Positions 1-47,068 of a stretch of DNA of 47,068 nucleotides are shown in pieces. The notes under the pieces were generated by a model. The model was not told the DNA's origin, ran no database searches, and worked only from the letters and a program-made list of their open reading frames with translations. The stretch is from an uncultured Eubacteriales bacterium (GTDB lineage Bacteria > Bacillota > Clostridia > Christensenellales > Christensenellaceae), in contig CABRQG010000001.1 of the NCBI GenBank assembly GCA_902473035.1, positions 1 to 47,068 of the forward strand, in the 5' to 3' direction. The translations under genes were made by a program, and so were the position numbers. How positions within the stretch are numbered: position 1 is the stretch's first letter; each line of letters begins with the position of its first letter.

Positions 1-480
1 ATGGCAGCCATCATCGCCCATTGTCTGGCACTCGTTCATAATAAAATATATGGCGGCAATATAGATGTGAACGCCGTCATCACATTTGCTCTGTATCACG
101 AGGCGGCCGAGGTGATCACCGGTGACCTCCCCACCCCCATTAAGTACTACAATGAGGATATTAAAAAAGCCTATAAGGAAATCGAGCGCTTATCCAGCCA
201 TCGTCTGCTCACCATGTTGCCAGATGAGTTAAAGCCCTACTATGAAAACTTCATTTTGCAGCGAGCCGATGAGCAAGTGCTTCAAATGGTCAAAGCTGCC
301 GATAAAATCTGCGCTTATATCAAGTGCATTGAAGAGAAAAAAAACGGGAATTGCGAATTCGACAAGGCCGCAGTGCGCCTTAGAGAGTCGCTGGATCAGC
401 TGAACATGCCGGAGGTGCAGTATTTTATCGATCACTTCCTACCCAGCTTTTACCTGACACTAGACGAGCTTAATAGGTGA
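1..480 (+). CDS. HD-domain 5'-deoxynucleotidase, YfbR-like (5' end outside window)
   Basis: Frame open from base 1 to the stop at 478-480. The YHEAAEVITGDLPTP metal-binding segment and overall layout are typical of YfbR/HD phosphohydrolases. Confidence 0.65.
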   Translation: MAAIIAHCLALVHNKIYGGNIDVNAVITFALYHEAAEVITGDLPTPIKYYNEDIKKAYKEIERLSSHRLLTMLPDELKPYYENFILQRADEQVLQMVKAADKICAYIKCIEEKKNGNCEFDKAAVRLRESLDQLNMPEVQYFIDHFLPSFYLTLDELNR

Positions 481-978
481 GTCGCTTTCACAACAGCGCC
501 TTTTTGCCCGCTTTTCCCGGAAGTAATCCCGGAGCAGCTTCGCGCAATCCTCTTCCAGTACACCGCCTATTACCCGGGGCATGTGGTTGAGCTTCCCCTC
601 TGCCAAGTCGTATAGACTGCCCAGAGCACCTGCTTTGGGATCATAGGCACCAAACACCACATTTTCTATTCTGCTGCCGATAATCGCCCCTGCACACATG
701 GGGCAGGGCTCTAGCGTCACAAATAGCGTACAGCCCAAAAGCCGCCAGCCACCCAGTGCTTGGGAGGCCTCATGGATGGCGATCAACTCTGCATGGCACA
801 GGGCGTTTTTTTGCGTTTCTCGCAAGTTATGTCCTCGGGAAATCACTTTGCCTTCCCTCACAATGACACATCCCACCGGTACCTCGTCTTTTTGGCGCGC
901 CAATTGCGCCTCCTCCATTGCCATTTTCATAAACTTCTCCATTTCCTGAATTGGCAGATCACTTTGATTGGTTTCCAT
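460..978 (-). CDS. tadA: tRNA-specific adenosine deaminase
   Basis: CMP/dCMP deaminase zinc motifs HAELIAI and PCPMCAGAI; 172 aa. Its 3' end overlaps the convergent ORF by 21 nt. Confidence 0.85.
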   Translation of the reverse strand: METNQSDLPIQEMEKFMKMAMEEAQLARQKDEVPVGCVIVREGKVISRGHNLRETQKNALCHAELIAIHEASQALGGWRLLGCTLFVTLEPCPMCAGAIIGSRIENVVFGAYDPKAGALGSLYDLAEGKLNHMPRVIGGVLEEDCAKLLRDYFREKRAKRRCCESDSPIKLV

Positions 979-1016
979 TGCTATCCACCCCCATTCCCAG
1001 CCTCATGACCATTTGC

Positions 1017-1514
1017 TCATTCGTCATCGTCAAAACCCCATTCTTCTCGCTGTTGATCCTCAATTGCCTGTTGGCGTTTTTCCTCTTCTCGTTTAAATTT
1101 TTCCAACAATGTAAGGCCATTATAATAGGTATTTTGTGCTAAATCATTGTACTTTTCATAAATCTCTTGGTTTTCGTCATTCAGTGCATGAATGGCAATG
1201 AGCATGTATTCTGTAGACTTAATAAATTCATCGTTAATTTGTATGATCTTCTCATTTTGGATGTCCATGCTGGCAAGATCCTGCTGGAAGTGCTCAATCT
1301 GACTTTGGAAATAGGCGCCTGTTTGCTTGCGACTCAGTGCCGATAGAAAATCGTCAAATCTCCCTTGCACATCGTAGTCGCTCATGAAATTGTCATAAAG
1401 CACCTTTTCTGTGACTTCACAGCTCGTCAAGGTCCCTATTAACATACATACAGCCACTAGTAAAAGCAGTATTCTTGTGATTTGTCCACCCTTTATAGAT
1501 GTGTCTTTTCCCAT
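1017..1514 (-). CDS. hypothetical lipoprotein
   Basis: Signal peptide ILLLLVAVCMLIGTLTSC with a lipobox Cys, followed by an acidic helical body. No recognisable family. Confidence 0.55.
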   Translation of the reverse strand: MGKDTSIKGGQITRILLLLVAVCMLIGTLTSCEVTEKVLYDNFMSDYDVQGRFDDFLSALSRKQTGAYFQSQIEHFQQDLASMDIQNEKIIQINDEFIKSTEYMLIAIHALNDENQEIYEKYNDLAQNTYYNGLTLLEKFKREEEKRQQAIEDQQREEWGFDDDE

Positions 1515-1614
1515 GTAATGATCGCACCTCTTTCATTTAAGAAATATGATAATGCTTTTCCCGCAATTCTGCAACTGAACGCTCTTCTACGCCCGATTTA
1601 TTTTATCATTTTTG

Positions 1615-1643
1615 TTGACTTTCATCCCCTTTTATTATATATT
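1615..1643 (+). promoter_or_regulatory. sigma-A type promoter of the leuS leader
   Basis: TTGACT (1615-1620), 17-nt spacer, TATATA (1638-1643). Confidence 0.45.
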
Positions 1644-1649
1644 TTTCAT

Positions 1650-1860
1650 AGAATAAATTTTTGGAGTAGTAAGCAGATTGTTCATCTCACAGAGAATTGC
1701 CCCTAGGCTGCGAGGGTATAGATGAAAGTTGTCGAACTCGCCAAAAAGTGTCATTTATTCACTGCCTTAAAAGTGCCATCACTCATAGATCAATGGGTAT
1801 GGAAAAAGAGTGGTACCGCGGAACATCATCCGTCTCTTTGCGAAGGGGCGGTTTTTCTTT
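1650..1860 (+). promoter_or_regulatory. T-box leader (Leu specifier CUC)
   Basis: AGAGA/AGTA stem I elements. GAA-CTC-G specifier context, with CTC at 1737-1739. Conserved T-box AAAGAGTGGTACCGCG at 1805-1820, overlapping the 5' flank of a terminator. Lies upstream of leuS. Confidence 0.75.
1830..1860 (+). terminator. T-box intrinsic terminator
   Basis: CCGTCTCTT-TGCG-AAGGGGCGG hairpin (two G.U pairs) followed by TTTTTCTTT. Confidence 0.7.
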
Positions 1861-2119
1861 GTAATCGATTTTCCAGCAAGGTCCCTGATATCAGGCATCT
1901 GAAAGCTCTTTATCCGAGAGGCATTGCACAATAGTCGAGACACAGCCCGTATTCTACAGGCGCATGGACGGCCGAGAGGGCAGGACCGCCTACGCTGGTT
2001 TAGACCGATACTGAGGCTTTTAAAAGAGACTATTCATTTGGAAAGAACAAGCTTAAAAGGGCATTGTATTCCATTTAATTTTTTAATTACCGCATGAAAT
2101 GTTAAAGGAGTTGAAACAC

Positions 2120-4546
2120 TTGAATTTTGTAGAAAATGAAAAGAAGTGGCAAAAGCGCTGGGCAGATACCAAGCTCTATGCATTTGACGAATCATCGGAT
2201 AAACCCAAAGACTATATTTTAGAGATGTTTTCCTACCCTTCTGGGGCAAAGCTCCACATCGGCCATTGGTATAACTACGGGCTCTCCGATACCTATGCTC
2301 GCTACCGGAGGATGAAGGGATATAATGTATTTCATCCCATGGGGTTTGATGCCTTTGGCCTTCCGGCCGAGAATTATGCCATTAAGACAGGAGTCCATCC
2401 GAAAGATTCCACCTTGCAAAATATTGCCACTATGGAGGAGCAGCTCAAGGCTATTGGTGCTACCTTTGACTGGAATTACGAGATCAAAACCTGTATGCCC
2501 GACTACTACAAGTGGACCCAGTGGATGTTCTTGCAGCTGTACAAACACGGCCTTGCCTACCGCAAAGCGGCGCCTGGCAATTGGTGGCCTAAGTGCAACA
2601 CCGTGCTAGCCAATGAACAGGTGGTAGGCGGTTTATGCGAGCGGTGTGATACTCCCGTTACTAAAAAACATCTGACCCAGTGGTTTTTCAAAATCACCGA
2701 TTATGCAGAGAGATTGCTGGCCGGTTTAGAAAATCTCGATTGGCCGGAGAAAACCAAATTGATGCAGAAAAATTGGATCGGCAAATCCGTGGGTGGTGAG
2801 GTCACCTTCCAGATTCAGGGGGGCGGTGAATTTACCGTGTTTACCACCCGGGCGGACACCCTTTTTGGAGTCACCTATGTGGTGCTCTCTCCCGAGCATG
2901 AATTAGTGGATTCCCTTACCACTCCTGAAAACAAACAGGCAGTAGAAGAGTATAAAGCATATGCGGCAGCGGCTAGTGAGATCGACCGGCTCTCTACTAC
3001 CCGAGAAAAAACTGGCGTATTTACCGGTTCTTACGCTATCAACCCCATCAACGGCAGAGTAGTACCTATTTGGATTTCCGACTACGTGTTGGCCAGCTAT
3101 GGCACAGGCGCCGTCATGGCCGTTCCCGCCCACGATGAGAGGGACTTTGAATTTGCTACTAAGTTCTCCCTGCCCATCGAACAGGTCATCCGCCCTGCCA
3201 AGGAAGAGGCGGAGTTTTCCCTGCCCTACTGTGAGCATGGCGTGATGGTCAACAGTGGCGAATTCGATGGTCTCTCCACCAAAGAGGGCATTACTGCTAT
3301 TTTGAAAAAGCTCCACTCCCAAGGAGCCGGGGACTTCAAGACCAACTATCGGTTAAGAGATTGGCTGGTCTCTCGTCAGCGCTATTGGGGGGCGCCCATC
3401 CCCATCATCCACTGTGAACACTGTGGTGATGTGCCCGTCCCTGAGGAGGATCTTCCTGTTGAGCTCCCCTATGAGGTGGACTTCACGCCAGATGGCACTT
3501 CTCCGCTGGCCAAATGCGAATCCTTTGTTAATACCACCTGCCCAGTGTGCGGTCGGCCTGCCAAGCGGGATGTGGACACCATGGACACCTTCGTGTGCTC
3601 CTCTTGGTATTTCCTCCGCTATCCCAGTGCCTCAAATAGCGAGAAGCCCTTTGACCCTGAAAAGACTAACTGGCTGCTCCCTGTAGATAAATATATCGGC
3701 GGTGCAGAACACGCCTGTATGCATCTGCTCTATGCCCGTTTCTTCACCATGGCGCTTCACGACATGGGATACTTGAATTTTGACGAGCCCTTCCGCTCTT
3801 TGGTGCACCAGGGTGTCATATTAGGCCCAGATGGCGAGCGGATGAGTAAATCCAGGGGCAACGTCATCTCGCCAGATGAGTACATCCAAAAGTACGGCTC
3901 CGACGTTTTCCGGATGTATTTGGGTTTCGGCTTCTCCTACGTGGAAGGTGGCCCATGGAACGACGGCGGCATCAAGGCCGTGCATAAATTCCTGGAGCGC
4001 ATTGAGCGGCTGGTCAAATGGGTACAGTCTGCTGATGGCACAGTAAATCAGATGGGCAAAGCAGAAGAGGAAGTCAACTTCGTGCTGCACAACACCATCA
4101 AACAGGTAAATCACGACCTGGAGATCTTCCAGTTTAATACAGCCATTGCTCGTCTCATGGAGCTGGTCAATGCCATGTACAAATATATGGATACTGGGAA
4201 TATCTACCAAGAATTTATGCTAAATACCACCAAAACACTGATCAAGTTGCTGGCGCCCTTCGCTCCTCACTTTGCGGAGGAGATGAACGAACAGCTAGGG
4301 GAGCCCTATTCCATCTTCAACCAATCCTTCCCCGCCTGGGACGAATCCGCGCTGGTGAAAGATACTGTTCAGTTGGCATTACAAGTCAATGGCAAGGTGA
4401 GAACAAAGTTTGAAGTGGACGCTTCCATGTCTAAAGAGCAGATTGAAGAGCTGGTTCGCACAGAATACACTCGCTATTTTGGAGATAAGCCGGTACGCAA
4501 AATCATCGTAGTACCCGGACGCATTGTCAATGTGGTTGTGGGATAA
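2120..4546 (+). CDS. leuS: leucine--tRNA ligase
   Basis: 815-aa ORF with class I aaRS motifs (HIGH-like [13 protein letters not shown]) and a LeuRS CP1/zinc region. The ORF opens at ATG 2099, but AAAGGAG (2104-2110) sits 9 nt before TTG 2120, giving the usual MNF..EKKWQ N-terminus. Confidence 0.95.
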
Positions 4547-4560
4547 CTGTTAAGAGATCT

Positions 4561-4588
4561 AAAAGAAGGCCTTAAAAGGCCTTCTTTT
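4561..4588. terminator. bidirectional intrinsic terminator between convergent leuS and bioY
   Basis: AAAA-GAAGGCC-ttaaaa-GGCCTTC-TTTT. Confidence 0.8.
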
Positions 4589-4763
4589 CATCTGCTTTTC
4601 TCAAAATTATGTTCTTTCCAGAGTAACCCTCTATATATTTTCCCATAGAGCACGAAGTGAGTATCATCAATAAAAGAATATTCCTCACGTTTTTTACCTT
4701 AGAGTTGTCATTAGGTAATGGTTGTATTGCGTTGATACCAAGGCTTCAAAGAGGGTTAGATTT

Positions 4764-5309
4764 TTATTCTCCTCTCTGTTTATCCAATATTTTTCTGAGT
4801 TTTGCACTTAGCAGTGAGGCGGCAATGATTTTCAGCGCATCTCCAATCAAAAATGGGACGACACAGGCCGCTAGAGCCACGATAAAATTCGTCTGCATGC
4901 TAATGGTGTACCAAATCGTTCCCAGCAGATAACAACCCGCTAGGCCTGCAACCATGGCAACGGGATAAATCCATATTTTTTTCTTTGAGTAATCTACAAT
5001 AATTCCCACCAGAGCCACCGCTAAAATATATCCGACAATATACCCGCCCGTTGGCCCAGCCAGTACGCCAAAACCTCCTTGCAGCGACGCAAATACCGGT
5101 AGTCCCACCAATCCCAATGCCACATACACACACATGCTTATTGTTCCCCACTTGGGCCCCAACAGTGCTCCAGCCAAAAAGACAGCCAGTGTCGCCAGAT
5201 TTATGGGTACTGGTGTAAAGGGCAGTGGAATGATAATTTGAGAAAGTACTGCTGTCAGCGCTGCAAAAAGTGCTGCCAGTACGAGCATTTTTATCTTCGA
5301 TGTCTTCAT
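4764..5309 (-). CDS. bioY: biotin ECF-transporter S component BioY
   Basis: 181-aa polytopic membrane protein with a BioY-like N-terminus (LSQIIIPLPFTPVPINLATLAVFLAGALLG). A BirA-type operator lies directly upstream. Confidence 0.8.
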   Translation of the reverse strand: MKTSKIKMLVLAALFAALTAVLSQIIIPLPFTPVPINLATLAVFLAGALLGPKWGTISMCVYVALGLVGLPVFASLQGGFGVLAGPTGGYIVGYILAVALVGIIVDYSKKKIWIYPVAMVAGLAGCYLLGTIWYTISMQTNFIVALAACVVPFLIGDALKIIAASLLSAKLRKILDKQRGE

Positions 5310-5319
5310 TTTTCCTCCG

Positions 5320-5352
5320 ATTGTAAACTCTAATTATTTATTAGTTTACAAT
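5320..5352. promoter_or_regulatory. BirA-type operator
   Basis: ATTGTAAAC-N15-GTTTACAAT perfect inverted repeat between the -10 box and the bioY RBS. Confidence 0.6.
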
Positions 5353-5353
5353 T

Positions 5354-5382
5354 ATTCTACTCAATCTCCCGTATTTCGTCAA
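5354..5382 (-). promoter_or_regulatory. bioY promoter
   Basis: Minus strand: TTGACG (5377-5382), 17 nt, TAGAAT (5354-5359). Confidence 0.5.
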
Positions 5383-5720
5383 GCGGTATTTTTAGCAGTG
5401 TGAAAATCTTCATGCAATTCCCCAATCTTCTCATGGGAAAATACGCCATACAGTATATATTACTGCATGACGTATTTTCCGGATTTACCATGCGTTTCAC
5501 TCATAACTTATTCGGGCCAAGGCAATCATTTTGCGTCGTTCGTTTTTCCTGCAGTTTTGAACGTCAGATGTTTGTTTATCCAACATGTAGTTTAAAGTGT
5601 TCCTTCCAATAGACCTATCTACCAAAGAATGTTTCCGCTCACAAAAGTGTCCTCTCTTGCTTGCCCAATCATCTCCCAATCATTTTTATCCTTGTCCCTT
5701 CTAAGGCCATACTGAAACTT

Positions 5721-6086
5721 TTACTTCTTTACAACCACCTCTTCTACTCCTGGCCTAAGCATTAATACCAGCTGTTCAAACAGTCGAATGACCAACGTCT
5801 GGTGTTCGGGCTTTAACGCCTGTACCACTTCCAAAGATCTCAAAAGCAGTTGAGCCGTAATCATAGATGAAGTATCTTCTGTCTGTTCTAGCAGGTATGA
5901 TACCGGTACATTAAATGATTCCGCTAAACGCTCTAGAGTATCAAGTGTGGGATTGGCACGAGCTTTTTCTATATCGCACAACACCGTTTTACTCAGACCA
6001 ATCTCTTCTGCACATTCCATCTGCGACTTACCCTGCAAGTTGCGCAATTGGCGAATTTTGTCCGCTAAAGTCTTTCTGGTTTCCAT
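5721..6086 (-). CDS. XRE-family HTH transcriptional regulator
   Basis: HTH_3-like segment GKSQMECAEEIGLSKTVLCDIEKARANPTLDTLERLA. AAGGAGG sits 8 nt before ATG 6086; the ORF track start at 6104 runs through the RBS. Paralog of 34516-34887. Confidence 0.75.
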   Translation of the reverse strand: METRKTLADKIRQLRNLQGKSQMECAEEIGLSKTVLCDIEKARANPTLDTLERLAESFNVPVSYLLEQTEDTSSMITAQLLLRSLEVVQALKPEHQTLVIRLFEQLVLMLRPGVEEVVVKK

Positions 6087-6544
6087 ATCCATAACCTCCT
6101 TCACTTATACTGTAAGGAAGTTTTTTCCATTCTTCAAACCAGTATACAGGAAAATCGCTATCGTTATAACGTGATTTATTCTACTTTTTTACAAGTTCTT
6201 ACAACACAATCGAGATGCAATATCCATTCTCCATTCCCCAAGTTCTAATGCCTTTTATCCCATATTTACGCCCAATTCTTTCTATTTTTCAAACCATTCA
6301 GTCCATCCTATTTTTCACTTTTGCCCCCTAAAACTAGTGTCTTCTATTCTATATCATTATATTGGAAACAGAATACCGGTAGTTTTCCACCTTTTCTCCC
6401 ACAAAAAAGGATCCTCCATGGGTAATTTTGTGTCTGATCTCATACTATCAGCTCGATAAAACCCCTGGTGATCCTATTTTGCACTTTCCCTACATTTAGT
6501 AAAAGCTTTCAAACAAGGAGAAATTTATTTACGCTAGATGATTA

Positions 6545-7495
6545 TTATTTGCTAAACTTTTTATGCCATTTCCCAACACTCTGAGCAATTGATGCAGCAT
6601 CTATTCCAAATTTCTTCATCAAATAGGCAATGTCCGCCGTCTCTCCAAAACAGTCTTGTAGTCCCAGTCGAAACAGATATGTGGGTGATTGCTCTCCAAT
6701 GACCTCTGCCACTGCACTTCCCAACCCTCCATATACCGAGTGGTTTTCCACCGAAACCAAAAACTTTGTTTGGTGCGCTGTACGGCAAATTTCCTCTCTA
6801 TCAATAGGCTTAATAAATGGCATATGGACATGCCTTACAGAAATGCCCTGTTGCTTTAGCATCGCAACTGCCTTTACTGCCTCTTGCGTGGCAATTCCTG
6901 TAGTAATCAGCCCCACGTCTTCTCCATCCGAGAGCACTATCGATTTCCCTTCCTGTAGTACGTATTTTTCGTCCATCAGGTCTGGGAAAACACCTTTATT
7001 TTGGCGAATGTAAACCGGTCCTTGGTGGAACGCACTATAGGCGAGCGCTGCTGCAAATTCTACGCCATCTGCCGGATCAATTACCTGGAATCCTGGCAGT
7101 GCGCGAAAAATTCCCATGTCGTCTATAGAAATATGCGTGCCACCATTTTTCTCGCTAGTGAGCCCAGCGTAACTTCCGATGAGTTTCACATTAAACCGGT
7201 TGTAAGCCACCGAATTTACCACCTGATCGCAACCTCTCTGGGAGACAAAGCAGGCAAAGGAAGAGGCAAAGGGTATTTTTCCCATGGCAGCTAGCCCAGC
7301 AGAAAAACTCACCAGGTTCTGTTCGGCAATTCCCACATTAAAATGCCGTTGAGGGTATTTCTTTGCGAACACATCACTGCCGGACGCCTTCATCAAATCC
7401 GCTTCTACCACAACAATGCGATCATCTTGCTCTGCCAGCTCTGCCAGCTTATTGCCGTAAATTACCTTGGTGTCTCTTGTCTTTGCTAAACTCAT
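6545..7495 (-). CDS. transketolase, C-terminal (Pyr/C) subunit, pair 1
   Basis: 316 aa. The FNVGIAEQNLVSFSAGLA pyrimidine-binding motif is typical of split transketolases. Overlaps its partner gene by 4 nt. Confidence 0.85.
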   Translation of the reverse strand: MSLAKTRDTKVIYGNKLAELAEQDDRIVVVEADLMKASGSDVFAKKYPQRHFNVGIAEQNLVSFSAGLAAMGKIPFASSFACFVSQRGCDQVVNSVAYNRFNVKLIGSYAGLTSEKNGGTHISIDDMGIFRALPGFQVIDPADGVEFAAALAYSAFHQGPVYIRQNKGVFPDLMDEKYVLQEGKSIVLSDGEDVGLITTGIATQEAVKAVAMLKQQGISVRHVHMPFIKPIDREEICRTAHQTKFLVSVENHSVYGGLGSAVAEVIGEQSPTYLFRLGLQDCFGETADIAYLMKKFGIDAASIAQSVGKWHKKFSK

Positions 7496-8307
7496 GATTG
7501 CACCTCCAAATCAGCCAATCCCCTTTGATACTGTTCTTCGCTGATGCTTCCACTGTGCCAGATATATTGATCTTCCATAAATGAAACGCCCTTGCCCTTA
7601 ATAGTATTTGCTATAATCATCGTGGGTTTTTCTGCGCACTGTTTGGCAGTGGAAATCGCCTGCTCAATCTCGTCGGTATTGTGACCGTCAATCACGAGTA
7701 CATTCCAGCTAAAAGCCCTCCACTTGTCCGCCAAAGGTTCTAAGGGCAATACTTCGTCCGTATGGCCGTCGATCTGGCATCTATTTCTGTCGGTAAAGGC
7801 AATTAGATTGCCCAGTTGATACTTGGGCGCCAACATGGCAGCTTCCCATACCTGCCCTTCATCGCTCTCACCATCTCCCAAAATAGCATAGACATAGGTA
7901 TCCAGCCCGTCTAATTTGGCAGCCATCGCCATTCCCGTAGCCACAGATAATCCCTGCCCCAGGGGGCCAGAAGAGTAATCAATGCCAGGCACCTTCAGCC
8001 GATCTACGTGTTTGGGGAGGTGCCCCCCACCCTGATCCAAGGTATCCAGCCACTCCTCTGGGAAAAATCCTTTATCTGCCAACACCACATACAGCGCCGG
8101 ACCTGCATGGCCTTTGGCCAAAACAAACCGATCCCGTAGGGGCCAATTGGGATTTTTGGGGTCTACCTTCATCACTCCGTTATACAGCACAGCGATCATC
8201 TCCATCATGGAAAGCGTCCCGCCAAAGTGCCCCCCTCCTGAATGATGGATCGTCGTAAACAGTTTCTTTCTCAGCTTCTGTGCGTATTCTTGATTTTGTT
8301 TAGACAT
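7492..8307 (-). CDS. transketolase, N-terminal (TPP-binding) subunit, pair 1
   Basis: 271 aa with SGGGHFGGTLS and GDGESDEGQVWEA TPP motifs. Confidence 0.85.
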   Translation of the reverse strand: MSKQNQEYAQKLRKKLFTTIHHSGGGHFGGTLSMMEMIAVLYNGVMKVDPKNPNWPLRDRFVLAKGHAGPALYVVLADKGFFPEEWLDTLDQGGGHLPKHVDRLKVPGIDYSSGPLGQGLSVATGMAMAAKLDGLDTYVYAILGDGESDEGQVWEAAMLAPKYQLGNLIAFTDRNRCQIDGHTDEVLPLEPLADKWRAFSWNVLVIDGHNTDEIEQAISTAKQCAEKPTMIIANTIKGKGVSFMEDQYIWHSGSISEEQYQRGLADLEVQS

Positions 8308-8333
8308 ATTCCGCCTCCCAGCATTGCAAGCTG

Positions 8334-8684
8334 CTATTTTGCGCCTTTAAAATCGTTTTTGGGATTGAACATGAAGACGAACTTCAAAGGCTCATTGGTA
8401 TCATTGATCACCTGATGCTCTACCCCTATGGGGAATAGCACAGCTGTATAGGGTTTCATCTCTTCTTTTGATCCTCCCACAATGGAAGTTCCGCTCCCCT
8501 CGATCACAAAGATGATCTCCTCTTTGTCTTCGTGAGTATGAGGATCCATTGCCGTATTTGCCGGAACCTCAGTGAGCCCTACCGACATATTATCGCTCAC
8601 CACGCCATTGGCGTCGATAAACAGATTTACTCTTCTTCCTTTTAAGTCTAATACCTTCGCATCTTTTAATTGTACTGAATACAT
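8334..8684 (-). CDS. cupin-domain protein (possible sugar isomerase)
   Basis: 116 aa. Cupin metal ligands PHTHEDKEE ... GVEHQV. Sits between the two transketolase pairs. Confidence 0.65.
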   Translation of the reverse strand: MYSVQLKDAKVLDLKGRRVNLFIDANGVVSDNMSVGLTEVPANTAMDPHTHEDKEEIIFVIEGSGTSIVGGSKEEMKPYTAVLFPIGVEHQVINDTNEPLKFVFMFNPKNDFKGAK

Positions 8685-8700
8685 GTGTTTTCCTTTCTCC

Positions 8701-9642
8701 CTATAGGGCTTTCATTTCTCTCACCTTTTGGGTGATAGCTTTTTTATCCATGCCGTAGTATTGCCGCAATTCCTGAGGGGTCCCCGTTCGCGCAAACTGA
8801 TCTTTTAAGCCCATGTGCTCTAATTGAAATTCTCCCTTTCCACACAGCAGCTCCGAGATAACACTAGCTAAACCACCTACGATATTGTGCTCTTCTATAG
8901 TGAGTATTTTTTTTGCCTTTTGACATCTAGCAATAATGTCTTCAGCATCTAAAATGGGTTTTAGAGTATGCATTTCCAACACCCCAACGTTTATGCCTTC
9001 TTGCCTTAGATCGTCCGCTGCATCCAAAGCCTCGGTGAGCACTAGGCCAGTAGCGATGAGCAATATGTCCTCCCCGCTCCGGTGCAACACCGGCTTGCCA
9101 ATGATAAACTCTTGGGCCTGCGGTTCCACTACGGGCGAAGGGTCTCTTCCCACCCTAAGATACACTGGACCTGGGTAAGCCGCTGCCGCTTTGACGGCCA
9201 GCTTTGTGGTGTAATAATCACAAGGAGCCACCACTGCCATGTTAGCAATGCAGCGCATAATCCCCAAATCCTCTGTAGCTACGTGGGTAACTCCCTCAAT
9301 TCCCGCAGAAAACCCGCCAATCCCCGCAATTACTTTCACATTCAGGTTAGGATACGCCACAAACGTCCTGAGCTGTTCACAGCACCGCATGGAGGTAAAG
9401 ACGGAATAAGAAGCCGCAAAAGGGATTTTCCCTGTGGCAGCTAGTCCTGCCGCCGGCCTAATCATATTTTGTTCTGCAATTCCCGTGTCGATAAACCTCT
9501 CTGGGAACTCCTCTTTCAGCAGTGAGGTGTACATGGATTTGGAAGTGTCAGCGCTCAGCGCCACTACATCCATACCTTCTCGCGCCAATTCCAAGATAGC
9601 CTCGCCTGCCGCCAATCTGGTTGACAGCTGCTCCTTACTCAT
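8701..9642 (-). CDS. transketolase, C-terminal subunit, pair 2
   Basis: 313 aa; FIDTGIAEQNMIRPAAGLA motif; divergent from pair 1. Confidence 0.85.
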   Translation of the reverse strand: MSKEQLSTRLAAGEAILELAREGMDVVALSADTSKSMYTSLLKEEFPERFIDTGIAEQNMIRPAAGLAATGKIPFAASYSVFTSMRCCEQLRTFVAYPNLNVKVIAGIGGFSAGIEGVTHVATEDLGIMRCIANMAVVAPCDYYTTKLAVKAAAAYPGPVYLRVGRDPSPVVEPQAQEFIIGKPVLHRSGEDILLIATGLVLTEALDAADDLRQEGINVGVLEMHTLKPILDAEDIIARCQKAKKILTIEEHNIVGGLASVISELLCGKGEFQLEHMGLKDQFARTGTPQELRQYYGMDKKAITQKVREMKAL

Positions 9643-9645
9643 CTG

Positions 9646-10485
9646 TCATCCTCCTAACTCCTCTAATGCTATTTGATATTCTTCCTGGGTCAGCGTCTTT
9701 TGGTGCCAGGCGTTGTTGTTTTCCATAAACGATACTCCCTTGCCCTTAATGGTATGCGCCAAAATCACAGTGGGCTTTCCCTTGGCATTCGCCACCTTAT
9801 CCAGCGCCTCACAGATTTGTTCCATATTGTGGCCGTCTATGGATATCACATTCCACCCAAAAGACTCCCAACGCTCCTTCCACGGCTCCATGGGCATGGT
9901 GTTTTCCACGCTATCACAGCTCTGCAGGCCATTTTGATCCACAATGGCGATCAAATTATCCAGATGGTATTTGGGCGCTAACATTGCCGCCTCCCACACC
10001 AGCCCTTCTTGACACTCACCATCTCCTAAGATCACATATACTCGATATTCTAGCTGATCTATTTTGGCAGCCAATGCCATACCCACACCAGCAGAGAGCC
10101 CGTTTCCCAAAGAGCCCGCCGTCATGTCCACACCTGGAGTTCCTTTCATATCCGGGTGTCCTTGGAGCATGCCATCAATATGTCGAAAGCCCTTTAAATC
10201 CTCGCTCGTGAGAATTCCCTTCATCTGCAGTGCACTGTATAAGACCGTACATGCATGGCCCTTAGATAAGATCAGTCGATCTCTTTGCCTCGCCGCCGGC
10301 TGATCTGGAATGATATTCATCTTATCAAAGTACAGTGCAGCCACTACGTCAGCTATGGAAAGAGCAGGGCCTGGATGAGCTTTCCGCTCCGGCCCCACGC
10401 CATAACACATATTGACGATCTGCCGGCGCAGCCTGTTTGCTTGGCTTTTTAAGTAGTTCAGACGATTCTCTTCCATCTCTCTCAC
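9646..10485 (-). CDS. transketolase, N-terminal subunit, pair 2
   Basis: 279 aa; AHPGPALS and GDGECQEGLVWEA TPP motifs. Confidence 0.85.
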   Translation of the reverse strand: MREMEENRLNYLKSQANRLRRQIVNMCYGVGPERKAHPGPALSIADVVAALYFDKMNIIPDQPAARQRDRLILSKGHACTVLYSALQMKGILTSEDLKGFRHIDGMLQGHPDMKGTPGVDMTAGSLGNGLSAGVGMALAAKIDQLEYRVYVILGDGECQEGLVWEAAMLAPKYHLDNLIAIVDQNGLQSCDSVENTMPMEPWKERWESFGWNVISIDGHNMEQICEALDKVANAKGKPTVILAHTIKGKGVSFMENNNAWHQKTLTQEEYQIALEELGG

Positions 10486-11393
10486 CTCTTCCCTTCAAAA
10501 AACAACTTCTGTGCGTTTAGTCCCATGATCTTTTCTCGTTGACCTTGGGTCAACTTACAGTCTTTTAATACATAGTCGATCAATTGTTCATAAGTGCCAC
10601 GCATGAGCATCCCAGGGTAGTCACTGCCCCACAGAATTTTATCTGCACCCACGGTGTAACACAGTTTTTCCACATAGGTACTTCCTTCTACAAAGGGATA
10701 TTTCTCATTCGCCAGATAGGCCGGTGTGGTGGACACCTCGTACCAAGCGTTGTCATACCGTTTTACCAAATGGGTCAGAGCCTCTCTATCACCGGCGTTG
10801 CGTGCATTGGCAAACGCCGCCTCTGCACCTGTATGGCAAAATACAAATTGGATGTTTTTCCACCTCTTCACTAGTTCTTCCATGCACCCAATATCTCTGC
10901 CTTGGTACAGGTGGAGCATAACAATGGCTTTTTGGCTTTCGCACACCTGCCAGATGGGCTCCATTTCCCTATCGTCCAACAGCATATCCCGTCGAAATTG
11001 AAAGGCGCTTTCCACCTCAATTTTCAGGCCACAATACTCTGGTTGTTGGAGCAACTGTTCCAACTGTCGCGCCGCGCTCTCTCCTTTGGTTACGTCTACT
11101 AGCGCCAGAGCAATCAGCCGATCTGGCCATCTCGTCACTGCATGGGCTAAGTATTCGTTGTGGTAGCCATAAAATACATTGGGAAGCAACACCGCCTTAT
11201 TCACTCCGTAAAGATCCATATGAGCCATGAACATCTCTATCGTGCTGTTGGACTGTGCAAATGATGGGGGTAAAAACCAACTGATCTCATTTCCAGTTTT
11301 AATTTTTCCATAGGACAGGGATATCTGAGGCTGGCCGTTTTTGATTCCAGAGAACTGCTCAAAAACATGGGCATGTGTATCTATCAGCAGCAT
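10482..11393 (-). CDS. amidohydrolase-2 family protein (lactonase/decarboxylase-type metal hydrolase)
   Basis: N-terminal IDTHAHVF metal motif, internal CHTG and WGSDYP motifs; 303 aa. Confidence 0.65.
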   Translation of the reverse strand: MLLIDTHAHVFEQFSGIKNGQPQISLSYGKIKTGNEISWFLPPSFAQSNSTIEMFMAHMDLYGVNKAVLLPNVFYGYHNEYLAHAVTRWPDRLIALALVDVTKGESAARQLEQLLQQPEYCGLKIEVESAFQFRRDMLLDDREMEPIWQVCESQKAIVMLHLYQGRDIGCMEELVKRWKNIQFVFCHTGAEAAFANARNAGDREALTHLVKRYDNAWYEVSTTPAYLANEKYPFVEGSTYVEKLCYTVGADKILWGSDYPGMLMRGTYEQLIDYVLKDCKLTQGQREKIMGLNAQKLFFEGKR

Positions 11394-11405
11394 ACCATCC
11401 CCACC

Positions 11406-12191
11406 TTATTCTTTCCAGAAAGCGGCACCCGGCAGGGAGCCATCCATCTCATGGCCACCATCCAGGCACACTCTAGACCCAGTCATAAACCAGGACTCGT
11501 CAGATACCATATAGAGTGCTGCATGGGCAATATCTTTTGGGTAGGCGATTTTGCCCACTGGTATGCGTTTTTCCAACGCCGCTACCACAGCAGGAGTATA
11601 CATATCTTTGTTGATCTCGGTATAGACCGCCCCAGGGGCCAGTATATTAGCCGTGATCCCATAGGGAGCTACTTCCGAGGCAAGGGTTCGGGTGAATGCC
11701 TCAATGCCGCCTTTAGTGGCGGTATAAGCACAGGCGTCAGGTTCGGATATTTTCGCGTGGATGGACGATACATTGACAATTCTGCCGCCTTTGCCCTGTT
11801 TAATCATCTGAGCAGCAGCGTATTTACTGCCGTAAAACACACCATACAGGTTATTGCGAATCACTTTATCCCATTTTTCCAGTTCCAAATCCACCACTGT
11901 TCCTTGGGCAATTCTCCCTGCATTGTTAACCATAATATTTAATTGGCCATAGCGCTCTACTGTCTCCTCTACAAACGCCTTGACCTCCTGGGCATTGGAC
12001 ACATCCGCCTTTACAAAAAAGGCCTCTGAACCCGCATCTTTTACCATCTGCACTGCTGAAGCGCCTCGTTCTTCATTTTGTCCTACCAGACAGAGTTTCG
12101 CTCCTGCTTTGGCAAACAGTTCCGCCATGCCTCGTCCGATACCGGAGTTCCCACCAGTAATAATTGCAACTTTTCCCTCTAATGAAAGCAT
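11406..12191 (-). CDS. short-chain dehydrogenase/reductase (classical, catalytic motifs intact)
   Basis: TGGNSGIG cofactor motif, NNAG, S...YTATK catalytic triad. Confidence 0.85.
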   Translation of the reverse strand: MLSLEGKVAIITGGNSGIGRGMAELFAKAGAKLCLVGQNEERGASAVQMVKDAGSEAFFVKADVSNAQEVKAFVEETVERYGQLNIMVNNAGRIAQGTVVDLELEKWDKVIRNNLYGVFYGSKYAAAQMIKQGKGGRIVNVSSIHAKISEPDACAYTATKGGIEAFTRTLASEVAPYGITANILAPGAVYTEINKDMYTPAVVAALEKRIPVGKIAYPKDIAHAALYMVSDESWFMTGSRVCLDGGHEMDGSLPGAAFWKE

Positions 12192-12257
12192 TTCCTTTTA
12201 CTCCTCTCTTTGCTTGCCAAGGAGCTAGCTACGCGGCCAGCCCCTTTTTAGCTGTCC

Positions 12258-12623
12258 TTAAAACTGTTTTAGTTTGCCATTTAGTTGCTGTTCCAGGTCA
12301 AACACCTTTTCCAACACATCCATATCGCTGTTGAAGTTCCCATCAGCATCTAGGCACTGTTCCTCTTCTTCGCTGAGCCAAGGCACTACCGTCTGATACC
12401 ACTTCTTGCCACATTCTGTCTCTCCAAATCCCTTCATAAATACCTCATAATCATCTGTCTTGACGTATACAATAGCAATATCCCGATAGATATAGATGAC
12501 TTCTTCCTCTGCTCCATTGTCCTTAAGCGCCTGTAAAATTTCCATAGGCGCAGTCTTATGGATGTTCATGTAGTTTTCCTTATACTCTGGTTTTAGTACG
12601 TTAATAAAGCAATACTTTTTCAT
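12258..12623 (-). CDS. RhaM/DUF718-like sugar mutarotase
   Basis: 121 aa. The N-terminal pattern (CFINVLKPEYKENYMNIHKT ... ILQALKDNG) resembles L-rhamnose mutarotase-family proteins. Confidence 0.5.
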   Translation of the reverse strand: MKKYCFINVLKPEYKENYMNIHKTAPMEILQALKDNGAEEEVIYIYRDIAIVYVKTDDYEVFMKGFGETECGKKWYQTVVPWLSEEEEQCLDADGNFNSDMDVLEKVFDLEQQLNGKLKQF

Positions 12624-12673
12624 GTTTTTATCTCCTATCGTGTCATATTGTCGATTTGATATTCCGTGTTTCC

Positions 12674-13393
12674 TTAGCCCATATACATGCCGCCGTTTAC
12701 GTCCAACACTGCTCCAGTGATAAAGCCCGCCTTATCCGAGGCTAAAAACGCCACTGCATTGGCGATATCCTCCGGTGTGCCAAACTTCCGCAAGGGAATG
12801 GTCAGTCTCACTTTTTCCCTTCTCTGTTCATCCAGTTTTTGGAACATATCCGTCATAGTGGGGCCAGGCGCCACACAATTCACGTGGATGTTGTACGGGG
12901 CCAGCTTGGCAGCCAATCCGCGGGTCATGCCGATTACGCCCGCTTCCAATCCGCCGTTTCTGCCAGCGATGGAAGATAGGTTGACAATTTTACCATACCC
13001 TTGTACCTTCATTTGCTCTAGCACGCTTTGAATGAGAAAAAAGGCGCCTCTCAAATTGATGGAATGTTCTAAATCCCATTCCTTTAATGTGATGTCTTCC
13101 ACCGGTGTAATTCCATAGATGCCGGCGTTGTTCACCAGAATGTGAATCGCCCCATGTGTTTTTATTACATCTGCTGCCATTTTCTGCACAGCCTCTACAT
13201 CAGTTAAATTGACCTCATAGGCGTGTGCTTTTCCTCCCTGGCAGCAAATCTCCTGGGCGCTGGCGCGTGCCCTTTCCCCATCTAGATCTGCCAGGATGAC
13301 GGTTGCACCTCCCATCGCCAGTTGCCTTGCGCACTCTTTACCGATGCCCTTGGCTGAGCCAGTGACAATTGCAATTTTGTCTTGAAATTCCAT
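12674..13393 (-). CDS. SDR-fold protein lacking the YxxxK catalytic motif
   Basis: TGSAKGIG and NNAG are present. About 8 residues, including the catalytic Tyr and Lys, are absent between SSIAGRNGG and AGVIGMT. AAGGAA RBS before ATG 13393; the ORF track start 13438 is probably too early. Confidence 0.75.
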   Translation of the reverse strand: MEFQDKIAIVTGSAKGIGKECARQLAMGGATVILADLDGERARASAQEICCQGGKAHAYEVNLTDVEAVQKMAADVIKTHGAIHILVNNAGIYGITPVEDITLKEWDLEHSINLRGAFFLIQSVLEQMKVQGYGKIVNLSSIAGRNGGLEAGVIGMTRGLAAKLAPYNIHVNCVAPGPTMTDMFQKLDEQRREKVRLTIPLRKFGTPEDIANAVAFLASDKAGFITGAVLDVNGGMYMG

Positions 13394-13492
13394 TTTGATG
13401 TTCCTTCTCTCTGTTTTTTGGGTGCGGGAAATAATCACTTGGCCAAATTTTGTCCAAGAGCGCTTATTTCTCTCTTCCCTATTGTTTTGTCA

Positions 13493-14515
13493 TTAGGTAG
13501 ATTGCCTGATAATTAATTCTGGCTGTAACACCACTTTGAGCAGTTCTCCATAGGATTTTTCAGCTTCTAGTGAGTTGATGATATACTCTGCTGCCTTTGA
13601 CCCTATAGTATATCTGGCGTGGTGTACCGAAGTGAGTGGGATTTCCAGATATTCTGTAATCTCTATGTCGTCACAACTTACAATGCCGACCTGGTCGGGA
13701 ATGGATACCTGATGGTTCCTAAGCGCTTTGAGCACCCCTATGGCAATATAGCTTCCCAGACAGACAAGAGAGTAAGGCGGCTTTTTTTCCTTGATCAACT
13801 GCTCTGCCGCCAAAAAGCCTCCACGGCTGGTGTTTTCTGTATAAAGAGCCATATCGCTTTTAAACTGCCTATTTTGGCTTTTCAATATCTCCTGAAATGC
13901 ATTTAGGCGAATCTTAGTAGGCAAAAGTTCTTTTGGACCACCCACAAAATAGATTGGTCGGTCATGGTAGCGCTCCAGTAGATGGGTCGTAGCCAGTTCA
14001 ATAATTTTCTTATCGTTGTTGATCACAAAGCTCACATCGTCCAGCTGTGCGGTATCGAACTCTCTGGCCATGAGGATACAGGGCAAAGTGAGATTGCGGT
14101 AGTTTTCTGGCTGAACAGGTACAGCTAGTATCCCATCCACTTGTAAACTGATGGCTGTATGAATCGCCTGTCTTTCATCTTCTTCATTTTCATTGGTATT
14201 CATGAAGATGACGATGTAGTTTTTCTTTTTGGCGGTTTCCTCAATCCCTTTGATGAGTAATGCATTGTATGGATTTGCGTTATCCGGCACCAAAATACAC
14301 AGGGTTTTGGATTTGCCTGTCCGCAACACATTGGCAAAATAGTTGGTCGAATAGTTCATCTCCTTTGCTGCTTTAATCACCTTTTGTCTGGTCTCTTCAC
14401 TGATATCAGGACTTCCCTTTAGGGAACGGCTCACAGCAGCAGTAGAGATGCCCACTTTGTTGGCAATGTCTTTTAATGTTACGCGATTTGATTTTTTTGT
14501 CGTTGTCTTGCTCAC
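13493..14515 (-). CDS. LacI-family transcriptional regulator
   Basis: N-terminal HTH VTLKDIANKVGISTAAVSRSLKG plus a periplasmic-binding-like core; 340 aa. Confidence 0.85.
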   Translation of the reverse strand: MSKTTTKKSNRVTLKDIANKVGISTAAVSRSLKGSPDISEETRQKVIKAAKEMNYSTNYFANVLRTGKSKTLCILVPDNANPYNALLIKGIEETAKKKNYIVIFMNTNENEEDERQAIHTAISLQVDGILAVPVQPENYRNLTLPCILMAREFDTAQLDDVSFVINNDKKIIELATTHLLERYHDRPIYFVGGPKELLPTKIRLNAFQEILKSQNRQFKSDMALYTENTSRGGFLAAEQLIKEKKPPYSLVCLGSYIAIGVLKALRNHQVSIPDQVGIVSCDDIEITEYLEIPLTSVHHARYTIGSKAAEYIINSLEAEKSYGELLKVVLQPELIIRQST

Positions 14516-14602
14516 TATTCCACCTCAAATACTACAAAAGATCCATACAGAATTATGCTACCATATTTTATTGTAAATTGTCACCATAATTGTATTATTT
14601 GA

Positions 14603-15583
14603 CTATTTATTTTCGGTCTGTGCAATGATCTCATCCACATTTTCCTGAGTAACTAGCACGAAAGGCACCATGATATCATGTTCGGTCTCTTCGCCTTTTG
14701 CCCACTGAAGCGCCACGTCAATGGAGGTTTCTCCCTGGGTTTTAGCATCTTGGAACACCGTGCAAGCAAGTCTCCCATCCTTTACAGCTAGCAGCGCATC
14801 TGCAATGGCGTCTACGCCTACTACGATGATCTCATCTTGCCTGCCGCGTGCCTCTACTGCCTGTAAGGCACCCATTGCCATATCATCGTTTTGGCACAAA
14901 ATCGCATCAATGTCTGGATATTGGGTGAGCCAGTCCTCTGCCAAAGTCATCGCTTGATCACGCTGCCAATCGGCGTTTTGTTCTGCCAGCACCTCAATTT
15001 CCGTGCCATCTAACAGGCCTTTTTGCACGCCTTCTCTTCTCTCGTTGGTAGCAGATTGGCCAGCTAGGCCCTGCATAATGCACACTTTGCCTTTGCCACC
15101 TAATAGCTCTTTCACATAGTTTCCTTGAATGTAGCCAGCTTCCACATCGTCCGACCCCACATAAGCCTGGTAATCTTTGGATTCTGTGGGCAGGTTGCAC
15201 TCAATGATGGGAATCCCCTTTTCGTTGCAAAGCTCTACTGCTGCATCCAGCCCCTTCGAATCGTGTGCATTCAAGATCACTGCATCCACACCCTGGGCTA
15301 CAAATGTCTCTACTTGAGAGATTTGAGTCGCAATATCAGCAGAGGCATCTTGCATGATGATCTCCAGCCCCGGAATTTCCTCAGCGTGTTTCTGCATCGC
15401 ATCTGCAATGTTCTTGGGGAATTCATCTTGCAGGTTCTTCATGGTGATGCCAATGGTGTAGGTCTCTTCCCCTTCTGCAGGCGCATTGCTATCTTGCGTT
15501 GTCGCCTCCGGCTGTTGGGCGCACCCTACTAGCATGAGAGTTACCATCATCACACACAGCACAATTGCTAACCATTTTTTCAT
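14603..15583 (-). CDS. sugar ABC transporter substrate-binding lipoprotein (RbsB-like)
   Basis: Lipobox LMLVGC. Type I PBP fold signatures; 326 aa. Confidence 0.8.
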   Translation of the reverse strand: MKKWLAIVLCVMMVTLMLVGCAQQPEATTQDSNAPAEGEETYTIGITMKNLQDEFPKNIADAMQKHAEEIPGLEIIMQDASADIATQISQVETFVAQGVDAVILNAHDSKGLDAAVELCNEKGIPIIECNLPTESKDYQAYVGSDDVEAGYIQGNYVKELLGGKGKVCIMQGLAGQSATNERREGVQKGLLDGTEIEVLAEQNADWQRDQAMTLAEDWLTQYPDIDAILCQNDDMAMGALQAVEARGRQDEIIVVGVDAIADALLAVKDGRLACTVFQDAKTQGETSIDVALQWAKGEETEHDIMVPFVLVTQENVDEIIAQTENK

Positions 15584-15670
15584 TCTTTTTTCCTCCTACT
15601 TTATTTTTTATTAGCTATGCGCTAATATTTTCCATAGATTCTCTTCCGTCTTTCTTCACCTTGCCTATAT

Positions 15671-16648
15671 TTATTTCCTGCCCCGCTTATTGAGCATATC
15701 GAACAACACTGCTGCCAAAATGATCACACCTTTACAAATATCCTGGTAATAGGAGGATACGTTGAGCAGCGTTAAGGCGTTGTTGAGAATGCCGATGACG
15801 ATAAAGCCCACTACCGTACCGGCAATCGTTCCCACGCCACCAGAAAGGCTAGTGCCACCGATGACTACGGCAGTAATGGCATCTAACTCATAGCCTTCGC
15901 CAATGGCCGGCTGCCCCGAGCTGATTCTAGCCGCTAAGATAATGCCCGATATCCCAGCAAACAGGCCATTGATGGAATATACCGCGATTCTCTTCCTCTT
16001 GACTTTTACTCCAGACATCACTGCAGTGTTGGCATTGCCGCCGATGGCGTAAATCTCCCTGCCAAAGGTGGTATGATGCAGCAGTACATAGCTGAAGATG
16101 ATAAGCACCACCAGTATAATCACCGGAATGGGAATAATCCCTAGATGTCCCTGGCCAATCTGCCGAAAGGATTCGGACGATAGAATATAAGGCCGTCCAT
16201 CCGCATACACCAATCCAAAGCCACGGGCAATGGTCATAGTGGCCAGCGTCACCACAAAGGGTGGCATGTTAAATCCTGCAATAAATGCTCCATTAATGAG
16301 TCCAAAGATTGTGGTCACCGCCAGCGCCGCCAAAATTGCCAACCACACCAAGCTCTCATCGATGGTGATAATACTGCCTGCAATCGTCCCCGCTACCGCT
16401 ACCAACGCGCCCACAGATAAATCAATGCCGTCGCTTATGATGACCAATGTCATGCTCAGGGCAATAATTCCATTAATCGATACCTGACGCAGAACGTTTA
16501 GTATGTTATCTGCCGTAAAAAACACATTGGATATAATGCTCATCACGATGATCATAATTAACATTACAATCAAAAGACCATATTTTCTCAAAAGATTACC
16601 CAAATTTTTGTTGCTGGATAGCACAGCTTCTTGTTTTCCCATGTTCAT
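15671..16648 (-). CDS. sugar ABC transporter permease (RbsC/AraH-like)
   Basis: 325-aa polytopic protein with a typical monosaccharide permease sequence. Confidence 0.8.
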   Translation of the reverse strand: MNMGKQEAVLSSNKNLGNLLRKYGLLIVMLIMIIVMSIISNVFFTADNILNVLRQVSINGIIALSMTLVIISDGIDLSVGALVAVAGTIAGSIITIDESLVWLAILAALAVTTIFGLINGAFIAGFNMPPFVVTLATMTIARGFGLVYADGRPYILSSESFRQIGQGHLGIIPIPVIILVVLIIFSYVLLHHTTFGREIYAIGGNANTAVMSGVKVKRKRIAVYSINGLFAGISGIILAARISSGQPAIGEGYELDAITAVVIGGTSLSGGVGTIAGTVVGFIVIGILNNALTLLNVSSYYQDICKGVIILAAVLFDMLNKRGRK

Positions 16649-16650
16649 GT

Positions 16651-18150
16651 TTATACTCCTCCCAATGCATAGCGTATAATCGTCTCGGAATCCGCATCAT
16701 CCCTAGAGCATTCGCCCCGAATACGGCCGCCACTCACAATGATAATCCTGTCACTCATCCCCATAATCTCCGGCATCTCTGAGGATATGAGTATGATTGC
16801 GATGCCCTGGCTTGCCAAATCGCAGATCATTTTATGGATTTCCGATTTCGCCCCTACATCAATTCCTCTGGTCGGTTCATCCAAGATGAGCACTTTGGGG
16901 TGGGTGAGCAACCACTTTGCCAAAACCACCTTTTGCTGATTGCCGCCCGATAGATTCTCCACAAGCTGTTGCGGTCCGCTCATCTTGACGTTGAGGGATT
17001 TTGCCATTTCTAGTACTCTCTTTTTTTCCTCTCTCCGATTGATAATGCTCCATTTGGATATTTGTTTGAGACTTGCTAGGGAAATGTTCTCCAAAATAGA
17101 CCGGCATACCACTAAGCCTAGTTCTTTCCTATCCTCGGTAACCAAGATAACGCCTTCACGAATCGCATCACTGGTGTGTTTAATAGAGAGTTTTTTGCCG
17201 CCTAAAAAGATCTCACCTGCATCCAAAGGGTCATATCCCACAATAGACTTGACAATTTCACTTCGCCCCGCACCTACCAGGCCAGTAATCCCTAAAATCT
17301 CGCCCTTTTTTACTGAAAAACTCACATCCTCAAAGACGCCTTTATGCGTAAGCCCTTTCACTTCAAAAATCGTCTCCCCAATGGGTACTTGGTATTTCGG
17401 GAAGATGTTATTGAGTTCTCGCCCCACCATCATGGAGATGAGCTGATCTTTGGTAATCTCACTGGCTTTTTCCTCACCGATAAAACACCCATCTCGAAAT
17501 ACTGTGATTCTATCGCTAATTTGGAAGATTTCATCCATTCTGTGAGATATGTACACAATGCTGACGCCTTTGCTCTTTAAATTTCGAATCATTCGAAAGA
17601 GCACATCCACTTCACTTTCTGATAGTGCAGAAGTGGGCTCATCCATGAGAATTATTTTCGATTCTCTTGACACAGCTTTTACGATTTCCACCATCTGCAT
17701 CTGTGCTACACTCAAATCCCGTAGCAACGTCTGAGGAGAAAACATTTCGCCAATCTCTAACTCCTCAAACAGCTTTTTCGTCTGTTCAAATTGCCTTTTC
17801 CTGTCAATAAATGGCGTGTGTTTATATTTCATTTGCCTTCCTATAAATAGGTTATCCGCCACCGTCATATCGAGAATTGGGCTTAATTCCTGGTGAATCA
17901 TGCAAATACCTGCATCCAAAGACTCCTTAGGGCTATTTACCTTTAGGGGTTTTCCTTCAAAGAAAATTTCGCCACTGTCCTTTTTATTGAGGCCTATCAA
18001 AATTTTCATCAAAGTGGATTTACCTGCACCGTTTTCACCCATAAGTGCGTGCACTTCCCCCTTGCGCACTGTAAAATTCACATTTTTTAGCGCCTGTACG
18101 CCCGGGAAAGATTTCGACACTCCCTTGACTTCCAACAAAACATCATTCAT
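16651..18150 (-). CDS. sugar ABC transporter ATP-binding protein (two fused ATPase domains)
   Basis: Walker A GENGAGKST, signature LSGGNQQK, Walker B LILDEPT; 499 aa. Confidence 0.9.
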   Translation of the reverse strand: MNDVLLEVKGVSKSFPGVQALKNVNFTVRKGEVHALMGENGAGKSTLMKILIGLNKKDSGEIFFEGKPLKVNSPKESLDAGICMIHQELSPILDMTVADNLFIGRQMKYKHTPFIDRKRQFEQTKKLFEELEIGEMFSPQTLLRDLSVAQMQMVEIVKAVSRESKIILMDEPTSALSESEVDVLFRMIRNLKSKGVSIVYISHRMDEIFQISDRITVFRDGCFIGEEKASEITKDQLISMMVGRELNNIFPKYQVPIGETIFEVKGLTHKGVFEDVSFSVKKGEILGITGLVGAGRSEIVKSIVGYDPLDAGEIFLGGKKLSIKHTSDAIREGVILVTEDRKELGLVVCRSILENISLASLKQISKWSIINRREEKKRVLEMAKSLNVKMSGPQQLVENLSGGNQQKVVLAKWLLTHPKVLILDEPTRGIDVGAKSEIHKMICDLASQGIAIILISSEMPEIMGMSDRIIIVSGGRIRGECSRDDADSETIIRYALGGV

Positions 18151-18245
18151 CTGATCGCTCCTTTAATTATCAGTTTCCATTTGTTTTGAGTATTTTGTTT
18201 TACGAATTCCTTGGATGTTACTAGTGAGATTTTAGCTAAAAATTT

Positions 18246-18261
18246 ACTATAACGTTATAGT
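18246..18261. promoter_or_regulatory. LacI-type operator O1
   Basis: ACTATAACGTTATAGT, a perfect 16-bp palindrome with a central CG, just downstream of the -10 box. Confidence 0.6.
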
Positions 18262-18264
18262 TAA

Positions 18265-18293
18265 ATAATATGCTAATATTTTCATTATGTCAA
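18265..18293 (-). promoter_or_regulatory. promoter of the sugar locus
   Basis: Minus strand: TTGACA (18288-18293), 17 nt, TATTAT (18265-18270). Confidence 0.6.
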
Positions 18294-18384
18294 TACTTTT
18301 TTTAAAATTTTTAGAACATTTCTATTATATTTACGTTTTTTCCGGCTTTTAGCCCATATTTCGCTTACTCTTTTTCGAATATTT

Positions 18385-18400
18385 ACTATAACGTTAAAGC
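18385..18400. promoter_or_regulatory. LacI-type operator O2 (imperfect copy)
   Basis: ACTATAACGTTAAAGC shares the ATTTACTATAACGTTA left arm with O1. Centres are 139 bp apart. Confidence 0.45.
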
Positions 18401-18610
18401 AAATATCCTGCTCTTCTACATTTTATTCCATTAACCTTTGATGGCCTCCACTCTTTCATCCGCATTGTCCTTTGGTCGGTATCAAGCTACTCTTTTTACA
18501 TTCATTGAAGTACTAATTACCCGGCATCATCACAGTGCAATCATCTCACACAAATTGTAGTTTTTATCGCATTTTTTCGCTTATTCTTTACAATCCCCCA
18601 TCTTTTAGTC

Positions 18611-18951
18611 AAAAAAATATCACAACTCCCTTTTTGTGAATTGCGATATTTCCTCGGGCCGTCGCCCATAGTGTAAACTGCCAATATGGATGTTTCCTTT
18701 CGGGCATAAAAATACCGCAACCCATCAACGTGAATTGCGATATTCGCTCGGGCCGTCGCCCGTGGTGTAAACTGCCAATATGGACGTTTCCTTTCGGGCA
18801 TAAAAAATATCGCAACCCATCAAAGTAAATTGCGATATTCGCTCGGGCCGTCGCCCATAGTGTAAACTGCCAATATGGATGTTTCCTTTCGGGCATAAAA
18901 ATACCGCAACCCATCAACGTGAATTGCGATATTCGCTCGGGCCGTCGCCCG
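18611..18951 (-). repeat. tandem array of the tRNA-Val trailer (94/95-bp units, 189-bp super-unit)
   Basis: cgggccgtcgccc recurs at 18655, 18749, 18844 and 18938. 18655-18767 is identical to 18844-18956. Each unit carries a GC hairpin and a terminator-like hairpin plus T-tract. Confidence 0.9.
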
Positions 18952-19027
18952 TGGTGGGAGCAACAGGGCTCGAACCTGTGACCCCCTGCTTGTAAGGCAG
19001 GTGCTCTCCCAGCTGAGCTATGCTCCC
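18952..19027 (-). tRNA. tRNA-Val (anticodon UAC), CCA encoded
   Basis: Folds by hand as a cloverleaf: GGGAGCA acceptor, GCTC/GAGC D stem, CCTGC-CTTACAA-GCAGG anticodon arm, ACAGG-TTCGAGC-CCTGT T arm, TGCTCCC-A-CCA. 76 nt. Confidence 0.9.
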
Positions 19028-19054
19028 ATCCATATTCTTTTACAGTGCTCTTCT

Positions 19055-19083
19055 ATTTTAGCGTGTTTTTCCCCAGTTGTCAA
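19055..19083 (-). promoter_or_regulatory. tRNA-Val promoter
   Basis: Minus strand: TTGACA (19078-19083), 17 nt, TAAAAT (19055-19060), about 25 nt upstream of the tRNA 5' end. Confidence 0.6.
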
Positions 19084-19122
19084 TGGTTTTGCCTGTAACC
19101 ATGTCTCCACAGAGAAATTTCA

Positions 19123-19153
19123 AGAAAGCCAGCAGATCCGATCTCTCCACTGG
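19123..19153 (-). terminator. possible his operon terminator
   Basis: AAGCCAG...CTGGCTT hairpin after the hisIE stop. The T-tract is weak on the minus strand. Confidence 0.4.
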
Positions 19154-19166
19154 CTTTTTATATTTC

Positions 19167-19781
19167 CTATCTTCTGGACTTGAGCTCTTCAAAAATAGCA
19201 GCTGGCCGCAACTCTCGCTGCTTGAGCAGTACCAGCAGATGGTATAAGAGATCTGCCGCCTCGTACTGCAATTCCTTTACATCGGGGTTTTTAGCGGCAA
19301 TGACCACTTCTGTGGCCTCCTCCCCAACCTTTTTGAGTGTCTTATCAATTCCCTTATCAAAAAGATAGTTGGTATAAGAACCCGGCTGAGGATTTTCCTT
19401 GCGATCTTCTATGACCGCAAAGAGCTCATTGAGAATCTCCGCTGTAGCAGGCTGGCTTTCCTTTTGCATAAGGTTAGTATAAAAGCAACTTTGATTTCCC
19501 GTGTGGCAGGCTGGCCCTGTCTGTGCTACCTTAGCCAGCAATGTATCTCTGTCGCAATCCACCTCTATGCTGACGATCTTCTGCACGTGTCCAGAGGTCT
19601 CTCCCTTTTTCCAGAGCTGCTTTCTGCTTCTGGAATAATAATGCATGTATCCTGTCTGCTCACACAGTTTGAGAGATTCCTCATTGACGTAAGCTAGCAT
19701 CAATACCTGTCCTGTATACGCGTCCTGTACAATACAGGGCATCAGCCCATGCGCATTAAATTTTAATTCCATATCCTTCAT
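19167..19781 (-). CDS. hisIE: bifunctional phosphoribosyl-AMP cyclohydrolase / phosphoribosyl-ATP pyrophosphatase
   Basis: 204 aa. N-terminal HisI (CDRDTLL..CHTG) and C-terminal HisE (EEATEVVIAAKN) halves. Confidence 0.9.
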   Translation of the reverse strand: MKDMELKFNAHGLMPCIVQDAYTGQVLMLAYVNEESLKLCEQTGYMHYYSRSRKQLWKKGETSGHVQKIVSIEVDCDRDTLLAKVAQTGPACHTGNQSCFYTNLMQKESQPATAEILNELFAVIEDRKENPQPGSYTNYLFDKGIDKTLKKVGEEATEVVIAAKNPDVKELQYEAADLLYHLLVLLKQRELRPAAIFEELKSRR

Positions 19782-19935
19782 ATGCTTCCCCTTATCTAAA
19801 CTGTCACAATTTTTATGGAATGGATTTTGTCCTTCCCTTTTTTCTCAGGGTTTCTACTGGCGATTTCTCGCAAAGATCCCTGGATTTTCACCTGTTAAAC
19901 TTTCTTCATTGCCGTGAGGCTTTTTCGCCCTCAGC

Positions 19936-20694
19936 TTATAGCCGCACTGGAATATTTTGCGATTTCAAATACTGCTTTAATTCCAAAATGGAGATCTCAT
20001 TGTAGTGAAACAGTGATGCCGCTAATACCGCACTGGCATCTGCTTGCTGTATGACATCTCGAAAATGTTCTAACTTTCCCGCTCCACCGGAGGCGATGAC
20101 TGGAATATGCAGTTCACTCGTTATGGCCCGGGTCAGCTCAATATCATACCCCGCTTTGGTGCCATCAGCATCCATGCTGGTGAGCAAAATCTCTCCCGCC
20201 CCCAGTTCCTGTGCCTGTTTTGCCCAAGCAATAGCGTCTTTTCCCGTGTTCACCCTTCCGCCATTTAAATACACTTCGTACTTTCCTTCTGCGGTTCGCT
20301 TGGCGTCAATGGCCACTACTATGCACTGGTTTCCAAACCGCTTGGCCCCTTCGCTAATTAGGCTAGGGTCTAAAATGGCAGCGGAATTGATAGATATCTT
20401 ATCCGCGCCCGTTTTAAGCAAAGTGCGCATGTCATCCACACTGCGAATTCCCCCACCTACTGTGAGGGGAATGAATACCTGCTCAGAGGTCTTCTGTACC
20501 ACATCCAGCATGATATTTCGCTTGTGTGCAGAGGCCGTGATATCTAAAAATACGATCTCGTCTGCTCCTTGCTCGTTATAGGCTTTGGCAATCTCTACAG
20601 GATCTCCTGCATCCTGTAGATTGACAAAGTTAACGCCCTTAACCACCCTGCCTGCATGCACATCCAGACAGGGAATAATGCGATGTGTTAACAT
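19936..20694 (-). CDS. hisF: imidazole glycerol phosphate synthase cyclase subunit
   Basis: IIPCLDV...[11 protein letters not shown]...ASGGAG signature; 252 aa. Confidence 0.92.
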
Positions 20695-20701
20695 AAGCCT
20701 C

Positions 20702-21415
20702 CTACTTTCTGTTTTCCAACGCCTCTTTAAAGTCCAGCGTTCCCTCGTAAATAGACCGGCCCAAAATCACACCACAGGCCCCTGTATTCTTAATAGCCTC
20801 TAAGTCTTTTAAATCTTTCACGCCACCAGAGGCGATGATGTTCATCCAAGTCTTTTTCACTAGTCGCTCAATCCATTCGATATTTGGCCCACTGAGCATG
20901 CCATCTCTTAAGGTATCCGTGTAGATAATCGTGTCTATACCCATGTTGTGCATCTGCAGTGCCAAATCCACTGCATCTACATCCGTCTCTTCTACCCAGC
21001 CCTTGGTAACGACTTTGCCATTTTTCGCATCAATACCTACAGCAATTCTATCGCCAAATTTGGATTTCGCCCATTTGAGCAGCTCGATGTTTTCCACTGC
21101 TGCAGTGCCAATGACCACCCGAGAAACGCCTACTTCTTGAAGCCGTTCCGTGATATCCTCCTGGGTTCTAATGCCACCGCCCATTTGGACAGGAATTTTT
21201 ACCGATCTGACGATTTTTCTTACCGTCTCTTTATTTTCAAATACGCCGGAAAACGCCGCGTTTAAGTCTACAATATGAAGGTAATTGGCTCCCATGTTCT
21301 GCCATTTGAGCGCCATTTCCACTGGATCTCCATAATCAGTAAATTGATCCTTTTTTCCCTGTATCAGCCTGACACATCTTCCATCTAAAATATCAATTGC
21401 TGGATAAATTTTCAT
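20702..21415 (-). CDS. hisA: ProFAR isomerase
   Basis: [16 protein letters not shown]-terminus; 237 aa; lies between hisH and hisF. Confidence 0.9.
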
Positions 21416-22020
21416 GATTTTATACCTCCAAATTTATATAACATCGCAAGCCCGGTTTTCCCACTTTTCTCTGGATGAAACTGCAGGCCATACATTTGGT
21501 CCCTGTTTACCGCGCACACAAATGGATATCCGTAATTGGCTCTGGCAATCACGGATTCCTCCGGTACTTTGCTGGCATGAAACGAATGGACAAAATAGAC
21601 GTACTGTTCTTGTTCTTCCTTGCAAAACAGTGCGTTATCTTTTATGCTCTCCAAATTGTTAAAACCGATGTGTGGAATTTTCAGCCCTTCTTTGTGAAAT
21701 AAAACCACTTCTCCTGGAATCAGCCCCAAGCACTCATGCTGGCCCTTTTCCATACTCTGTTCAAACATCAGCTGCATCCCTAGGCAAATGCCTAGAAACG
21801 GTTTCCCTTTGGCCGTTTCTTTTAAAATCACGTCAAAAAGGCCCGTTTCCCTGAGCTGATGCAATGCATCTCCGGCTGCGCCCACGCCCGGTAGCACAAT
21901 ATGACTTGCATCCTCTATTTTTTTGCGGTCATCTGTGATAATTGCATCGTATCCCACAAACTCAAAGGCCTTTTGGACACTTCGCAAATTTCCCATTTTA
22001 TAATCGATAATTGCTATCAT
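21412..22020 (-). CDS. hisH: imidazole glycerol phosphate synthase glutaminase subunit
   Basis: Class I amidotransferase GICLGMQ and HSF motifs; 202 aa. Confidence 0.9.
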   Translation of the reverse strand: MIAIIDYKMGNLRSVQKAFEFVGYDAIITDDRKKIEDASHIVLPGVGAAGDALHQLRETGLFDVILKETAKGKPFLGICLGMQLMFEQSMEKGQHECLGLIPGEVVLFHKEGLKIPHIGFNNLESIKDNALFCKEEQEQYVYFVHSFHASKVPEESVIARANYGYPFVCAVNRDQMYGLQFHPEKSGKTGLAMLYKFGGIKS

Positions 22021-22025
22021 TCTAT

Positions 22026-22610
22026 CTATAGAACTCCTTTGGTGGAAAGCACTCCTTGAATTCGCCGGTCATATGTGGTAGCCATGTCCAACGCTTTTGC
22101 CAGCGCTTTAAAGACACCTTCAATAATATGATGGGTATTTTTGCCGTAAATCAGATTCACATGGAGGGTGATCTTTGCATTCATGGCGAACGCCCTTAAA
22201 AATTCCTCCAATAGCCCTGCGTCAAAATCCCCTGTCTTCTGCTCCTGAAATTCCACCTGGTATGCTAAAAACGGCCGGCCGCTGATATCCAGCGCCACTT
22301 CTATGAGCGCCTCATCCATGGGCAATCGCAAAAAACCATAGCGGCGGATTCCCGCTTTATCTCCCAGTGCTTTGTCAAAGGCCTGACCAAGGACGATACC
22401 CACATCTTCTACTGTGTGGTGCGCATCCACCCAAGTATCTCCATTGCAAGTTAAATCCAAGTCCATTAGGCCATGTCGGGCAAACAAAGTGAGCATGTGG
22501 TCAAAAAATCCCACACCTGTCTCTATACTGCTGGCGCCCTCGCCGTCTAAATTCAGATGTAAATCAATATCCGTCTCTGCCGTTTTTCGCGTCAAACTGG
22601 TACTTCTCAT
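22026..22610 (-). CDS. hisB: imidazoleglycerol-phosphate dehydratase
   Basis: DAHHTVEDVGIVLG and NTHHIIEG motifs; 194 aa. Confidence 0.9.
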   Translation of the reverse strand: MRSTSLTRKTAETDIDLHLNLDGEGASSIETGVGFFDHMLTLFARHGLMDLDLTCNGDTWVDAHHTVEDVGIVLGQAFDKALGDKAGIRRYGFLRLPMDEALIEVALDISGRPFLAYQVEFQEQKTGDFDAGLLEEFLRAFAMNAKITLHVNLIYGKNTHHIIEGVFKALAKALDMATTYDRRIQGVLSTKGVL

Positions 22611-22765
22611 CTTTTGTCTGCTTTCCTTTCCGGTCTCTGCCTTGTTATCCCTATCTCAACATTTAGAAAAGGGCATTTCTTTCCCCATTTTCTAAGCGTT
22701 TTACTGCCTTTTGCGCCTCTACTCAAAAACGCAAGCTACTTCCGTATTGCCTTTACCCTTCTCCC

Positions 22766-24061
22766 TTAGATATCCTCGAAGCGTATTTTAACCGCTCTCG
22801 CATGAGCCATCAAATCTTCCATTTTAGCAAATTCATAAATTTCCTCGTACACTTCCTCTAGTGCCTCTTTGGAATAACAAATCACGCTGGACTTTTTGAT
22901 GAAATCGTCCACAGAAAGAGGCGAAGAAAACCTCGCTGAGCCATTGGTAGGTAAAATGTGGTTTGGCCCTGCGAAATAGTCACCCAGCGGCTCGGGAGAG
23001 TACTCTCCTACAAAAATAGAGCCGGCATTTTTGATCTGCATCAGATAGTCTTTGGGATTTTTGAGGCAGATTTCCAGGTGTTCCGGGGCAATTTCATTGG
23101 CAATTTCCACCGATTCCTGTGCACTTTGGGTTATTATTATTGTACCATAATTTTCAAGAGATTTACATACTATTTCTCGTTTTGGCAATTTCTCTATTTG
23201 AACTGCAATTTCCTCCTGCACCTTCTGAGCCAACTCCACGCTGTGTGTTACCAGTACACAGGCCGCCAGTTCATCATGCTCCGCTTGAGACAGAAAATCC
23301 GCTGCAATCCGTTTGGGAGTTGCCGTTTCGTCTGCCAAGATGAGTATTTCTGAGGGGCCGGCGATCATGTCAATGCCCACCTGCCCGTACACCTCTTTTT
23401 TAGCCAATGCCACAAAAATATTCCCCGGCCCTGTGATTTTATCCACTTTGGGAATGGACTGTGTGCCATAGGCAAATGCCGCCACAGCCTGCGCTCCTCC
23501 CATTTTGTAGATGCGGGTCGCCCCGGCAATATCCGCCGCACACAAGGTGAGGGGATTAATGTTTCCCTGTTTATCCGGCGGCGTGGCCACGAATATCTCC
23601 TTTACCCCTGCCACTTGCGCGGGTATGATGTTCATGAGCACACTGGATGGATACACCGCCTTTCCGCCCGGTACATATACCCCTGCCTTATCTAGCGGTC
23701 GAATCAGCTGGCCCAACATTTTCCCATTTTCTTCGTAGGTAAAGGATTGACGCTTTTGCCGTTGATGAAACGCCCGGATGTTTTCTGCTGCGTGTTTTAC
23801 CACTTCAAGGATTCGTTCATCCACCTGCGTATGTGCCTGTTTGATCTCCTGCTCAGAGACCACAATGTTGCTTTCATTGACTGCAAAGCCATCTAGCTTC
23901 TTTGTATAGGCAAAGAGCGCTTGATCTCCCCTGGCAGCCACGTCTGCCACGATCTCTTTGACGATCTTTCCCTCTTTTTCAAAATCTCCATTTGCCCTTT
24001 GCAAAAGTCTCTTTTTCAGTTCTTCTTTTTCCTGTCCATTAATCACTTTTAACATTTGCAT
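22766..24061 (-). CDS. hisD: histidinol dehydrogenase
   Basis: 431 aa; SQAEHD and GDYFAGPNHILPT motifs. Confidence 0.92.
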   Translation of the reverse strand: MQMLKVINGQEKEELKKRLLQRANGDFEKEGKIVKEIVADVAARGDQALFAYTKKLDGFAVNESNIVVSEQEIKQAHTQVDERILEVVKHAAENIRAFHQRQKRQSFTYEENGKMLGQLIRPLDKAGVYVPGGKAVYPSSVLMNIIPAQVAGVKEIFVATPPDKQGNINPLTLCAADIAGATRIYKMGGAQAVAAFAYGTQSIPKVDKITGPGNIFVALAKKEVYGQVGIDMIAGPSEILILADETATPKRIAADFLSQAEHDELAACVLVTHSVELAQKVQEEIAVQIEKLPKREIVCKSLENYGTIIITQSAQESVEIANEIAPEHLEICLKNPKDYLMQIKNAGSIFVGEYSPEPLGDYFAGPNHILPTNGSARFSSPLSVDDFIKKSSVICYSKEALEEVYEEIYEFAKMEDLMAHARAVKIRFEDI

Positions 24062-24099
24062 ACCCTCATCTTATAGTCCGTCTGCTTTTCATCGGCTCC

Positions 24100-24750
24100 C
24101 TATTTTTCTCTCTCTTCCCTTTGAGCCAATACTTTTTTCATCTTGTCGATCAGTGGCCGAATCTGTCCCGCCTTGGTCTTTAGACTCACCTTGTTGCCAG
24201 CCAGTCTGGCGGAGATGTCCATCACATCCTCCAGCACATCCAGGCCATTCTCTCGGAGCGTTCTGCCGCTCTCCACAATGTCCACAATGACATCTGAAAG
24301 CCCCAAAATGGGCGCTAACTCGATACTGCCATTGAGTTTGATCAGCTCAATATCCTCCCCCTTGGAGGCATAATACATTTTTGCCACTCTCATATACTTG
24401 GTAGCCACTCGTTTAAGGCCTGATGTTATGGGCTTTTTCCTGTCTTGAGCATATCCACAGACACATAATTTGCACTTGGCAAAATTGAGATCTAACATCT
24501 CGTATAAGGGAAGGCCCGCCTCCAGCAGCGTGTCCTTGCCCACAATTCCCATATCGGCAATGCCACTGTCCACGTATACCGGCACATCGGATGGCTTTAC
24601 CATGAGAAAGCGAAACTCTTTTGTCCGGTCAAAAAACACCAGTTTGCGGGAGTTTTCCTTGAGTTCTGTCAAATCCAGTCCACAATCCTCCAACAGCTGA
24701 ATGGCAAAATCCGCCAGTCTTCCCTTGGCCAGGGCGATGGTTATTTGCAT
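24100..24750 (-). CDS. hisG: ATP phosphoribosyltransferase (short form)
   Basis: 216 aa, ITIALAKGRL N-terminus. Overlaps hisZ by 10 nt. Confidence 0.9.
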   Translation of the reverse strand: MQITIALAKGRLADFAIQLLEDCGLDLTELKENSRKLVFFDRTKEFRFLMVKPSDVPVYVDSGIADMGIVGKDTLLEAGLPLYEMLDLNFAKCKLCVCGYAQDRKKPITSGLKRVATKYMRVAKMYYASKGEDIELIKLNGSIELAPILGLSDVIVDIVESGRTLRENGLDVLEDVMDISARLAGNKVSLKTKAGQIRPLIDKMKKVLAQREEREK

Positions 24751-25946
24751 GTCCCTTCGCCTCCTTCATACTCTTTTTTTCCCTCTTTGCCAAAAACAAT
24801 AGCCCTTTCATATTCCGCCGGGCAGCCATCCGGCAAAACCTCTTGCTGTTCCAGCACAGCTGAGATGCCTTTCTTTCTCTGTTCATACACATAGGCAATC
24901 GCCTGGCGTCGGGTCTCTCTTTCACACACCACCAGTATTTTAGGACAAACCGGCGCGTATAGGTTCCCCTGTTTTTCCAGGGCGATCATCATCCGTTTAA
25001 TGCCCATGGCAAACCCCACGGCCGGGGCAGAACGCCCAAATTCACTCAGCAGTGTGTCATATCTGCCTCCAGAGAGCACAGGCACGCCAATCTCGTTAGT
25101 GATGCCGCGGAAAATCACGCCAGAGTAGTAGTTCAAATTGTGGAGCATGGAGAGATCAATGCTCAAATACTGGGCAAATCCGTAATCCTCCAGAATGTCT
25201 AGGATTCCCTCCAGGTTATCCAGCGCCTTCTGGCAAGCTTCCCCTTTGCCGATTTCCCGCGCTTTAGCGATCACTTCCCGCTCTCCGAACAGTTCAGGGA
25301 GTGCCAAAATCCGCTCCTTATCCTCTTTTGCCACTTTCAAGCGGGTGAGAGCGAACTCCAGATCCACCGTATTTTTGGTGTCGATCAGCTTTCTCAGCTC
25401 TTCAATCTCCTGTTCGTTTAGACCCAGTCCTTCTACCAGGCCTTTAAAGTACCCGGCGTGGCCGATATCCAGCTTAAAACCCTGGAGGCCTGCGGTCAAA
25501 ATGGAGTGAATGGCAAGGGAGATCACCTCTGCATCAGCGCTACATCCTCCTAGCCCTAGCAACTCCACCCCGGCTTGGGTGTATTCACTTCTGGAGCTCT
25601 CATTGTATTCCCGTACGCCAAAGGCATTTTGCACATAGCACAGCCTTAAAATATCCCGCTCGTTCATCAGTTTCGTCGCAGCAATTCTGGCGATGGGCAC
25701 TGTGATGTCCGGCCGCAGCACCATAATCCGGCCCTTTAAGTCAAAAAACTTGATCATATTCTCCTGTAAATAGGAACTGGTATCCCCTACAAATACATCG
25801 TAATACTCAAACGTAGGGGTTTCAATTTCATCGTATCCCCATAGAAAAAATTCTCTTTTCAGTTTTTGGATTAGCTCTCTCTTTGCCCCACACTCTAGGG
25901 GAAGACAGTCTGAGACTCCCTCGGGCAACCCCTTTTTCAGTTGCAT
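24741..25946 (-). CDS. hisZ: ATP phosphoribosyltransferase regulatory subunit (HisRS paralog)
   Basis: 401 aa with a class II aaRS-like core (GGRYD). Lies directly upstream of the short-form hisG. Confidence 0.85.
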   Translation of the reverse strand: MQLKKGLPEGVSDCLPLECGAKRELIQKLKREFFLWGYDEIETPTFEYYDVFVGDTSSYLQENMIKFFDLKGRIMVLRPDITVPIARIAATKLMNERDILRLCYVQNAFGVREYNESSRSEYTQAGVELLGLGGCSADAEVISLAIHSILTAGLQGFKLDIGHAGYFKGLVEGLGLNEQEIEELRKLIDTKNTVDLEFALTRLKVAKEDKERILALPELFGEREVIAKAREIGKGEACQKALDNLEGILDILEDYGFAQYLSIDLSMLHNLNYYSGVIFRGITNEIGVPVLSGGRYDTLLSEFGRSAPAVGFAMGIKRMMIALEKQGNLYAPVCPKILVVCERETRRQAIAYVYEQRKKGISAVLEQQEVLPDGCPAEYERAIVFGKEGKKEYEGGEGTCK

Positions 25947-26063
25947 ATCTTATTCCTCCTAAATAGCCATTTGCCTTTCACACATAAAGGCCGCTATCAT
26001 GCTTATTTGGGCCAATTCTCCGCCCCGCTATATTTTATCGTATTAAATCACTAATATGCTAAT

Positions 26064-26092
26064 ATGATATATTATTTCTCCGCAATTGTCAA
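26064..26092 (-). promoter_or_regulatory. candidate his operon promoter
   Basis: Minus strand: TTGACA (26087-26092), 17 nt, TATCAT (26064-26069). Confidence 0.4.
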
Positions 26093-26281
26093 TTCCCCAA
26101 CCAAACAAATCCTATTTTCTCTTTTCTAACACACATTTTTCCCCTCAAATTATATATACCCAAAGTACGGGAACATTCTTGAAAAAATCCATCTGCAAAG
26201 TATTTCATAATCTTATGATCACAGTTCGCTGTTCTTTGGGAATTTCCACGCCTTTCCCTCTGCCCAATGATATCGAAATAC

Positions 26282-26315
26282 AAAAAACCCTGCCAACCAC
26301 AGCAGGCCAGCAGGG
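26282..26315 (-). terminator. ddh terminator
   Basis: Minus strand: CCCTGC...GCAGGG hairpin followed by TTTTTTG. Confidence 0.75.
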
Positions 26316-26325
26316 CAATTCATCT

Positions 26326-27318
26326 TTACAATAGTGTCCGTCTCAGCTCTTCCGCCGATTTGGCCGAAAGATAGCAAGGTGGGATGTCAAACACCGTTTT
26401 GGCTCCAACCTCTCCCTGCTCTTTGAGCCGTGCAACAGCTCTTGCATAGCACACTAAAATGCTGGCAGTAAATTCCGGGTTGCTCTCCAGCGCCAGAGAG
26501 TATTCGATCTTTTGCTTGGTCTTTTTATCCGCTCCTGTTCTGCCTGTGCGAATGACAAATCCTCCATGGGGCATACCCGTGTGATTGGCAAAGTACTCTT
26601 CTTCGGAAATAAAGTGGACATGGGTGGTGTAATCTGCAAAGTAGTTGGGCATGGTCTTAATATCCTGCTCCACCTGATTGGCGTCTGCGCCCTCTTTGAG
26701 CACCACGTAGCACTCTCTGAGATGTTTTTCTCCCGTAGAGAGCTCAGGATTTTCCCCACTTCTCACCCGCTCCACAGCCTCTTCAATGGGAACGGTATAT
26801 TGGCAGGCGTATTTCACCCCTGCTACCCTGCGAATGGCATCTGAGTGACCCTGGCTGACGCCCTTGCCCCAAAAAGTATAATCCTGTCCATCTGGCAAAA
26901 TGGCGCTGGCAATCATGCGGTTGAGCGAAAACATTCCCGGATCCCAGCCGATGGAAATGGCACCCACATGGCCTGCCTGCCTTAAGGACTTGTCCACCGC
27001 CTCAAAGTATTCTGGAATTTTAGCGTGGGTATCGAAGCTGTCTACCGTGCAGAACAGCTTGGCGATCTCCGGCCCTTGTGCCGGCAAATCGGTAGCTGAT
27101 CCGCCGCATAAAATCATCACATCAATCTTACCCTGATACTGTTTTAAGTTCTCAATGGGCTCTTTTTTGGCCGTCTTGGTAAATATGTTTAGATCTTTAG
27201 GATCTCTTCTGGTAAATACTGCACAAAGCTCGATATCGTCATTTTGGGCGATACTGTATTCACATGCTTTTCCCAAATTGCCGTATCCAACAATTCCTAC
27301 TCTAATTTTTCTATCCAT
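26326..27318 (-). CDS. ddh: meso-diaminopimelate D-dehydrogenase
   Basis: IRVGIVGYGNLGK Rossmann N-terminus and Ddh-like body. GGAGG sits 6 nt before ATG 27318; the ORF track start 27360 is too early. Confidence 0.8.
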   Translation of the reverse strand: MDRKIRVGIVGYGNLGKACEYSIAQNDDIELCAVFTRRDPKDLNIFTKTAKKEPIENLKQYQGKIDVMILCGGSATDLPAQGPEIAKLFCTVDSFDTHAKIPEYFEAVDKSLRQAGHVGAISIGWDPGMFSLNRMIASAILPDGQDYTFWGKGVSQGHSDAIRRVAGVKYACQYTVPIEEAVERVRSGENPELSTGEKHLRECYVVLKEGADANQVEQDIKTMPNYFADYTTHVHFISEEEYFANHTGMPHGGFVIRTGRTGADKKTKQKIEYSLALESNPEFTASILVCYARAVARLKEQGEVGAKTVFDIPPCYLSAKSAEELRRTLL

Positions 27319-27374
27319 CTTTTGCCTCCATAACAAAAAATCTATCATTTTTCCCATCATTTTTGATACTTTTC

Positions 27375-27402
27375 ATTGTAGCAGAGTCATTTGATCTGTC
27401 AA
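27375..27402 (-). promoter_or_regulatory. ddh promoter
   Basis: Minus strand: TTGACA (27397-27402), 16 nt, TACAAT (27375-27380). Confidence 0.6.
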
Positions 27403-27549
27403 GAGATATCTCTCCCTAAGAAATAAAATGCATCCAATAAGCCCATTATTTTTCCTTTTTGCTAATCCGCTTGAATCAAGTAAGGCACAAGATTGTCTGA
27501 TTAGAATATTTATTTGCCATTTAGAGAAGCGAGGTTCTGTTCAACAATC

Positions 27550-28064
27550 TACACCATATTAGATGTATACAAAGTGTTCTCACCTTTTTTATGTTTCAAA
27601 ATACACTATATTAGATATCAACTAAACCTATGATAAATCTAACAAGAGCAAAACTAGCATTGGGATATTTTACTCCTTATTAGATGTAAAACATATATTC
27701 TACACCTAATTCGGTGTTTACTTTTCTTTAGTCAAAAGATTTTTACACTATATCAAGTGTATAATCCTATCGTTTTGCCACCCCTAAATACACCTAATAC
27801 AATGTATTTTATGCCCACAGAAATTGCTCTACCATTTATCCTTATTAGTTGGCATTTCTCTTTATCACATGCACTTATTCAAAGATATCGCCTTTTTATA
27901 TCATTTTAAGTGTTTTTTGTAAAGTCCCGGCACCCTCCTTCTTGTATTTTTTACACTTAATTTAGTGTAAATAGTTCAACATCATGTTTTCCAAATTAAG
28001 CGTATTTCGTTTTATCGCTTCCAAAGGGTTGACTGCCCCCTTTTTTTACATCATTTTAGATATT
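27550..28064. repeat. field of nine 18-bp palindromic motifs TACAYC-N6-GRTGTA in ORF-free AT-rich DNA
   Basis: Copies start at 27550, 27602, 27671, 27701, 27744, 27789, 27897 (weak), 27952 (perfect arms TTACAC/GTGTAA) and 28047. Confidence 0.8.
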
Positions 28065-28144
28065 TCCTCACGCGTTTATTTTATAGAATCACTTTCCTCA
28101 TCTAAGTGGCACACATCCTTTTCTCCATTCAATTTTTTCTCATA

Positions 28145-28172
28145 GCAAAAGAAGCAGCTCCAAAGCTGCTCC
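28145..28172 (-). terminator. terminator of lipoprotein paralog A
   Basis: Minus strand: AGCAGCT-TTGG-AGCTGCT then TCTTTTGC. The same 38-nt block recurs at 29610-29647. Confidence 0.75.
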
Positions 28173-28185
28173 CTCACTACTTACT

Positions 28186-29379
28186 TTAATTACTTACCCT
28201 TAATCCTCTCTCCTCCTGTATCTGAGCGTAGAGAGCATCTAAGTCTCTCTCCCCTAGATAATAGCTTTGTATATCTATACTACTAACAGTATCTCCCCTT
28301 ATTTCAATCTTCAGCCAGTATTCTGTCACATCTTCAACTGGTTTTTCATCCTTAGATCTATCTCGAGTGCATACACTCCAAGTATTCCCCTGTTTTTGAA
28401 CTCCTAAGTCAATATATCCATCTATTTTCAGTATGTCCCGATTGGTTTTTGCAAATTCTTCCAACGTTTTTCCTTTCCATTGCTCTTCGGATATTGGTCT
28501 GCTGTAAAAATTTATACTCGATATTGTGAAATCCCCATAGGCCTCACATAATTCTTCCATCTTGCTTAGAAATCCTATTCCTCGCAGAGTAGTACAATCT
28601 TGGTAAGAACTATTCATACCGTATATTCTACTCTCAACTATGGGGTATTTTTCCGTTGCCGTATCCGTATACACTGGTTCACTTCCCCTATATATGCCAA
28701 ATTCTTGTTCTGATATATTCTCCAGTATCTCTCCCTGATATTTTGAAGGCTGCTTTGTTGTTTGTTCCTGAAGTACGTCTTCTTCTTTTTCCTCAGGATG
28801 CGCTCCAAAACGCCACATATCTATACACTCTAATATCATCTTCCCATATTGATCATCAAACTGAAAATCTACAGAATATCTTACATCTTCTTCGGACACT
28901 GGCTCTCGAGTAAATTCACAAGTTCCCGGCTTGCAATACCAGGTATATCCGATATAACAGCTGCCTAACGCCCCACTCCAATTTGGACCTGCTAATTCCT
29001 TCATTTGATCCAAGTTTTCAATAGGCTCTGAAAATCCACTAAAAGATACCTCATCTGGCATTCCCCAGCCTTCATATGCTTCCAGCATTTGCTCCAAGCT
29101 ATCTTGTAGTTTAATTCCTCGCCAGGTTTCATAAGCCAAGTTTTCCGTGTCAAAGTAGCTTGTATACTTTATATAAACTCTCGCCAAACTAGGCTCTCCT
29201 TCCAAATCGATGTGCTTATCTAGCTTGCCATCTTTATAGAGGCCAAAATCCGCTAAAGTTGCCCCTCCTGTTTTGGGTTCTTTATCATACGGCCTATTTT
29301 CTGGCTCCCCAGTGCACCCTATCACCCCTATTAGACATGCACATACTAGTATGATGATCCCTATAATCCGTTTCCCCAT
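28186..29379 (-). CDS. two-domain lipoprotein, paralog A
   Basis: Start set at MGKRIIGIIILVCACLIGVIGC (lipobox), by alignment with paralog B and the shared GA-rich RBS. The ORF track begins at 29463. Confidence 0.7.
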   Translation of the reverse strand: MGKRIIGIIILVCACLIGVIGCTGEPENRPYDKEPKTGGATLADFGLYKDGKLDKHIDLEGEPSLARVYIKYTSYFDTENLAYETWRGIKLQDSLEQMLEAYEGWGMPDEVSFSGFSEPIENLDQMKELAGPNWSGALGSCYIGYTWYCKPGTCEFTREPVSEEDVRYSVDFQFDDQYGKMILECIDMWRFGAHPEEKEEDVLQEQTTKQPSKYQGEILENISEQEFGIYRGSEPVYTDTATEKYPIVESRIYGMNSSYQDCTTLRGIGFLSKMEELCEAYGDFTISSINFYSRPISEEQWKGKTLEEFAKTNRDILKIDGYIDLGVQKQGNTWSVCTRDRSKDEKPVEDVTEYWLKIEIRGDTVSSIDIQSYYLGERDLDALYAQIQEERGLRVSN

Positions 29380-29485
29380 CCAAATCTTTCCCTTTTCCTT
29401 TTTTCCCATTATCCCATGTTTTCCCACTTTCGTCCATTGCAAATTCGGTTTATTTCGACACAAAAACTATTTCATCCAGTATTTT

Positions 29486-29591
29486 TACTCTATATCTTTT
29501 AGATGTACGGTACAGGCGATTTTCCTTTACACCTGATTTACATCTTATCTGATGTATTCTCATCATTCTATATTACATCTCATTAGGTGTA
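29486..29591. repeat. three to four further copies of the TACAYC-N6-GRTGTA palindrome between the paralogs
   Basis: 29486-29507 (longer spacer), 29528-29545 overlapping 29539-29556 (perfect TACATC/GATGTA), and 29574-29591. Confidence 0.75.
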
Positions 29592-29611
29592 AACCTCTTC
29601 CTCTCCCCTTA

Positions 29612-29639
29612 GCAAAAGAAGCAGCTCCAAAGCTGCTCC
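29612..29639 (-). terminator. terminator of lipoprotein paralog B
   Basis: Hairpin identical to 28145-28172. Confidence 0.75.
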
Positions 29640-29655
29640 CTCACTACTATTTTAA

Positions 29656-30816
29656 TTACTTACCGAATCCTCTCTCCTCCTGTATCTGGGCGTACAGGGC
29701 GTCTAGGTCCCTCTCTCCTAGATAAAAAGACCGTAAAAAAATCTCTTTCACTTTGCCATTTTCTGTGGTCACATCCATCCAGTATTCCGTCACATCCTCC
29801 ACCGGCTCTTTTTGCGTGCGCCTATCTCTCGTGCATACACTCCAGGTATCTCCCTGCTTCTGCATCCCAAATTCTAAAGTGAGCGATCCTTTTATCAAAT
29901 CTGGATTCTGTTTGGCAAATTCATCTAGTGTCAGTCCTTCCCATTGCTCTTTGGGTAAGGATTCTACCTTCCTTGCATAGCTCACCCTCGTAAGATGAAA
30001 CTCCCCATAGGCCTCACAGAGCTCTTCCACACTGCTCAGATATTCTATACCCCGCAGCGTATTGTATTTATCACGTTTGTCTATCTGATATTCCGCGTAT
30101 GGATTTTGCTCTGTTGCCGTTGCCGTCTCTGCTGGTTCACTTCCCCGGTACAGCCCAAACTCTTCTTCTGACATATTCTCCAGTATTTCCCCCTGGTATT
30201 GGGCGGGCTCCTGATTTGTTTCTATCTCTTTTTTTATCTCAGGATGCTCTCCCGAACGAGTAAGTCTAATGTGAGTTAATACTATCTCGTCGCCCGCTCC
30301 CTTACCGAATGAAAAATTGATCGTATATTCCACATCATTTTCTGTTTTCGGCTCCCTGGTAAACTCACAGGTCCCCGGCTTGCAATACCAGGCATATTCT
30401 AAACTGGCATGAAATATTTCTAAGTCCGCCGTTTGCCTAATCAATTCTAACAGTTCATTCATGTCTGTTATATTGCCAGCCTTTGGATCGCTTTGATCTG
30501 GCATTCCCCAATCTTTATATGCCTCTGCCACCTTCTCTATACTGTCTGTTAACTGAATTCCTCTCCAGGTTTGATACGCTAAATTCTCCGCATCTAATGG
30601 GCCCTCATATCGGATATATAATGCCCCTCTAATTGCTGAACCCGTTAAATCCACATGATCGTTCAACTGGCCATTTTCGTACAACCCAAAATCCGCCAAG
30701 GTTGCCCCTCCTGTTTTGGGCTCTTTGTCATATGGCCTATTTTCTGGTTCCCCAGTGCACCCTATCAGCCCTATCAAACATGCACACACTAGTATGATCC
30801 CTATCATCCGTTTCAT
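29656..30816 (-). CDS. two-domain lipoprotein, paralog B
   Basis: MKRMIGIILVCACLIGLIGC lipobox. The first ~45 aa and last ~35 aa are near-identical to paralog A; the middle is divergent. Confidence 0.7.
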   Translation of the reverse strand: MKRMIGIILVCACLIGLIGCTGEPENRPYDKEPKTGGATLADFGLYENGQLNDHVDLTGSAIRGALYIRYEGPLDAENLAYQTWRGIQLTDSIEKVAEAYKDWGMPDQSDPKAGNITDMNELLELIRQTADLEIFHASLEYAWYCKPGTCEFTREPKTENDVEYTINFSFGKGAGDEIVLTHIRLTRSGEHPEIKKEIETNQEPAQYQGEILENMSEEEFGLYRGSEPAETATATEQNPYAEYQIDKRDKYNTLRGIEYLSSVEELCEAYGEFHLTRVSYARKVESLPKEQWEGLTLDEFAKQNPDLIKGSLTLEFGMQKQGDTWSVCTRDRRTQKEPVEDVTEYWMDVTTENGKVKEIFLRSFYLGERDLDALYAQIQEERGFGK

Positions 30817-30900
30817 CCAAATCTTTCCCCTTTCCCTTTTTCCCCATTATCCCATATTTTCCCACTTCAGTCCACAGCGAACTTCATCTATTTTTGTCGA

Positions 30901-32514
30901 TCAGGGCATATTAAATATTGTTGCCTCCAGTTCGCGCACTAATTTTTCGATCACATAATCTGCAATTTCATCCAGGTCTTCTCGCATTAAGGGCTTACCG
31001 TTTTGGTTTTCCGTTTCTTTCAGTTGGTTTTTTTTATATTCCTCTTTTATCCACCGCATAGCTTCTTGCGCCAACTGTTTACTATACGAGTTGGTAAATA
31101 CCTTCGCTCCTTCTGGAATATAGGCAATTTCCGGCCCGTGTTCTCCTACCTCCATAAAACCCCCTGGAGCATATTGGCTTCCTAGCGCCATGTGTCCATA
31201 GGAAGGGGCGAAGCCGCCGTATTCTTTAAAGGAGTCGTACCATGTTTTTGTTTTTGTATTGTTTCTACTGTATAATTCTACTCCAGTATTCAATAAATTA
31301 GGATCTAAATGTCCATTTTCAGCTTTAAAATCTTTCCATAATTTCGGTATCCAGTCCATGCTATCTCGTTGCTGCATAAGCGTATAGCTTTCATTTTTCC
31401 AATAATCGATCTCTTTTTGTATGTTTTGTACCAATTCTAATTGAAGATCCCAATCATCCCATAGATCCATTATTGTACGAGATTCAAGCATATCTACTCC
31501 AAATACAGATTCCTGGGCTGCAAATTGTAACAGCTCCTTCGTTGGCCTTCCCAGATAATCTGTTTGCGCTTTTTGATATGCATAACTATCAATTAGAGAA
31601 AACGCTTGAAATAAGTTAACGTTCACCCCATATTTTTCTTCAATGGTATCCCATATCTCTGAATCAATAAACGCCTGTGCTGTATCGCTATCAAAAATTC
31701 CTTCTTGAATGAGTTCTATAATCCCATCTTGATTTTCTTTAATAGCAGCAATCTCTTGATCTGAAAACTTTTGTCTTTCTATTATTTCCCCATCTATTTC
31801 AATCGTTTGAGTTTTATTTTTAGGATTATTAATATCAATATAAACGAGCATCTGTTCATATACCAATTCAGCAAATTTTTTAACTTTTTCTAAAGAATCT
31901 TCCCTCATTTCTTTTAACTCTGCCATTTCTCTTGGAAGCTTGTCTTCATATTCCAATACTTGACTATTGGCATATTCAATGGCAGGTCCAAACGTCGCAC
32001 CGCTATAATATCCCATAAGCAGATAATCTTGTTCGTTCACTACCTCATAATCGTTGTTATTCCCCTCCAAGCTAATATCAATATGTGACCCATAATATAT
32101 CTGCGGCTCGCTAAAGGCTTCTTCATAGAATTGTACATTTTCTTTAAATTCCTCTATATTAGTATTGATTTCTTCAATTTTTTCAAAATCTTCTCTACCA
32201 ATGTACTTTACTAGTGCTACCAGCAAATCAGCCCCCATATATGACCCTATAAACTGTAATCCAATTTTCACATATTCCCATACATCTGCCCCTTCATCAA
32301 TCGCATTCGCTACTTGTAAGGCCAAATCGATCACATCTGTCGGCCCTGGGGTGAAATCCACATCCGTAACCCAATCCGTCACCGAGTTCAGCATCTTTTT
32401 ATCGATTTTTGTCTGCTGCTTATTCACTTTTCCAACGTCTTTAGCTAAGCCCTCTACGCTGCCTTCCAAAGTGTCCAGCTTTTTTCTTATCTCCTTATTT
32501 GTTAGATCTCTCAT
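30901..32514 (-). CDS. phage tail tape-measure-like protein (short, probably a remnant)
   Basis: Coiled-coil N-terminus, then a hydrophobic segment. The C-terminal GGFMEVGEHGPEIAYIPEGAKVFTN motif resembles the VGExGPE..P.G..V motif of Gram-positive phage tape-measure proteins. AGGAAGGGGAAAG RBS before ATG 32514. Confidence 0.5.
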   Translation of the reverse strand: MRDLTNKEIRKKLDTLEGSVEGLAKDVGKVNKQQTKIDKKMLNSVTDWVTDVDFTPGPTDVIDLALQVANAIDEGADVWEYVKIGLQFIGSYMGADLLVALVKYIGREDFEKIEEINTNIEEFKENVQFYEEAFSEPQIYYGSHIDISLEGNNNDYEVVNEQDYLLMGYYSGATFGPAIEYANSQVLEYEDKLPREMAELKEMREDSLEKVKKFAELVYEQMLVYIDINNPKNKTQTIEIDGEIIERQKFSDQEIAAIKENQDGIIELIQEGIFDSDTAQAFIDSEIWDTIEEKYGVNVNLFQAFSLIDSYAYQKAQTDYLGRPTKELLQFAAQESVFGVDMLESRTIMDLWDDWDLQLELVQNIQKEIDYWKNESYTLMQQRDSMDWIPKLWKDFKAENGHLDPNLLNTGVELYSRNNTKTKTWYDSFKEYGGFAPSYGHMALGSQYAPGGFMEVGEHGPEIAYIPEGAKVFTNSYSKQLAQEAMRWIKEEYKKNQLKETENQNGKPLMREDLDEIADYVIEKLVRELEATIFNMP

Positions 32515-32777
32515 TGTCTTTCCCCTTCCTTTTTTTGGAGGAGAGCAGCTGTTTTCTTTCCTGCTCTCCTCATTTGCTTGCAAATGGTGCTGCCAAAACC
32601 CCGCGTCCTATTCGGTGGAACATCTAGCCTAGGCCTATTCTTCTTAGCAATGGCTTCTTGGCCAATTAGCCTATGGCCGCTTTGGAATGAGCTCTGTTGC
32701 TATTTCACCGCCCGGTCTTTGTCATTTCAACAATCAGCCCATAATAGTAGGCGCTGGAGCTTCTGGCTATTTATCCA

Positions 32778-33149
32778 TTATGCTTCCACCTCTCGTATAG
32801 TGGATTTTCCCAAAATACCGCTGAGCTCTAAGATGTTTTTAAAGAGCATTGCTTTGTCTTTGGGCTCTAAAATGTTCACCACTTCCACGTAGTCCTCGAT
32901 CTGCCCCAGTTTTACCAGCTCTGCTGCAAGTTCCCGCAGGCTGGGGCTTCCCAGATAGCATAGGTACAGGTTTCTCCTTTTCCTATCTGTAAAGTTCACC
33001 CACTCTTCAATCTCCTCTTCCGTCAGGGACTCGATCTCAATCTCCCGCTCTAACGCGCCAACATAGAGGCTTTTACGCTTCCTCACCTTTTTCTCCTCTA
33101 AAATCCTCTGTGCCTGCAATACAAATTCTCGTAAATCATTTGGTTCCAT
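32778..33149 (-). CDS. phage tail assembly chaperone-like protein
   Basis: 123 aa, acidic. Lies directly upstream of the tape-measure-like gene, and the C-terminal ..MLFKNILELSGI.. resembles XkdN/gpG-type chaperones. Confidence 0.4.
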   Translation of the reverse strand: MEPNDLREFVLQAQRILEEKKVRKRKSLYVGALEREIEIESLTEEEIEEWVNFTDRKRRNLYLCYLGSPSLRELAAELVKLGQIEDYVEVVNILEPKDKAMLFKNILELSGILGKSTIREVEA

Positions 33150-33389
33150 TTTGTTTTCCCCACTTTCTTTTTTTTAATTTCCTTTTGCCAACCCTCTGGC
33201 AGTGTCTTTCTCTATGGATTCCTCCTCTTCTTCCCTGTCAAAACGCACTCATTCAAATCATCTCTTTTCCCCCTTCCCTAAGTTGGGCCTTTCTCCCCTT
33301 TCAGCACTTTCAAGATAGTTCTCATGCACCCTTCTTGCCGCTGTGCCACTTGGAGGCTTTTTTCGCGCCCTATGCAGAAATTCTCTTCA

Positions 33390-33412
33390 CAAAAAAGGCG
33401 CTTCTCGCGCCT
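33390..33412 (-). terminator. intrinsic terminator of an orphan short transcript or leader
   Basis: Minus strand: AGGCGC-GAGAA-GCGCCT followed by TTTTTTG. Confidence 0.65.
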
Positions 33413-33500
33413 ATTGTTTCTCTTCTAAATTTTCACGGTTTTCTTTTCCGGCGCGTATCCTCCAAACCTTTCTAATCAAGTAAATCTTTTCCTACTTTCT

Positions 33501-33529
33501 ATACTACACCGCTTTGTAGAAATGTCAAC
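33501..33529 (-). promoter_or_regulatory. orphan promoter
   Basis: Minus strand: TTGACA (33524-33529), 17 nt, TAGTAT (33501-33506). Confidence 0.5.
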
Positions 33530-33603
33530 AACATCCATTCTCATCTTTTCTCATTCACCGTGCAGCGAAAGTCTAACCTTTCTTCTCATAGAGCAACAAA
33601 TAG

Positions 33604-33630
33604 CAAAAGAGAGGTGAAACCACCTCCCTT
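33604..33630 (-). terminator. rubrerythrin terminator
   Basis: Minus strand: GGGAGGTG-GTTT-CACCTCTC followed by TTTTGC. Confidence 0.7.
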
Positions 33631-33646
33631 TTGCTGCCGGCAAATA

Positions 33647-34192
33647 CTACTGATTTTGAGATTGGACTTTCTTAAAATATCCCTGAGGATGTGCACATAC
33701 CGGGCAAACTACCGGGGCAGAGACTCCTGTATGGATATGCCCGCAGTTCAGGCAGATCCACTGAACTTGCTCTCCCGAGGGATTTTGAAATATAGTACCT
33801 TGGTTCAGCTGATCTAAATAATCCCGATATCTCTGCTCGTGCATGCTCTCCACCTTGCCCACGGCTTCAAACAGCTGGGCTAACTCTGGAAAGCCCTCCT
33901 GTCTAGCCTCTTCTGCCATGCGAGGATACATCTCACTGTGCTCATAATACTCGCCCTCAGCTCCACTTCCCAAGTTCTTTTTGGTATCGCCGATGGCCTT
34001 GAGTTCTCTGAGCCAAATGGCGGAGTGTGCCTGTTCGTTTTTGGCTGTCTCCTGAAAGATATCAGCAATTTCCTGATAGCCTTCTTTTCTGGCTCTGCTC
34101 TCAAACTGCTTGTACTTGTTATATGCCATGCTCTCGCCGGCAAAAGCTTCTCTCAAATTTTGTTCTGTCTTTGTACCCATTAAGTCTTTCAT
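33647..34192 (-). CDS. rbr: rubrerythrin
   Basis: Ferritin-like diiron domain (TEQNLREAFAGESMA, EYYEH) plus C-terminal rubredoxin CLNCGH...CPVCAHP. The likely start is MKDLMGTK at 34192; the ORF opens at 34222. Confidence 0.88.
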   Translation of the reverse strand: MKDLMGTKTEQNLREAFAGESMAYNKYKQFESRARKEGYQEIADIFQETAKNEQAHSAIWLRELKAIGDTKKNLGSGAEGEYYEHSEMYPRMAEEARQEGFPELAQLFEAVGKVESMHEQRYRDYLDQLNQGTIFQNPSGEQVQWICLNCGHIHTGVSAPVVCPVCAHPQGYFKKVQSQNQ

Positions 34193-34351
34193 CTGTAGTA
34201 CCATCCCTTTCTTTTGTTTCAATCATCCATTTGCATTTTATGATTCCCAAAAATATCTATATTATTTATTTTTTGCTTCTTTTTTTAAAACAATTTTTTT
34301 AATAAAAATATCTTTTTTTCGCTTTATCGGTAATTATAAAATAGTATGATA

Positions 34352-34360
34352 TGTTATAAT
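34352..34360 (+). promoter_or_regulatory. extended -10 promoter element upstream of the XRE gene
   Basis: TGTTATAAT (TGnTATAAT). No good -35 box. Confidence 0.4.
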
Positions 34361-34515
34361 GTAATTTAAGAGTTCTCATTTTAGGGGATTTTCCTCAAAA
34401 ATTCCTCTAAATTGGGATTTCCACCTAAATAAAAGTTCTATTTCGCCAGTTTACCATCTTGTAACTTCCCATAATTTACCTTATTCTTTTTACAAAAAGA
34501 GGATGGTGTCGAATT

Positions 34516-34887
34516 ATGGATTTAAAAGACGTATTAGCCGAAAATGTAAAAAACTCTCGCCTGAAGCATCATTATTCACAGGAAAAGTTCGCAAATGAAG
34601 TGGGTCTTAGCGCATCTCACCTAAGGGATATTGAACACGGCAAGGGCAATCCCACTTTGGATACCATTGAGCGAATCGCCAAAGGCTTCAATGTTCCCAT
34701 CGAGAGCATGATTTTGCAGGAGCCCGACTTGCCGGAAAACATTAAAATCATATCTCACTTTTTAGCGAGAAATTTAAACTGTATTTTAAAGCTGCCTCCT
34801 GAACAGCGCACATTGTTCGTCCGGGTATTTGAACAATTGGTTGTCATGCTGTCGTACAATATCGACTCAGAGGATTTGATTGAATAA
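34516..34887 (+). CDS. XRE-family HTH transcriptional regulator (paralog of 5721-6086)
   Basis: HTH_3 segment YSQEKFANEVGLSASHLRDIEHGKGNPTLDTIERIA. Shares the C-terminal motif EQRTLFVRVFEQLVVML with the paralog (EHQTLVIRLFEQLVLML). Confidence 0.8.
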   Translation: MDLKDVLAENVKNSRLKHHYSQEKFANEVGLSASHLRDIEHGKGNPTLDTIERIAKGFNVPIESMILQEPDLPENIKIISHFLARNLNCILKLPPEQRTLFVRVFEQLVVMLSYNIDSEDLIE

Positions 34888-35034
34888 TAACCGTATTAAC
34901 TATTATCCCCGAATTTGAGGCCTTCTTTTTCTCGATGACTTTCCTCTGGGCGATATCAGCTCATAGTGTTCATTGCCACATCTACACCTTTGTGGTATAT
35001 TATGTGTTACAAAGTTGAGCAGAGGTGAGTATCT

Positions 35035-35688
35035 ATGAATTCCTATGAAATACTGCGTCATATTGACCACACTTGTCTGGATCCCTATGCCACATGGGAT
35101 CAAATAAAGTCGCTATGTGATGAGGCTATCCAATACCAGACGGCCAGTATTTGCATTCCCCCTTGTTATGTACAGAGGGTAAAACAGCAGTATGGGGAAC
35201 AAATCCCCATTTGCACTGTTATCGGCTTCCCTTTGGGCTATAGCACCACTGCCTCTAAGCTTCTGGAAGCCCAGCAGGCAATTGCAGATGGCGCCAGTGA
35301 AATCGATATGGTAATCAACATCTGTGATGTAAAGAATGGGAATTTTGCAGCGATTCAAAGTGAAATCGCTCAAGTAAAACAGACGATTGGCAGCCATATT
35401 CTCAAAGTCATTGTGGAAACTTGCTATTTATCACAGCAGGAAAAAATTCTGATGTGTCAGGTTGTCACCGACGCCCAAGCCGATTACATCAAGACATCCA
35501 CCGGATTCGGCAGTGCCGGGGCGAAACTAGAGGATATCGCCCTCTTTCAACAGCATATCGGGCCCGGTGTTCAAATAAAAGCAGCTGGTGGAATTCGAAC
35601 CATAGAGGATTTAGAGGCTTTTTTACATGCAGGGTGCCAGCGCATTGGCTCTAGCAGCGCAGTTGCTCTACTCACTCATAAAAAGTAA
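35035..35688 (+). CDS. deoC: deoxyribose-phosphate aldolase
   Basis: 217 aa; IDHTCL, catalytic KTSTGF and IKAAGGIR motifs. Confidence 0.88.
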   Translation: MNSYEILRHIDHTCLDPYATWDQIKSLCDEAIQYQTASICIPPCYVQRVKQQYGEQIPICTVIGFPLGYSTTASKLLEAQQAIADGASEIDMVINICDVKNGNFAAIQSEIAQVKQTIGSHILKVIVETCYLSQQEKILMCQVVTDAQADYIKTSTGFGSAGAKLEDIALFQQHIGPGVQIKAAGGIRTIEDLEAFLHAGCQRIGSSSAVALLTHKK

Positions 35689-35704
35689 ACCACAGCTGGA
35701 GAAC

Positions 35705-35959
35705 TCAGTAAAATTCTTTCAGTTGAGGGATATTTCTCTCTGCTTTTTTCCGCTTGGAATTCACCAAATCAGCTACATCTCCCATAGCATAAGGGTATTG
35801 ATGTTTATTTTTGTACTCTATTATGGGTACCTCTCTCAGTCTAGCACCTACTCTTCTGTCCCAATTTAAACCACTTAGTTTGGCCACCAGAGGATATTCT
35901 GCCGTTCGCTCTAAAAAGGTACTGGGTATTGATATATCTACTAAAATCGCCGTTTTATC
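35705..35959 (-). pseudogene. C-terminal gene fragment of unknown family
   Basis: An 85-codon open frame bounded upstream by TAA, with no ATG or RBS. Only an internal GTG gives the 60-aa ORF in the track. Confidence 0.35.
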
Positions 35960-36060
35960 TAATTAGGCCTGCTTTTCAAATGAGCTTCCAGATTGTATGC
36001 CGGAAATTCATTATTGTAGGAGCTATATTCAGCGTATTTTTACTAAATAAAGTCACATAG

Positions 36061-36097
36061 AAAAGCAGGAAATACATGTATCTCCTGCTGTCCTTTT
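36061..36097. terminator. terminator downstream of the P-type ATPase
   Basis: AAAA-AGCAGGA-12 nt-TCCTGCT hairpin with T/A tracts on both sides. Confidence 0.7.
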
Positions 36098-36136
36098 ACG
36101 CTTATTTTAGCAAGTCAAACTTGGCGTATCCTTTCA

Positions 36137-38506
36137 TCACTGCAATATATTGAGGGCCTTTTGGAAGAACTTGATCTTCTGAAGTAATTTTCCACAGAGC
36201 CATACCATTGGATAACAGAGCACCACCAATCCTGCAAACAGCAGCCAGCCCTCTGTGCTGAGAATTCCCATGCTCAGGAAGTCTCTAAAGAAATACGCCC
36301 CAATAAAGAAGGCAGAGGCCATTACAATACACAGCGCCGCTCTCAGCACGTTAAACGGCCTGCAAATTCTAATGAGCAAAAACAGTGCCGTTACTGCTGT
36401 CATGTATACATTGAGAGTGACAAGCTCTACATCTTCTAAGTCCAACACATCTGCCATGACCCAAATGAGAATGATATTGATCACCACTACCACGCCGCTG
36501 GGAATTGCCCGGAGCAGTACTGTGGGCAAAAATTCACCTCGTATAGGGTTTTTATTGGGTTCCAGCGCCAGGATAAACGAAGGAACGCCCTCAAACAACA
36601 CTCCGATGAGACTAAGCTGTACCGGCACAAAGGGATAGTGAATGGGGGTAAACAGCGTAATGAATGATAGCAAGAAGGAAAAGACCGTCTTCATCAAAAA
36701 GAGAGAAGCCGCTCTCGTGATATTGTTTACTACCCGCCGTCCTTCCATCAATACGCTGGGCAGAGCCGAAAACTGGGAATTGAGCAACACCAGCTGAGAG
36801 ACCTGCCGTGCCGCATCGCTGCCCGCTCCCATAGCAATGCTACAATCCGATTCCCGCAATGCCAATACATCGTTGATACCGTCTCCCGTCATGGCCACCG
36901 TGTGACCTTGGTTGTGAAACGCCTGAATCAGCTGCCTTTTTTGCAGAGGAGAAACTCGCCCAAAAACTCGGTAGGTTTTTGCCGCCTCCTGCAGTGCAGC
37001 TTCATCTTCCACTGTGGACATATCAATATATTGGTCCGCTCCCTTGAGTCCTACCTGCTTTGCAATGGCCGCCACTGCTGTGGGGTTATCCCCGGAGATG
37101 AGCTTGAATTGAATTCCCTGTTTTTCAAAGAACTCCAGCGTCTTTTTGGCGTCGTGCCGCACAGGGTCTTTGAGGCATATAAGGGCGATTGGGTGCATTT
37201 GTTCTGGCAGCGCCTGTTCCACCTGCTGCTCTGAGCAGCATACCAGCAGCAGCCGCGTCCCTTCTGCTACCATCTGCTGCGCTCTATCGGGCAGCGTAAA
37301 TTCCATATTTTTGGCCACGATCTCCGGCGCGCCAATGACTACTGTACCAATATCTTTTAAAACCACTGAGCTCCATTTTCTCTCGGAGGAAAAAGAAGTC
37401 CTTCCCACTGCTTTTACATCCTGCCCACCGGGAAAACGCTTTTTAAGCGCCATAAATGTGGCGTTATTGTCCTCCTGGTTGCGAACGAATCCTCCAAGTA
37501 ATTCCTCCAAGGATACCGGCAAATTATCCGTCTCTAAAGGAATCGTGTCTATGACTTGCATATCTCCTTGGGTAATTGTCCCTGTTTTATCCAGACAGAT
37601 GGTATCCACCCGAGCTAGCGTTTCGATGCAAAAGAGTTCCTGTACCAGCGTCTTTTGTCTGGCCAGCTTGATCACGCCCACTGCCAAAGACACGCTGGTG
37701 AGCAGCACCAATCCCTTAGGCAACATGCCCAGCAGCGCAGCTGACGTAGAGGAAACCGCTTCATCCAAAGGAAGATCGGATAAAAAGTAGGATTTTAAAA
37801 ACAGTAATACACCTATGGGAATGATAAACATGCTGGTAAACTTGACCACCTTATTTAAGGCGTCCATCAAACCCGAATGGAATTTTTTGTGTTTTTTAGC
37901 CTCTTGCGTGATTTGCGCCGCGTAATTGTCCGTGCCCACATGGCAGACCTGGCACCAACTCTTTCCGCTCACCACAAAACTGCCTGACAGCAGCGTATCG
38001 CCAGGCTTTTTTAAAATGGAATCGGATTCTCCCGTCAGCAGCGCCTCGTTGACTTCTATTTGGCCATATACCACCTTGCAATCGGCACAAACCTGCCTTC
38101 CTGCCTGCAAAATGCAGATATCATCCAGCACAAGCTCTTCTACCGCTACCTCACGCTCTTCCCCTTGTCTTACGATGAGCGCTTTGGGTGCGGAGATAAT
38201 AGAGAGTTTCTCCACCATCTTTTTGGAGCGAATTTCCTGTATGATGCCAATGACTATGTTGGCAACGATGACAACCAGATACATCAGATCTCGATAGGCG
38301 CCTACCAGCAGAAGACAGATGGCAACGGCAAAGTTAAAGGCATTAAAGAGGGTAAACAGGTTATCTCTAATGATTTGCCAGATTGTCTTTGTCATATGAT
38401 CTGGCTGAATATTTTGCAGTCCTTGCCTTTTTCTCGTCTCGACTTGACCGGCGTCTAATCCCTGTTGATAGTCAGGATTCCAGCGCTGAATGTCATCGTT
38501 TATCAA
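36137..38506 (-). CDS. cation-transporting P-type ATPase
   Basis: 789 aa; TGES, DKTGTITQG phosphorylation site and TGDGINDVLAL hinge. TTG start 9 nt after AGGAGG. Confidence 0.9.
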   Translation of the reverse strand: MINDDIQRWNPDYQQGLDAGQVETRKRQGLQNIQPDHMTKTIWQIIRDNLFTLFNAFNFAVAICLLLVGAYRDLMYLVVIVANIVIGIIQEIRSKKMVEKLSIISAPKALIVRQGEEREVAVEELVLDDICILQAGRQVCADCKVVYGQIEVNEALLTGESDSILKKPGDTLLSGSFVVSGKSWCQVCHVGTDNYAAQITQEAKKHKKFHSGLMDALNKVVKFTSMFIIPIGVLLFLKSYFLSDLPLDEAVSSTSAALLGMLPKGLVLLTSVSLAVGVIKLARQKTLVQELFCIETLARVDTICLDKTGTITQGDMQVIDTIPLETDNLPVSLEELLGGFVRNQEDNNATFMALKKRFPGGQDVKAVGRTSFSSERKWSSVVLKDIGTVVIGAPEIVAKNMEFTLPDRAQQMVAEGTRLLLVCCSEQQVEQALPEQMHPIALICLKDPVRHDAKKTLEFFEKQGIQFKLISGDNPTAVAAIAKQVGLKGADQYIDMSTVEDEAALQEAAKTYRVFGRVSPLQKRQLIQAFHNQGHTVAMTGDGINDVLALRESDCSIAMGAGSDAARQVSQLVLLNSQFSALPSVLMEGRRVVNNITRAASLFLMKTVFSFLLSFITLFTPIHYPFVPVQLSLIGVLFEGVPSFILALEPNKNPIRGEFLPTVLLRAIPSGVVVVINIILIWVMADVLDLEDVELVTLNVYMTAVTALFLLIRICRPFNVLRAALCIVMASAFFIGAYFFRDFLSMGILSTEGWLLFAGLVVLCYPMVWLCGKLLQKIKFFQKALNILQ

Positions 38507-38635
38507 ATTTCATTTCCTCCTTCAGCCGAATTCCAAACAGTAGTATACCATATAACTGGCGCCATGAATACGACCTTATTTGTAAATTTTTACACACAGA
38601 GCTCCCTATTTATTCTAAAATATTGTAAAAGGTAG

Positions 38636-38672
38636 AAAAACGCGGGAATTTTCCACAATTCCACGCGTTTTT
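38636..38672. terminator. bidirectional-looking terminator after the ABC-2 permease
   Basis: AAAAACGCGGGAATT...AATTCCACGCGTTTTT. Confidence 0.7.
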
Positions 38673-38692
38673 CATCTCATTGCCTGCAAAAT

Positions 38693-39322
38693 CTACAGCT
38701 CTCTCTTTTCGTAAAAGTGGACAGATAACACCCAGGAGAGTACGGCCAGCAATAGTACTGCCAACAGCAGCAGCCCCTGCACCCTACTTGCCACAACAGT
38801 GAATGCCTCTTCTCCACCCCAACTAGAGCCGGTAAACGTCATAGATGCACATGCTGCCAAGATGACGATATAATAGGCGATTCTACCCTTTTCTGATCCA
38901 AAGCGGAAGATAAAGGGAAGTAAGATGCTGGGGCACACTAGCCCTACTACCACGAGTAGCTTGATCAAGCCCTCTAGCATATCCATATCCAACGTGTCCG
39001 TAACCAGCATTTTTACCCATTGGCTCCCCCAGGTGAGTACAATGCTGATCCCTAAAATGATGAGCATCATCAGGTATTTGGATGACACAATCTCTTTGCG
39101 GGTATAGGGCATGGTATCTGCGTAGCTGCACCACTTACTTCTCTCGTCATATGAGATCAGTGTGACCGGGATGATGCTGCCCAATAATACTGGATATGTG
39201 ACAAAGAAGAGATTCTGGTCTCCCGCCAAAGACACCGCGATAAAGACAATGATAATAAACAGAAATGCTCGGCAGTATTTGCCCATCATGTAGAAATCTT
39301 TTAGCAATAGTCCTTTCATCAT
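38693..39322 (-). CDS. ABC-2 type membrane protein
   Basis: 209-aa polytopic protein immediately downstream of the ATPase. Confidence 0.65.
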   Translation of the reverse strand: MMKGLLLKDFYMMGKYCRAFLFIIIVFIAVSLAGDQNLFFVTYPVLLGSIIPVTLISYDERSKWCSYADTMPYTRKEIVSSKYLMMLIILGISIVLTWGSQWVKMLVTDTLDMDMLEGLIKLLVVVGLVCPSILLPFIFRFGSEKGRIAYYIVILAACASMTFTGSSWGGEEAFTVVASRVQGLLLLAVLLLAVLSWVLSVHFYEKREL

Positions 39323-39323
39323 A

Positions 39324-40166
39324 TTATCTTTCTCCTTTCACCATATAGACAAATAGTTCTTCCATGCTGACCGGCCCAACAACCATCCCACTGGGCATTT
39401 TATCTCGTCTCACTACCGCTTCTACACCATAGGCAGAGGTTTTTATTCCTTTAATTCCCTGAGGATCCAGTTCAGCTAGCTGTTCTCTGCTACAGCGAAT
39501 CATGCCATACTCCTCTAACAGCCGATCCTTCTCCTCAAATAGCAACAACTTTCCCTGATGTAAAAAGGCAATATAATCGCAGATCTTTTCCAAATCTCCT
39601 ACAATATGGGAAGAAAACAGCACCGAGTGGCTCTCATCCCTGGTAAACTCTCCAAAGATCTCTACTACTTCATCCCTTACTACCGGGTCCAGGCCGTTGG
39701 TGGCTTCATCTAGTATGAGCAACTTTGCATGATGAGAAAGGGCTACGGATATCCCCAACTTCATCCGCATACCGTTGGAAAAGTCCTTAAATTCCTTTTC
39801 CAAAGGCAACCCCAACTGCTTTAAATAGCCAAAATAGACTTCTTCCTCCCAATGGCGATAGGTATTTCTCATCACATGGTTGATTTGTTTGGGCGTCATA
39901 CAGCCGGGATATCCCACTTCGTCGAGCACGACGCCGATGTCTTCTTTTATTTTGGCCAGGTTTCCCTCACATTCCCTGTCAAAGATTTTAATCTTCCCGC
40001 TGGTTTTGCGGCTCATTCCCAAAATCGACTTGATTAGCGTGGTTTTCCCCGCGCCATTTTCTCCAATGAGGCCCAAAATACACCCACTGGGCAGGGTAAA
40101 GCTCACATGATCTAACGTAAATCCAGGGTAGGATTTGCTGAGATTTTGGATTTCCAATGCATTCAT
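39324..40166 (-). CDS. ABC transporter ATP-binding protein
   Basis: Walker A GENGAGKTT, signature SNGMRMK, Walker B LILDEAT. Confidence 0.88.
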   Translation of the reverse strand: MNALEIQNLSKSYPGFTLDHVSFTLPSGCILGLIGENGAGKTTLIKSILGMSRKTSGKIKIFDRECEGNLAKIKEDIGVVLDEVGYPGCMTPKQINHVMRNTYRHWEEEVYFGYLKQLGLPLEKEFKDFSNGMRMKLGISVALSHHAKLLILDEATNGLDPVVRDEVVEIFGEFTRDESHSVLFSSHIVGDLEKICDYIAFLHQGKLLLFEEKDRLLEEYGMIRCSREQLAELDPQGIKGIKTSAYGVEAVVRRDKMPSGMVVGPVSMEELFVYMVKGER

Positions 40167-40543
40167 TGTTCATCCTCCTGGGTTATGATATCTAACATTT
40201 GGATAATTTCCTGTTTTCCTATGTTACACGAAGCAGCTAGTTTCACGATGCATTGCAGATGCTCCTCTATTTGTCTTAAGTTTTCCTCTTGCAAGAGCTG
40301 TGTATTCTTTTTGGATACAAAACATCCCTTCGCTGCTACCGTATAGATAAATCCCTCTTTTTCCAGCTCGTCATACGCCCTTTTGGTGGTAATCACACTA
40401 ATGTGAAGGTCTTTTGCCAAGTTTCGTATGGATGGCAAAGGGTCGTCTTCTTGTAATGCTCCGCTGATAATTTGGCTTTTTATTTGGGAGTATATTTGGT
40501 CGTAAATGGGGGAGCCACTTTTGTTATCGATAAAAATGTTCAC
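40163..40543 (-). CDS. GntR-family (YtrA-type) transcriptional regulator
   Basis: 126 aa; PIYDQIYSQIKSQIISG...LPSIRNLAKDLHISVITTKRAYDELE winged HTH with a short C-terminus. GTG start after AGGAGG; 4-nt overlap with the ATPase gene. Confidence 0.85.
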   Translation of the reverse strand: MNIFIDNKSGSPIYDQIYSQIKSQIISGALQEDDPLPSIRNLAKDLHISVITTKRAYDELEKEGFIYTVAAKGCFVSKKNTQLLQEENLRQIEEHLQCIVKLAASCNIGKQEIIQMLDIITQEDEQ

Positions 40544-40560
40544 GGGCGCCTCCTGATCAT

Positions 40561-40601
40561 CTGTATATATACAGTATATACAAAATGTACAGTTATGTCA
40601 A
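40561..40601 (-). promoter_or_regulatory. promoter plus palindromic operator of the ytrA-like operon
   Basis: Minus strand: TTGACA (40596-40601), 17 nt, TATACT (40573-40578). A perfect 14-bp palindrome CTGTATATATACAG (40561-40574) overlaps -10/+1. Confidence 0.6.
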
Positions 40602-40724
40602 GTACTTCATCCAAAAAATTTTAACTAATTGCACATGCCCAATCGTGGCAGTATTTCCATTTCAGCGCTATAACAAGCAGCAAAATTTTTAACTATTTTT
40701 GAGTAAATATTTCTGCTTAAGCAG

Positions 40725-40759
40725 CATAAAAATAGCATGTTTTATGAAAAACATGCTAT
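40725..40759 (-). terminator. terminator downstream of the alarmone synthetase
   Basis: 12-bp perfect stem ATAGCATGTTTT/AAAACATGCTAT followed by TTTTTAT on the minus strand. Confidence 0.7.
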
Positions 40760-40855
40760 AATAAATTTTTATTCTTTTGCTGCACCCATCTGTCAAACAA
40801 CACGATCCTTCTTTTTTCAGCTAGCAGGTGCTTCGCGGTCGCTAACATCTAGAGG

Positions 40856-41557
40856 TTATTGTGCTTGAATGCGTTTTTTCAGCTGTTGCATTTTGGCATC
40901 CGTCTGTGCGATTGTGTCTGCACAGGCTTTTAGCTCATCAGCTATGATCTGTACATCTGGCGCATTGTTTTTGTACCGAATTTGATGTTCCAGGCTAGCC
41001 CAAAAGTCCATTGCTACAGTACGAATCTGTATCTCCACCCGGATCATTTCCTTTCCTGTAGAGAAAAATACCGGGGTTTCGATAATGAGGTGCAAGCTGC
41101 GATACCCATTTGCTTTAGGATTTTTAATGTAATCTTTCTGGGCAATGAGCACCACATCGTCTTGTTTCAGTAACAACTCTGCTACATCATAAATGTCGTC
41201 AATAAATGAGCAGATTACTCGTATCCCCGCCACATCATTTAAGTACTTTGATATGGCCTCTACCTCAATGGGCTTATTCAATTTATTAAGTTTCCCCGCA
41301 ATGCTGTACGGCCGTTTAATGCGAGATTGGATGCTCTCAATGGGATTATGTTCTGTGAAGGTGGAAAGCTCATCGTTGAGTATTTCCAGCTTAGTTGTCA
41401 CCTCACGAATCGCTGAGCGGTACTTTATCATCAATTCTTCATACTGAAATACCCGTTTAAGCATTTCATCCGTAACTTCTTCCCCATCATTGCCGCCAAA
41501 AAAATCCTTTAACGCTTCTTTTCTCTCTGCTAATTTAGTTTCGTATGCCGCCTTCAT
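40856..41557 (-). CDS. small alarmone synthetase (RelQ/YwaC-type GTP pyrophosphokinase)
   Basis: 233 aa; RelA/SpoT synthetase core DVAGIRVICSF...GYRSLHLII...EIQIRT..DFWASLEH. Confidence 0.88.
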   Translation of the reverse strand: MKAAYETKLAERKEALKDFFGGNDGEEVTDEMLKRVFQYEELMIKYRSAIREVTTKLEILNDELSTFTEHNPIESIQSRIKRPYSIAGKLNKLNKPIEVEAISKYLNDVAGIRVICSFIDDIYDVAELLLKQDDVVLIAQKDYIKNPKANGYRSLHLIIETPVFFSTGKEMIRVEIQIRTVAMDFWASLEHQIRYKNNAPDVQIIADELKACADTIAQTDAKMQQLKKRIQAQ

Positions 41558-41596
41558 TTCTATATTCCTTGGTTACCTCCCTTGTCTCGTCTTACA

Positions 41597-42025
41597 TTAC
41601 AATTGGTATCTTTTTTTTCGGACTCTTGCGGAAATATCCTTTAATTCCTCTTTGGATAGGTCTTCTAAATGTTCTAAACGGTCTAAAAACTTTACAACAC
41701 TTTCCCGGCTTTTTATCTTATTGAACTCCGTGAAATAGCTTACAATTACCCCTGGAATAAACGCCACAATTAAAAGTCCATATACTGTCAGCAGAATAGT
41801 CAATACTCTGCCCACCTCGCTTGTAACGACAAGATCCCCAAAGCCTACCGTAGTGCAAGCGGCAAAACAGTACCACAGGCTATCGCTAAAGCTATTGATG
41901 ACCGGATCGACAAGCCAAATTAACACTGTAGTTATGAAAAAATAAATGAGAAAGCCCAATAAAAGCTTATACATATGCGTTGTCTTCATAATTTTATGCA
42001 ATAGCCTAAGTCGCTTTGCATCCAT
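41597..42025 (-). CDS. two-TM potassium channel protein
   Basis: 142 aa; selectivity filter TTVGFGD between two hydrophobic helices. Confidence 0.8.
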   Translation of the reverse strand: MDAKRLRLLHKIMKTTHMYKLLLGFLIYFFITTVLIWLVDPVINSFSDSLWYCFAACTTVGFGDLVVTSEVGRVLTILLTVYGLLIVAFIPGVIVSYFTEFNKIKSRESVVKFLDRLEHLEDLSKEELKDISARVRKKRYQL

Positions 42026-42144
42026 TTCGTATTCCCTCCATCATTACATGGATTCTCATTTTAGCTCAAATCATTTCTATTAATAGATTTCTTTTTACCG
42101 TATATATACTAGATTTAAGCATCTCATCTTTCATCCAATTTCTA

Positions 42145-43539
42145 CTAGCTCTGGTTTTTCATTTGCTCTTTTGGAGGTTCAGAAATCTTTCCTAGAGCCT
42201 TTTTGAACTGGAAGGTAAAGAGGATTGCCGTAAAAGTAACAGCTAGAAAATCCGCCACTGGCTCTGCCATATATACCGCCATAGTTTTGTCTTGGGTAAA
42301 TATCAGTGGCATAATGTAGATCAGTGGTATGAGCAATACGAATTTTCTCATCACAGCCACCACAATGGAGCTCCCCGCTTTTCCTAGGGCCGTAAAAGTC
42401 ATTTGGCAGGCCATCTGTATTCCAAAGAGAAGCAGACATGCCATATAGACTCTCAGTGCTGTTTTGGTAAATTCCAATAGTGTTGCATCGTTGGTAAACA
42501 TCGCTGCAAATCCCTGGGGGAATATCATAACACATGCCCAAAGAATTACTGCATAGCACAGGCTGGCTTTTAGTAGCAGCTTAAAGGCGCCTTTGACCCG
42601 ATCCACGTTTTTCGCCCCATAGTTGTAGCTGATAATCGGCTGGGCACCTTGCCCAAGTCCCTGCAAAGGCAGCATGGCAAACTGCATCACACTGGTTAAA
42701 ATGGTCATCGCGCCCACTGCCGTATCTCCCCCATATTTCAGCAGAGAGGAGTTGAAGCAGACGGAAATGATGCTTTCACTGGCCTGCATGATAAAAACAG
42801 ATAAACCCAGAGCTAAACTGGGAAGGATAATCTTTCCCTTTAATTTCAAATAGCATTTTCGTATTTTGAGAATGGTTTTCTTTCCAAAGAGGAACCATAG
42901 CACCCATATGCAAGACATGGCCTGTGAAATAATAGTAGCTAATGCTGCTCCCTGCACTCCCATATTGGCGCCAAAGATGAAGATAGGGTCCAACACGATA
43001 TTTGCCACTGCGCCAATGAGTACCGATAGCATTCCCGTTTTCGCGAATCCCTGCGCCGTGATAAAAGCATTCATTCCCAGTGTCAGCTGCACAAATATAG
43101 TGCCGATGGCGTAGATGTTCATGTAATCCACCGCATACCCGATGGTATTTTCACTGGCCCCAAAGGACAAAAGCAAATCCTCATTCCATAGGAGCAAAAC
43201 CGTTGTGAGAATGATGGAGATGATAATCTGTACTGTAAAGCAATTTCCCAGGGTCTTTTCCGCCGACTCATTGTCTCCTTTGCCCATAAAAATAGAGGCT
43301 CTCGGCGCTCCGCCATTTCCCACTAACGCCGCAAAGGCCGATACGATCATGATCAGCGGCATGCAGACGCCAACGCCGGTAAGCGCCATGGCGCCAATAT
43401 CCGGAATATGCCCAATATAGATCCGGTCTACAATGTTGTAGAGCATATTGATCACTTGCGCCGCTACTGTTGGGAGGGCTAACCTTAATAGCAACTTTCC
43501 TACCGGTTCTTTGCCCAGAAAATCCTTGTCCTGATTCAT
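42145..43539 (-). CDS. MATE-family efflux transporter
   Basis: 464 aa, 12-TM-type sequence. N-terminal LLRLALPTVAAQVINMLYNIVDRIYIGH is typical of MATE. Confidence 0.88.
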   Translation of the reverse strand: MNQDKDFLGKEPVGKLLLRLALPTVAAQVINMLYNIVDRIYIGHIPDIGAMALTGVGVCMPLIMIVSAFAALVGNGGAPRASIFMGKGDNESAEKTLGNCFTVQIIISIILTTVLLLWNEDLLLSFGASENTIGYAVDYMNIYAIGTIFVQLTLGMNAFITAQGFAKTGMLSVLIGAVANIVLDPIFIFGANMGVQGAALATIISQAMSCIWVLWFLFGKKTILKIRKCYLKLKGKIILPSLALGLSVFIMQASESIISVCFNSSLLKYGGDTAVGAMTILTSVMQFAMLPLQGLGQGAQPIISYNYGAKNVDRVKGAFKLLLKASLCYAVILWACVMIFPQGFAAMFTNDATLLEFTKTALRVYMACLLLFGIQMACQMTFTALGKAGSSIVVAVMRKFVLLIPLIYIMPLIFTQDKTMAVYMAEPVADFLAVTFTAILFTFQFKKALGKISEPPKEQMKNQS

Positions 43540-43985
43540 GCTTTTCCACCTCTTTTCATAGCTGCCCCTATATTGAGCATTAGTCGGTCATTAAATGCTG
43601 CATATTGCTCTTGTTCTGCCTCAGAAAATCCTAAAAACACGCTTTCTAAAAATTCATTACGCGTATTGGAAATTTCCTCCATAATAGGCTTAGCCTCGGG
43701 AAGTAGTGAGAGGTGAATTTTCCGCCTATCTGCAGTATCCTGCTGCCTTCGGAGCAGAGACCTTTGGATGAGTTGCTCCACAGCTTGGGATACATTGCCC
43801 TTGGATAACATTCTCAATTCTGCAATGTCCTTAGCTGTATCCTTGCCGGGGTTATTTTGCAGAAAGCTGATGATATCAGCCTCTATTTGTGTAAGCTGAT
43901 ATTTCTCACAAACCTCTTTTAACATGTACTCATAGAGTTTTACAGTTCTCCGAATGCTGATTAATATATCCGTTGTGCATGGCAA
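43536..43985 (-). CDS. MarR-family transcriptional regulator
   Basis: 149 aa; winged HTH (AKDIAELRMLSKGNVSQAVEQLIQRSLLRRQQDTADRRK). 4-nt overlap with the MATE gene; probable TTG start. Confidence 0.85.
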   Translation of the reverse strand: MPCTTDILISIRRTVKLYEYMLKEVCEKYQLTQIEADIISFLQNNPGKDTAKDIAELRMLSKGNVSQAVEQLIQRSLLRRQQDTADRRKIHLSLLPEAKPIMEEISNTRNEFLESVFLGFSEAEQEQYAAFNDRLMLNIGAAMKRGGKA

Positions 43986-44008
43986 AACGGCATTCCTCCC
44001 CCACTTAT

Positions 44009-44028
44009 ATAGTTTTTTAAATAACTAT
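44009..44028. promoter_or_regulatory. candidate MarR operator
   Basis: ATAGTT-N8-AACTAT inverted repeat between the promoter and the RBS. Confidence 0.45.
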
Positions 44029-44042
44029 TTTTTTAAGAACTA

Positions 44043-44070
44043 ATTATATCATGTTCTTTGCTTATGTCAA
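44043..44070 (-). promoter_or_regulatory. marR-MATE promoter
   Basis: Minus strand: TTGACA (44065-44070), 16 nt, TATAAT (44043-44048). Confidence 0.6.
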
Positions 44071-44160
44071 GTAGGTAAAAATCATTCCTTTGTTTCAATT
44101 CCCATAAAGGCACTATGAGAGCTAATGCCCATATGAAACAAGCAGTTTCGCCGATACAAT

Positions 44161-44185
44161 AAAAAGCGCCTATAAGCGCTTTTTA
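44161..44185. terminator. bidirectional terminator
   Basis: AAAA-AGCGC-ctataa-GCGCT-TTTT. Confidence 0.75.
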
Positions 44186-44241
44186 TTGTACTTTTTATTC
44201 CCATGAAGTAGCTTGAGATACAACCACAGGCTCTCCATTTC

Positions 44242-45051
44242 CTATCTGTTTACCTGCCAGAGCATACAGCCTTTTTTCATAAAAATCTCTTCCACTACGT
44301 TGCCGCCAGCCGTGCGGTGCTGGCTTACGATGCGCTTTAGTTCCGCCTCGTTTTCCCTTCCCTGGTAATCATTTTGGTAAAATACCAGCGCCTGTTCCCA
44401 GGGCAATTCCCTTCGCACCACTTGAGATTCATACCAGATTTCCGGCTGCATTCCCCGGCTCCACAGGATGTGAAATAGATAATAGATTCGATTGTACTGA
44501 GGGCATGTGCCAAATAGCTGATCCAATTGCCGCCTTAAGGATGAAGTGCGCTCAGCAAATGTGCTGTAAAAGCACCAATTTTTGCTGGCCCGCATCATCT
44601 TCTCCAGGGTGGGAACGGATCGAATGGCAGGAGACATATTGGCAAACACTAAATCAAACGCTCCATCCCACTCTTGATTGCATTTTGGGTCCGCCCAATC
44701 CATCTTGTAAAACGCCACGTTATCCACTGATTTCGCATGCTGTCGCGCCCGTTCCAGCATCTTTCCGGAGATATCCACCCCTACTACCTGGCGGCATCGC
44801 TGAGCAAATTCCACCGTAAATAGCCCTGGTCCGCACCCTAAATCCAATACAGCGCTTTCTTTTTGAATGACTCCTTTGCGTATTAGGCGCTGTACCAAAT
44901 TCACCCGGGCATTGCGAGAATCCTCTGAATGGGAAATCTCCTGGTCATATCTTGGAGCACGGAAGTCCCAATAGGCCTCTGCGCCGTTGTCCTGTGGCTG
45001 GTTAAAAGCCGATAAATCTATTTCTGGTATCCCTTGATTGTGCGCTTTCAA
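44242..45051 (-). CDS. class I SAM-dependent methyltransferase
   Basis: Motif I VLDLGCGPG; 269 aa. Confidence 0.8.
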   Translation of the reverse strand: MKAHNQGIPEIDLSAFNQPQDNGAEAYWDFRAPRYDQEISHSEDSRNARVNLVQRLIRKGVIQKESAVLDLGCGPGLFTVEFAQRCRQVVGVDISGKMLERARQHAKSVDNVAFYKMDWADPKCNQEWDGAFDLVFANMSPAIRSVPTLEKMMRASKNWCFYSTFAERTSSLRRQLDQLFGTCPQYNRIYYLFHILWSRGMQPEIWYESQVVRRELPWEQALVFYQNDYQGRENEAELKRIVSQHRTAGGNVVEEIFMKKGCMLWQVNR

Positions 45052-45053
45052 TT

Positions 45054-45587
45054 TTACAACCCTCGGTTATACTCTTGGAAGCAATCCAGGCACACGAATT
45101 TGCCATCTTGCAACCGAATCTTATGCTCTGGTGCTGCTTCTCCGCACTTACTACAAGTTACTGATGTAAAATGGCGGGCTGGCTCCGGCATGGGGAGTGT
45201 AGGTTTCGAAACATCGAACAGCTCGTCTAAATCCGCCTCCAAAATGTAGTTCATTTTTTCCTCTCTGGTTCCCTGCATATTGATGGGTTTGAAGTAAAGA
45301 CGAACGCTTTTTTGGGTCTTTCTATCGTAAAAGTTAAACGCCATTTTGCCCGTACCATGATACAGGAGATTGCCCTTTCCCAAAGTACAGCCCAGAAGTG
45401 CCGAAACAGCGTCTACTCCACAGGCATCATTTTCTGTAATACATACCAGCTCTTCATCTTGGGAAAATTCACACCCCAAAGCCTCACAAGCTGCTTGGCA
45501 AGCTCGAACGCCGATGGCAATTCCCGGGCACACATGGCCGTGGAAATCCACTGCCCGCTCCCAGTGCCGCTGCATCATCTCATCCAT
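45054..45587 (-). CDS. FmdE-family protein with C-terminal zinc ribbon
   Basis: FHGHVCPGIAIGVRA motif and CSKCGE...CLDC ribbon; 177 aa. Confidence 0.75.
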   Translation of the reverse strand: MDEMMQRHWERAVDFHGHVCPGIAIGVRACQAACEALGCEFSQDEELVCITENDACGVDAVSALLGCTLGKGNLLYHGTGKMAFNFYDRKTQKSVRLYFKPINMQGTREEKMNYILEADLDELFDVSKPTLPMPEPARHFTSVTCSKCGEAAPEHKIRLQDGKFVCLDCFQEYNRGL

Positions 45588-45680
45588 GGTCCCTTTCCTC
45601 CTTCACAAAACAAACTGCAAAGCGCGTTATGTTGGCTCTTATTTCTCTCCCATCTTACTTGGTTTTGATGAGCTGTTTTT

Positions 45681-45709
45681 ATTATAAAGGAGAGAAATTT
45701 TATTGTCAA
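45681..45709 (-). promoter_or_regulatory. consensus promoter of the fmdE-like/methyltransferase pair
   Basis: Minus strand: TTGACA (45704-45709), 17 nt, TATAAT (45681-45686). Confidence 0.65.
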
Positions 45710-45809
45710 AACTATGAATTTTTAAGATATTTACCCCGGGCGCACCAAGTAAACATCCACCGGCCAATCTCCTTGTTATGCGTTCACTAACAAGGAGTTC
45801 GATACACGT

Positions 45810-45840
45810 AAAGGAGAGTCCCAAAAGGGGCTCTCCTTTT
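45810..45840. terminator. terminator after the Gfo/Idh/MocA gene
   Basis: AAAGGAGAG-tccc-aaaa-gggg-CTCTCCTTT hairpin with flanking T/A runs. Confidence 0.7.
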
Positions 45841-45957
45841 GCTGTAATACAGCGCCTTCGCATCTTAAGTTATAAGGAGAATATTCTACAAATGGGATGC
45901 GCAACATTTTCCATGTACCATCTATGTCACGCCTTTTCGATTTTTATCGTGATCCTT

Positions 45958-46971
45958 TTAGAGTAAAACCACCTGATTGCTGCCGTTGGATTTTTCAGCT
46001 GCCTCTAGCACAGCGATAACCTTGGCAATGTCCGCCGGATCAATCGCGGGCTCCGCCCCATTGGCGATGGTATTATAGAGCTTCTGATAGATAACCTCGG
46101 GAGGTACCGCTGGCAGCTCCAACTCCTTTTCCTTTCCCTCCTGGTAGAGTTTCAGCGAGCCAGGTGCCAGCATATCCTCCCCAATGGATAGAAACTCCAA
46201 ACGCCCACAGGTGCCTTGAACGGTAAATTGCCTCAAGTCCTCATCCGCCTCGTAGTCGATCTCAATATGGGCGGACACATCATCCGGAAAGCGCAATAGC
46301 ATATTGGTATAGCAATCACCGGTAAACTCCCATCCTTTGGAGGAGAGTACTGCATACACGCTCACAGGATCTGCTCCGTGAAGGTTGAGCATCATATCTG
46401 TCAGGTGGGGCCCCCAAGAGAACAGCGCTCCTCCCCCATATTCCTTATTTCTCTCCCAATTCTTTACATAGCTGGGAGCTCCCTCATAGCCACCCCAGCC
46501 GCTGAACAATTTTGCCGAGGTGTATATGAGGTCTCCAATGGTTCCCTTTTTCGCCATGTCGCTGATCACATGAAAGGCCATTGTACCGTTGTATCTGTGG
46601 TTGTGGTTAACCGCCAATACTTTTCCGGACTTTTTAGCTACTTCCACCATTTTCCAACACTCTTCTGCTGTGAGCGCCATGGGCTTTTCGGTAAGCACAT
46701 GCTTGCCTGCTTCTAATCCCTTGATTACATACTCGCAGTGAAATTTCGGTGGAGTCAAGGTTAAAATTAAATCCACATTCTCCATGCCCAGCATCTGTTC
46801 GTAGGATTCACAGGCGATCGCTCCGTATTCTTTGGCAATTTCCTCTGTGCGTGGCCCATAGGTATCGTAAACAGCTACAATCTCATATTGATCCGCTAAC
46901 TTCTGAATAAATGGAACATTATAGTCCAGTGCGCGGCCCAAGCCCGCAATGCCGACGTTTATCTTTTTCAT
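45958..46971 (-). CDS. Gfo/Idh/MocA-family oxidoreductase
   Basis: INVGIAGLGR Rossmann N-terminus and EKPMALT motif; 337 aa. Confidence 0.85.
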   Translation of the reverse strand: MKKINVGIAGLGRALDYNVPFIQKLADQYEIVAVYDTYGPRTEEIAKEYGAIACESYEQMLGMENVDLILTLTPPKFHCEYVIKGLEAGKHVLTEKPMALTAEECWKMVEVAKKSGKVLAVNHNHRYNGTMAFHVISDMAKKGTIGDLIYTSAKLFSGWGGYEGAPSYVKNWERNKEYGGGALFSWGPHLTDMMLNLHGADPVSVYAVLSSKGWEFTGDCYTNMLLRFPDDVSAHIEIDYEADEDLRQFTVQGTCGRLEFLSIGEDMLAPGSLKLYQEGKEKELELPAVPPEVIYQKLYNTIANGAEPAIDPADIAKVIAVLEAAEKSNGSNQVVLL

Positions 46972-47068
46972 TTTGGCACCTCTTTTCCTGTGATAAGTTC
47001 TTTTAAGTAGTCAAAGCTATCTTTGGCGCATTCCAGAGACGGTTTATCAAAGAAATCCTGCTCTACCA
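46968..47068 (-). CDS. 3' end of an unidentified upstream gene (5' part outside window)
   Basis: Minus-strand frame open from the window edge (..VEQDFFDKPSLECAKDSFDYLKELITGKEVPK). It ends in a TGA overlapping the next ATG (ATGA). Confidence 0.4.
   Translation of the reverse strand, partial: VEQDFFDKPSLECAKDSFDYLKELITGKEVPK

Follow-up and report, generated by a model that had tools for sequence, protein, structure and literature searches.

Gene organization and regulation of the operon

The window, a stretch of 47,068 nucleotides from an uncultured Eubacteriales gut bacterium of the Christensenellaceae, contains a 13-gene operon on the minus strand. All 13 ORFs described in the earlier note were recovered at the same coordinates, and their Pfam families agree with its reading. 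The genes and control elements are as follows, in the order of transcription.

18386..18399, no strand: O2, second operator-like copy CTATAACGTTAAAG, 1 mismatch, 139 bp upstream of O1
18265..18293, minus: predicted sigma-70-type promoter, TTGACA-17 nt-TATTAT, 11/12 consensus positions (consensus match only)
18247..18260, no strand: O1, operator-like perfect palindrome CTATAACGTTATAG, 14 bp, 0 mismatches, directly downstream of the -10 hexamer
16651..18150, minus: CUT2-type ABC ATPase, RbsA-like, two ABC_tran domains (Pfam)
15671..16648, minus: CUT2-type ABC permease, RbsC-like, BPD_transp_2 (Pfam)
14603..15583, minus: lipoprotein solute-binding protein, Peripla_BP_4 (Pfam, E 3e-65)
13493..14515, minus: LacI-family repressor, LacI HTH and Peripla_BP_1/3 domains
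12674..13438, minus: FabG-like SDR, proposed aldonate (omega-1)-dehydrogenase (Pfam family; sequence)
12258..12623, minus: RhaM-family protein (PF05336, weak match, 43.5 bits)
11406..12191, minus: classical SDR with intact catalytic motif, proposed aldose 1-dehydrogenase (Pfam family and solved relatives)
10482..11393, minus: Amidohydro_2 protein of a rare clade, proposed aldonolactonase (PF04909)
9646..10485, minus: TK2 N-subunit, ThDP-binding, motif KAHPGPALS (Pfam, alignment)
8701..9642, minus: TK2 C-subunit, Pyr and C domains (Pfam, alignment)
8334..8684, minus: 116-aa metal monocupin, Cupin_2, residues H49, H51, E55/E56 and H90
7492..8307, minus: TK1 N-subunit, motif GGGHFGGTLS (Pfam, alignment)
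6545..7495, minus: TK1 C-subunit (alignment)

Adjacent genes overlap or are separated by at most 87 nt, and the operon is not enriched in terminator-like sites over shuffled sequence. The his operon lies upstream, and an HTH protein, BioY and LeuRS lie downstream. As stated earlier, no kinase, aldolase or dehydratase was found in the locus, and the same holds for the flanks, where a kinase or dehydratase of the same regulon had also been considered. The sole aldolase in the window, of the DeoC type, is encoded 17 kb away on the opposite strand. The core order SDR-SDR-Amidohydro_2-TK2-cupin-TK1 recurs together with LacI in a second organism (L009/L010) at 49-71% protein identity, with the transporter genes elsewhere and RhaM missing; the grouping therefore goes beyond chance, and the earlier view of a single LacI-controlled unit is supported as a catabolic unit.

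The predicted promoter is located in the intergenic stretch ahead of rbsA, and its consensus match bears out the earlier placement. The O1 and O2 palindromes were absent from the earlier note; the remaining O1-like matches in the window carry 3 mismatches each, which is the chance level. The orthologous locus L009 has a related motif, CTACAACGATATAG, at its promoter. The LacI-family protein, which scores under all cut-offs of the NCBIfam equivalogs, may bind both palindromes and could thereby repress transcription from two operators, one on either side of the promoter.

The solute-binding protein carries the lipobox LVGC. Among solved structures it comes closest to 4yo7 (E 3e-61), probably a complex with myo-inositol; ribose- and polyol-binding proteins follow. 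The RhaM-like protein, possibly a mutarotase, scores 26.5 bits against TIGR02625 (cut-off 99.6). Its gene is not present in the orthologous locus L009/L010 and is therefore regarded as accessory, so that the family named earlier stands, on a weak match, and its place as a core part of the pathway does not.

Divergent active sites of the split transketolases

TK1 and TK2 share 38% identity, form separate conserved clades and have different active sites, in accordance with the earlier proposal that the two pairs are diverged rather than recently duplicated. The motifs GGHFGGTLS and AHPGPALS noted at that time are both present, each confined to one TK clade. H26, H66, H100, D155, N185, H261, E411 and H473 are retained in both enzymes, and the cofactor-binding and catalytic residues are thus complete. 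The departures from canonical TKs are found at positions 358, 385, 461, 468, 469 and 520 and are conserved and clade-specific; positions 358, 385, 461, 469 and 520 are phosphate- and hydroxyl-binding in canonical TKs. The TK2 C-subunit retains R358, S385 and R520, with H461 replaced by Ile, E468 by Ile and D469 by Glu. Residue-by-residue alignment of the TK1 C-subunit to the canonical split TK 6yaj revealed R358K, S385A, H461Y, E468K, D469N and R520K; all four canonical phosphate ligands are lost, with Lys retained at 358 and 520. The R358I/H461S/R520Q variant of E. coli TktA shows higher activity on 5-keto-D-gluconate and yields tartaric semialdehyde (PMC12016104), and a TK has been shown to cleave 5-keto-gluconate to L-threo-tetruronate (PMC13527115). 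In contrast to the apulose-4-phosphate branch, from which the locus had already been distinguished, no kinase is present here, and AptAB, the apulose-4-P transketolase, is only 35-38% identical to the present TKs, which are not its orthologues.

The monocupin, the Amidohydro_2 protein and the two SDRs

The monocupin model (pLDDT 94) best matches the phosphomannose isomerase of T. kodakarensis (7zvy, TMt 0.89) and KdgF (0.81-0.86). Judged from these folds, its closest counterparts would be a minimal aldose-ketose isomerase and also the uronate-acting KdgF, and we propose that it may act as an aldose-ketose isomerase on a short aldehydo-acid. The family is rare (28 clusters among 5.8 billion proteins) and lies at most two genes from a TK2-clade TK in 14 of the 14 non-redundant loci with a long enough flank.

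The clade of the Amidohydro_2 protein is also rare, with only 21 clusters at E<1e-10. Its AlphaFold model (pLDDT 92.6) is nearest to the LigI/COG3618 subgroup (4i6k, TMt 0.81; 2ffi and 4mup, 0.75), with decarboxylases at 0.50-0.65, and an aldonolactonase function is proposed from this structural likeness. Lactonases and decarboxylases are not separable by sequence profile (4i6k, 6e-15; decarboxylases, 7e-15). Homologues occur in acid-sugar loci that also encode KDG kinase, KDPG aldolase and a GarD/UxaA-type dehydratase; in L022, one lies close to genes resembling those for inositol-phosphate synthase and IolG.

The top solved match of the intact SDR (11406-12191) is 5x8h, an uncharacterised SDR; among characterised structures, glucose 1-dehydrogenases are nearest, which suggests an aldose 1-dehydrogenase. 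The FabG-like SDR (12674-13438) has lost its catalytic Tyr and Lys in this window through a 27-bp in-frame deletion near 12945/12946, which takes out AGITYSSSK and is bordered by a short GCGGG repeat. According to other gene callers, this gene starts at an internal ATG (MEFQDK). The deletion is found only in this window: two metagenome contigs that are otherwise 100% identical (L001 and L003) have the intact motif, reading ...GLEAGITYSSSKAGVIG..., and the YxxxK motif is also intact in the 61% identical orthologue of L009. The absence of YxxxK reported earlier thus holds for the window, and reflects a mutant form of an otherwise normal SDR rather than a conserved pseudo-enzyme. The allele of this strain is probably inactive. 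The intact form resembles 3-oxoacyl reductases. The substrate specificity of either SDR is not readable from sequence, and both roles are proposals.

Genomic contexts of the TK2-cupin-TK1 cassette

An IolG-like dehydrogenase and an IolM equivalog (516-518 bits, cut-off 450) border the cassette in L033/L034 and in L024; L033/L034 additionally have an IolN equivalog (291 bits, cut-off 245) after it. In Thermotoga-type inositol catabolism, these enzymes lead to 5-keto-L-gluconate, and epimerisation of this acid gives D-tagaturonate (PMC5931981, PMC12632266). L018 has an IolN equivalog (318 bits) immediately upstream of a TK1-clade TK, and neither a cupin nor a TK2. L007 and L018 have TK1-clade genes close to genes for a 2-hydroxyacid dehydrogenase and a glycerate kinase, and L035 combines one SDR, a cupin, two TKs and an ABC importer. 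In ten further loci, the cupin gene is inserted among TRAP transporter genes, with dctQ and dctM on either side, and a TK2-clade TK adjoins it wherever the flank is long enough. Organic anions are the typical ligands of TRAP binding proteins, and the closest solved relatives include the sialic-acid binder SiaP.

Judged by these contexts, the cassette is the lower pathway itself and most likely acts on an (omega-1)-keto sugar acid, and the lack of a dehydratase noted earlier is no gap. Since no window protein matched the IolM/IolN models and the window has no TRAP transporter, the keto-acid assignment for the present operon leans on the cassette shared with other loci. A TK donor requires a terminal CH2OH-CO group. 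A 6-deoxy-aldonate has no such end, so the 6-deoxyhexose (L-fucose-type) substrate suggested earlier is a poor fit.

Proposed pathway and alternatives

We tentatively favour, with somewhat less than even confidence, the reading that this is an ATP-independent catabolic operon in which the imported substrate, a neutral carbohydrate and most probably an aldohexose, would be degraded via a keto-aldonate and two TK cleavages. The sugar would be imported by the CUT2 ABC system, and its anomers may be interconverted by the RhaM-like protein. Following C1 oxidation to the lactone by the glucose-dehydrogenase-like SDR (11406-12191), the Amidohydro_2 protein could hydrolyze the lactone to the aldonate, and the FabG-like SDR (12674-13438), in its form intact in other strains, may oxidise the penultimate carbon. 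The product, an (omega-1)-keto-aldonate, would be a 5-keto-hexonate such as 5-dehydro-gluconate or tagaturonate, and its HOCH2-CO-CHOH end makes it usable as a transketolase donor. Next, one split TK, probably TK1, may transfer a C2 unit to glyceraldehyde-3-P, the assumed acceptor, to give xylulose-5-P and the C4 aldehydo-acid 2,3-dihydroxy-4-oxobutanoate (tartrate semialdehyde or tetruronate). The metal cupin could isomerise this aldehyde to its ketose-type counterpart, 2,4-dihydroxy-3-oxobutanoate, from which the other TK, probably TK2, would take a second C2 unit, leaving a second xylulose-5-P and glyoxylate. A hexose would thus yield 2 xylulose-5-P and glyoxylate without ATP, and the absence of kinase, aldolase and dehydratase could be explained because the carbon would enter central metabolism phosphorylated via the acceptor. 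The TK1-then-TK2 order is deduced solely from which TK occurs alone in other contexts. Against the hexose route, no gene for glyoxylate disposal was found in the locus, the loss of the canonical phosphate ligands in TK1 speaks against glyceraldehyde-3-P as acceptor, and tagaturonate-type donors are erythro, in contrast to the classical D-threo configuration at C3/C4; conceivably, the substitutions at position 469 might accommodate an erythro donor.

The leftover glyoxylate would disappear if the substrate were a pentose, by stereochemistry D-arabinose or L-xylose, oxidised via the pentonate to a 4-keto-pentonate. The first TK would then give xylulose-5-P and tartronate semialdehyde, the cupin would form hydroxypyruvate, and the other TK would use this as an irreversible donor to give xylulose-5-P and CO2 with nothing left over, a chemistry for which the genes of the operon suffice and none is superfluous. 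Hydroxypyruvate is a classical TK donor, 4-dehydro-D-arabinonate would be a canonical D-threo donor, and D-arabinose is accepted by L-fucose-type dehydrogenases and lactonases; furthermore, the 2-hydroxyacid dehydrogenase and glycerate kinase in L007 and L018 fit a C3 hydroxy-acid node. However, the sole contexts that name an acid, the IolM/IolN loci L033, L024 and L018, give a C6 keto acid, and the binding protein is not near any known arabinose binder; we consider this route unlikely. Alternatively, the substrate could be an inositol, for which the two SDRs and the Amidohydro_2 protein would be non-orthologous replacements of IolG, IolM and IolN, and two ring oxidations and a hydrolytic ring opening would deliver the same 5-keto-hexonate to the cassette. 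Two dehydrogenases and one metal-type hydrolase match one-to-one the genes around the L033/L034 cassette, the binding protein has 4yo7, with its probable myo-inositol ligand, as the nearest solved structure, the Amidohydro_2 family includes C-C hydrolases (LigY), and the gene neighbourhood in L022 and the lack of a mutarotase-like gene in L009 are in line with a cyclitol. On the other hand, the known inositol dehydrogenases belong to the Gfo/Idh/MocA or MDR families and not to the SDRs; the RhaM-family gene suggests a hemiacetal sugar, the modelled Amidohydro_2 fold is nearest to lactonases, and the window proteins lack a match to the IolM/IolN models. This origin of the keto acid appears quite improbable.

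The nearest known logic to this operon is the sulfoquinovose transketolase route, which is kinase-free and proceeds in the sequence TK-isomerase-TK from an unphosphorylated donor (PMC12890257, PMC11659671). In a non-sulfonated analogue, the SDRs would convert an aldose via the alditol to a 2-ketose, as two SDRs have been proposed to do in place of an isomerase in the E. coli apiose cluster (PMC13001218); a TK would cleave the unphosphorylated ketose, the cupin would isomerise the shortened aldose, and a second cleavage would leave glycolaldehyde or a similar product. The single SDR beside the cupin, two TKs and importer of L035 is compatible with such a neutral route, but the conserved Amidohydro_2 gene would be left without a role, the cupin-TK2 pair inside TRAP anion transporters and the IolM/IolN flanking would remain unexplained, and no gene for the final aldehyde is present; it is doubtful, and a little more so than an inositol origin. 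If the FabG-like SDR instead oxidised C3 of the aldonate, as its similarity to 3-oxoacyl reductases would allow, the Amidohydro_2 protein could be a beta-keto-acid decarboxylase, like many members of its family and in keeping with the equal profile scores, and the TKs would cleave a ketose shorter by one carbon. Size-normalised structural similarity, however, favours the lactonase subgroup, a hexose-pentulose-triose series is hard to reconcile with two TK steps and an isomerase between them, and the TRAP and IolN contexts are again unaccounted for, which makes decarboxylation highly improbable.

The earlier note could name no pathway for this gene combination; likewise, a literature search yielded no published pathway matching the operon, and homologues of the whole cluster with an assigned substrate and pathway were not encountered. 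In the favoured aldohexose reading, oxidation of the penultimate carbon should be blocked in this strain if the 27-bp deletion is genuine. For a kinase-free route of this kind, no natural description was found; if the reading is true, the operon would encode the catabolism of a keto sugar acid by two transketolases and a small isomerase.

Organization of the operon

Thirteen co-directional ORFs on the minus strand lie within 6545–18150, and their Pfam families are exactly those listed in the earlier note. The genes overlap or are separated by gaps of at most 87 nt, and terminator-like hairpins in the operon show no excess over shuffled sequence.

Genes of the operon in order of transcription (all on the minus strand; families from Pfam)
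Genes 1–3: CUT2-type ABC importer (ATPase, permease, and lipoprotein binding protein)
Gene 4: LacI repressor
Gene 5, 12674–13438: first SDR
Gene 6: RhaM-family protein (weak match)
Gene 7, 11406–12191: second, intact SDR
Gene 8, 10482–11393: Amidohydro_2 protein
Genes 9–10, 9646–10485 and 8701–9642: split transketolase TK2
Gene 11, 8334–8684: Cupin_2 protein of 116 aa
Genes 12–13, 7492–8307 and 6545–7495: split transketolase TK1

The promoter (TTGACA-17-TATTAT, 18293–18265) matches 11 of the 12 consensus positions. A perfect 14-bp palindrome, CTATAACGTTATAG, directly follows the -10 hexamer at 18247–18260, a copy with one mismatch lies 139 bp upstream of it at 18386–18399, and a related motif is found at the promoter of L009, the orthologous locus of a second organism. 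Such an arrangement is typical of the operators of LacI-family repressors, and the two palindromes are putative operators. The product of gene 4 possesses the N-terminal LacI HTH and a periplasmic-binding-protein-like effector domain and is predicted to bind the palindrome at the promoter. The operon is flanked by the his operon upstream and by genes for an HTH protein, BioY, and LeuRS downstream. As the earlier note had stated, the locus has no kinase, aldolase, or dehydratase of its own. Its neighbourhood is likewise free of kinases, dehydratases, and sugar aldolases, and the search for a hidden kinase or dehydratase near the operon found none across the 47-kb window. A lone gene for a Gfo/Idh/MocA oxidoreductase is located at the far end of the window (45958–46971), 28 kb from the operon, and no operator-like palindrome is associated with it. 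Elsewhere, three consecutive minus-strand ORFs of 425, 386, and 560 aa without a Pfam match (28186–32583) are located where the GC content of the window is lowest (about 40%) and its GC skew is strongest.

The first SDR gene carries a 27-bp in-frame deletion at 12945–12946, bounded by a short GCGGG repeat, which takes out AGITYSSSK, and the product therefore lacks the catalytic Tyr and Lys. The motif is intact in L001 and L003, human-gut metagenome contigs that are otherwise 100% identical to the window, and in the L009 orthologue (61% identity). The first SDR is therefore an ordinary FabG-like SDR, of which the window strain, or the window assembly, probably has an inactive allele. What had been described as an SDR lacking YxxxK is thus a strain-specific deletion, which may be a naturally occurring loss-of-function allele or may stem from the assembly, and a conserved pseudo-enzyme is ruled out.

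Two transketolase clades with substituted substrate pockets

Both transketolase pairs were mapped onto E. coli TktA (L017) and the canonical split transketolase of Carboxydothermus (6yaj). Transketolase_N, Transket_pyr, and Transketolase_C domains are all present in the set, and the ThDP/Mg-binding and catalytic residues of a split N/C transketolase (EC 2.2.1.1), H26, H66, H100, D155, N185, H261, E411, and H473 (E. coli numbering), are all kept in both pairs and their relatives. On the other hand, neither pair retains the whole canonical sugar-phosphate pocket (R358, S385, H461, and R520) with D469, and the substitutions are conserved and clade-specific.

Pocket residues of E. coli TktA and their counterparts in the two clades
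R358: K in the TK1 clade; R, kept, in the TK2 clade
S385: A in the TK1 clade; S, kept, in the TK2 clade
H461: Y in the TK1 clade; I or L in the TK2 clade (I in TK2 of the window)
E468: K in the TK1 clade; I in the TK2 clade
D469: N in the TK1 clade; E in the TK2 clade
R520: K in the TK1 clade; R, kept, in the TK2 clade

Direct alignment to 6yaj gave the same outcome for the TK1 pocket residues, and both pairs score under the NCBIfam transketolase equivalog cut-offs. TK1 and TK2 share 38% identity and fall in separate clades, each with its own conserved pocket substitutions, which bears out the divergence that had been noticed from their motifs.

R358I/H461S/R520Q, an engineered variant of E. 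coli TktA, is more active on 5-keto-D-gluconate and makes tartaric semialdehyde (PMC12016104). Conversion of 5-keto-gluconate to L-threo-tetruronate by a transketolase was shown recently, and its authors deem 5-keto-gluconate a non-natural transketolase substrate (PMC13527115). Positions 358, 461, and 520, mutated to improve this cleavage, are the same ones substituted here (PMC12016104, PMC13527115, PMC7970118); the natural substitutions therefore sit on positions controlling that reaction.

The cupin and the substrate-side enzymes

The His/His/Glu/His metal site of the cupin is invariant in 27 sequences. Its structural model is confident (pLDDT 94) and best matches 7zvy, the minimal cupin phosphomannose isomerase of Thermococcus kodakarensis (TMt 0.89), followed by KdgF, a uronate-acting monocupin (TMt 0.81–0.86). 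The cupin is thus a candidate isomerase by fold, with just 16–20% sequence identity.

The Amidohydro_2 model (pLDDT 92.6) is nearest in fold to the LigI/COG3618 lactonase subgroup (4i6k, TMt 0.81; 2ffi and 4mup, 0.75), whereas decarboxylases reach TMt 0.50–0.65. A sequence-profile search did not separate the lactonase and decarboxylase groups, so that lactonase is the closest predicted assignment purely by fold ranking; the fuconolactonase 4dlf is a distant match (8e-8). The top solved match of the intact SDR is 5x8h, an uncharacterised SDR, and its other nearest relatives are glucose 1-dehydrogenases. The RhaM match is weak (26.5 bits; cut-off 99.6).

Conservation of the TK2-cupin-TK1 cassette

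The gene order SDR-SDR-Amidohydro_2-TK2-cupin-TK1 beside a divergent LacI gene recurs in the second organism (L009/L010) with 49–71% protein identity, and the cassette does therefore co-occur elsewhere with the amidohydrolase/SDR module, a point the earlier note had raised. That organism has a different ABC importer after the cassette and a third SDR, and the RhaM gene is absent. The cupin family comprises 28 clusters in a collection of 5.8 billion proteins. Scans of genome and metagenome contigs with the cupin alignment yielded only six and nine loci, respectively, and most of the context came from exact-protein look-ups. In all 14 non-redundant loci with enough flank, the cupin lies within two genes of a TK2-clade transketolase.

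Types of cupin loci
Type A (window, L009, L024, and L033/L034; L029–L031 in reverse order): TK2-cupin-TK1
Type B (L011–L015, L025, and L026): GntR, a 455-aa transaldolase-like protein, a VOC/glyoxalase-fold protein, and a TRAP transporter with the cupin between dctQ and dctM, then a TK2-like enzyme
Type C (L008 and L028): TRAP transporter, cupin, TK2-like enzyme, and a further transketolase; L008 also has a class II aldolase, a PfkB kinase, and a TK1-like enzyme, and the further transketolase of L028 is from a third clade
L035: cupin, third-clade transketolase, TK2-like enzyme, one SDR, and a CUT2 importer

In L007, L018, and L019, TK1-clade enzymes are found in loci that have no cupin; the cupin and TK2 are thus the invariant pair, while the partner transketolase and the feeding module differ between loci. 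The conserved Type B operon of Oscillospiraceae (e.g., L011, 5460–13464), whose transaldolase-like protein is unusually long, probably encodes a related route that needs no kinase and starts from a sugar acid taken up by the cell. The third split-transketolase clade (motif G[SY]GH[IL]GGSMS) replaces TK1 beside cupin-TK2 in L035 (3071–8397) and L028 (3774–4598), and L035 has a divergently oriented gene for an RpiB/LacAB-type isomerase. A TK1-like transketolase of L019 (1–16000) has as its neighbour a bacterial microcompartment locus encoding BMC shell proteins, PTAC, an aldehyde dehydrogenase, and a DeoC-like aldolase; genes for an SDR, an FGGY kinase, a class II aldolase, and a xylose-isomerase-like TIM-barrel protein are present there as well.

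Locus context of the cassette substrate

Three independent lines of locus context point to keto sugar acids as the substrate of the cassette. In L033/L034 and the shorter L024, whose contig stops just past TK1, the cassette lies among genes for an IolG-like dehydrogenase and the curated IolM equivalog (516–518 bits; cut-off 450). L033/L034 additionally encode the curated IolN equivalog (291 bits; cut-off 245), which leaves L024 with IolG/IolM only, as well as a xylose-isomerase-like TIM-barrel protein, further Gfo/Idh/MocA dehydrogenases, and LacI. In L018, the IolN equivalog (318 bits; IolN only) is encoded directly upstream of a stand-alone TK1-like enzyme; genes for a CitE-like lyase and an acylating aldehyde dehydrogenase come next. 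IolM is scyllo-inosose 3-dehydrogenase, and IolN is 3-dehydro-scyllo-inosose hydrolase. Together with IolG, they form the Thermotoga-type inositol route, whose product, 5-keto-L-gluconate, is epimerised to D-tagaturonate (PMC5931981; PMC12632266). The published pathway (IolG, IolM, IolN, and IolO) proceeds via the hexuronate route without transketolases; tagaturonate reductase, altronate dehydratase, KDG kinase, and KDPG aldolase are absent from L033/L034 and L024, and the cassette stands in their place. Since the cassette or TK1 is encoded with IolM/IolN, the cassette would therefore consume the product of the Thermotoga-type inositol route.

The cupin-TK2 pair of Types B and C lies inside a TRAP transporter operon. 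TRAP systems are importers of organic anions, and solved relatives of the TRAP binding protein include the sialic-acid binder SiaP. The clade of the window Amidohydro_2 protein is rare (21 clusters), and its members are found in acid-sugar loci: L020 also encodes KDG kinase, KDPG aldolase, and a GarD/UxaA-type dehydratase, and L022 an IolG-like dehydrogenase together with an HpcH aldolase.

In L018 (6704–14384) and L007 (6690–13926), TK1 without the cupin and TK2 adjoins a CitE-like C–C lyase and an aldehyde dehydrogenase, which in L018 is of the CoA-acylating type (NCBIfam) and is accompanied by Zn-ADHs. Genes for a 2-hydroxyacid dehydrogenase and glycerate kinase lie close to the TK1-clade genes of both loci. 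The arrangement looks like an alternative disposal of a C4 aldehydo-acid.

Proposed pathway and alternatives

Based on these observations, we tentatively propose, at slightly less than an even chance, that TK2-cupin-TK1 is an undescribed modular keto-aldonate transketolase shunt, in which 5-keto-hexonates derived from aldoses, inositols, or TRAP import are converted without ATP to two xylulose-5-phosphate and glyoxylate by natural transketolases with a phosphate pocket rebuilt for a carboxylate and a new KdgF/PMI-like C4 aldehydo-acid isomerase. All enzymatic steps of the scheme are ones that we infer. The imported sugar would be oxidized at C1 to the lactone, which would be hydrolyzed to the aldonate, and oxidation of the penultimate carbon could then afford the (omega-1)-keto-aldonate. 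Next, a transketolase may move the HOCH2–CO unit onto glyceraldehyde-3-phosphate, the assumed acceptor, to form xylulose-5-phosphate and a four-carbon aldehydo-acid. The cupin may turn this aldehydo-acid into a 3-oxo acid, and a second transfer could generate another xylulose-5-phosphate and glyoxylate. TK1 is assigned to the first cleavage because TK1-like enzymes stand alone beside IolN, and TK2 to the second because it is inseparable from the isomerase; this order is the least secure element of the scheme. With tagaturonate-type donors, the configuration at C4 would be non-classical. A kinase, an aldolase, and a dehydratase would all be dispensable in such a scheme; the locus encodes no gene for glyoxylate disposal.

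A pentose variant, in which a 4-keto-pentonate would yield tartronate semialdehyde, then hydroxypyruvate, which would be cleaved with CO2 release, was also considered; its chemistry is tidier, as no glyoxylate is left over, and it agrees with the genes for glycerate kinase and 2-hydroxyacid dehydrogenase near the TK1-like enzymes of L007 and L018. In a cyclitol variant, the two SDRs and the amidohydrolase would act as analogues of IolG, IolM, and IolN. They match the L033 genes one to one, and the nearest solved relative of the binding protein is 4yo7, which we take to contain bound myo-inositol; no window protein matches NF041097 or NF041098, the IolM/IolN models, and IolG is likewise absent. 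A route through neutral ketoses would leave both the conserved amidohydrolase and the TRAP and IolN contexts unexplained, and a decarboxylative route suffers from poor carbon arithmetic.

Comparison with known systems

The sulfo-TK pathway of anaerobic Firmicutes (Clostridium sp. MSTE9 and Faecalicatena; SqvD, SqwGH, and SqwI) is likewise kinase-free: a split transketolase moves C2 units from an unphosphorylated anionic ketose to glyceraldehyde-3-phosphate, an isomerase makes the shortened aldose a ketose, and a second cleavage follows (PMC12890257, PMC11659671). By gene content and order only, the operon matches this logic of transketolase, aldose/ketose isomerase, and transketolase without a kinase. 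In contrast to the single transketolase used for both cleavages in sulfo-TK, the operon has two diverged clades, each dedicated, and in place of the sulfonate there would be a carboxylate, which is either formed through oxidation or already present in the imported compound. In the Pfam gene content of the locus, no SQ isomerase, sulfoquinovosidase, sulfoacetaldehyde reductase, or sulfonate exporter was found, nor a metal-dependent ADH, another exporter, or an additional isomerase.

The apulose-4-phosphate branch of D-apiose catabolism (AptA/AptB and AplK) also combines a dedicated split transketolase with a CUT2 importer and SDRs (PMC13001218). However, it needs an FGGY kinase and has one transketolase pair and no cupin, whereas the operon locus and its flanks are without any kinase. 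AptAB of E. coli SE15 shares 35–38% identity with TK1 and with TK2, no closer than the two are to each other, and has A358, N461, and L469 in its pocket, unlike either. AptAB orthology is thus ruled out, in line with the earlier exclusion of this branch for want of a kinase.

The Bacteroides vulgatus L-galactose pathway resembles the oxidative upper pathways for L-galactose, L-glucose, and L-fucose. In these, an aldose 1-dehydrogenase, a COG3618 lactonase, and an aldonate 5-dehydrogenase lead to D-tagaturonate or 5-keto-L-gluconate (PMC12632266); the predicted steps and enzyme families are the same as those of the upper module of the operon, with a 5-keto-hexonate as product (PMC12632266). These routes go on via tagaturonate reductase, altronate dehydratase, KDG kinase, and KDPG aldolase, whereas the operon has TK2-cupin-TK1 instead; neither the locus nor the rest of the window has an acid-sugar dehydratase with a 2-keto-3-deoxy aldolase or hydrolase to act after it. 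Of the L-fucose-type oxidative signature noted earlier, the mutarotase, SDR, and lactonase families are represented, though the RhaM match is weak and the lactonase is a candidate by fold ranking. L-Fucose or another 6-deoxyhexose was rejected as substrate, since a 6-deoxy-aldonate cannot give a transketolase donor.

The proposed first transketolase reaction, 5-keto-hexonate to a C2 unit and L-threo-tetruronate (tartaric semialdehyde), is the one by which 5-keto-D-gluconate is cleaved in the biosynthesis and engineered production of tartaric acid. In that biosynthetic setting, it is a weak side activity of housekeeping transketolases, whereas in the operon it would be the physiological role of dedicated catabolic enzymes.

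Biological significance

A full-text literature search, with most subscription journals outside its coverage, turned up no natural route in which keto-aldonates, hexuronates, or inositols are handled by a transketolase, and within this scope the view that the gene combination matches no nameable pathway still stands. On present evidence, the operon is a variant of kinase-free transketolase-type catabolic logic from conserved, uncharacterised enzyme clades. The system is experimentally very tractable, and functions that can be tested follow for the two conserved transketolase clades, the cupin family of 28 clusters, and the rare clade of amidohydrolases. If the proposal is true, it would provide natural enzymes for the conversion of 5-keto-gluconate to tartaric semialdehyde, which is now forced from housekeeping transketolases for tartaric acid production, and would account for the extra split transketolases in sugar loci of many Clostridia. 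It would also be a third way of breaking down acid sugars and inositol, alongside the dehydratase/aldolase and kinase/decarboxylase routes, and its zero ATP cost would be attractive to fermentative gut and sediment anaerobes.

Follow-up and report, generated by a model that had tools for sequence, protein, structure and literature searches.

Arrays of operators for Cro/CI-type repressors are well known from temperate phages, the OR and OL triplets of lambda being an example, and they are the closest known kind of system to the palindrome array analysed here, which is an orphan and unusually dense example. Many repressor sites per element are also found in phage phiC31, as its conserved inverted repeats, and in mycobacteriophage L5, as its stoperators, and some of these lie off the main genetic switch. 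Those sites are spread over the whole genome of a phage that encodes the repressor, whereas the sites of the present locus are packed in one orphan tract. The tract lies in a 47,068-nucleotide stretch of DNA from an uncultured Eubacteriales bacterium (hereafter the 47-kb window), between the promoter of ddh and the terminator of a lipoprotein gene.

A preliminary description of this DNA had listed nine 18-bp palindromes in an AT-rich tract without open reading frames (ORFs). All nine were confirmed, and their positions are given in Table 1 with those of the neighbouring features; the score of a site is its number of matches to TACAY-N8-RTGTA over the 10 specified arm positions. The same description had spoken of a dozen sites but listed nine; missing from its list were u1 and u2. 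Only six sites in the whole 47-kb window are perfect, namely four in the tract plus u2 (29539) and u1 (29574). The symmetry of the motif is incomplete at its centre (roughly TACAYC-TAAT-AWG-RTGTA), and sites were found in both orientations. No ORF of 60 aa or more exists between 27402 and 28145, the largest being 53 aa, and the GC content is 0.30 over 27501-28000 against about 0.45 elsewhere in the window, both as had been described.

Table 1. Coordinates of the palindromes and neighbouring features in the window.
Feature	Position	Strand	Sequence	Remarks
ddh promoter	27375..27402	-	TTGACA-16-TACAAT	No site overlaps; nearest site ~150 bp away
s1	27550..27567	.	TACACCATATTAGATGTA	Arms 10/10
s2	27602..27619	.	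TACACTATATTAGATATC	Arms 8/10; 9/10 in L007, L009, L002
s3	27671..27688	.	TACTCCTTATTAGATGTA	Arms 9/10
s4	27701..27718	.	TACACCTAATTCGGTGTT	Arms 9/10; s3-s4 gap 12 nt
s5	27744..27761	.	TACACTATATCAAGTGTA	Arms 10/10
s6	27789..27806	.	TACACCTAATACAATGTA	Arms 10/10
s7	27897..27914	.	TATATCATTTTAAGTGTT	Arms 8/10; TACACTTAAAATGATGTA (10/10) in L007, L009
s8	27952..27969	.	TACACTTAATTTAGTGTA	Arms 10/10
s9	28047..28064	.	TACATCATTTTAGATATT	Arms 8/10
Intrinsic terminator of lipoprotein gene A	28144..28180	-		Hairpin about -20 kcal/mol, then U-rich tail
Lipoprotein gene A	28186..29379	-		Paralogue of B; likely start ATG 29379 (MGKRIIG..., lipobox)
Promoter-like element	29408..29436	-	TGGACG-17-GATAAT	Upstream TG; counterpart before every lipoprotein copy in all strains
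u3	~29484..29505	.		Degenerate third site with indel; spacer upstream of lipoprotein gene A
u2	29539..29556	.	TACATCTTATCTGATGTA	Arms 10/10; 17-nt gap to u1
Promoter-like element	29593..29565	-	TTTACA-17-TAGAAT	Overlapped by u1; start region would be covered by u2
u1	29574..29591	.	TACATCTCATTAGGTGTA	Arms 10/10; overlaps promoter-like TTTACA-17-TAGAAT
Terminator of lipoprotein gene B	29612..29648	-		Copy of 28144-28180 terminator
Lipoprotein gene B	29656..30816	-		Paralogue of A
560-aa protein	30901..32583	-		Weak matches to phage tail tape-measure families
Phage tail assembly chaperone, 123 aa	32778..33149	-		phrog_4976, E = 1.3e-12; marks prophage remnant

A shuffle control, which the preliminary description had set for this excess of palindromes, was performed with 2000 dinucleotide-preserving shuffles of 27400-28150 (751 bp, GC 0.32). 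Nine sites were observed at 8/10 or better, compared with 1.46 +/- 1.20 in the shuffles; six were observed at 9/10 or better (0.11 in the shuffles), and four at 10/10 (0.0045). The excess stood, as 0/2000 shuffles reached nine sites, and the observed count was likewise matched by 0/2000 at each of the other two thresholds. Base composition was therefore rejected as the source of the sites, because no composition-matched shuffle attains the observed counts. The centre-to-centre spacings in the tract are 30, 43, 45, 52, 55, 69, 95 and 108 bp; this irregularity agrees with the earlier exclusion of a CRISPR array or tandem repeat, and Tandem Repeats Finder reported the terminator hairpins only and nothing in the tract. 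No dispersal of the repetitive extragenic palindrome or MITE-like kind was seen, perfect copies occurring only in two neighbouring intergenic regions of the 47 kb, and in three strain variants (21-kb loci) the sites were confined to the lipoprotein/ddh intergenic regions. The palindrome cluster is real, dense and local.

The surrounding genes were assigned by Pfam and PHROG scans. On the minus strand, the order is rubrerythrin, tail chaperone, 560-aa protein, lipoprotein B, terminator, three sites, lipoprotein A, terminator, the nine-site tract, the ddh promoter, ddh and the his operon. The phage-type genes, that is, the tail chaperone and the gene with the weak tape-measure matches, lie 0.7-5 kb from the sites on the same strand. 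From this gene content the locus is recognisable as a prophage remnant inserted beside ddh. The ORF of lipoprotein gene A extends to 29463, and the lipoprotein family is tiny, with 4 clusters among 5.8 billion proteins. No DNA match to an intact relative of the prophage was found among 50,697 phage records, the tape-measure-like protein had no relative in IMG/VR, and two exact strings from the tract and spacer were absent from IMG/VR. A pseudogene remnant was considered as the origin of the tract and rejected, since tblastn with the lipoprotein, tape-measure-like and chaperone proteins and a sensitive blastn of the island, all run against the tract, returned the shared 39-nt terminator only. 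On the plus strand, a promoter-like TTGCCA-17-TACAAT was noted at 27775-27803, whose -10 hexamer falls inside s6 and which would drive antisense transcription toward the 3' end of lipoprotein gene A. A further very AT-rich region of 0.3 kb (34222-34516, GC about 0.32), which separates the gene for rubrerythrin from a divergent gene for a 123-aa Xre/RstR-like HTH protein, contains no TACAY-N8-RTGTA site.

The same palindrome was searched for in viral contigs of IMG/VR, where a scan for three perfect sites gave 26 loci. At 20 of the 26, a 66-78-aa ORF of the HTH_26 family (PF13443, Cro/C1-type) starts 27-123 bp from the cluster, and the remaining six are mostly exact tandem repeats. Five IMG/VR loci (L133, L138, L141, L150 and L155) consist of exact tandem repeats with a period of about 16-52 bp and a unit containing TACAY-N8-RTGTA, with no HTH_26 gene alongside. 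In a reverse test, 80 phage loci (64 unique) were fetched by alignment of the ~70-aa HTH_26 protein alone, and perfect sites were present in 55 of the 64 unique loci. The positions of 136 perfect sites relative to the start of the HTH_26 gene were highly concentrated, with 83 at -200 to -1, 52 at +200 to +299 and 1 elsewhere in the ~3.2 kb per locus. An enumeration of all exact palindromic 5-mer arms upstream of the HTH_26 gene recovered the nested (T/A)TACAT(T/G)A..., and the same enumeration in control flanks did not recover the motif. This demonstrates a tight association of TACAY-N8-RTGTA with phage genes for small HTH proteins.

The phage operators are typically separated by gaps of 16-17 nt (33-35 bp centre-to-centre) and are nested in promoters, TTGACA being followed after 1-2 nt by an operator whose final TA begins TATAAT. 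The HTH_26 module adjoins an integrase or sits just after the lysis genes, a place at the end of the late region. In the IMG/VR loci L156-L235 (e.g. L157:1350-1790), the HTH_26 gene is bracketed by operators on both sides, with up to four at -155 to -45 and one or two just past the stop codon, and every one of the downstream operators lies within a TTGACA/TATAAT promoter. For the HTH_26 subfamily, neither the PDB nor the literature searched yielded a characterised homologue.

The window resembles these phage loci in several respects. Its sites have the TACAY-N8-RTGTA arms around an AT-rich centre, six of them scoring 10/10 and two 9/10; there are several copies per region, and individual sites are alike, as seen in TACACCGAATACGGTGTA of L142 beside AACACCGAATTAGGTGTA of the window and TACACCTAATAGAGTGTA of L036 beside TACACCTAATGAGATGTA of the window. 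The 17-nt gap between u1 and u2 equals that of the phage triplets, u1 overlaps a promoter-like element, and the setting is a prophage, the tract lying at the end of a late-gene (tail) remnant. As to spacing, u1 and u2 are 35 bp apart, s3 and s4 30 bp, and the other spacings in the tract are 43-108 bp, compared with 33-35 bp in the phages. The window differs in having nine sites in an ORF-free 0.5 kb, compared with 2-7 in the phages (maximum 7 in ~90 phage loci), and in a tract without nesting of -35 hexamer, operator and -10 hexamer and without visible constraint. Hexamers resembling a -10 element do occur in the tract, namely TATAAT from the last TA of s5 on the plus strand and, on the minus strand, TAGAAT after s4 and TAAAAT after s3; none of the tract sites, s5 included, has a -35 hexamer at the canonical place. 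At u1, TTTACA-17-TAGAAT is arranged differently from the phage nesting.

A regulator gene placed as in the phages would start within ~30-160 bp of the sites or end just before them; no regulator gene is present in the window. A tblastn search of the 47-kb window with eight members of the HTH_26 family gave no match, and no member of the two further HTH families linked to the palindrome (the 'MKEYYEILRELRED' Xre family and the Gp49-associated antitoxin family, described below) is encoded in it. The earlier observation that no cognate regulator is evident in the window is therefore upheld, as none of the three palindrome-linked regulator families is encoded there. The two Xre genes of the window (5721-6104 and 34516-34887) were considered as sources of the binder and rejected; the motif is absent from their own upstream regions, and their products showed only generic HTH similarity to the three operator-linked families.

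GTDB genomes were scanned for pairs of strict sites separated by 8-38 nt, and at least 118 loci were obtained. Among the matches listed (at least 118 loci), the gaps peaked at 8 nt (at least 30 loci), 14-16 nt (at least 39), 23 nt (at least 11) and 38 nt (at least 7), and the species of the window was absent from these matches. Because the gap distribution is sharply peaked, the pairs are real operator pairs and not chance occurrences. In the 15-nt class, they lie on the promoter of a Gp49/HigB-like toxin gene, which is followed by a gene for a 104-aa HTH antitoxin; the operator is TACACCATATTTGATGTA, as close to the window sites as the HTH_26 operators are. A nearly identical toxin and antitoxin module was seen in L020, L026, L060, L069, L073, L112, L116 and L128, which include diverse Bacillota MAGs and Ruminiclostridium, and this suggests recent horizontal spread of the module. 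The 23-nt class is from Bacteroidales, and the one checked locus adjoins HipA. A Bacteroidales MAG (L034:1351-2915) and Yersinia aldovae (L125:5437-6354) have palindromes of the same shape upstream of genes for HipA-family kinases; these are presumably HipB operators.

In the 8-nt class, from Oscillospirales and other Clostridia MAGs, the gap holds TTGACA, and the final TA of the second site is also the beginning of a TATAAT. The pair is flanked on one side by a 66-77-aa Xre gene ('MKEYYEILRELRED...') and, in many cases, on the other by a gene for a secreted protein, a lipoprotein or a BspA-like protein. This Xre module ('MKEYYEILRELREDNDLTQ...') is widespread, being found in L014, L019, L030, L032, L058, L065, L067, L076, L081, L083, L084, L099 and others. 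The shape of the palindrome is thus common to at least three unrelated small HTH families (HTH_26, the 'MKEYYEILRELRED' Xre family and the Gp49-associated antitoxin family), and each of these families is therefore a candidate source of the binder for the window sites. The operators of the type II antitoxins (Gp49/HigB-like and HipB-HipA) are comparable to the window sites in that they are paired and that TACACCATATTTGATGTA is near-identical to TACACCATATTAGATGTA of the window. They differ in their fixed 15-nt (or 23-nt) gap and in lying directly on the toxin-antitoxin promoter, and a homologue of either toxin or antitoxin is absent from the window.

The comparison of strains revealed that the lipoprotein genes vary in number, with one copy in L009, two in the window and three in L007. 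Every additional copy has the same terminator ahead of it, followed by sites, and the first copy, directly after the tape-measure-like gene, is without sites. The tandem units (window 28186-30816; L007:10001-14070; L009:10001-11167) each end in an identical 39-nt terminator, and several metagenome contigs break exactly at this repeat. A metagenome scan with the terminator string gave one further variant, which ends before the tract. In a diverged lineage (L011 and L236), a single site follows each terminator at the same position as u1, despite the diverged flanks. One of these loci (L011:1796-1935) contains a solo terminator-site-terminator unit from which the whole lipoprotein gene has apparently been deleted; the junction of the deletion is inside the palindrome, TACACCTAATGACAAGTA being joined to the last codons of the lipoprotein gene.

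Whether the tract is conserved had been raised as a check, and the 868-bp tract before ddh proved to be kept in all strain variants at about 96% identity. Between the window and L007, 6.0% of the tract positions differ (arms 6.7%, centres 2.8%, spacers 6.4%; arms against the rest of the tract, P = 0.8), and 1.4% of the adjacent ddh promoter segment. The third codon positions of neighbouring genes differ by 0.9-6.2%, so that the arms diverge about as fast. No purifying selection on the tract sites was detectable in this comparison, which has low statistical power. The relatives carrying the tract are all about 96% identical and the nearest ddh relatives 68% identical, the lineage being an isolated one of the human gut, and phylogenetic footprinting is therefore without informative depth. 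As the arms diverge as fast as the spacers and near the neutral rate, the tract has the look of a relic, or of an array under loose constraint.

On balance, the palindromes are probably orphan operators for a dimeric regulator of the Cro/Xre HTH superfamily, of the type found in temperate phages and mobile elements of gut Firmicutes, although we hold this with little more than even confidence. As judged from the sequence comparisons, the ~70-aa HTH_26 phage regulator family is the leading candidate for the binder. We infer that a protein would bind here, that it would come from a family of this kind and that its binding would repress transcription; the earlier proposal of a dense field of sites for a dimeric DNA-binding protein is supported as a predicted reading. 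The sites lie at the edge of a decayed prophage that has kept its tail chaperone, its tape-measure-like gene and its lipoprotein 'moron' genes, and the array is called an orphan because a regulator gene no longer adjoins the sites. Upstream of lipoprotein A, u1 and u2 overlap a promoter-like sequence, and equivalent sites stand before every extra copy in other strains. A repressor that matches the sites, whether encoded at another place in the genome or brought in by a related phage, would therefore repress this putative promoter. For a regulator encoded elsewhere, the sites ahead of the lipoprotein copies could plausibly still serve as operators.

In front of ddh, the nine-site tract lacks a promoter in the canonical position and evolves near the neutral rate. 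It is most likely a relic left by promoter-operator units, and at most a repressor sink under weak constraint. That the orphan array is kept as a functional platform, either as a repressor sink or decoy or as a sensor of a phage regulator, is distinctly unlikely. As a decoy, the array would titrate the Cro/CI-type regulator made by a phage of the same family, either resident or incoming; as a sensor, it would couple the expression of the expandable lipoprotein genes, whose products are possible superinfection-exclusion proteins, to the presence of the phage regulator. In either version, the decayed prophage would 'listen' to its relatives.

Orphan phage-type operators have to be weighed against control by the host. 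The sites could be operators of a host-encoded chromosomal regulator of surface or secreted proteins, and the tract a functional control region for ddh and/or the lipoprotein genes. The 8-nt pairs in Oscillospirales and Clostridia MAGs, which adjoin lipoprotein, BspA-like and secreted-protein genes with a small Xre gene opposite, are consistent with this, as are the resemblance of u2 (minus strand TACATCAGATAAGATGTA) to the sites of that class (TACATCAGATTGGATGTA) and the position of the window sites in front of lipoprotein paralogues. However, the window encodes no Xre gene of the 8-nt class, and its two Xre genes (5721-6104 and 34516-34887) have no such site upstream. About 150 bp separate the ddh -35 hexamer from the nearest site upstream of it, no sequence constraint between strains is seen in the tract sites, and the first lipoprotein copy has no sites; we therefore regard a host regulator as unlikely, with some chance of being right. 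Very improbable, in our judgement, is an origin of the sites as by-products or substrates of recombination that changes the lipoprotein copy number, or as iterons of a defunct replicon. The copy number does vary between 1, 2 and 3 among strains, and the solo terminator-site-terminator unit of L011 has its junction within a site, but the change in copy number is explained by unequal crossing-over within long stretches of identical sequence, namely the 39-nt terminator together with the paralogous genes, and neither a recombinase nor a replication gene is found in the window. In L086, an unrelated locus, a RepL gene has two identical sites next to it; the window sites, however, are palindromic, lie in both orientations and are irregularly spaced, unlike iterons. 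Where the preliminary description had offered phage- or plasmid-type operators or iterons left by the prophage remnant, the phage operators are favoured and the iterons find little support.

A role in RNA, with the tract transcribed and the palindromes forming hairpins of a structured non-coding RNA or processing or attenuation signals, is extremely improbable. The tract folds better than its shuffles (z = -4.8 on the minus strand and -3.0 on the plus strand), yet such scores are to be expected whenever a sequence repeats one palindrome many times in both orientations, and the 6-7-bp hairpins that single palindromes form, at about -6 kcal/mol, are weak and AU-rich. No Rfam family matches the tract at E <= 1, the tract is closely preceded on the gene strand by the strong terminator of gene A, and elsewhere the same palindrome sits between -35 and -10 hexamers, which indicates a role at the level of DNA. 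The suggestion of a family of short hairpins, though conceivable, has nothing specific in its favour. The resemblance to NrdR boxes that had also been pointed out, by which the ATP-cone repressor of ribonucleotide reductase (RNR) genes would bind the sites as an extra target or sink, can hardly be correct. NrdR boxes are 16-bp partial palindromes located upstream of RNR operons. They have conserved C4, A6, A8, T9, T11 and G13, of which C4 and G13 are critical (PMC13584703), and are paired with a linker of 15-16 bp (or 25-26 bp) (PMC12051234). The 16-bp cores of the window sites do share the outline of ACAC, an AT-rich centre and GTGT; s5 and s8 agree at 5/6 conserved positions, and the linkers of two adjacent pairs, at 14 and 27 bp, fall on the limits of what is tolerated, namely 14-17 and 24-27 bp (PMC12051234). 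However, C4 and G13 occur together in only 3/11 sites in either orientation (by the criteria of PMC13584703), 0/11 sites agree at 6/6 positions and only those two at 5/6. The linkers between the tract cores are 36, 53, 14, 27, 29, 92, 39 and 79 bp, and that between u2 and u1 is 19 bp, so that no pair has the canonical 15-16 or 25-26 bp (PMC12051234). The strongly kept outer T and A (TACA...TGTA) lie outside the NrdR box. No RNR domain was detected among the window ORFs scanned against Pfam, in agreement with the preliminary description, and RNR genes made up 0 of about 30 flanking genes checked at loci with the 18-bp pattern elsewhere. The likeness is thus one of general shape.

The tract can be explained in ordinary terms, as regulatory debris or borrowed control sites of a temperate phage beside strain-variable lipoprotein genes; it is neither a new regulon, nor an NrdR target, nor a new kind of system. 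The more reusable result is the operator shape itself. TACAY-N8-RTGTA is common to at least three small Cro/Xre families, acting in gut-Firmicutes phages, toxin-antitoxin modules and surface-protein genes, and no published description of this shared operator, or of the HTH_26 subfamily and its operator, was found in the literature. The shared shape provides a sequence handle for genetic switches in uncultured gut phages, and it could predict cross-talk between prophages and remnants. If it is true that the array titrates or senses a phage repressor, it would illustrate how a remnant can influence decisions on lysogeny.
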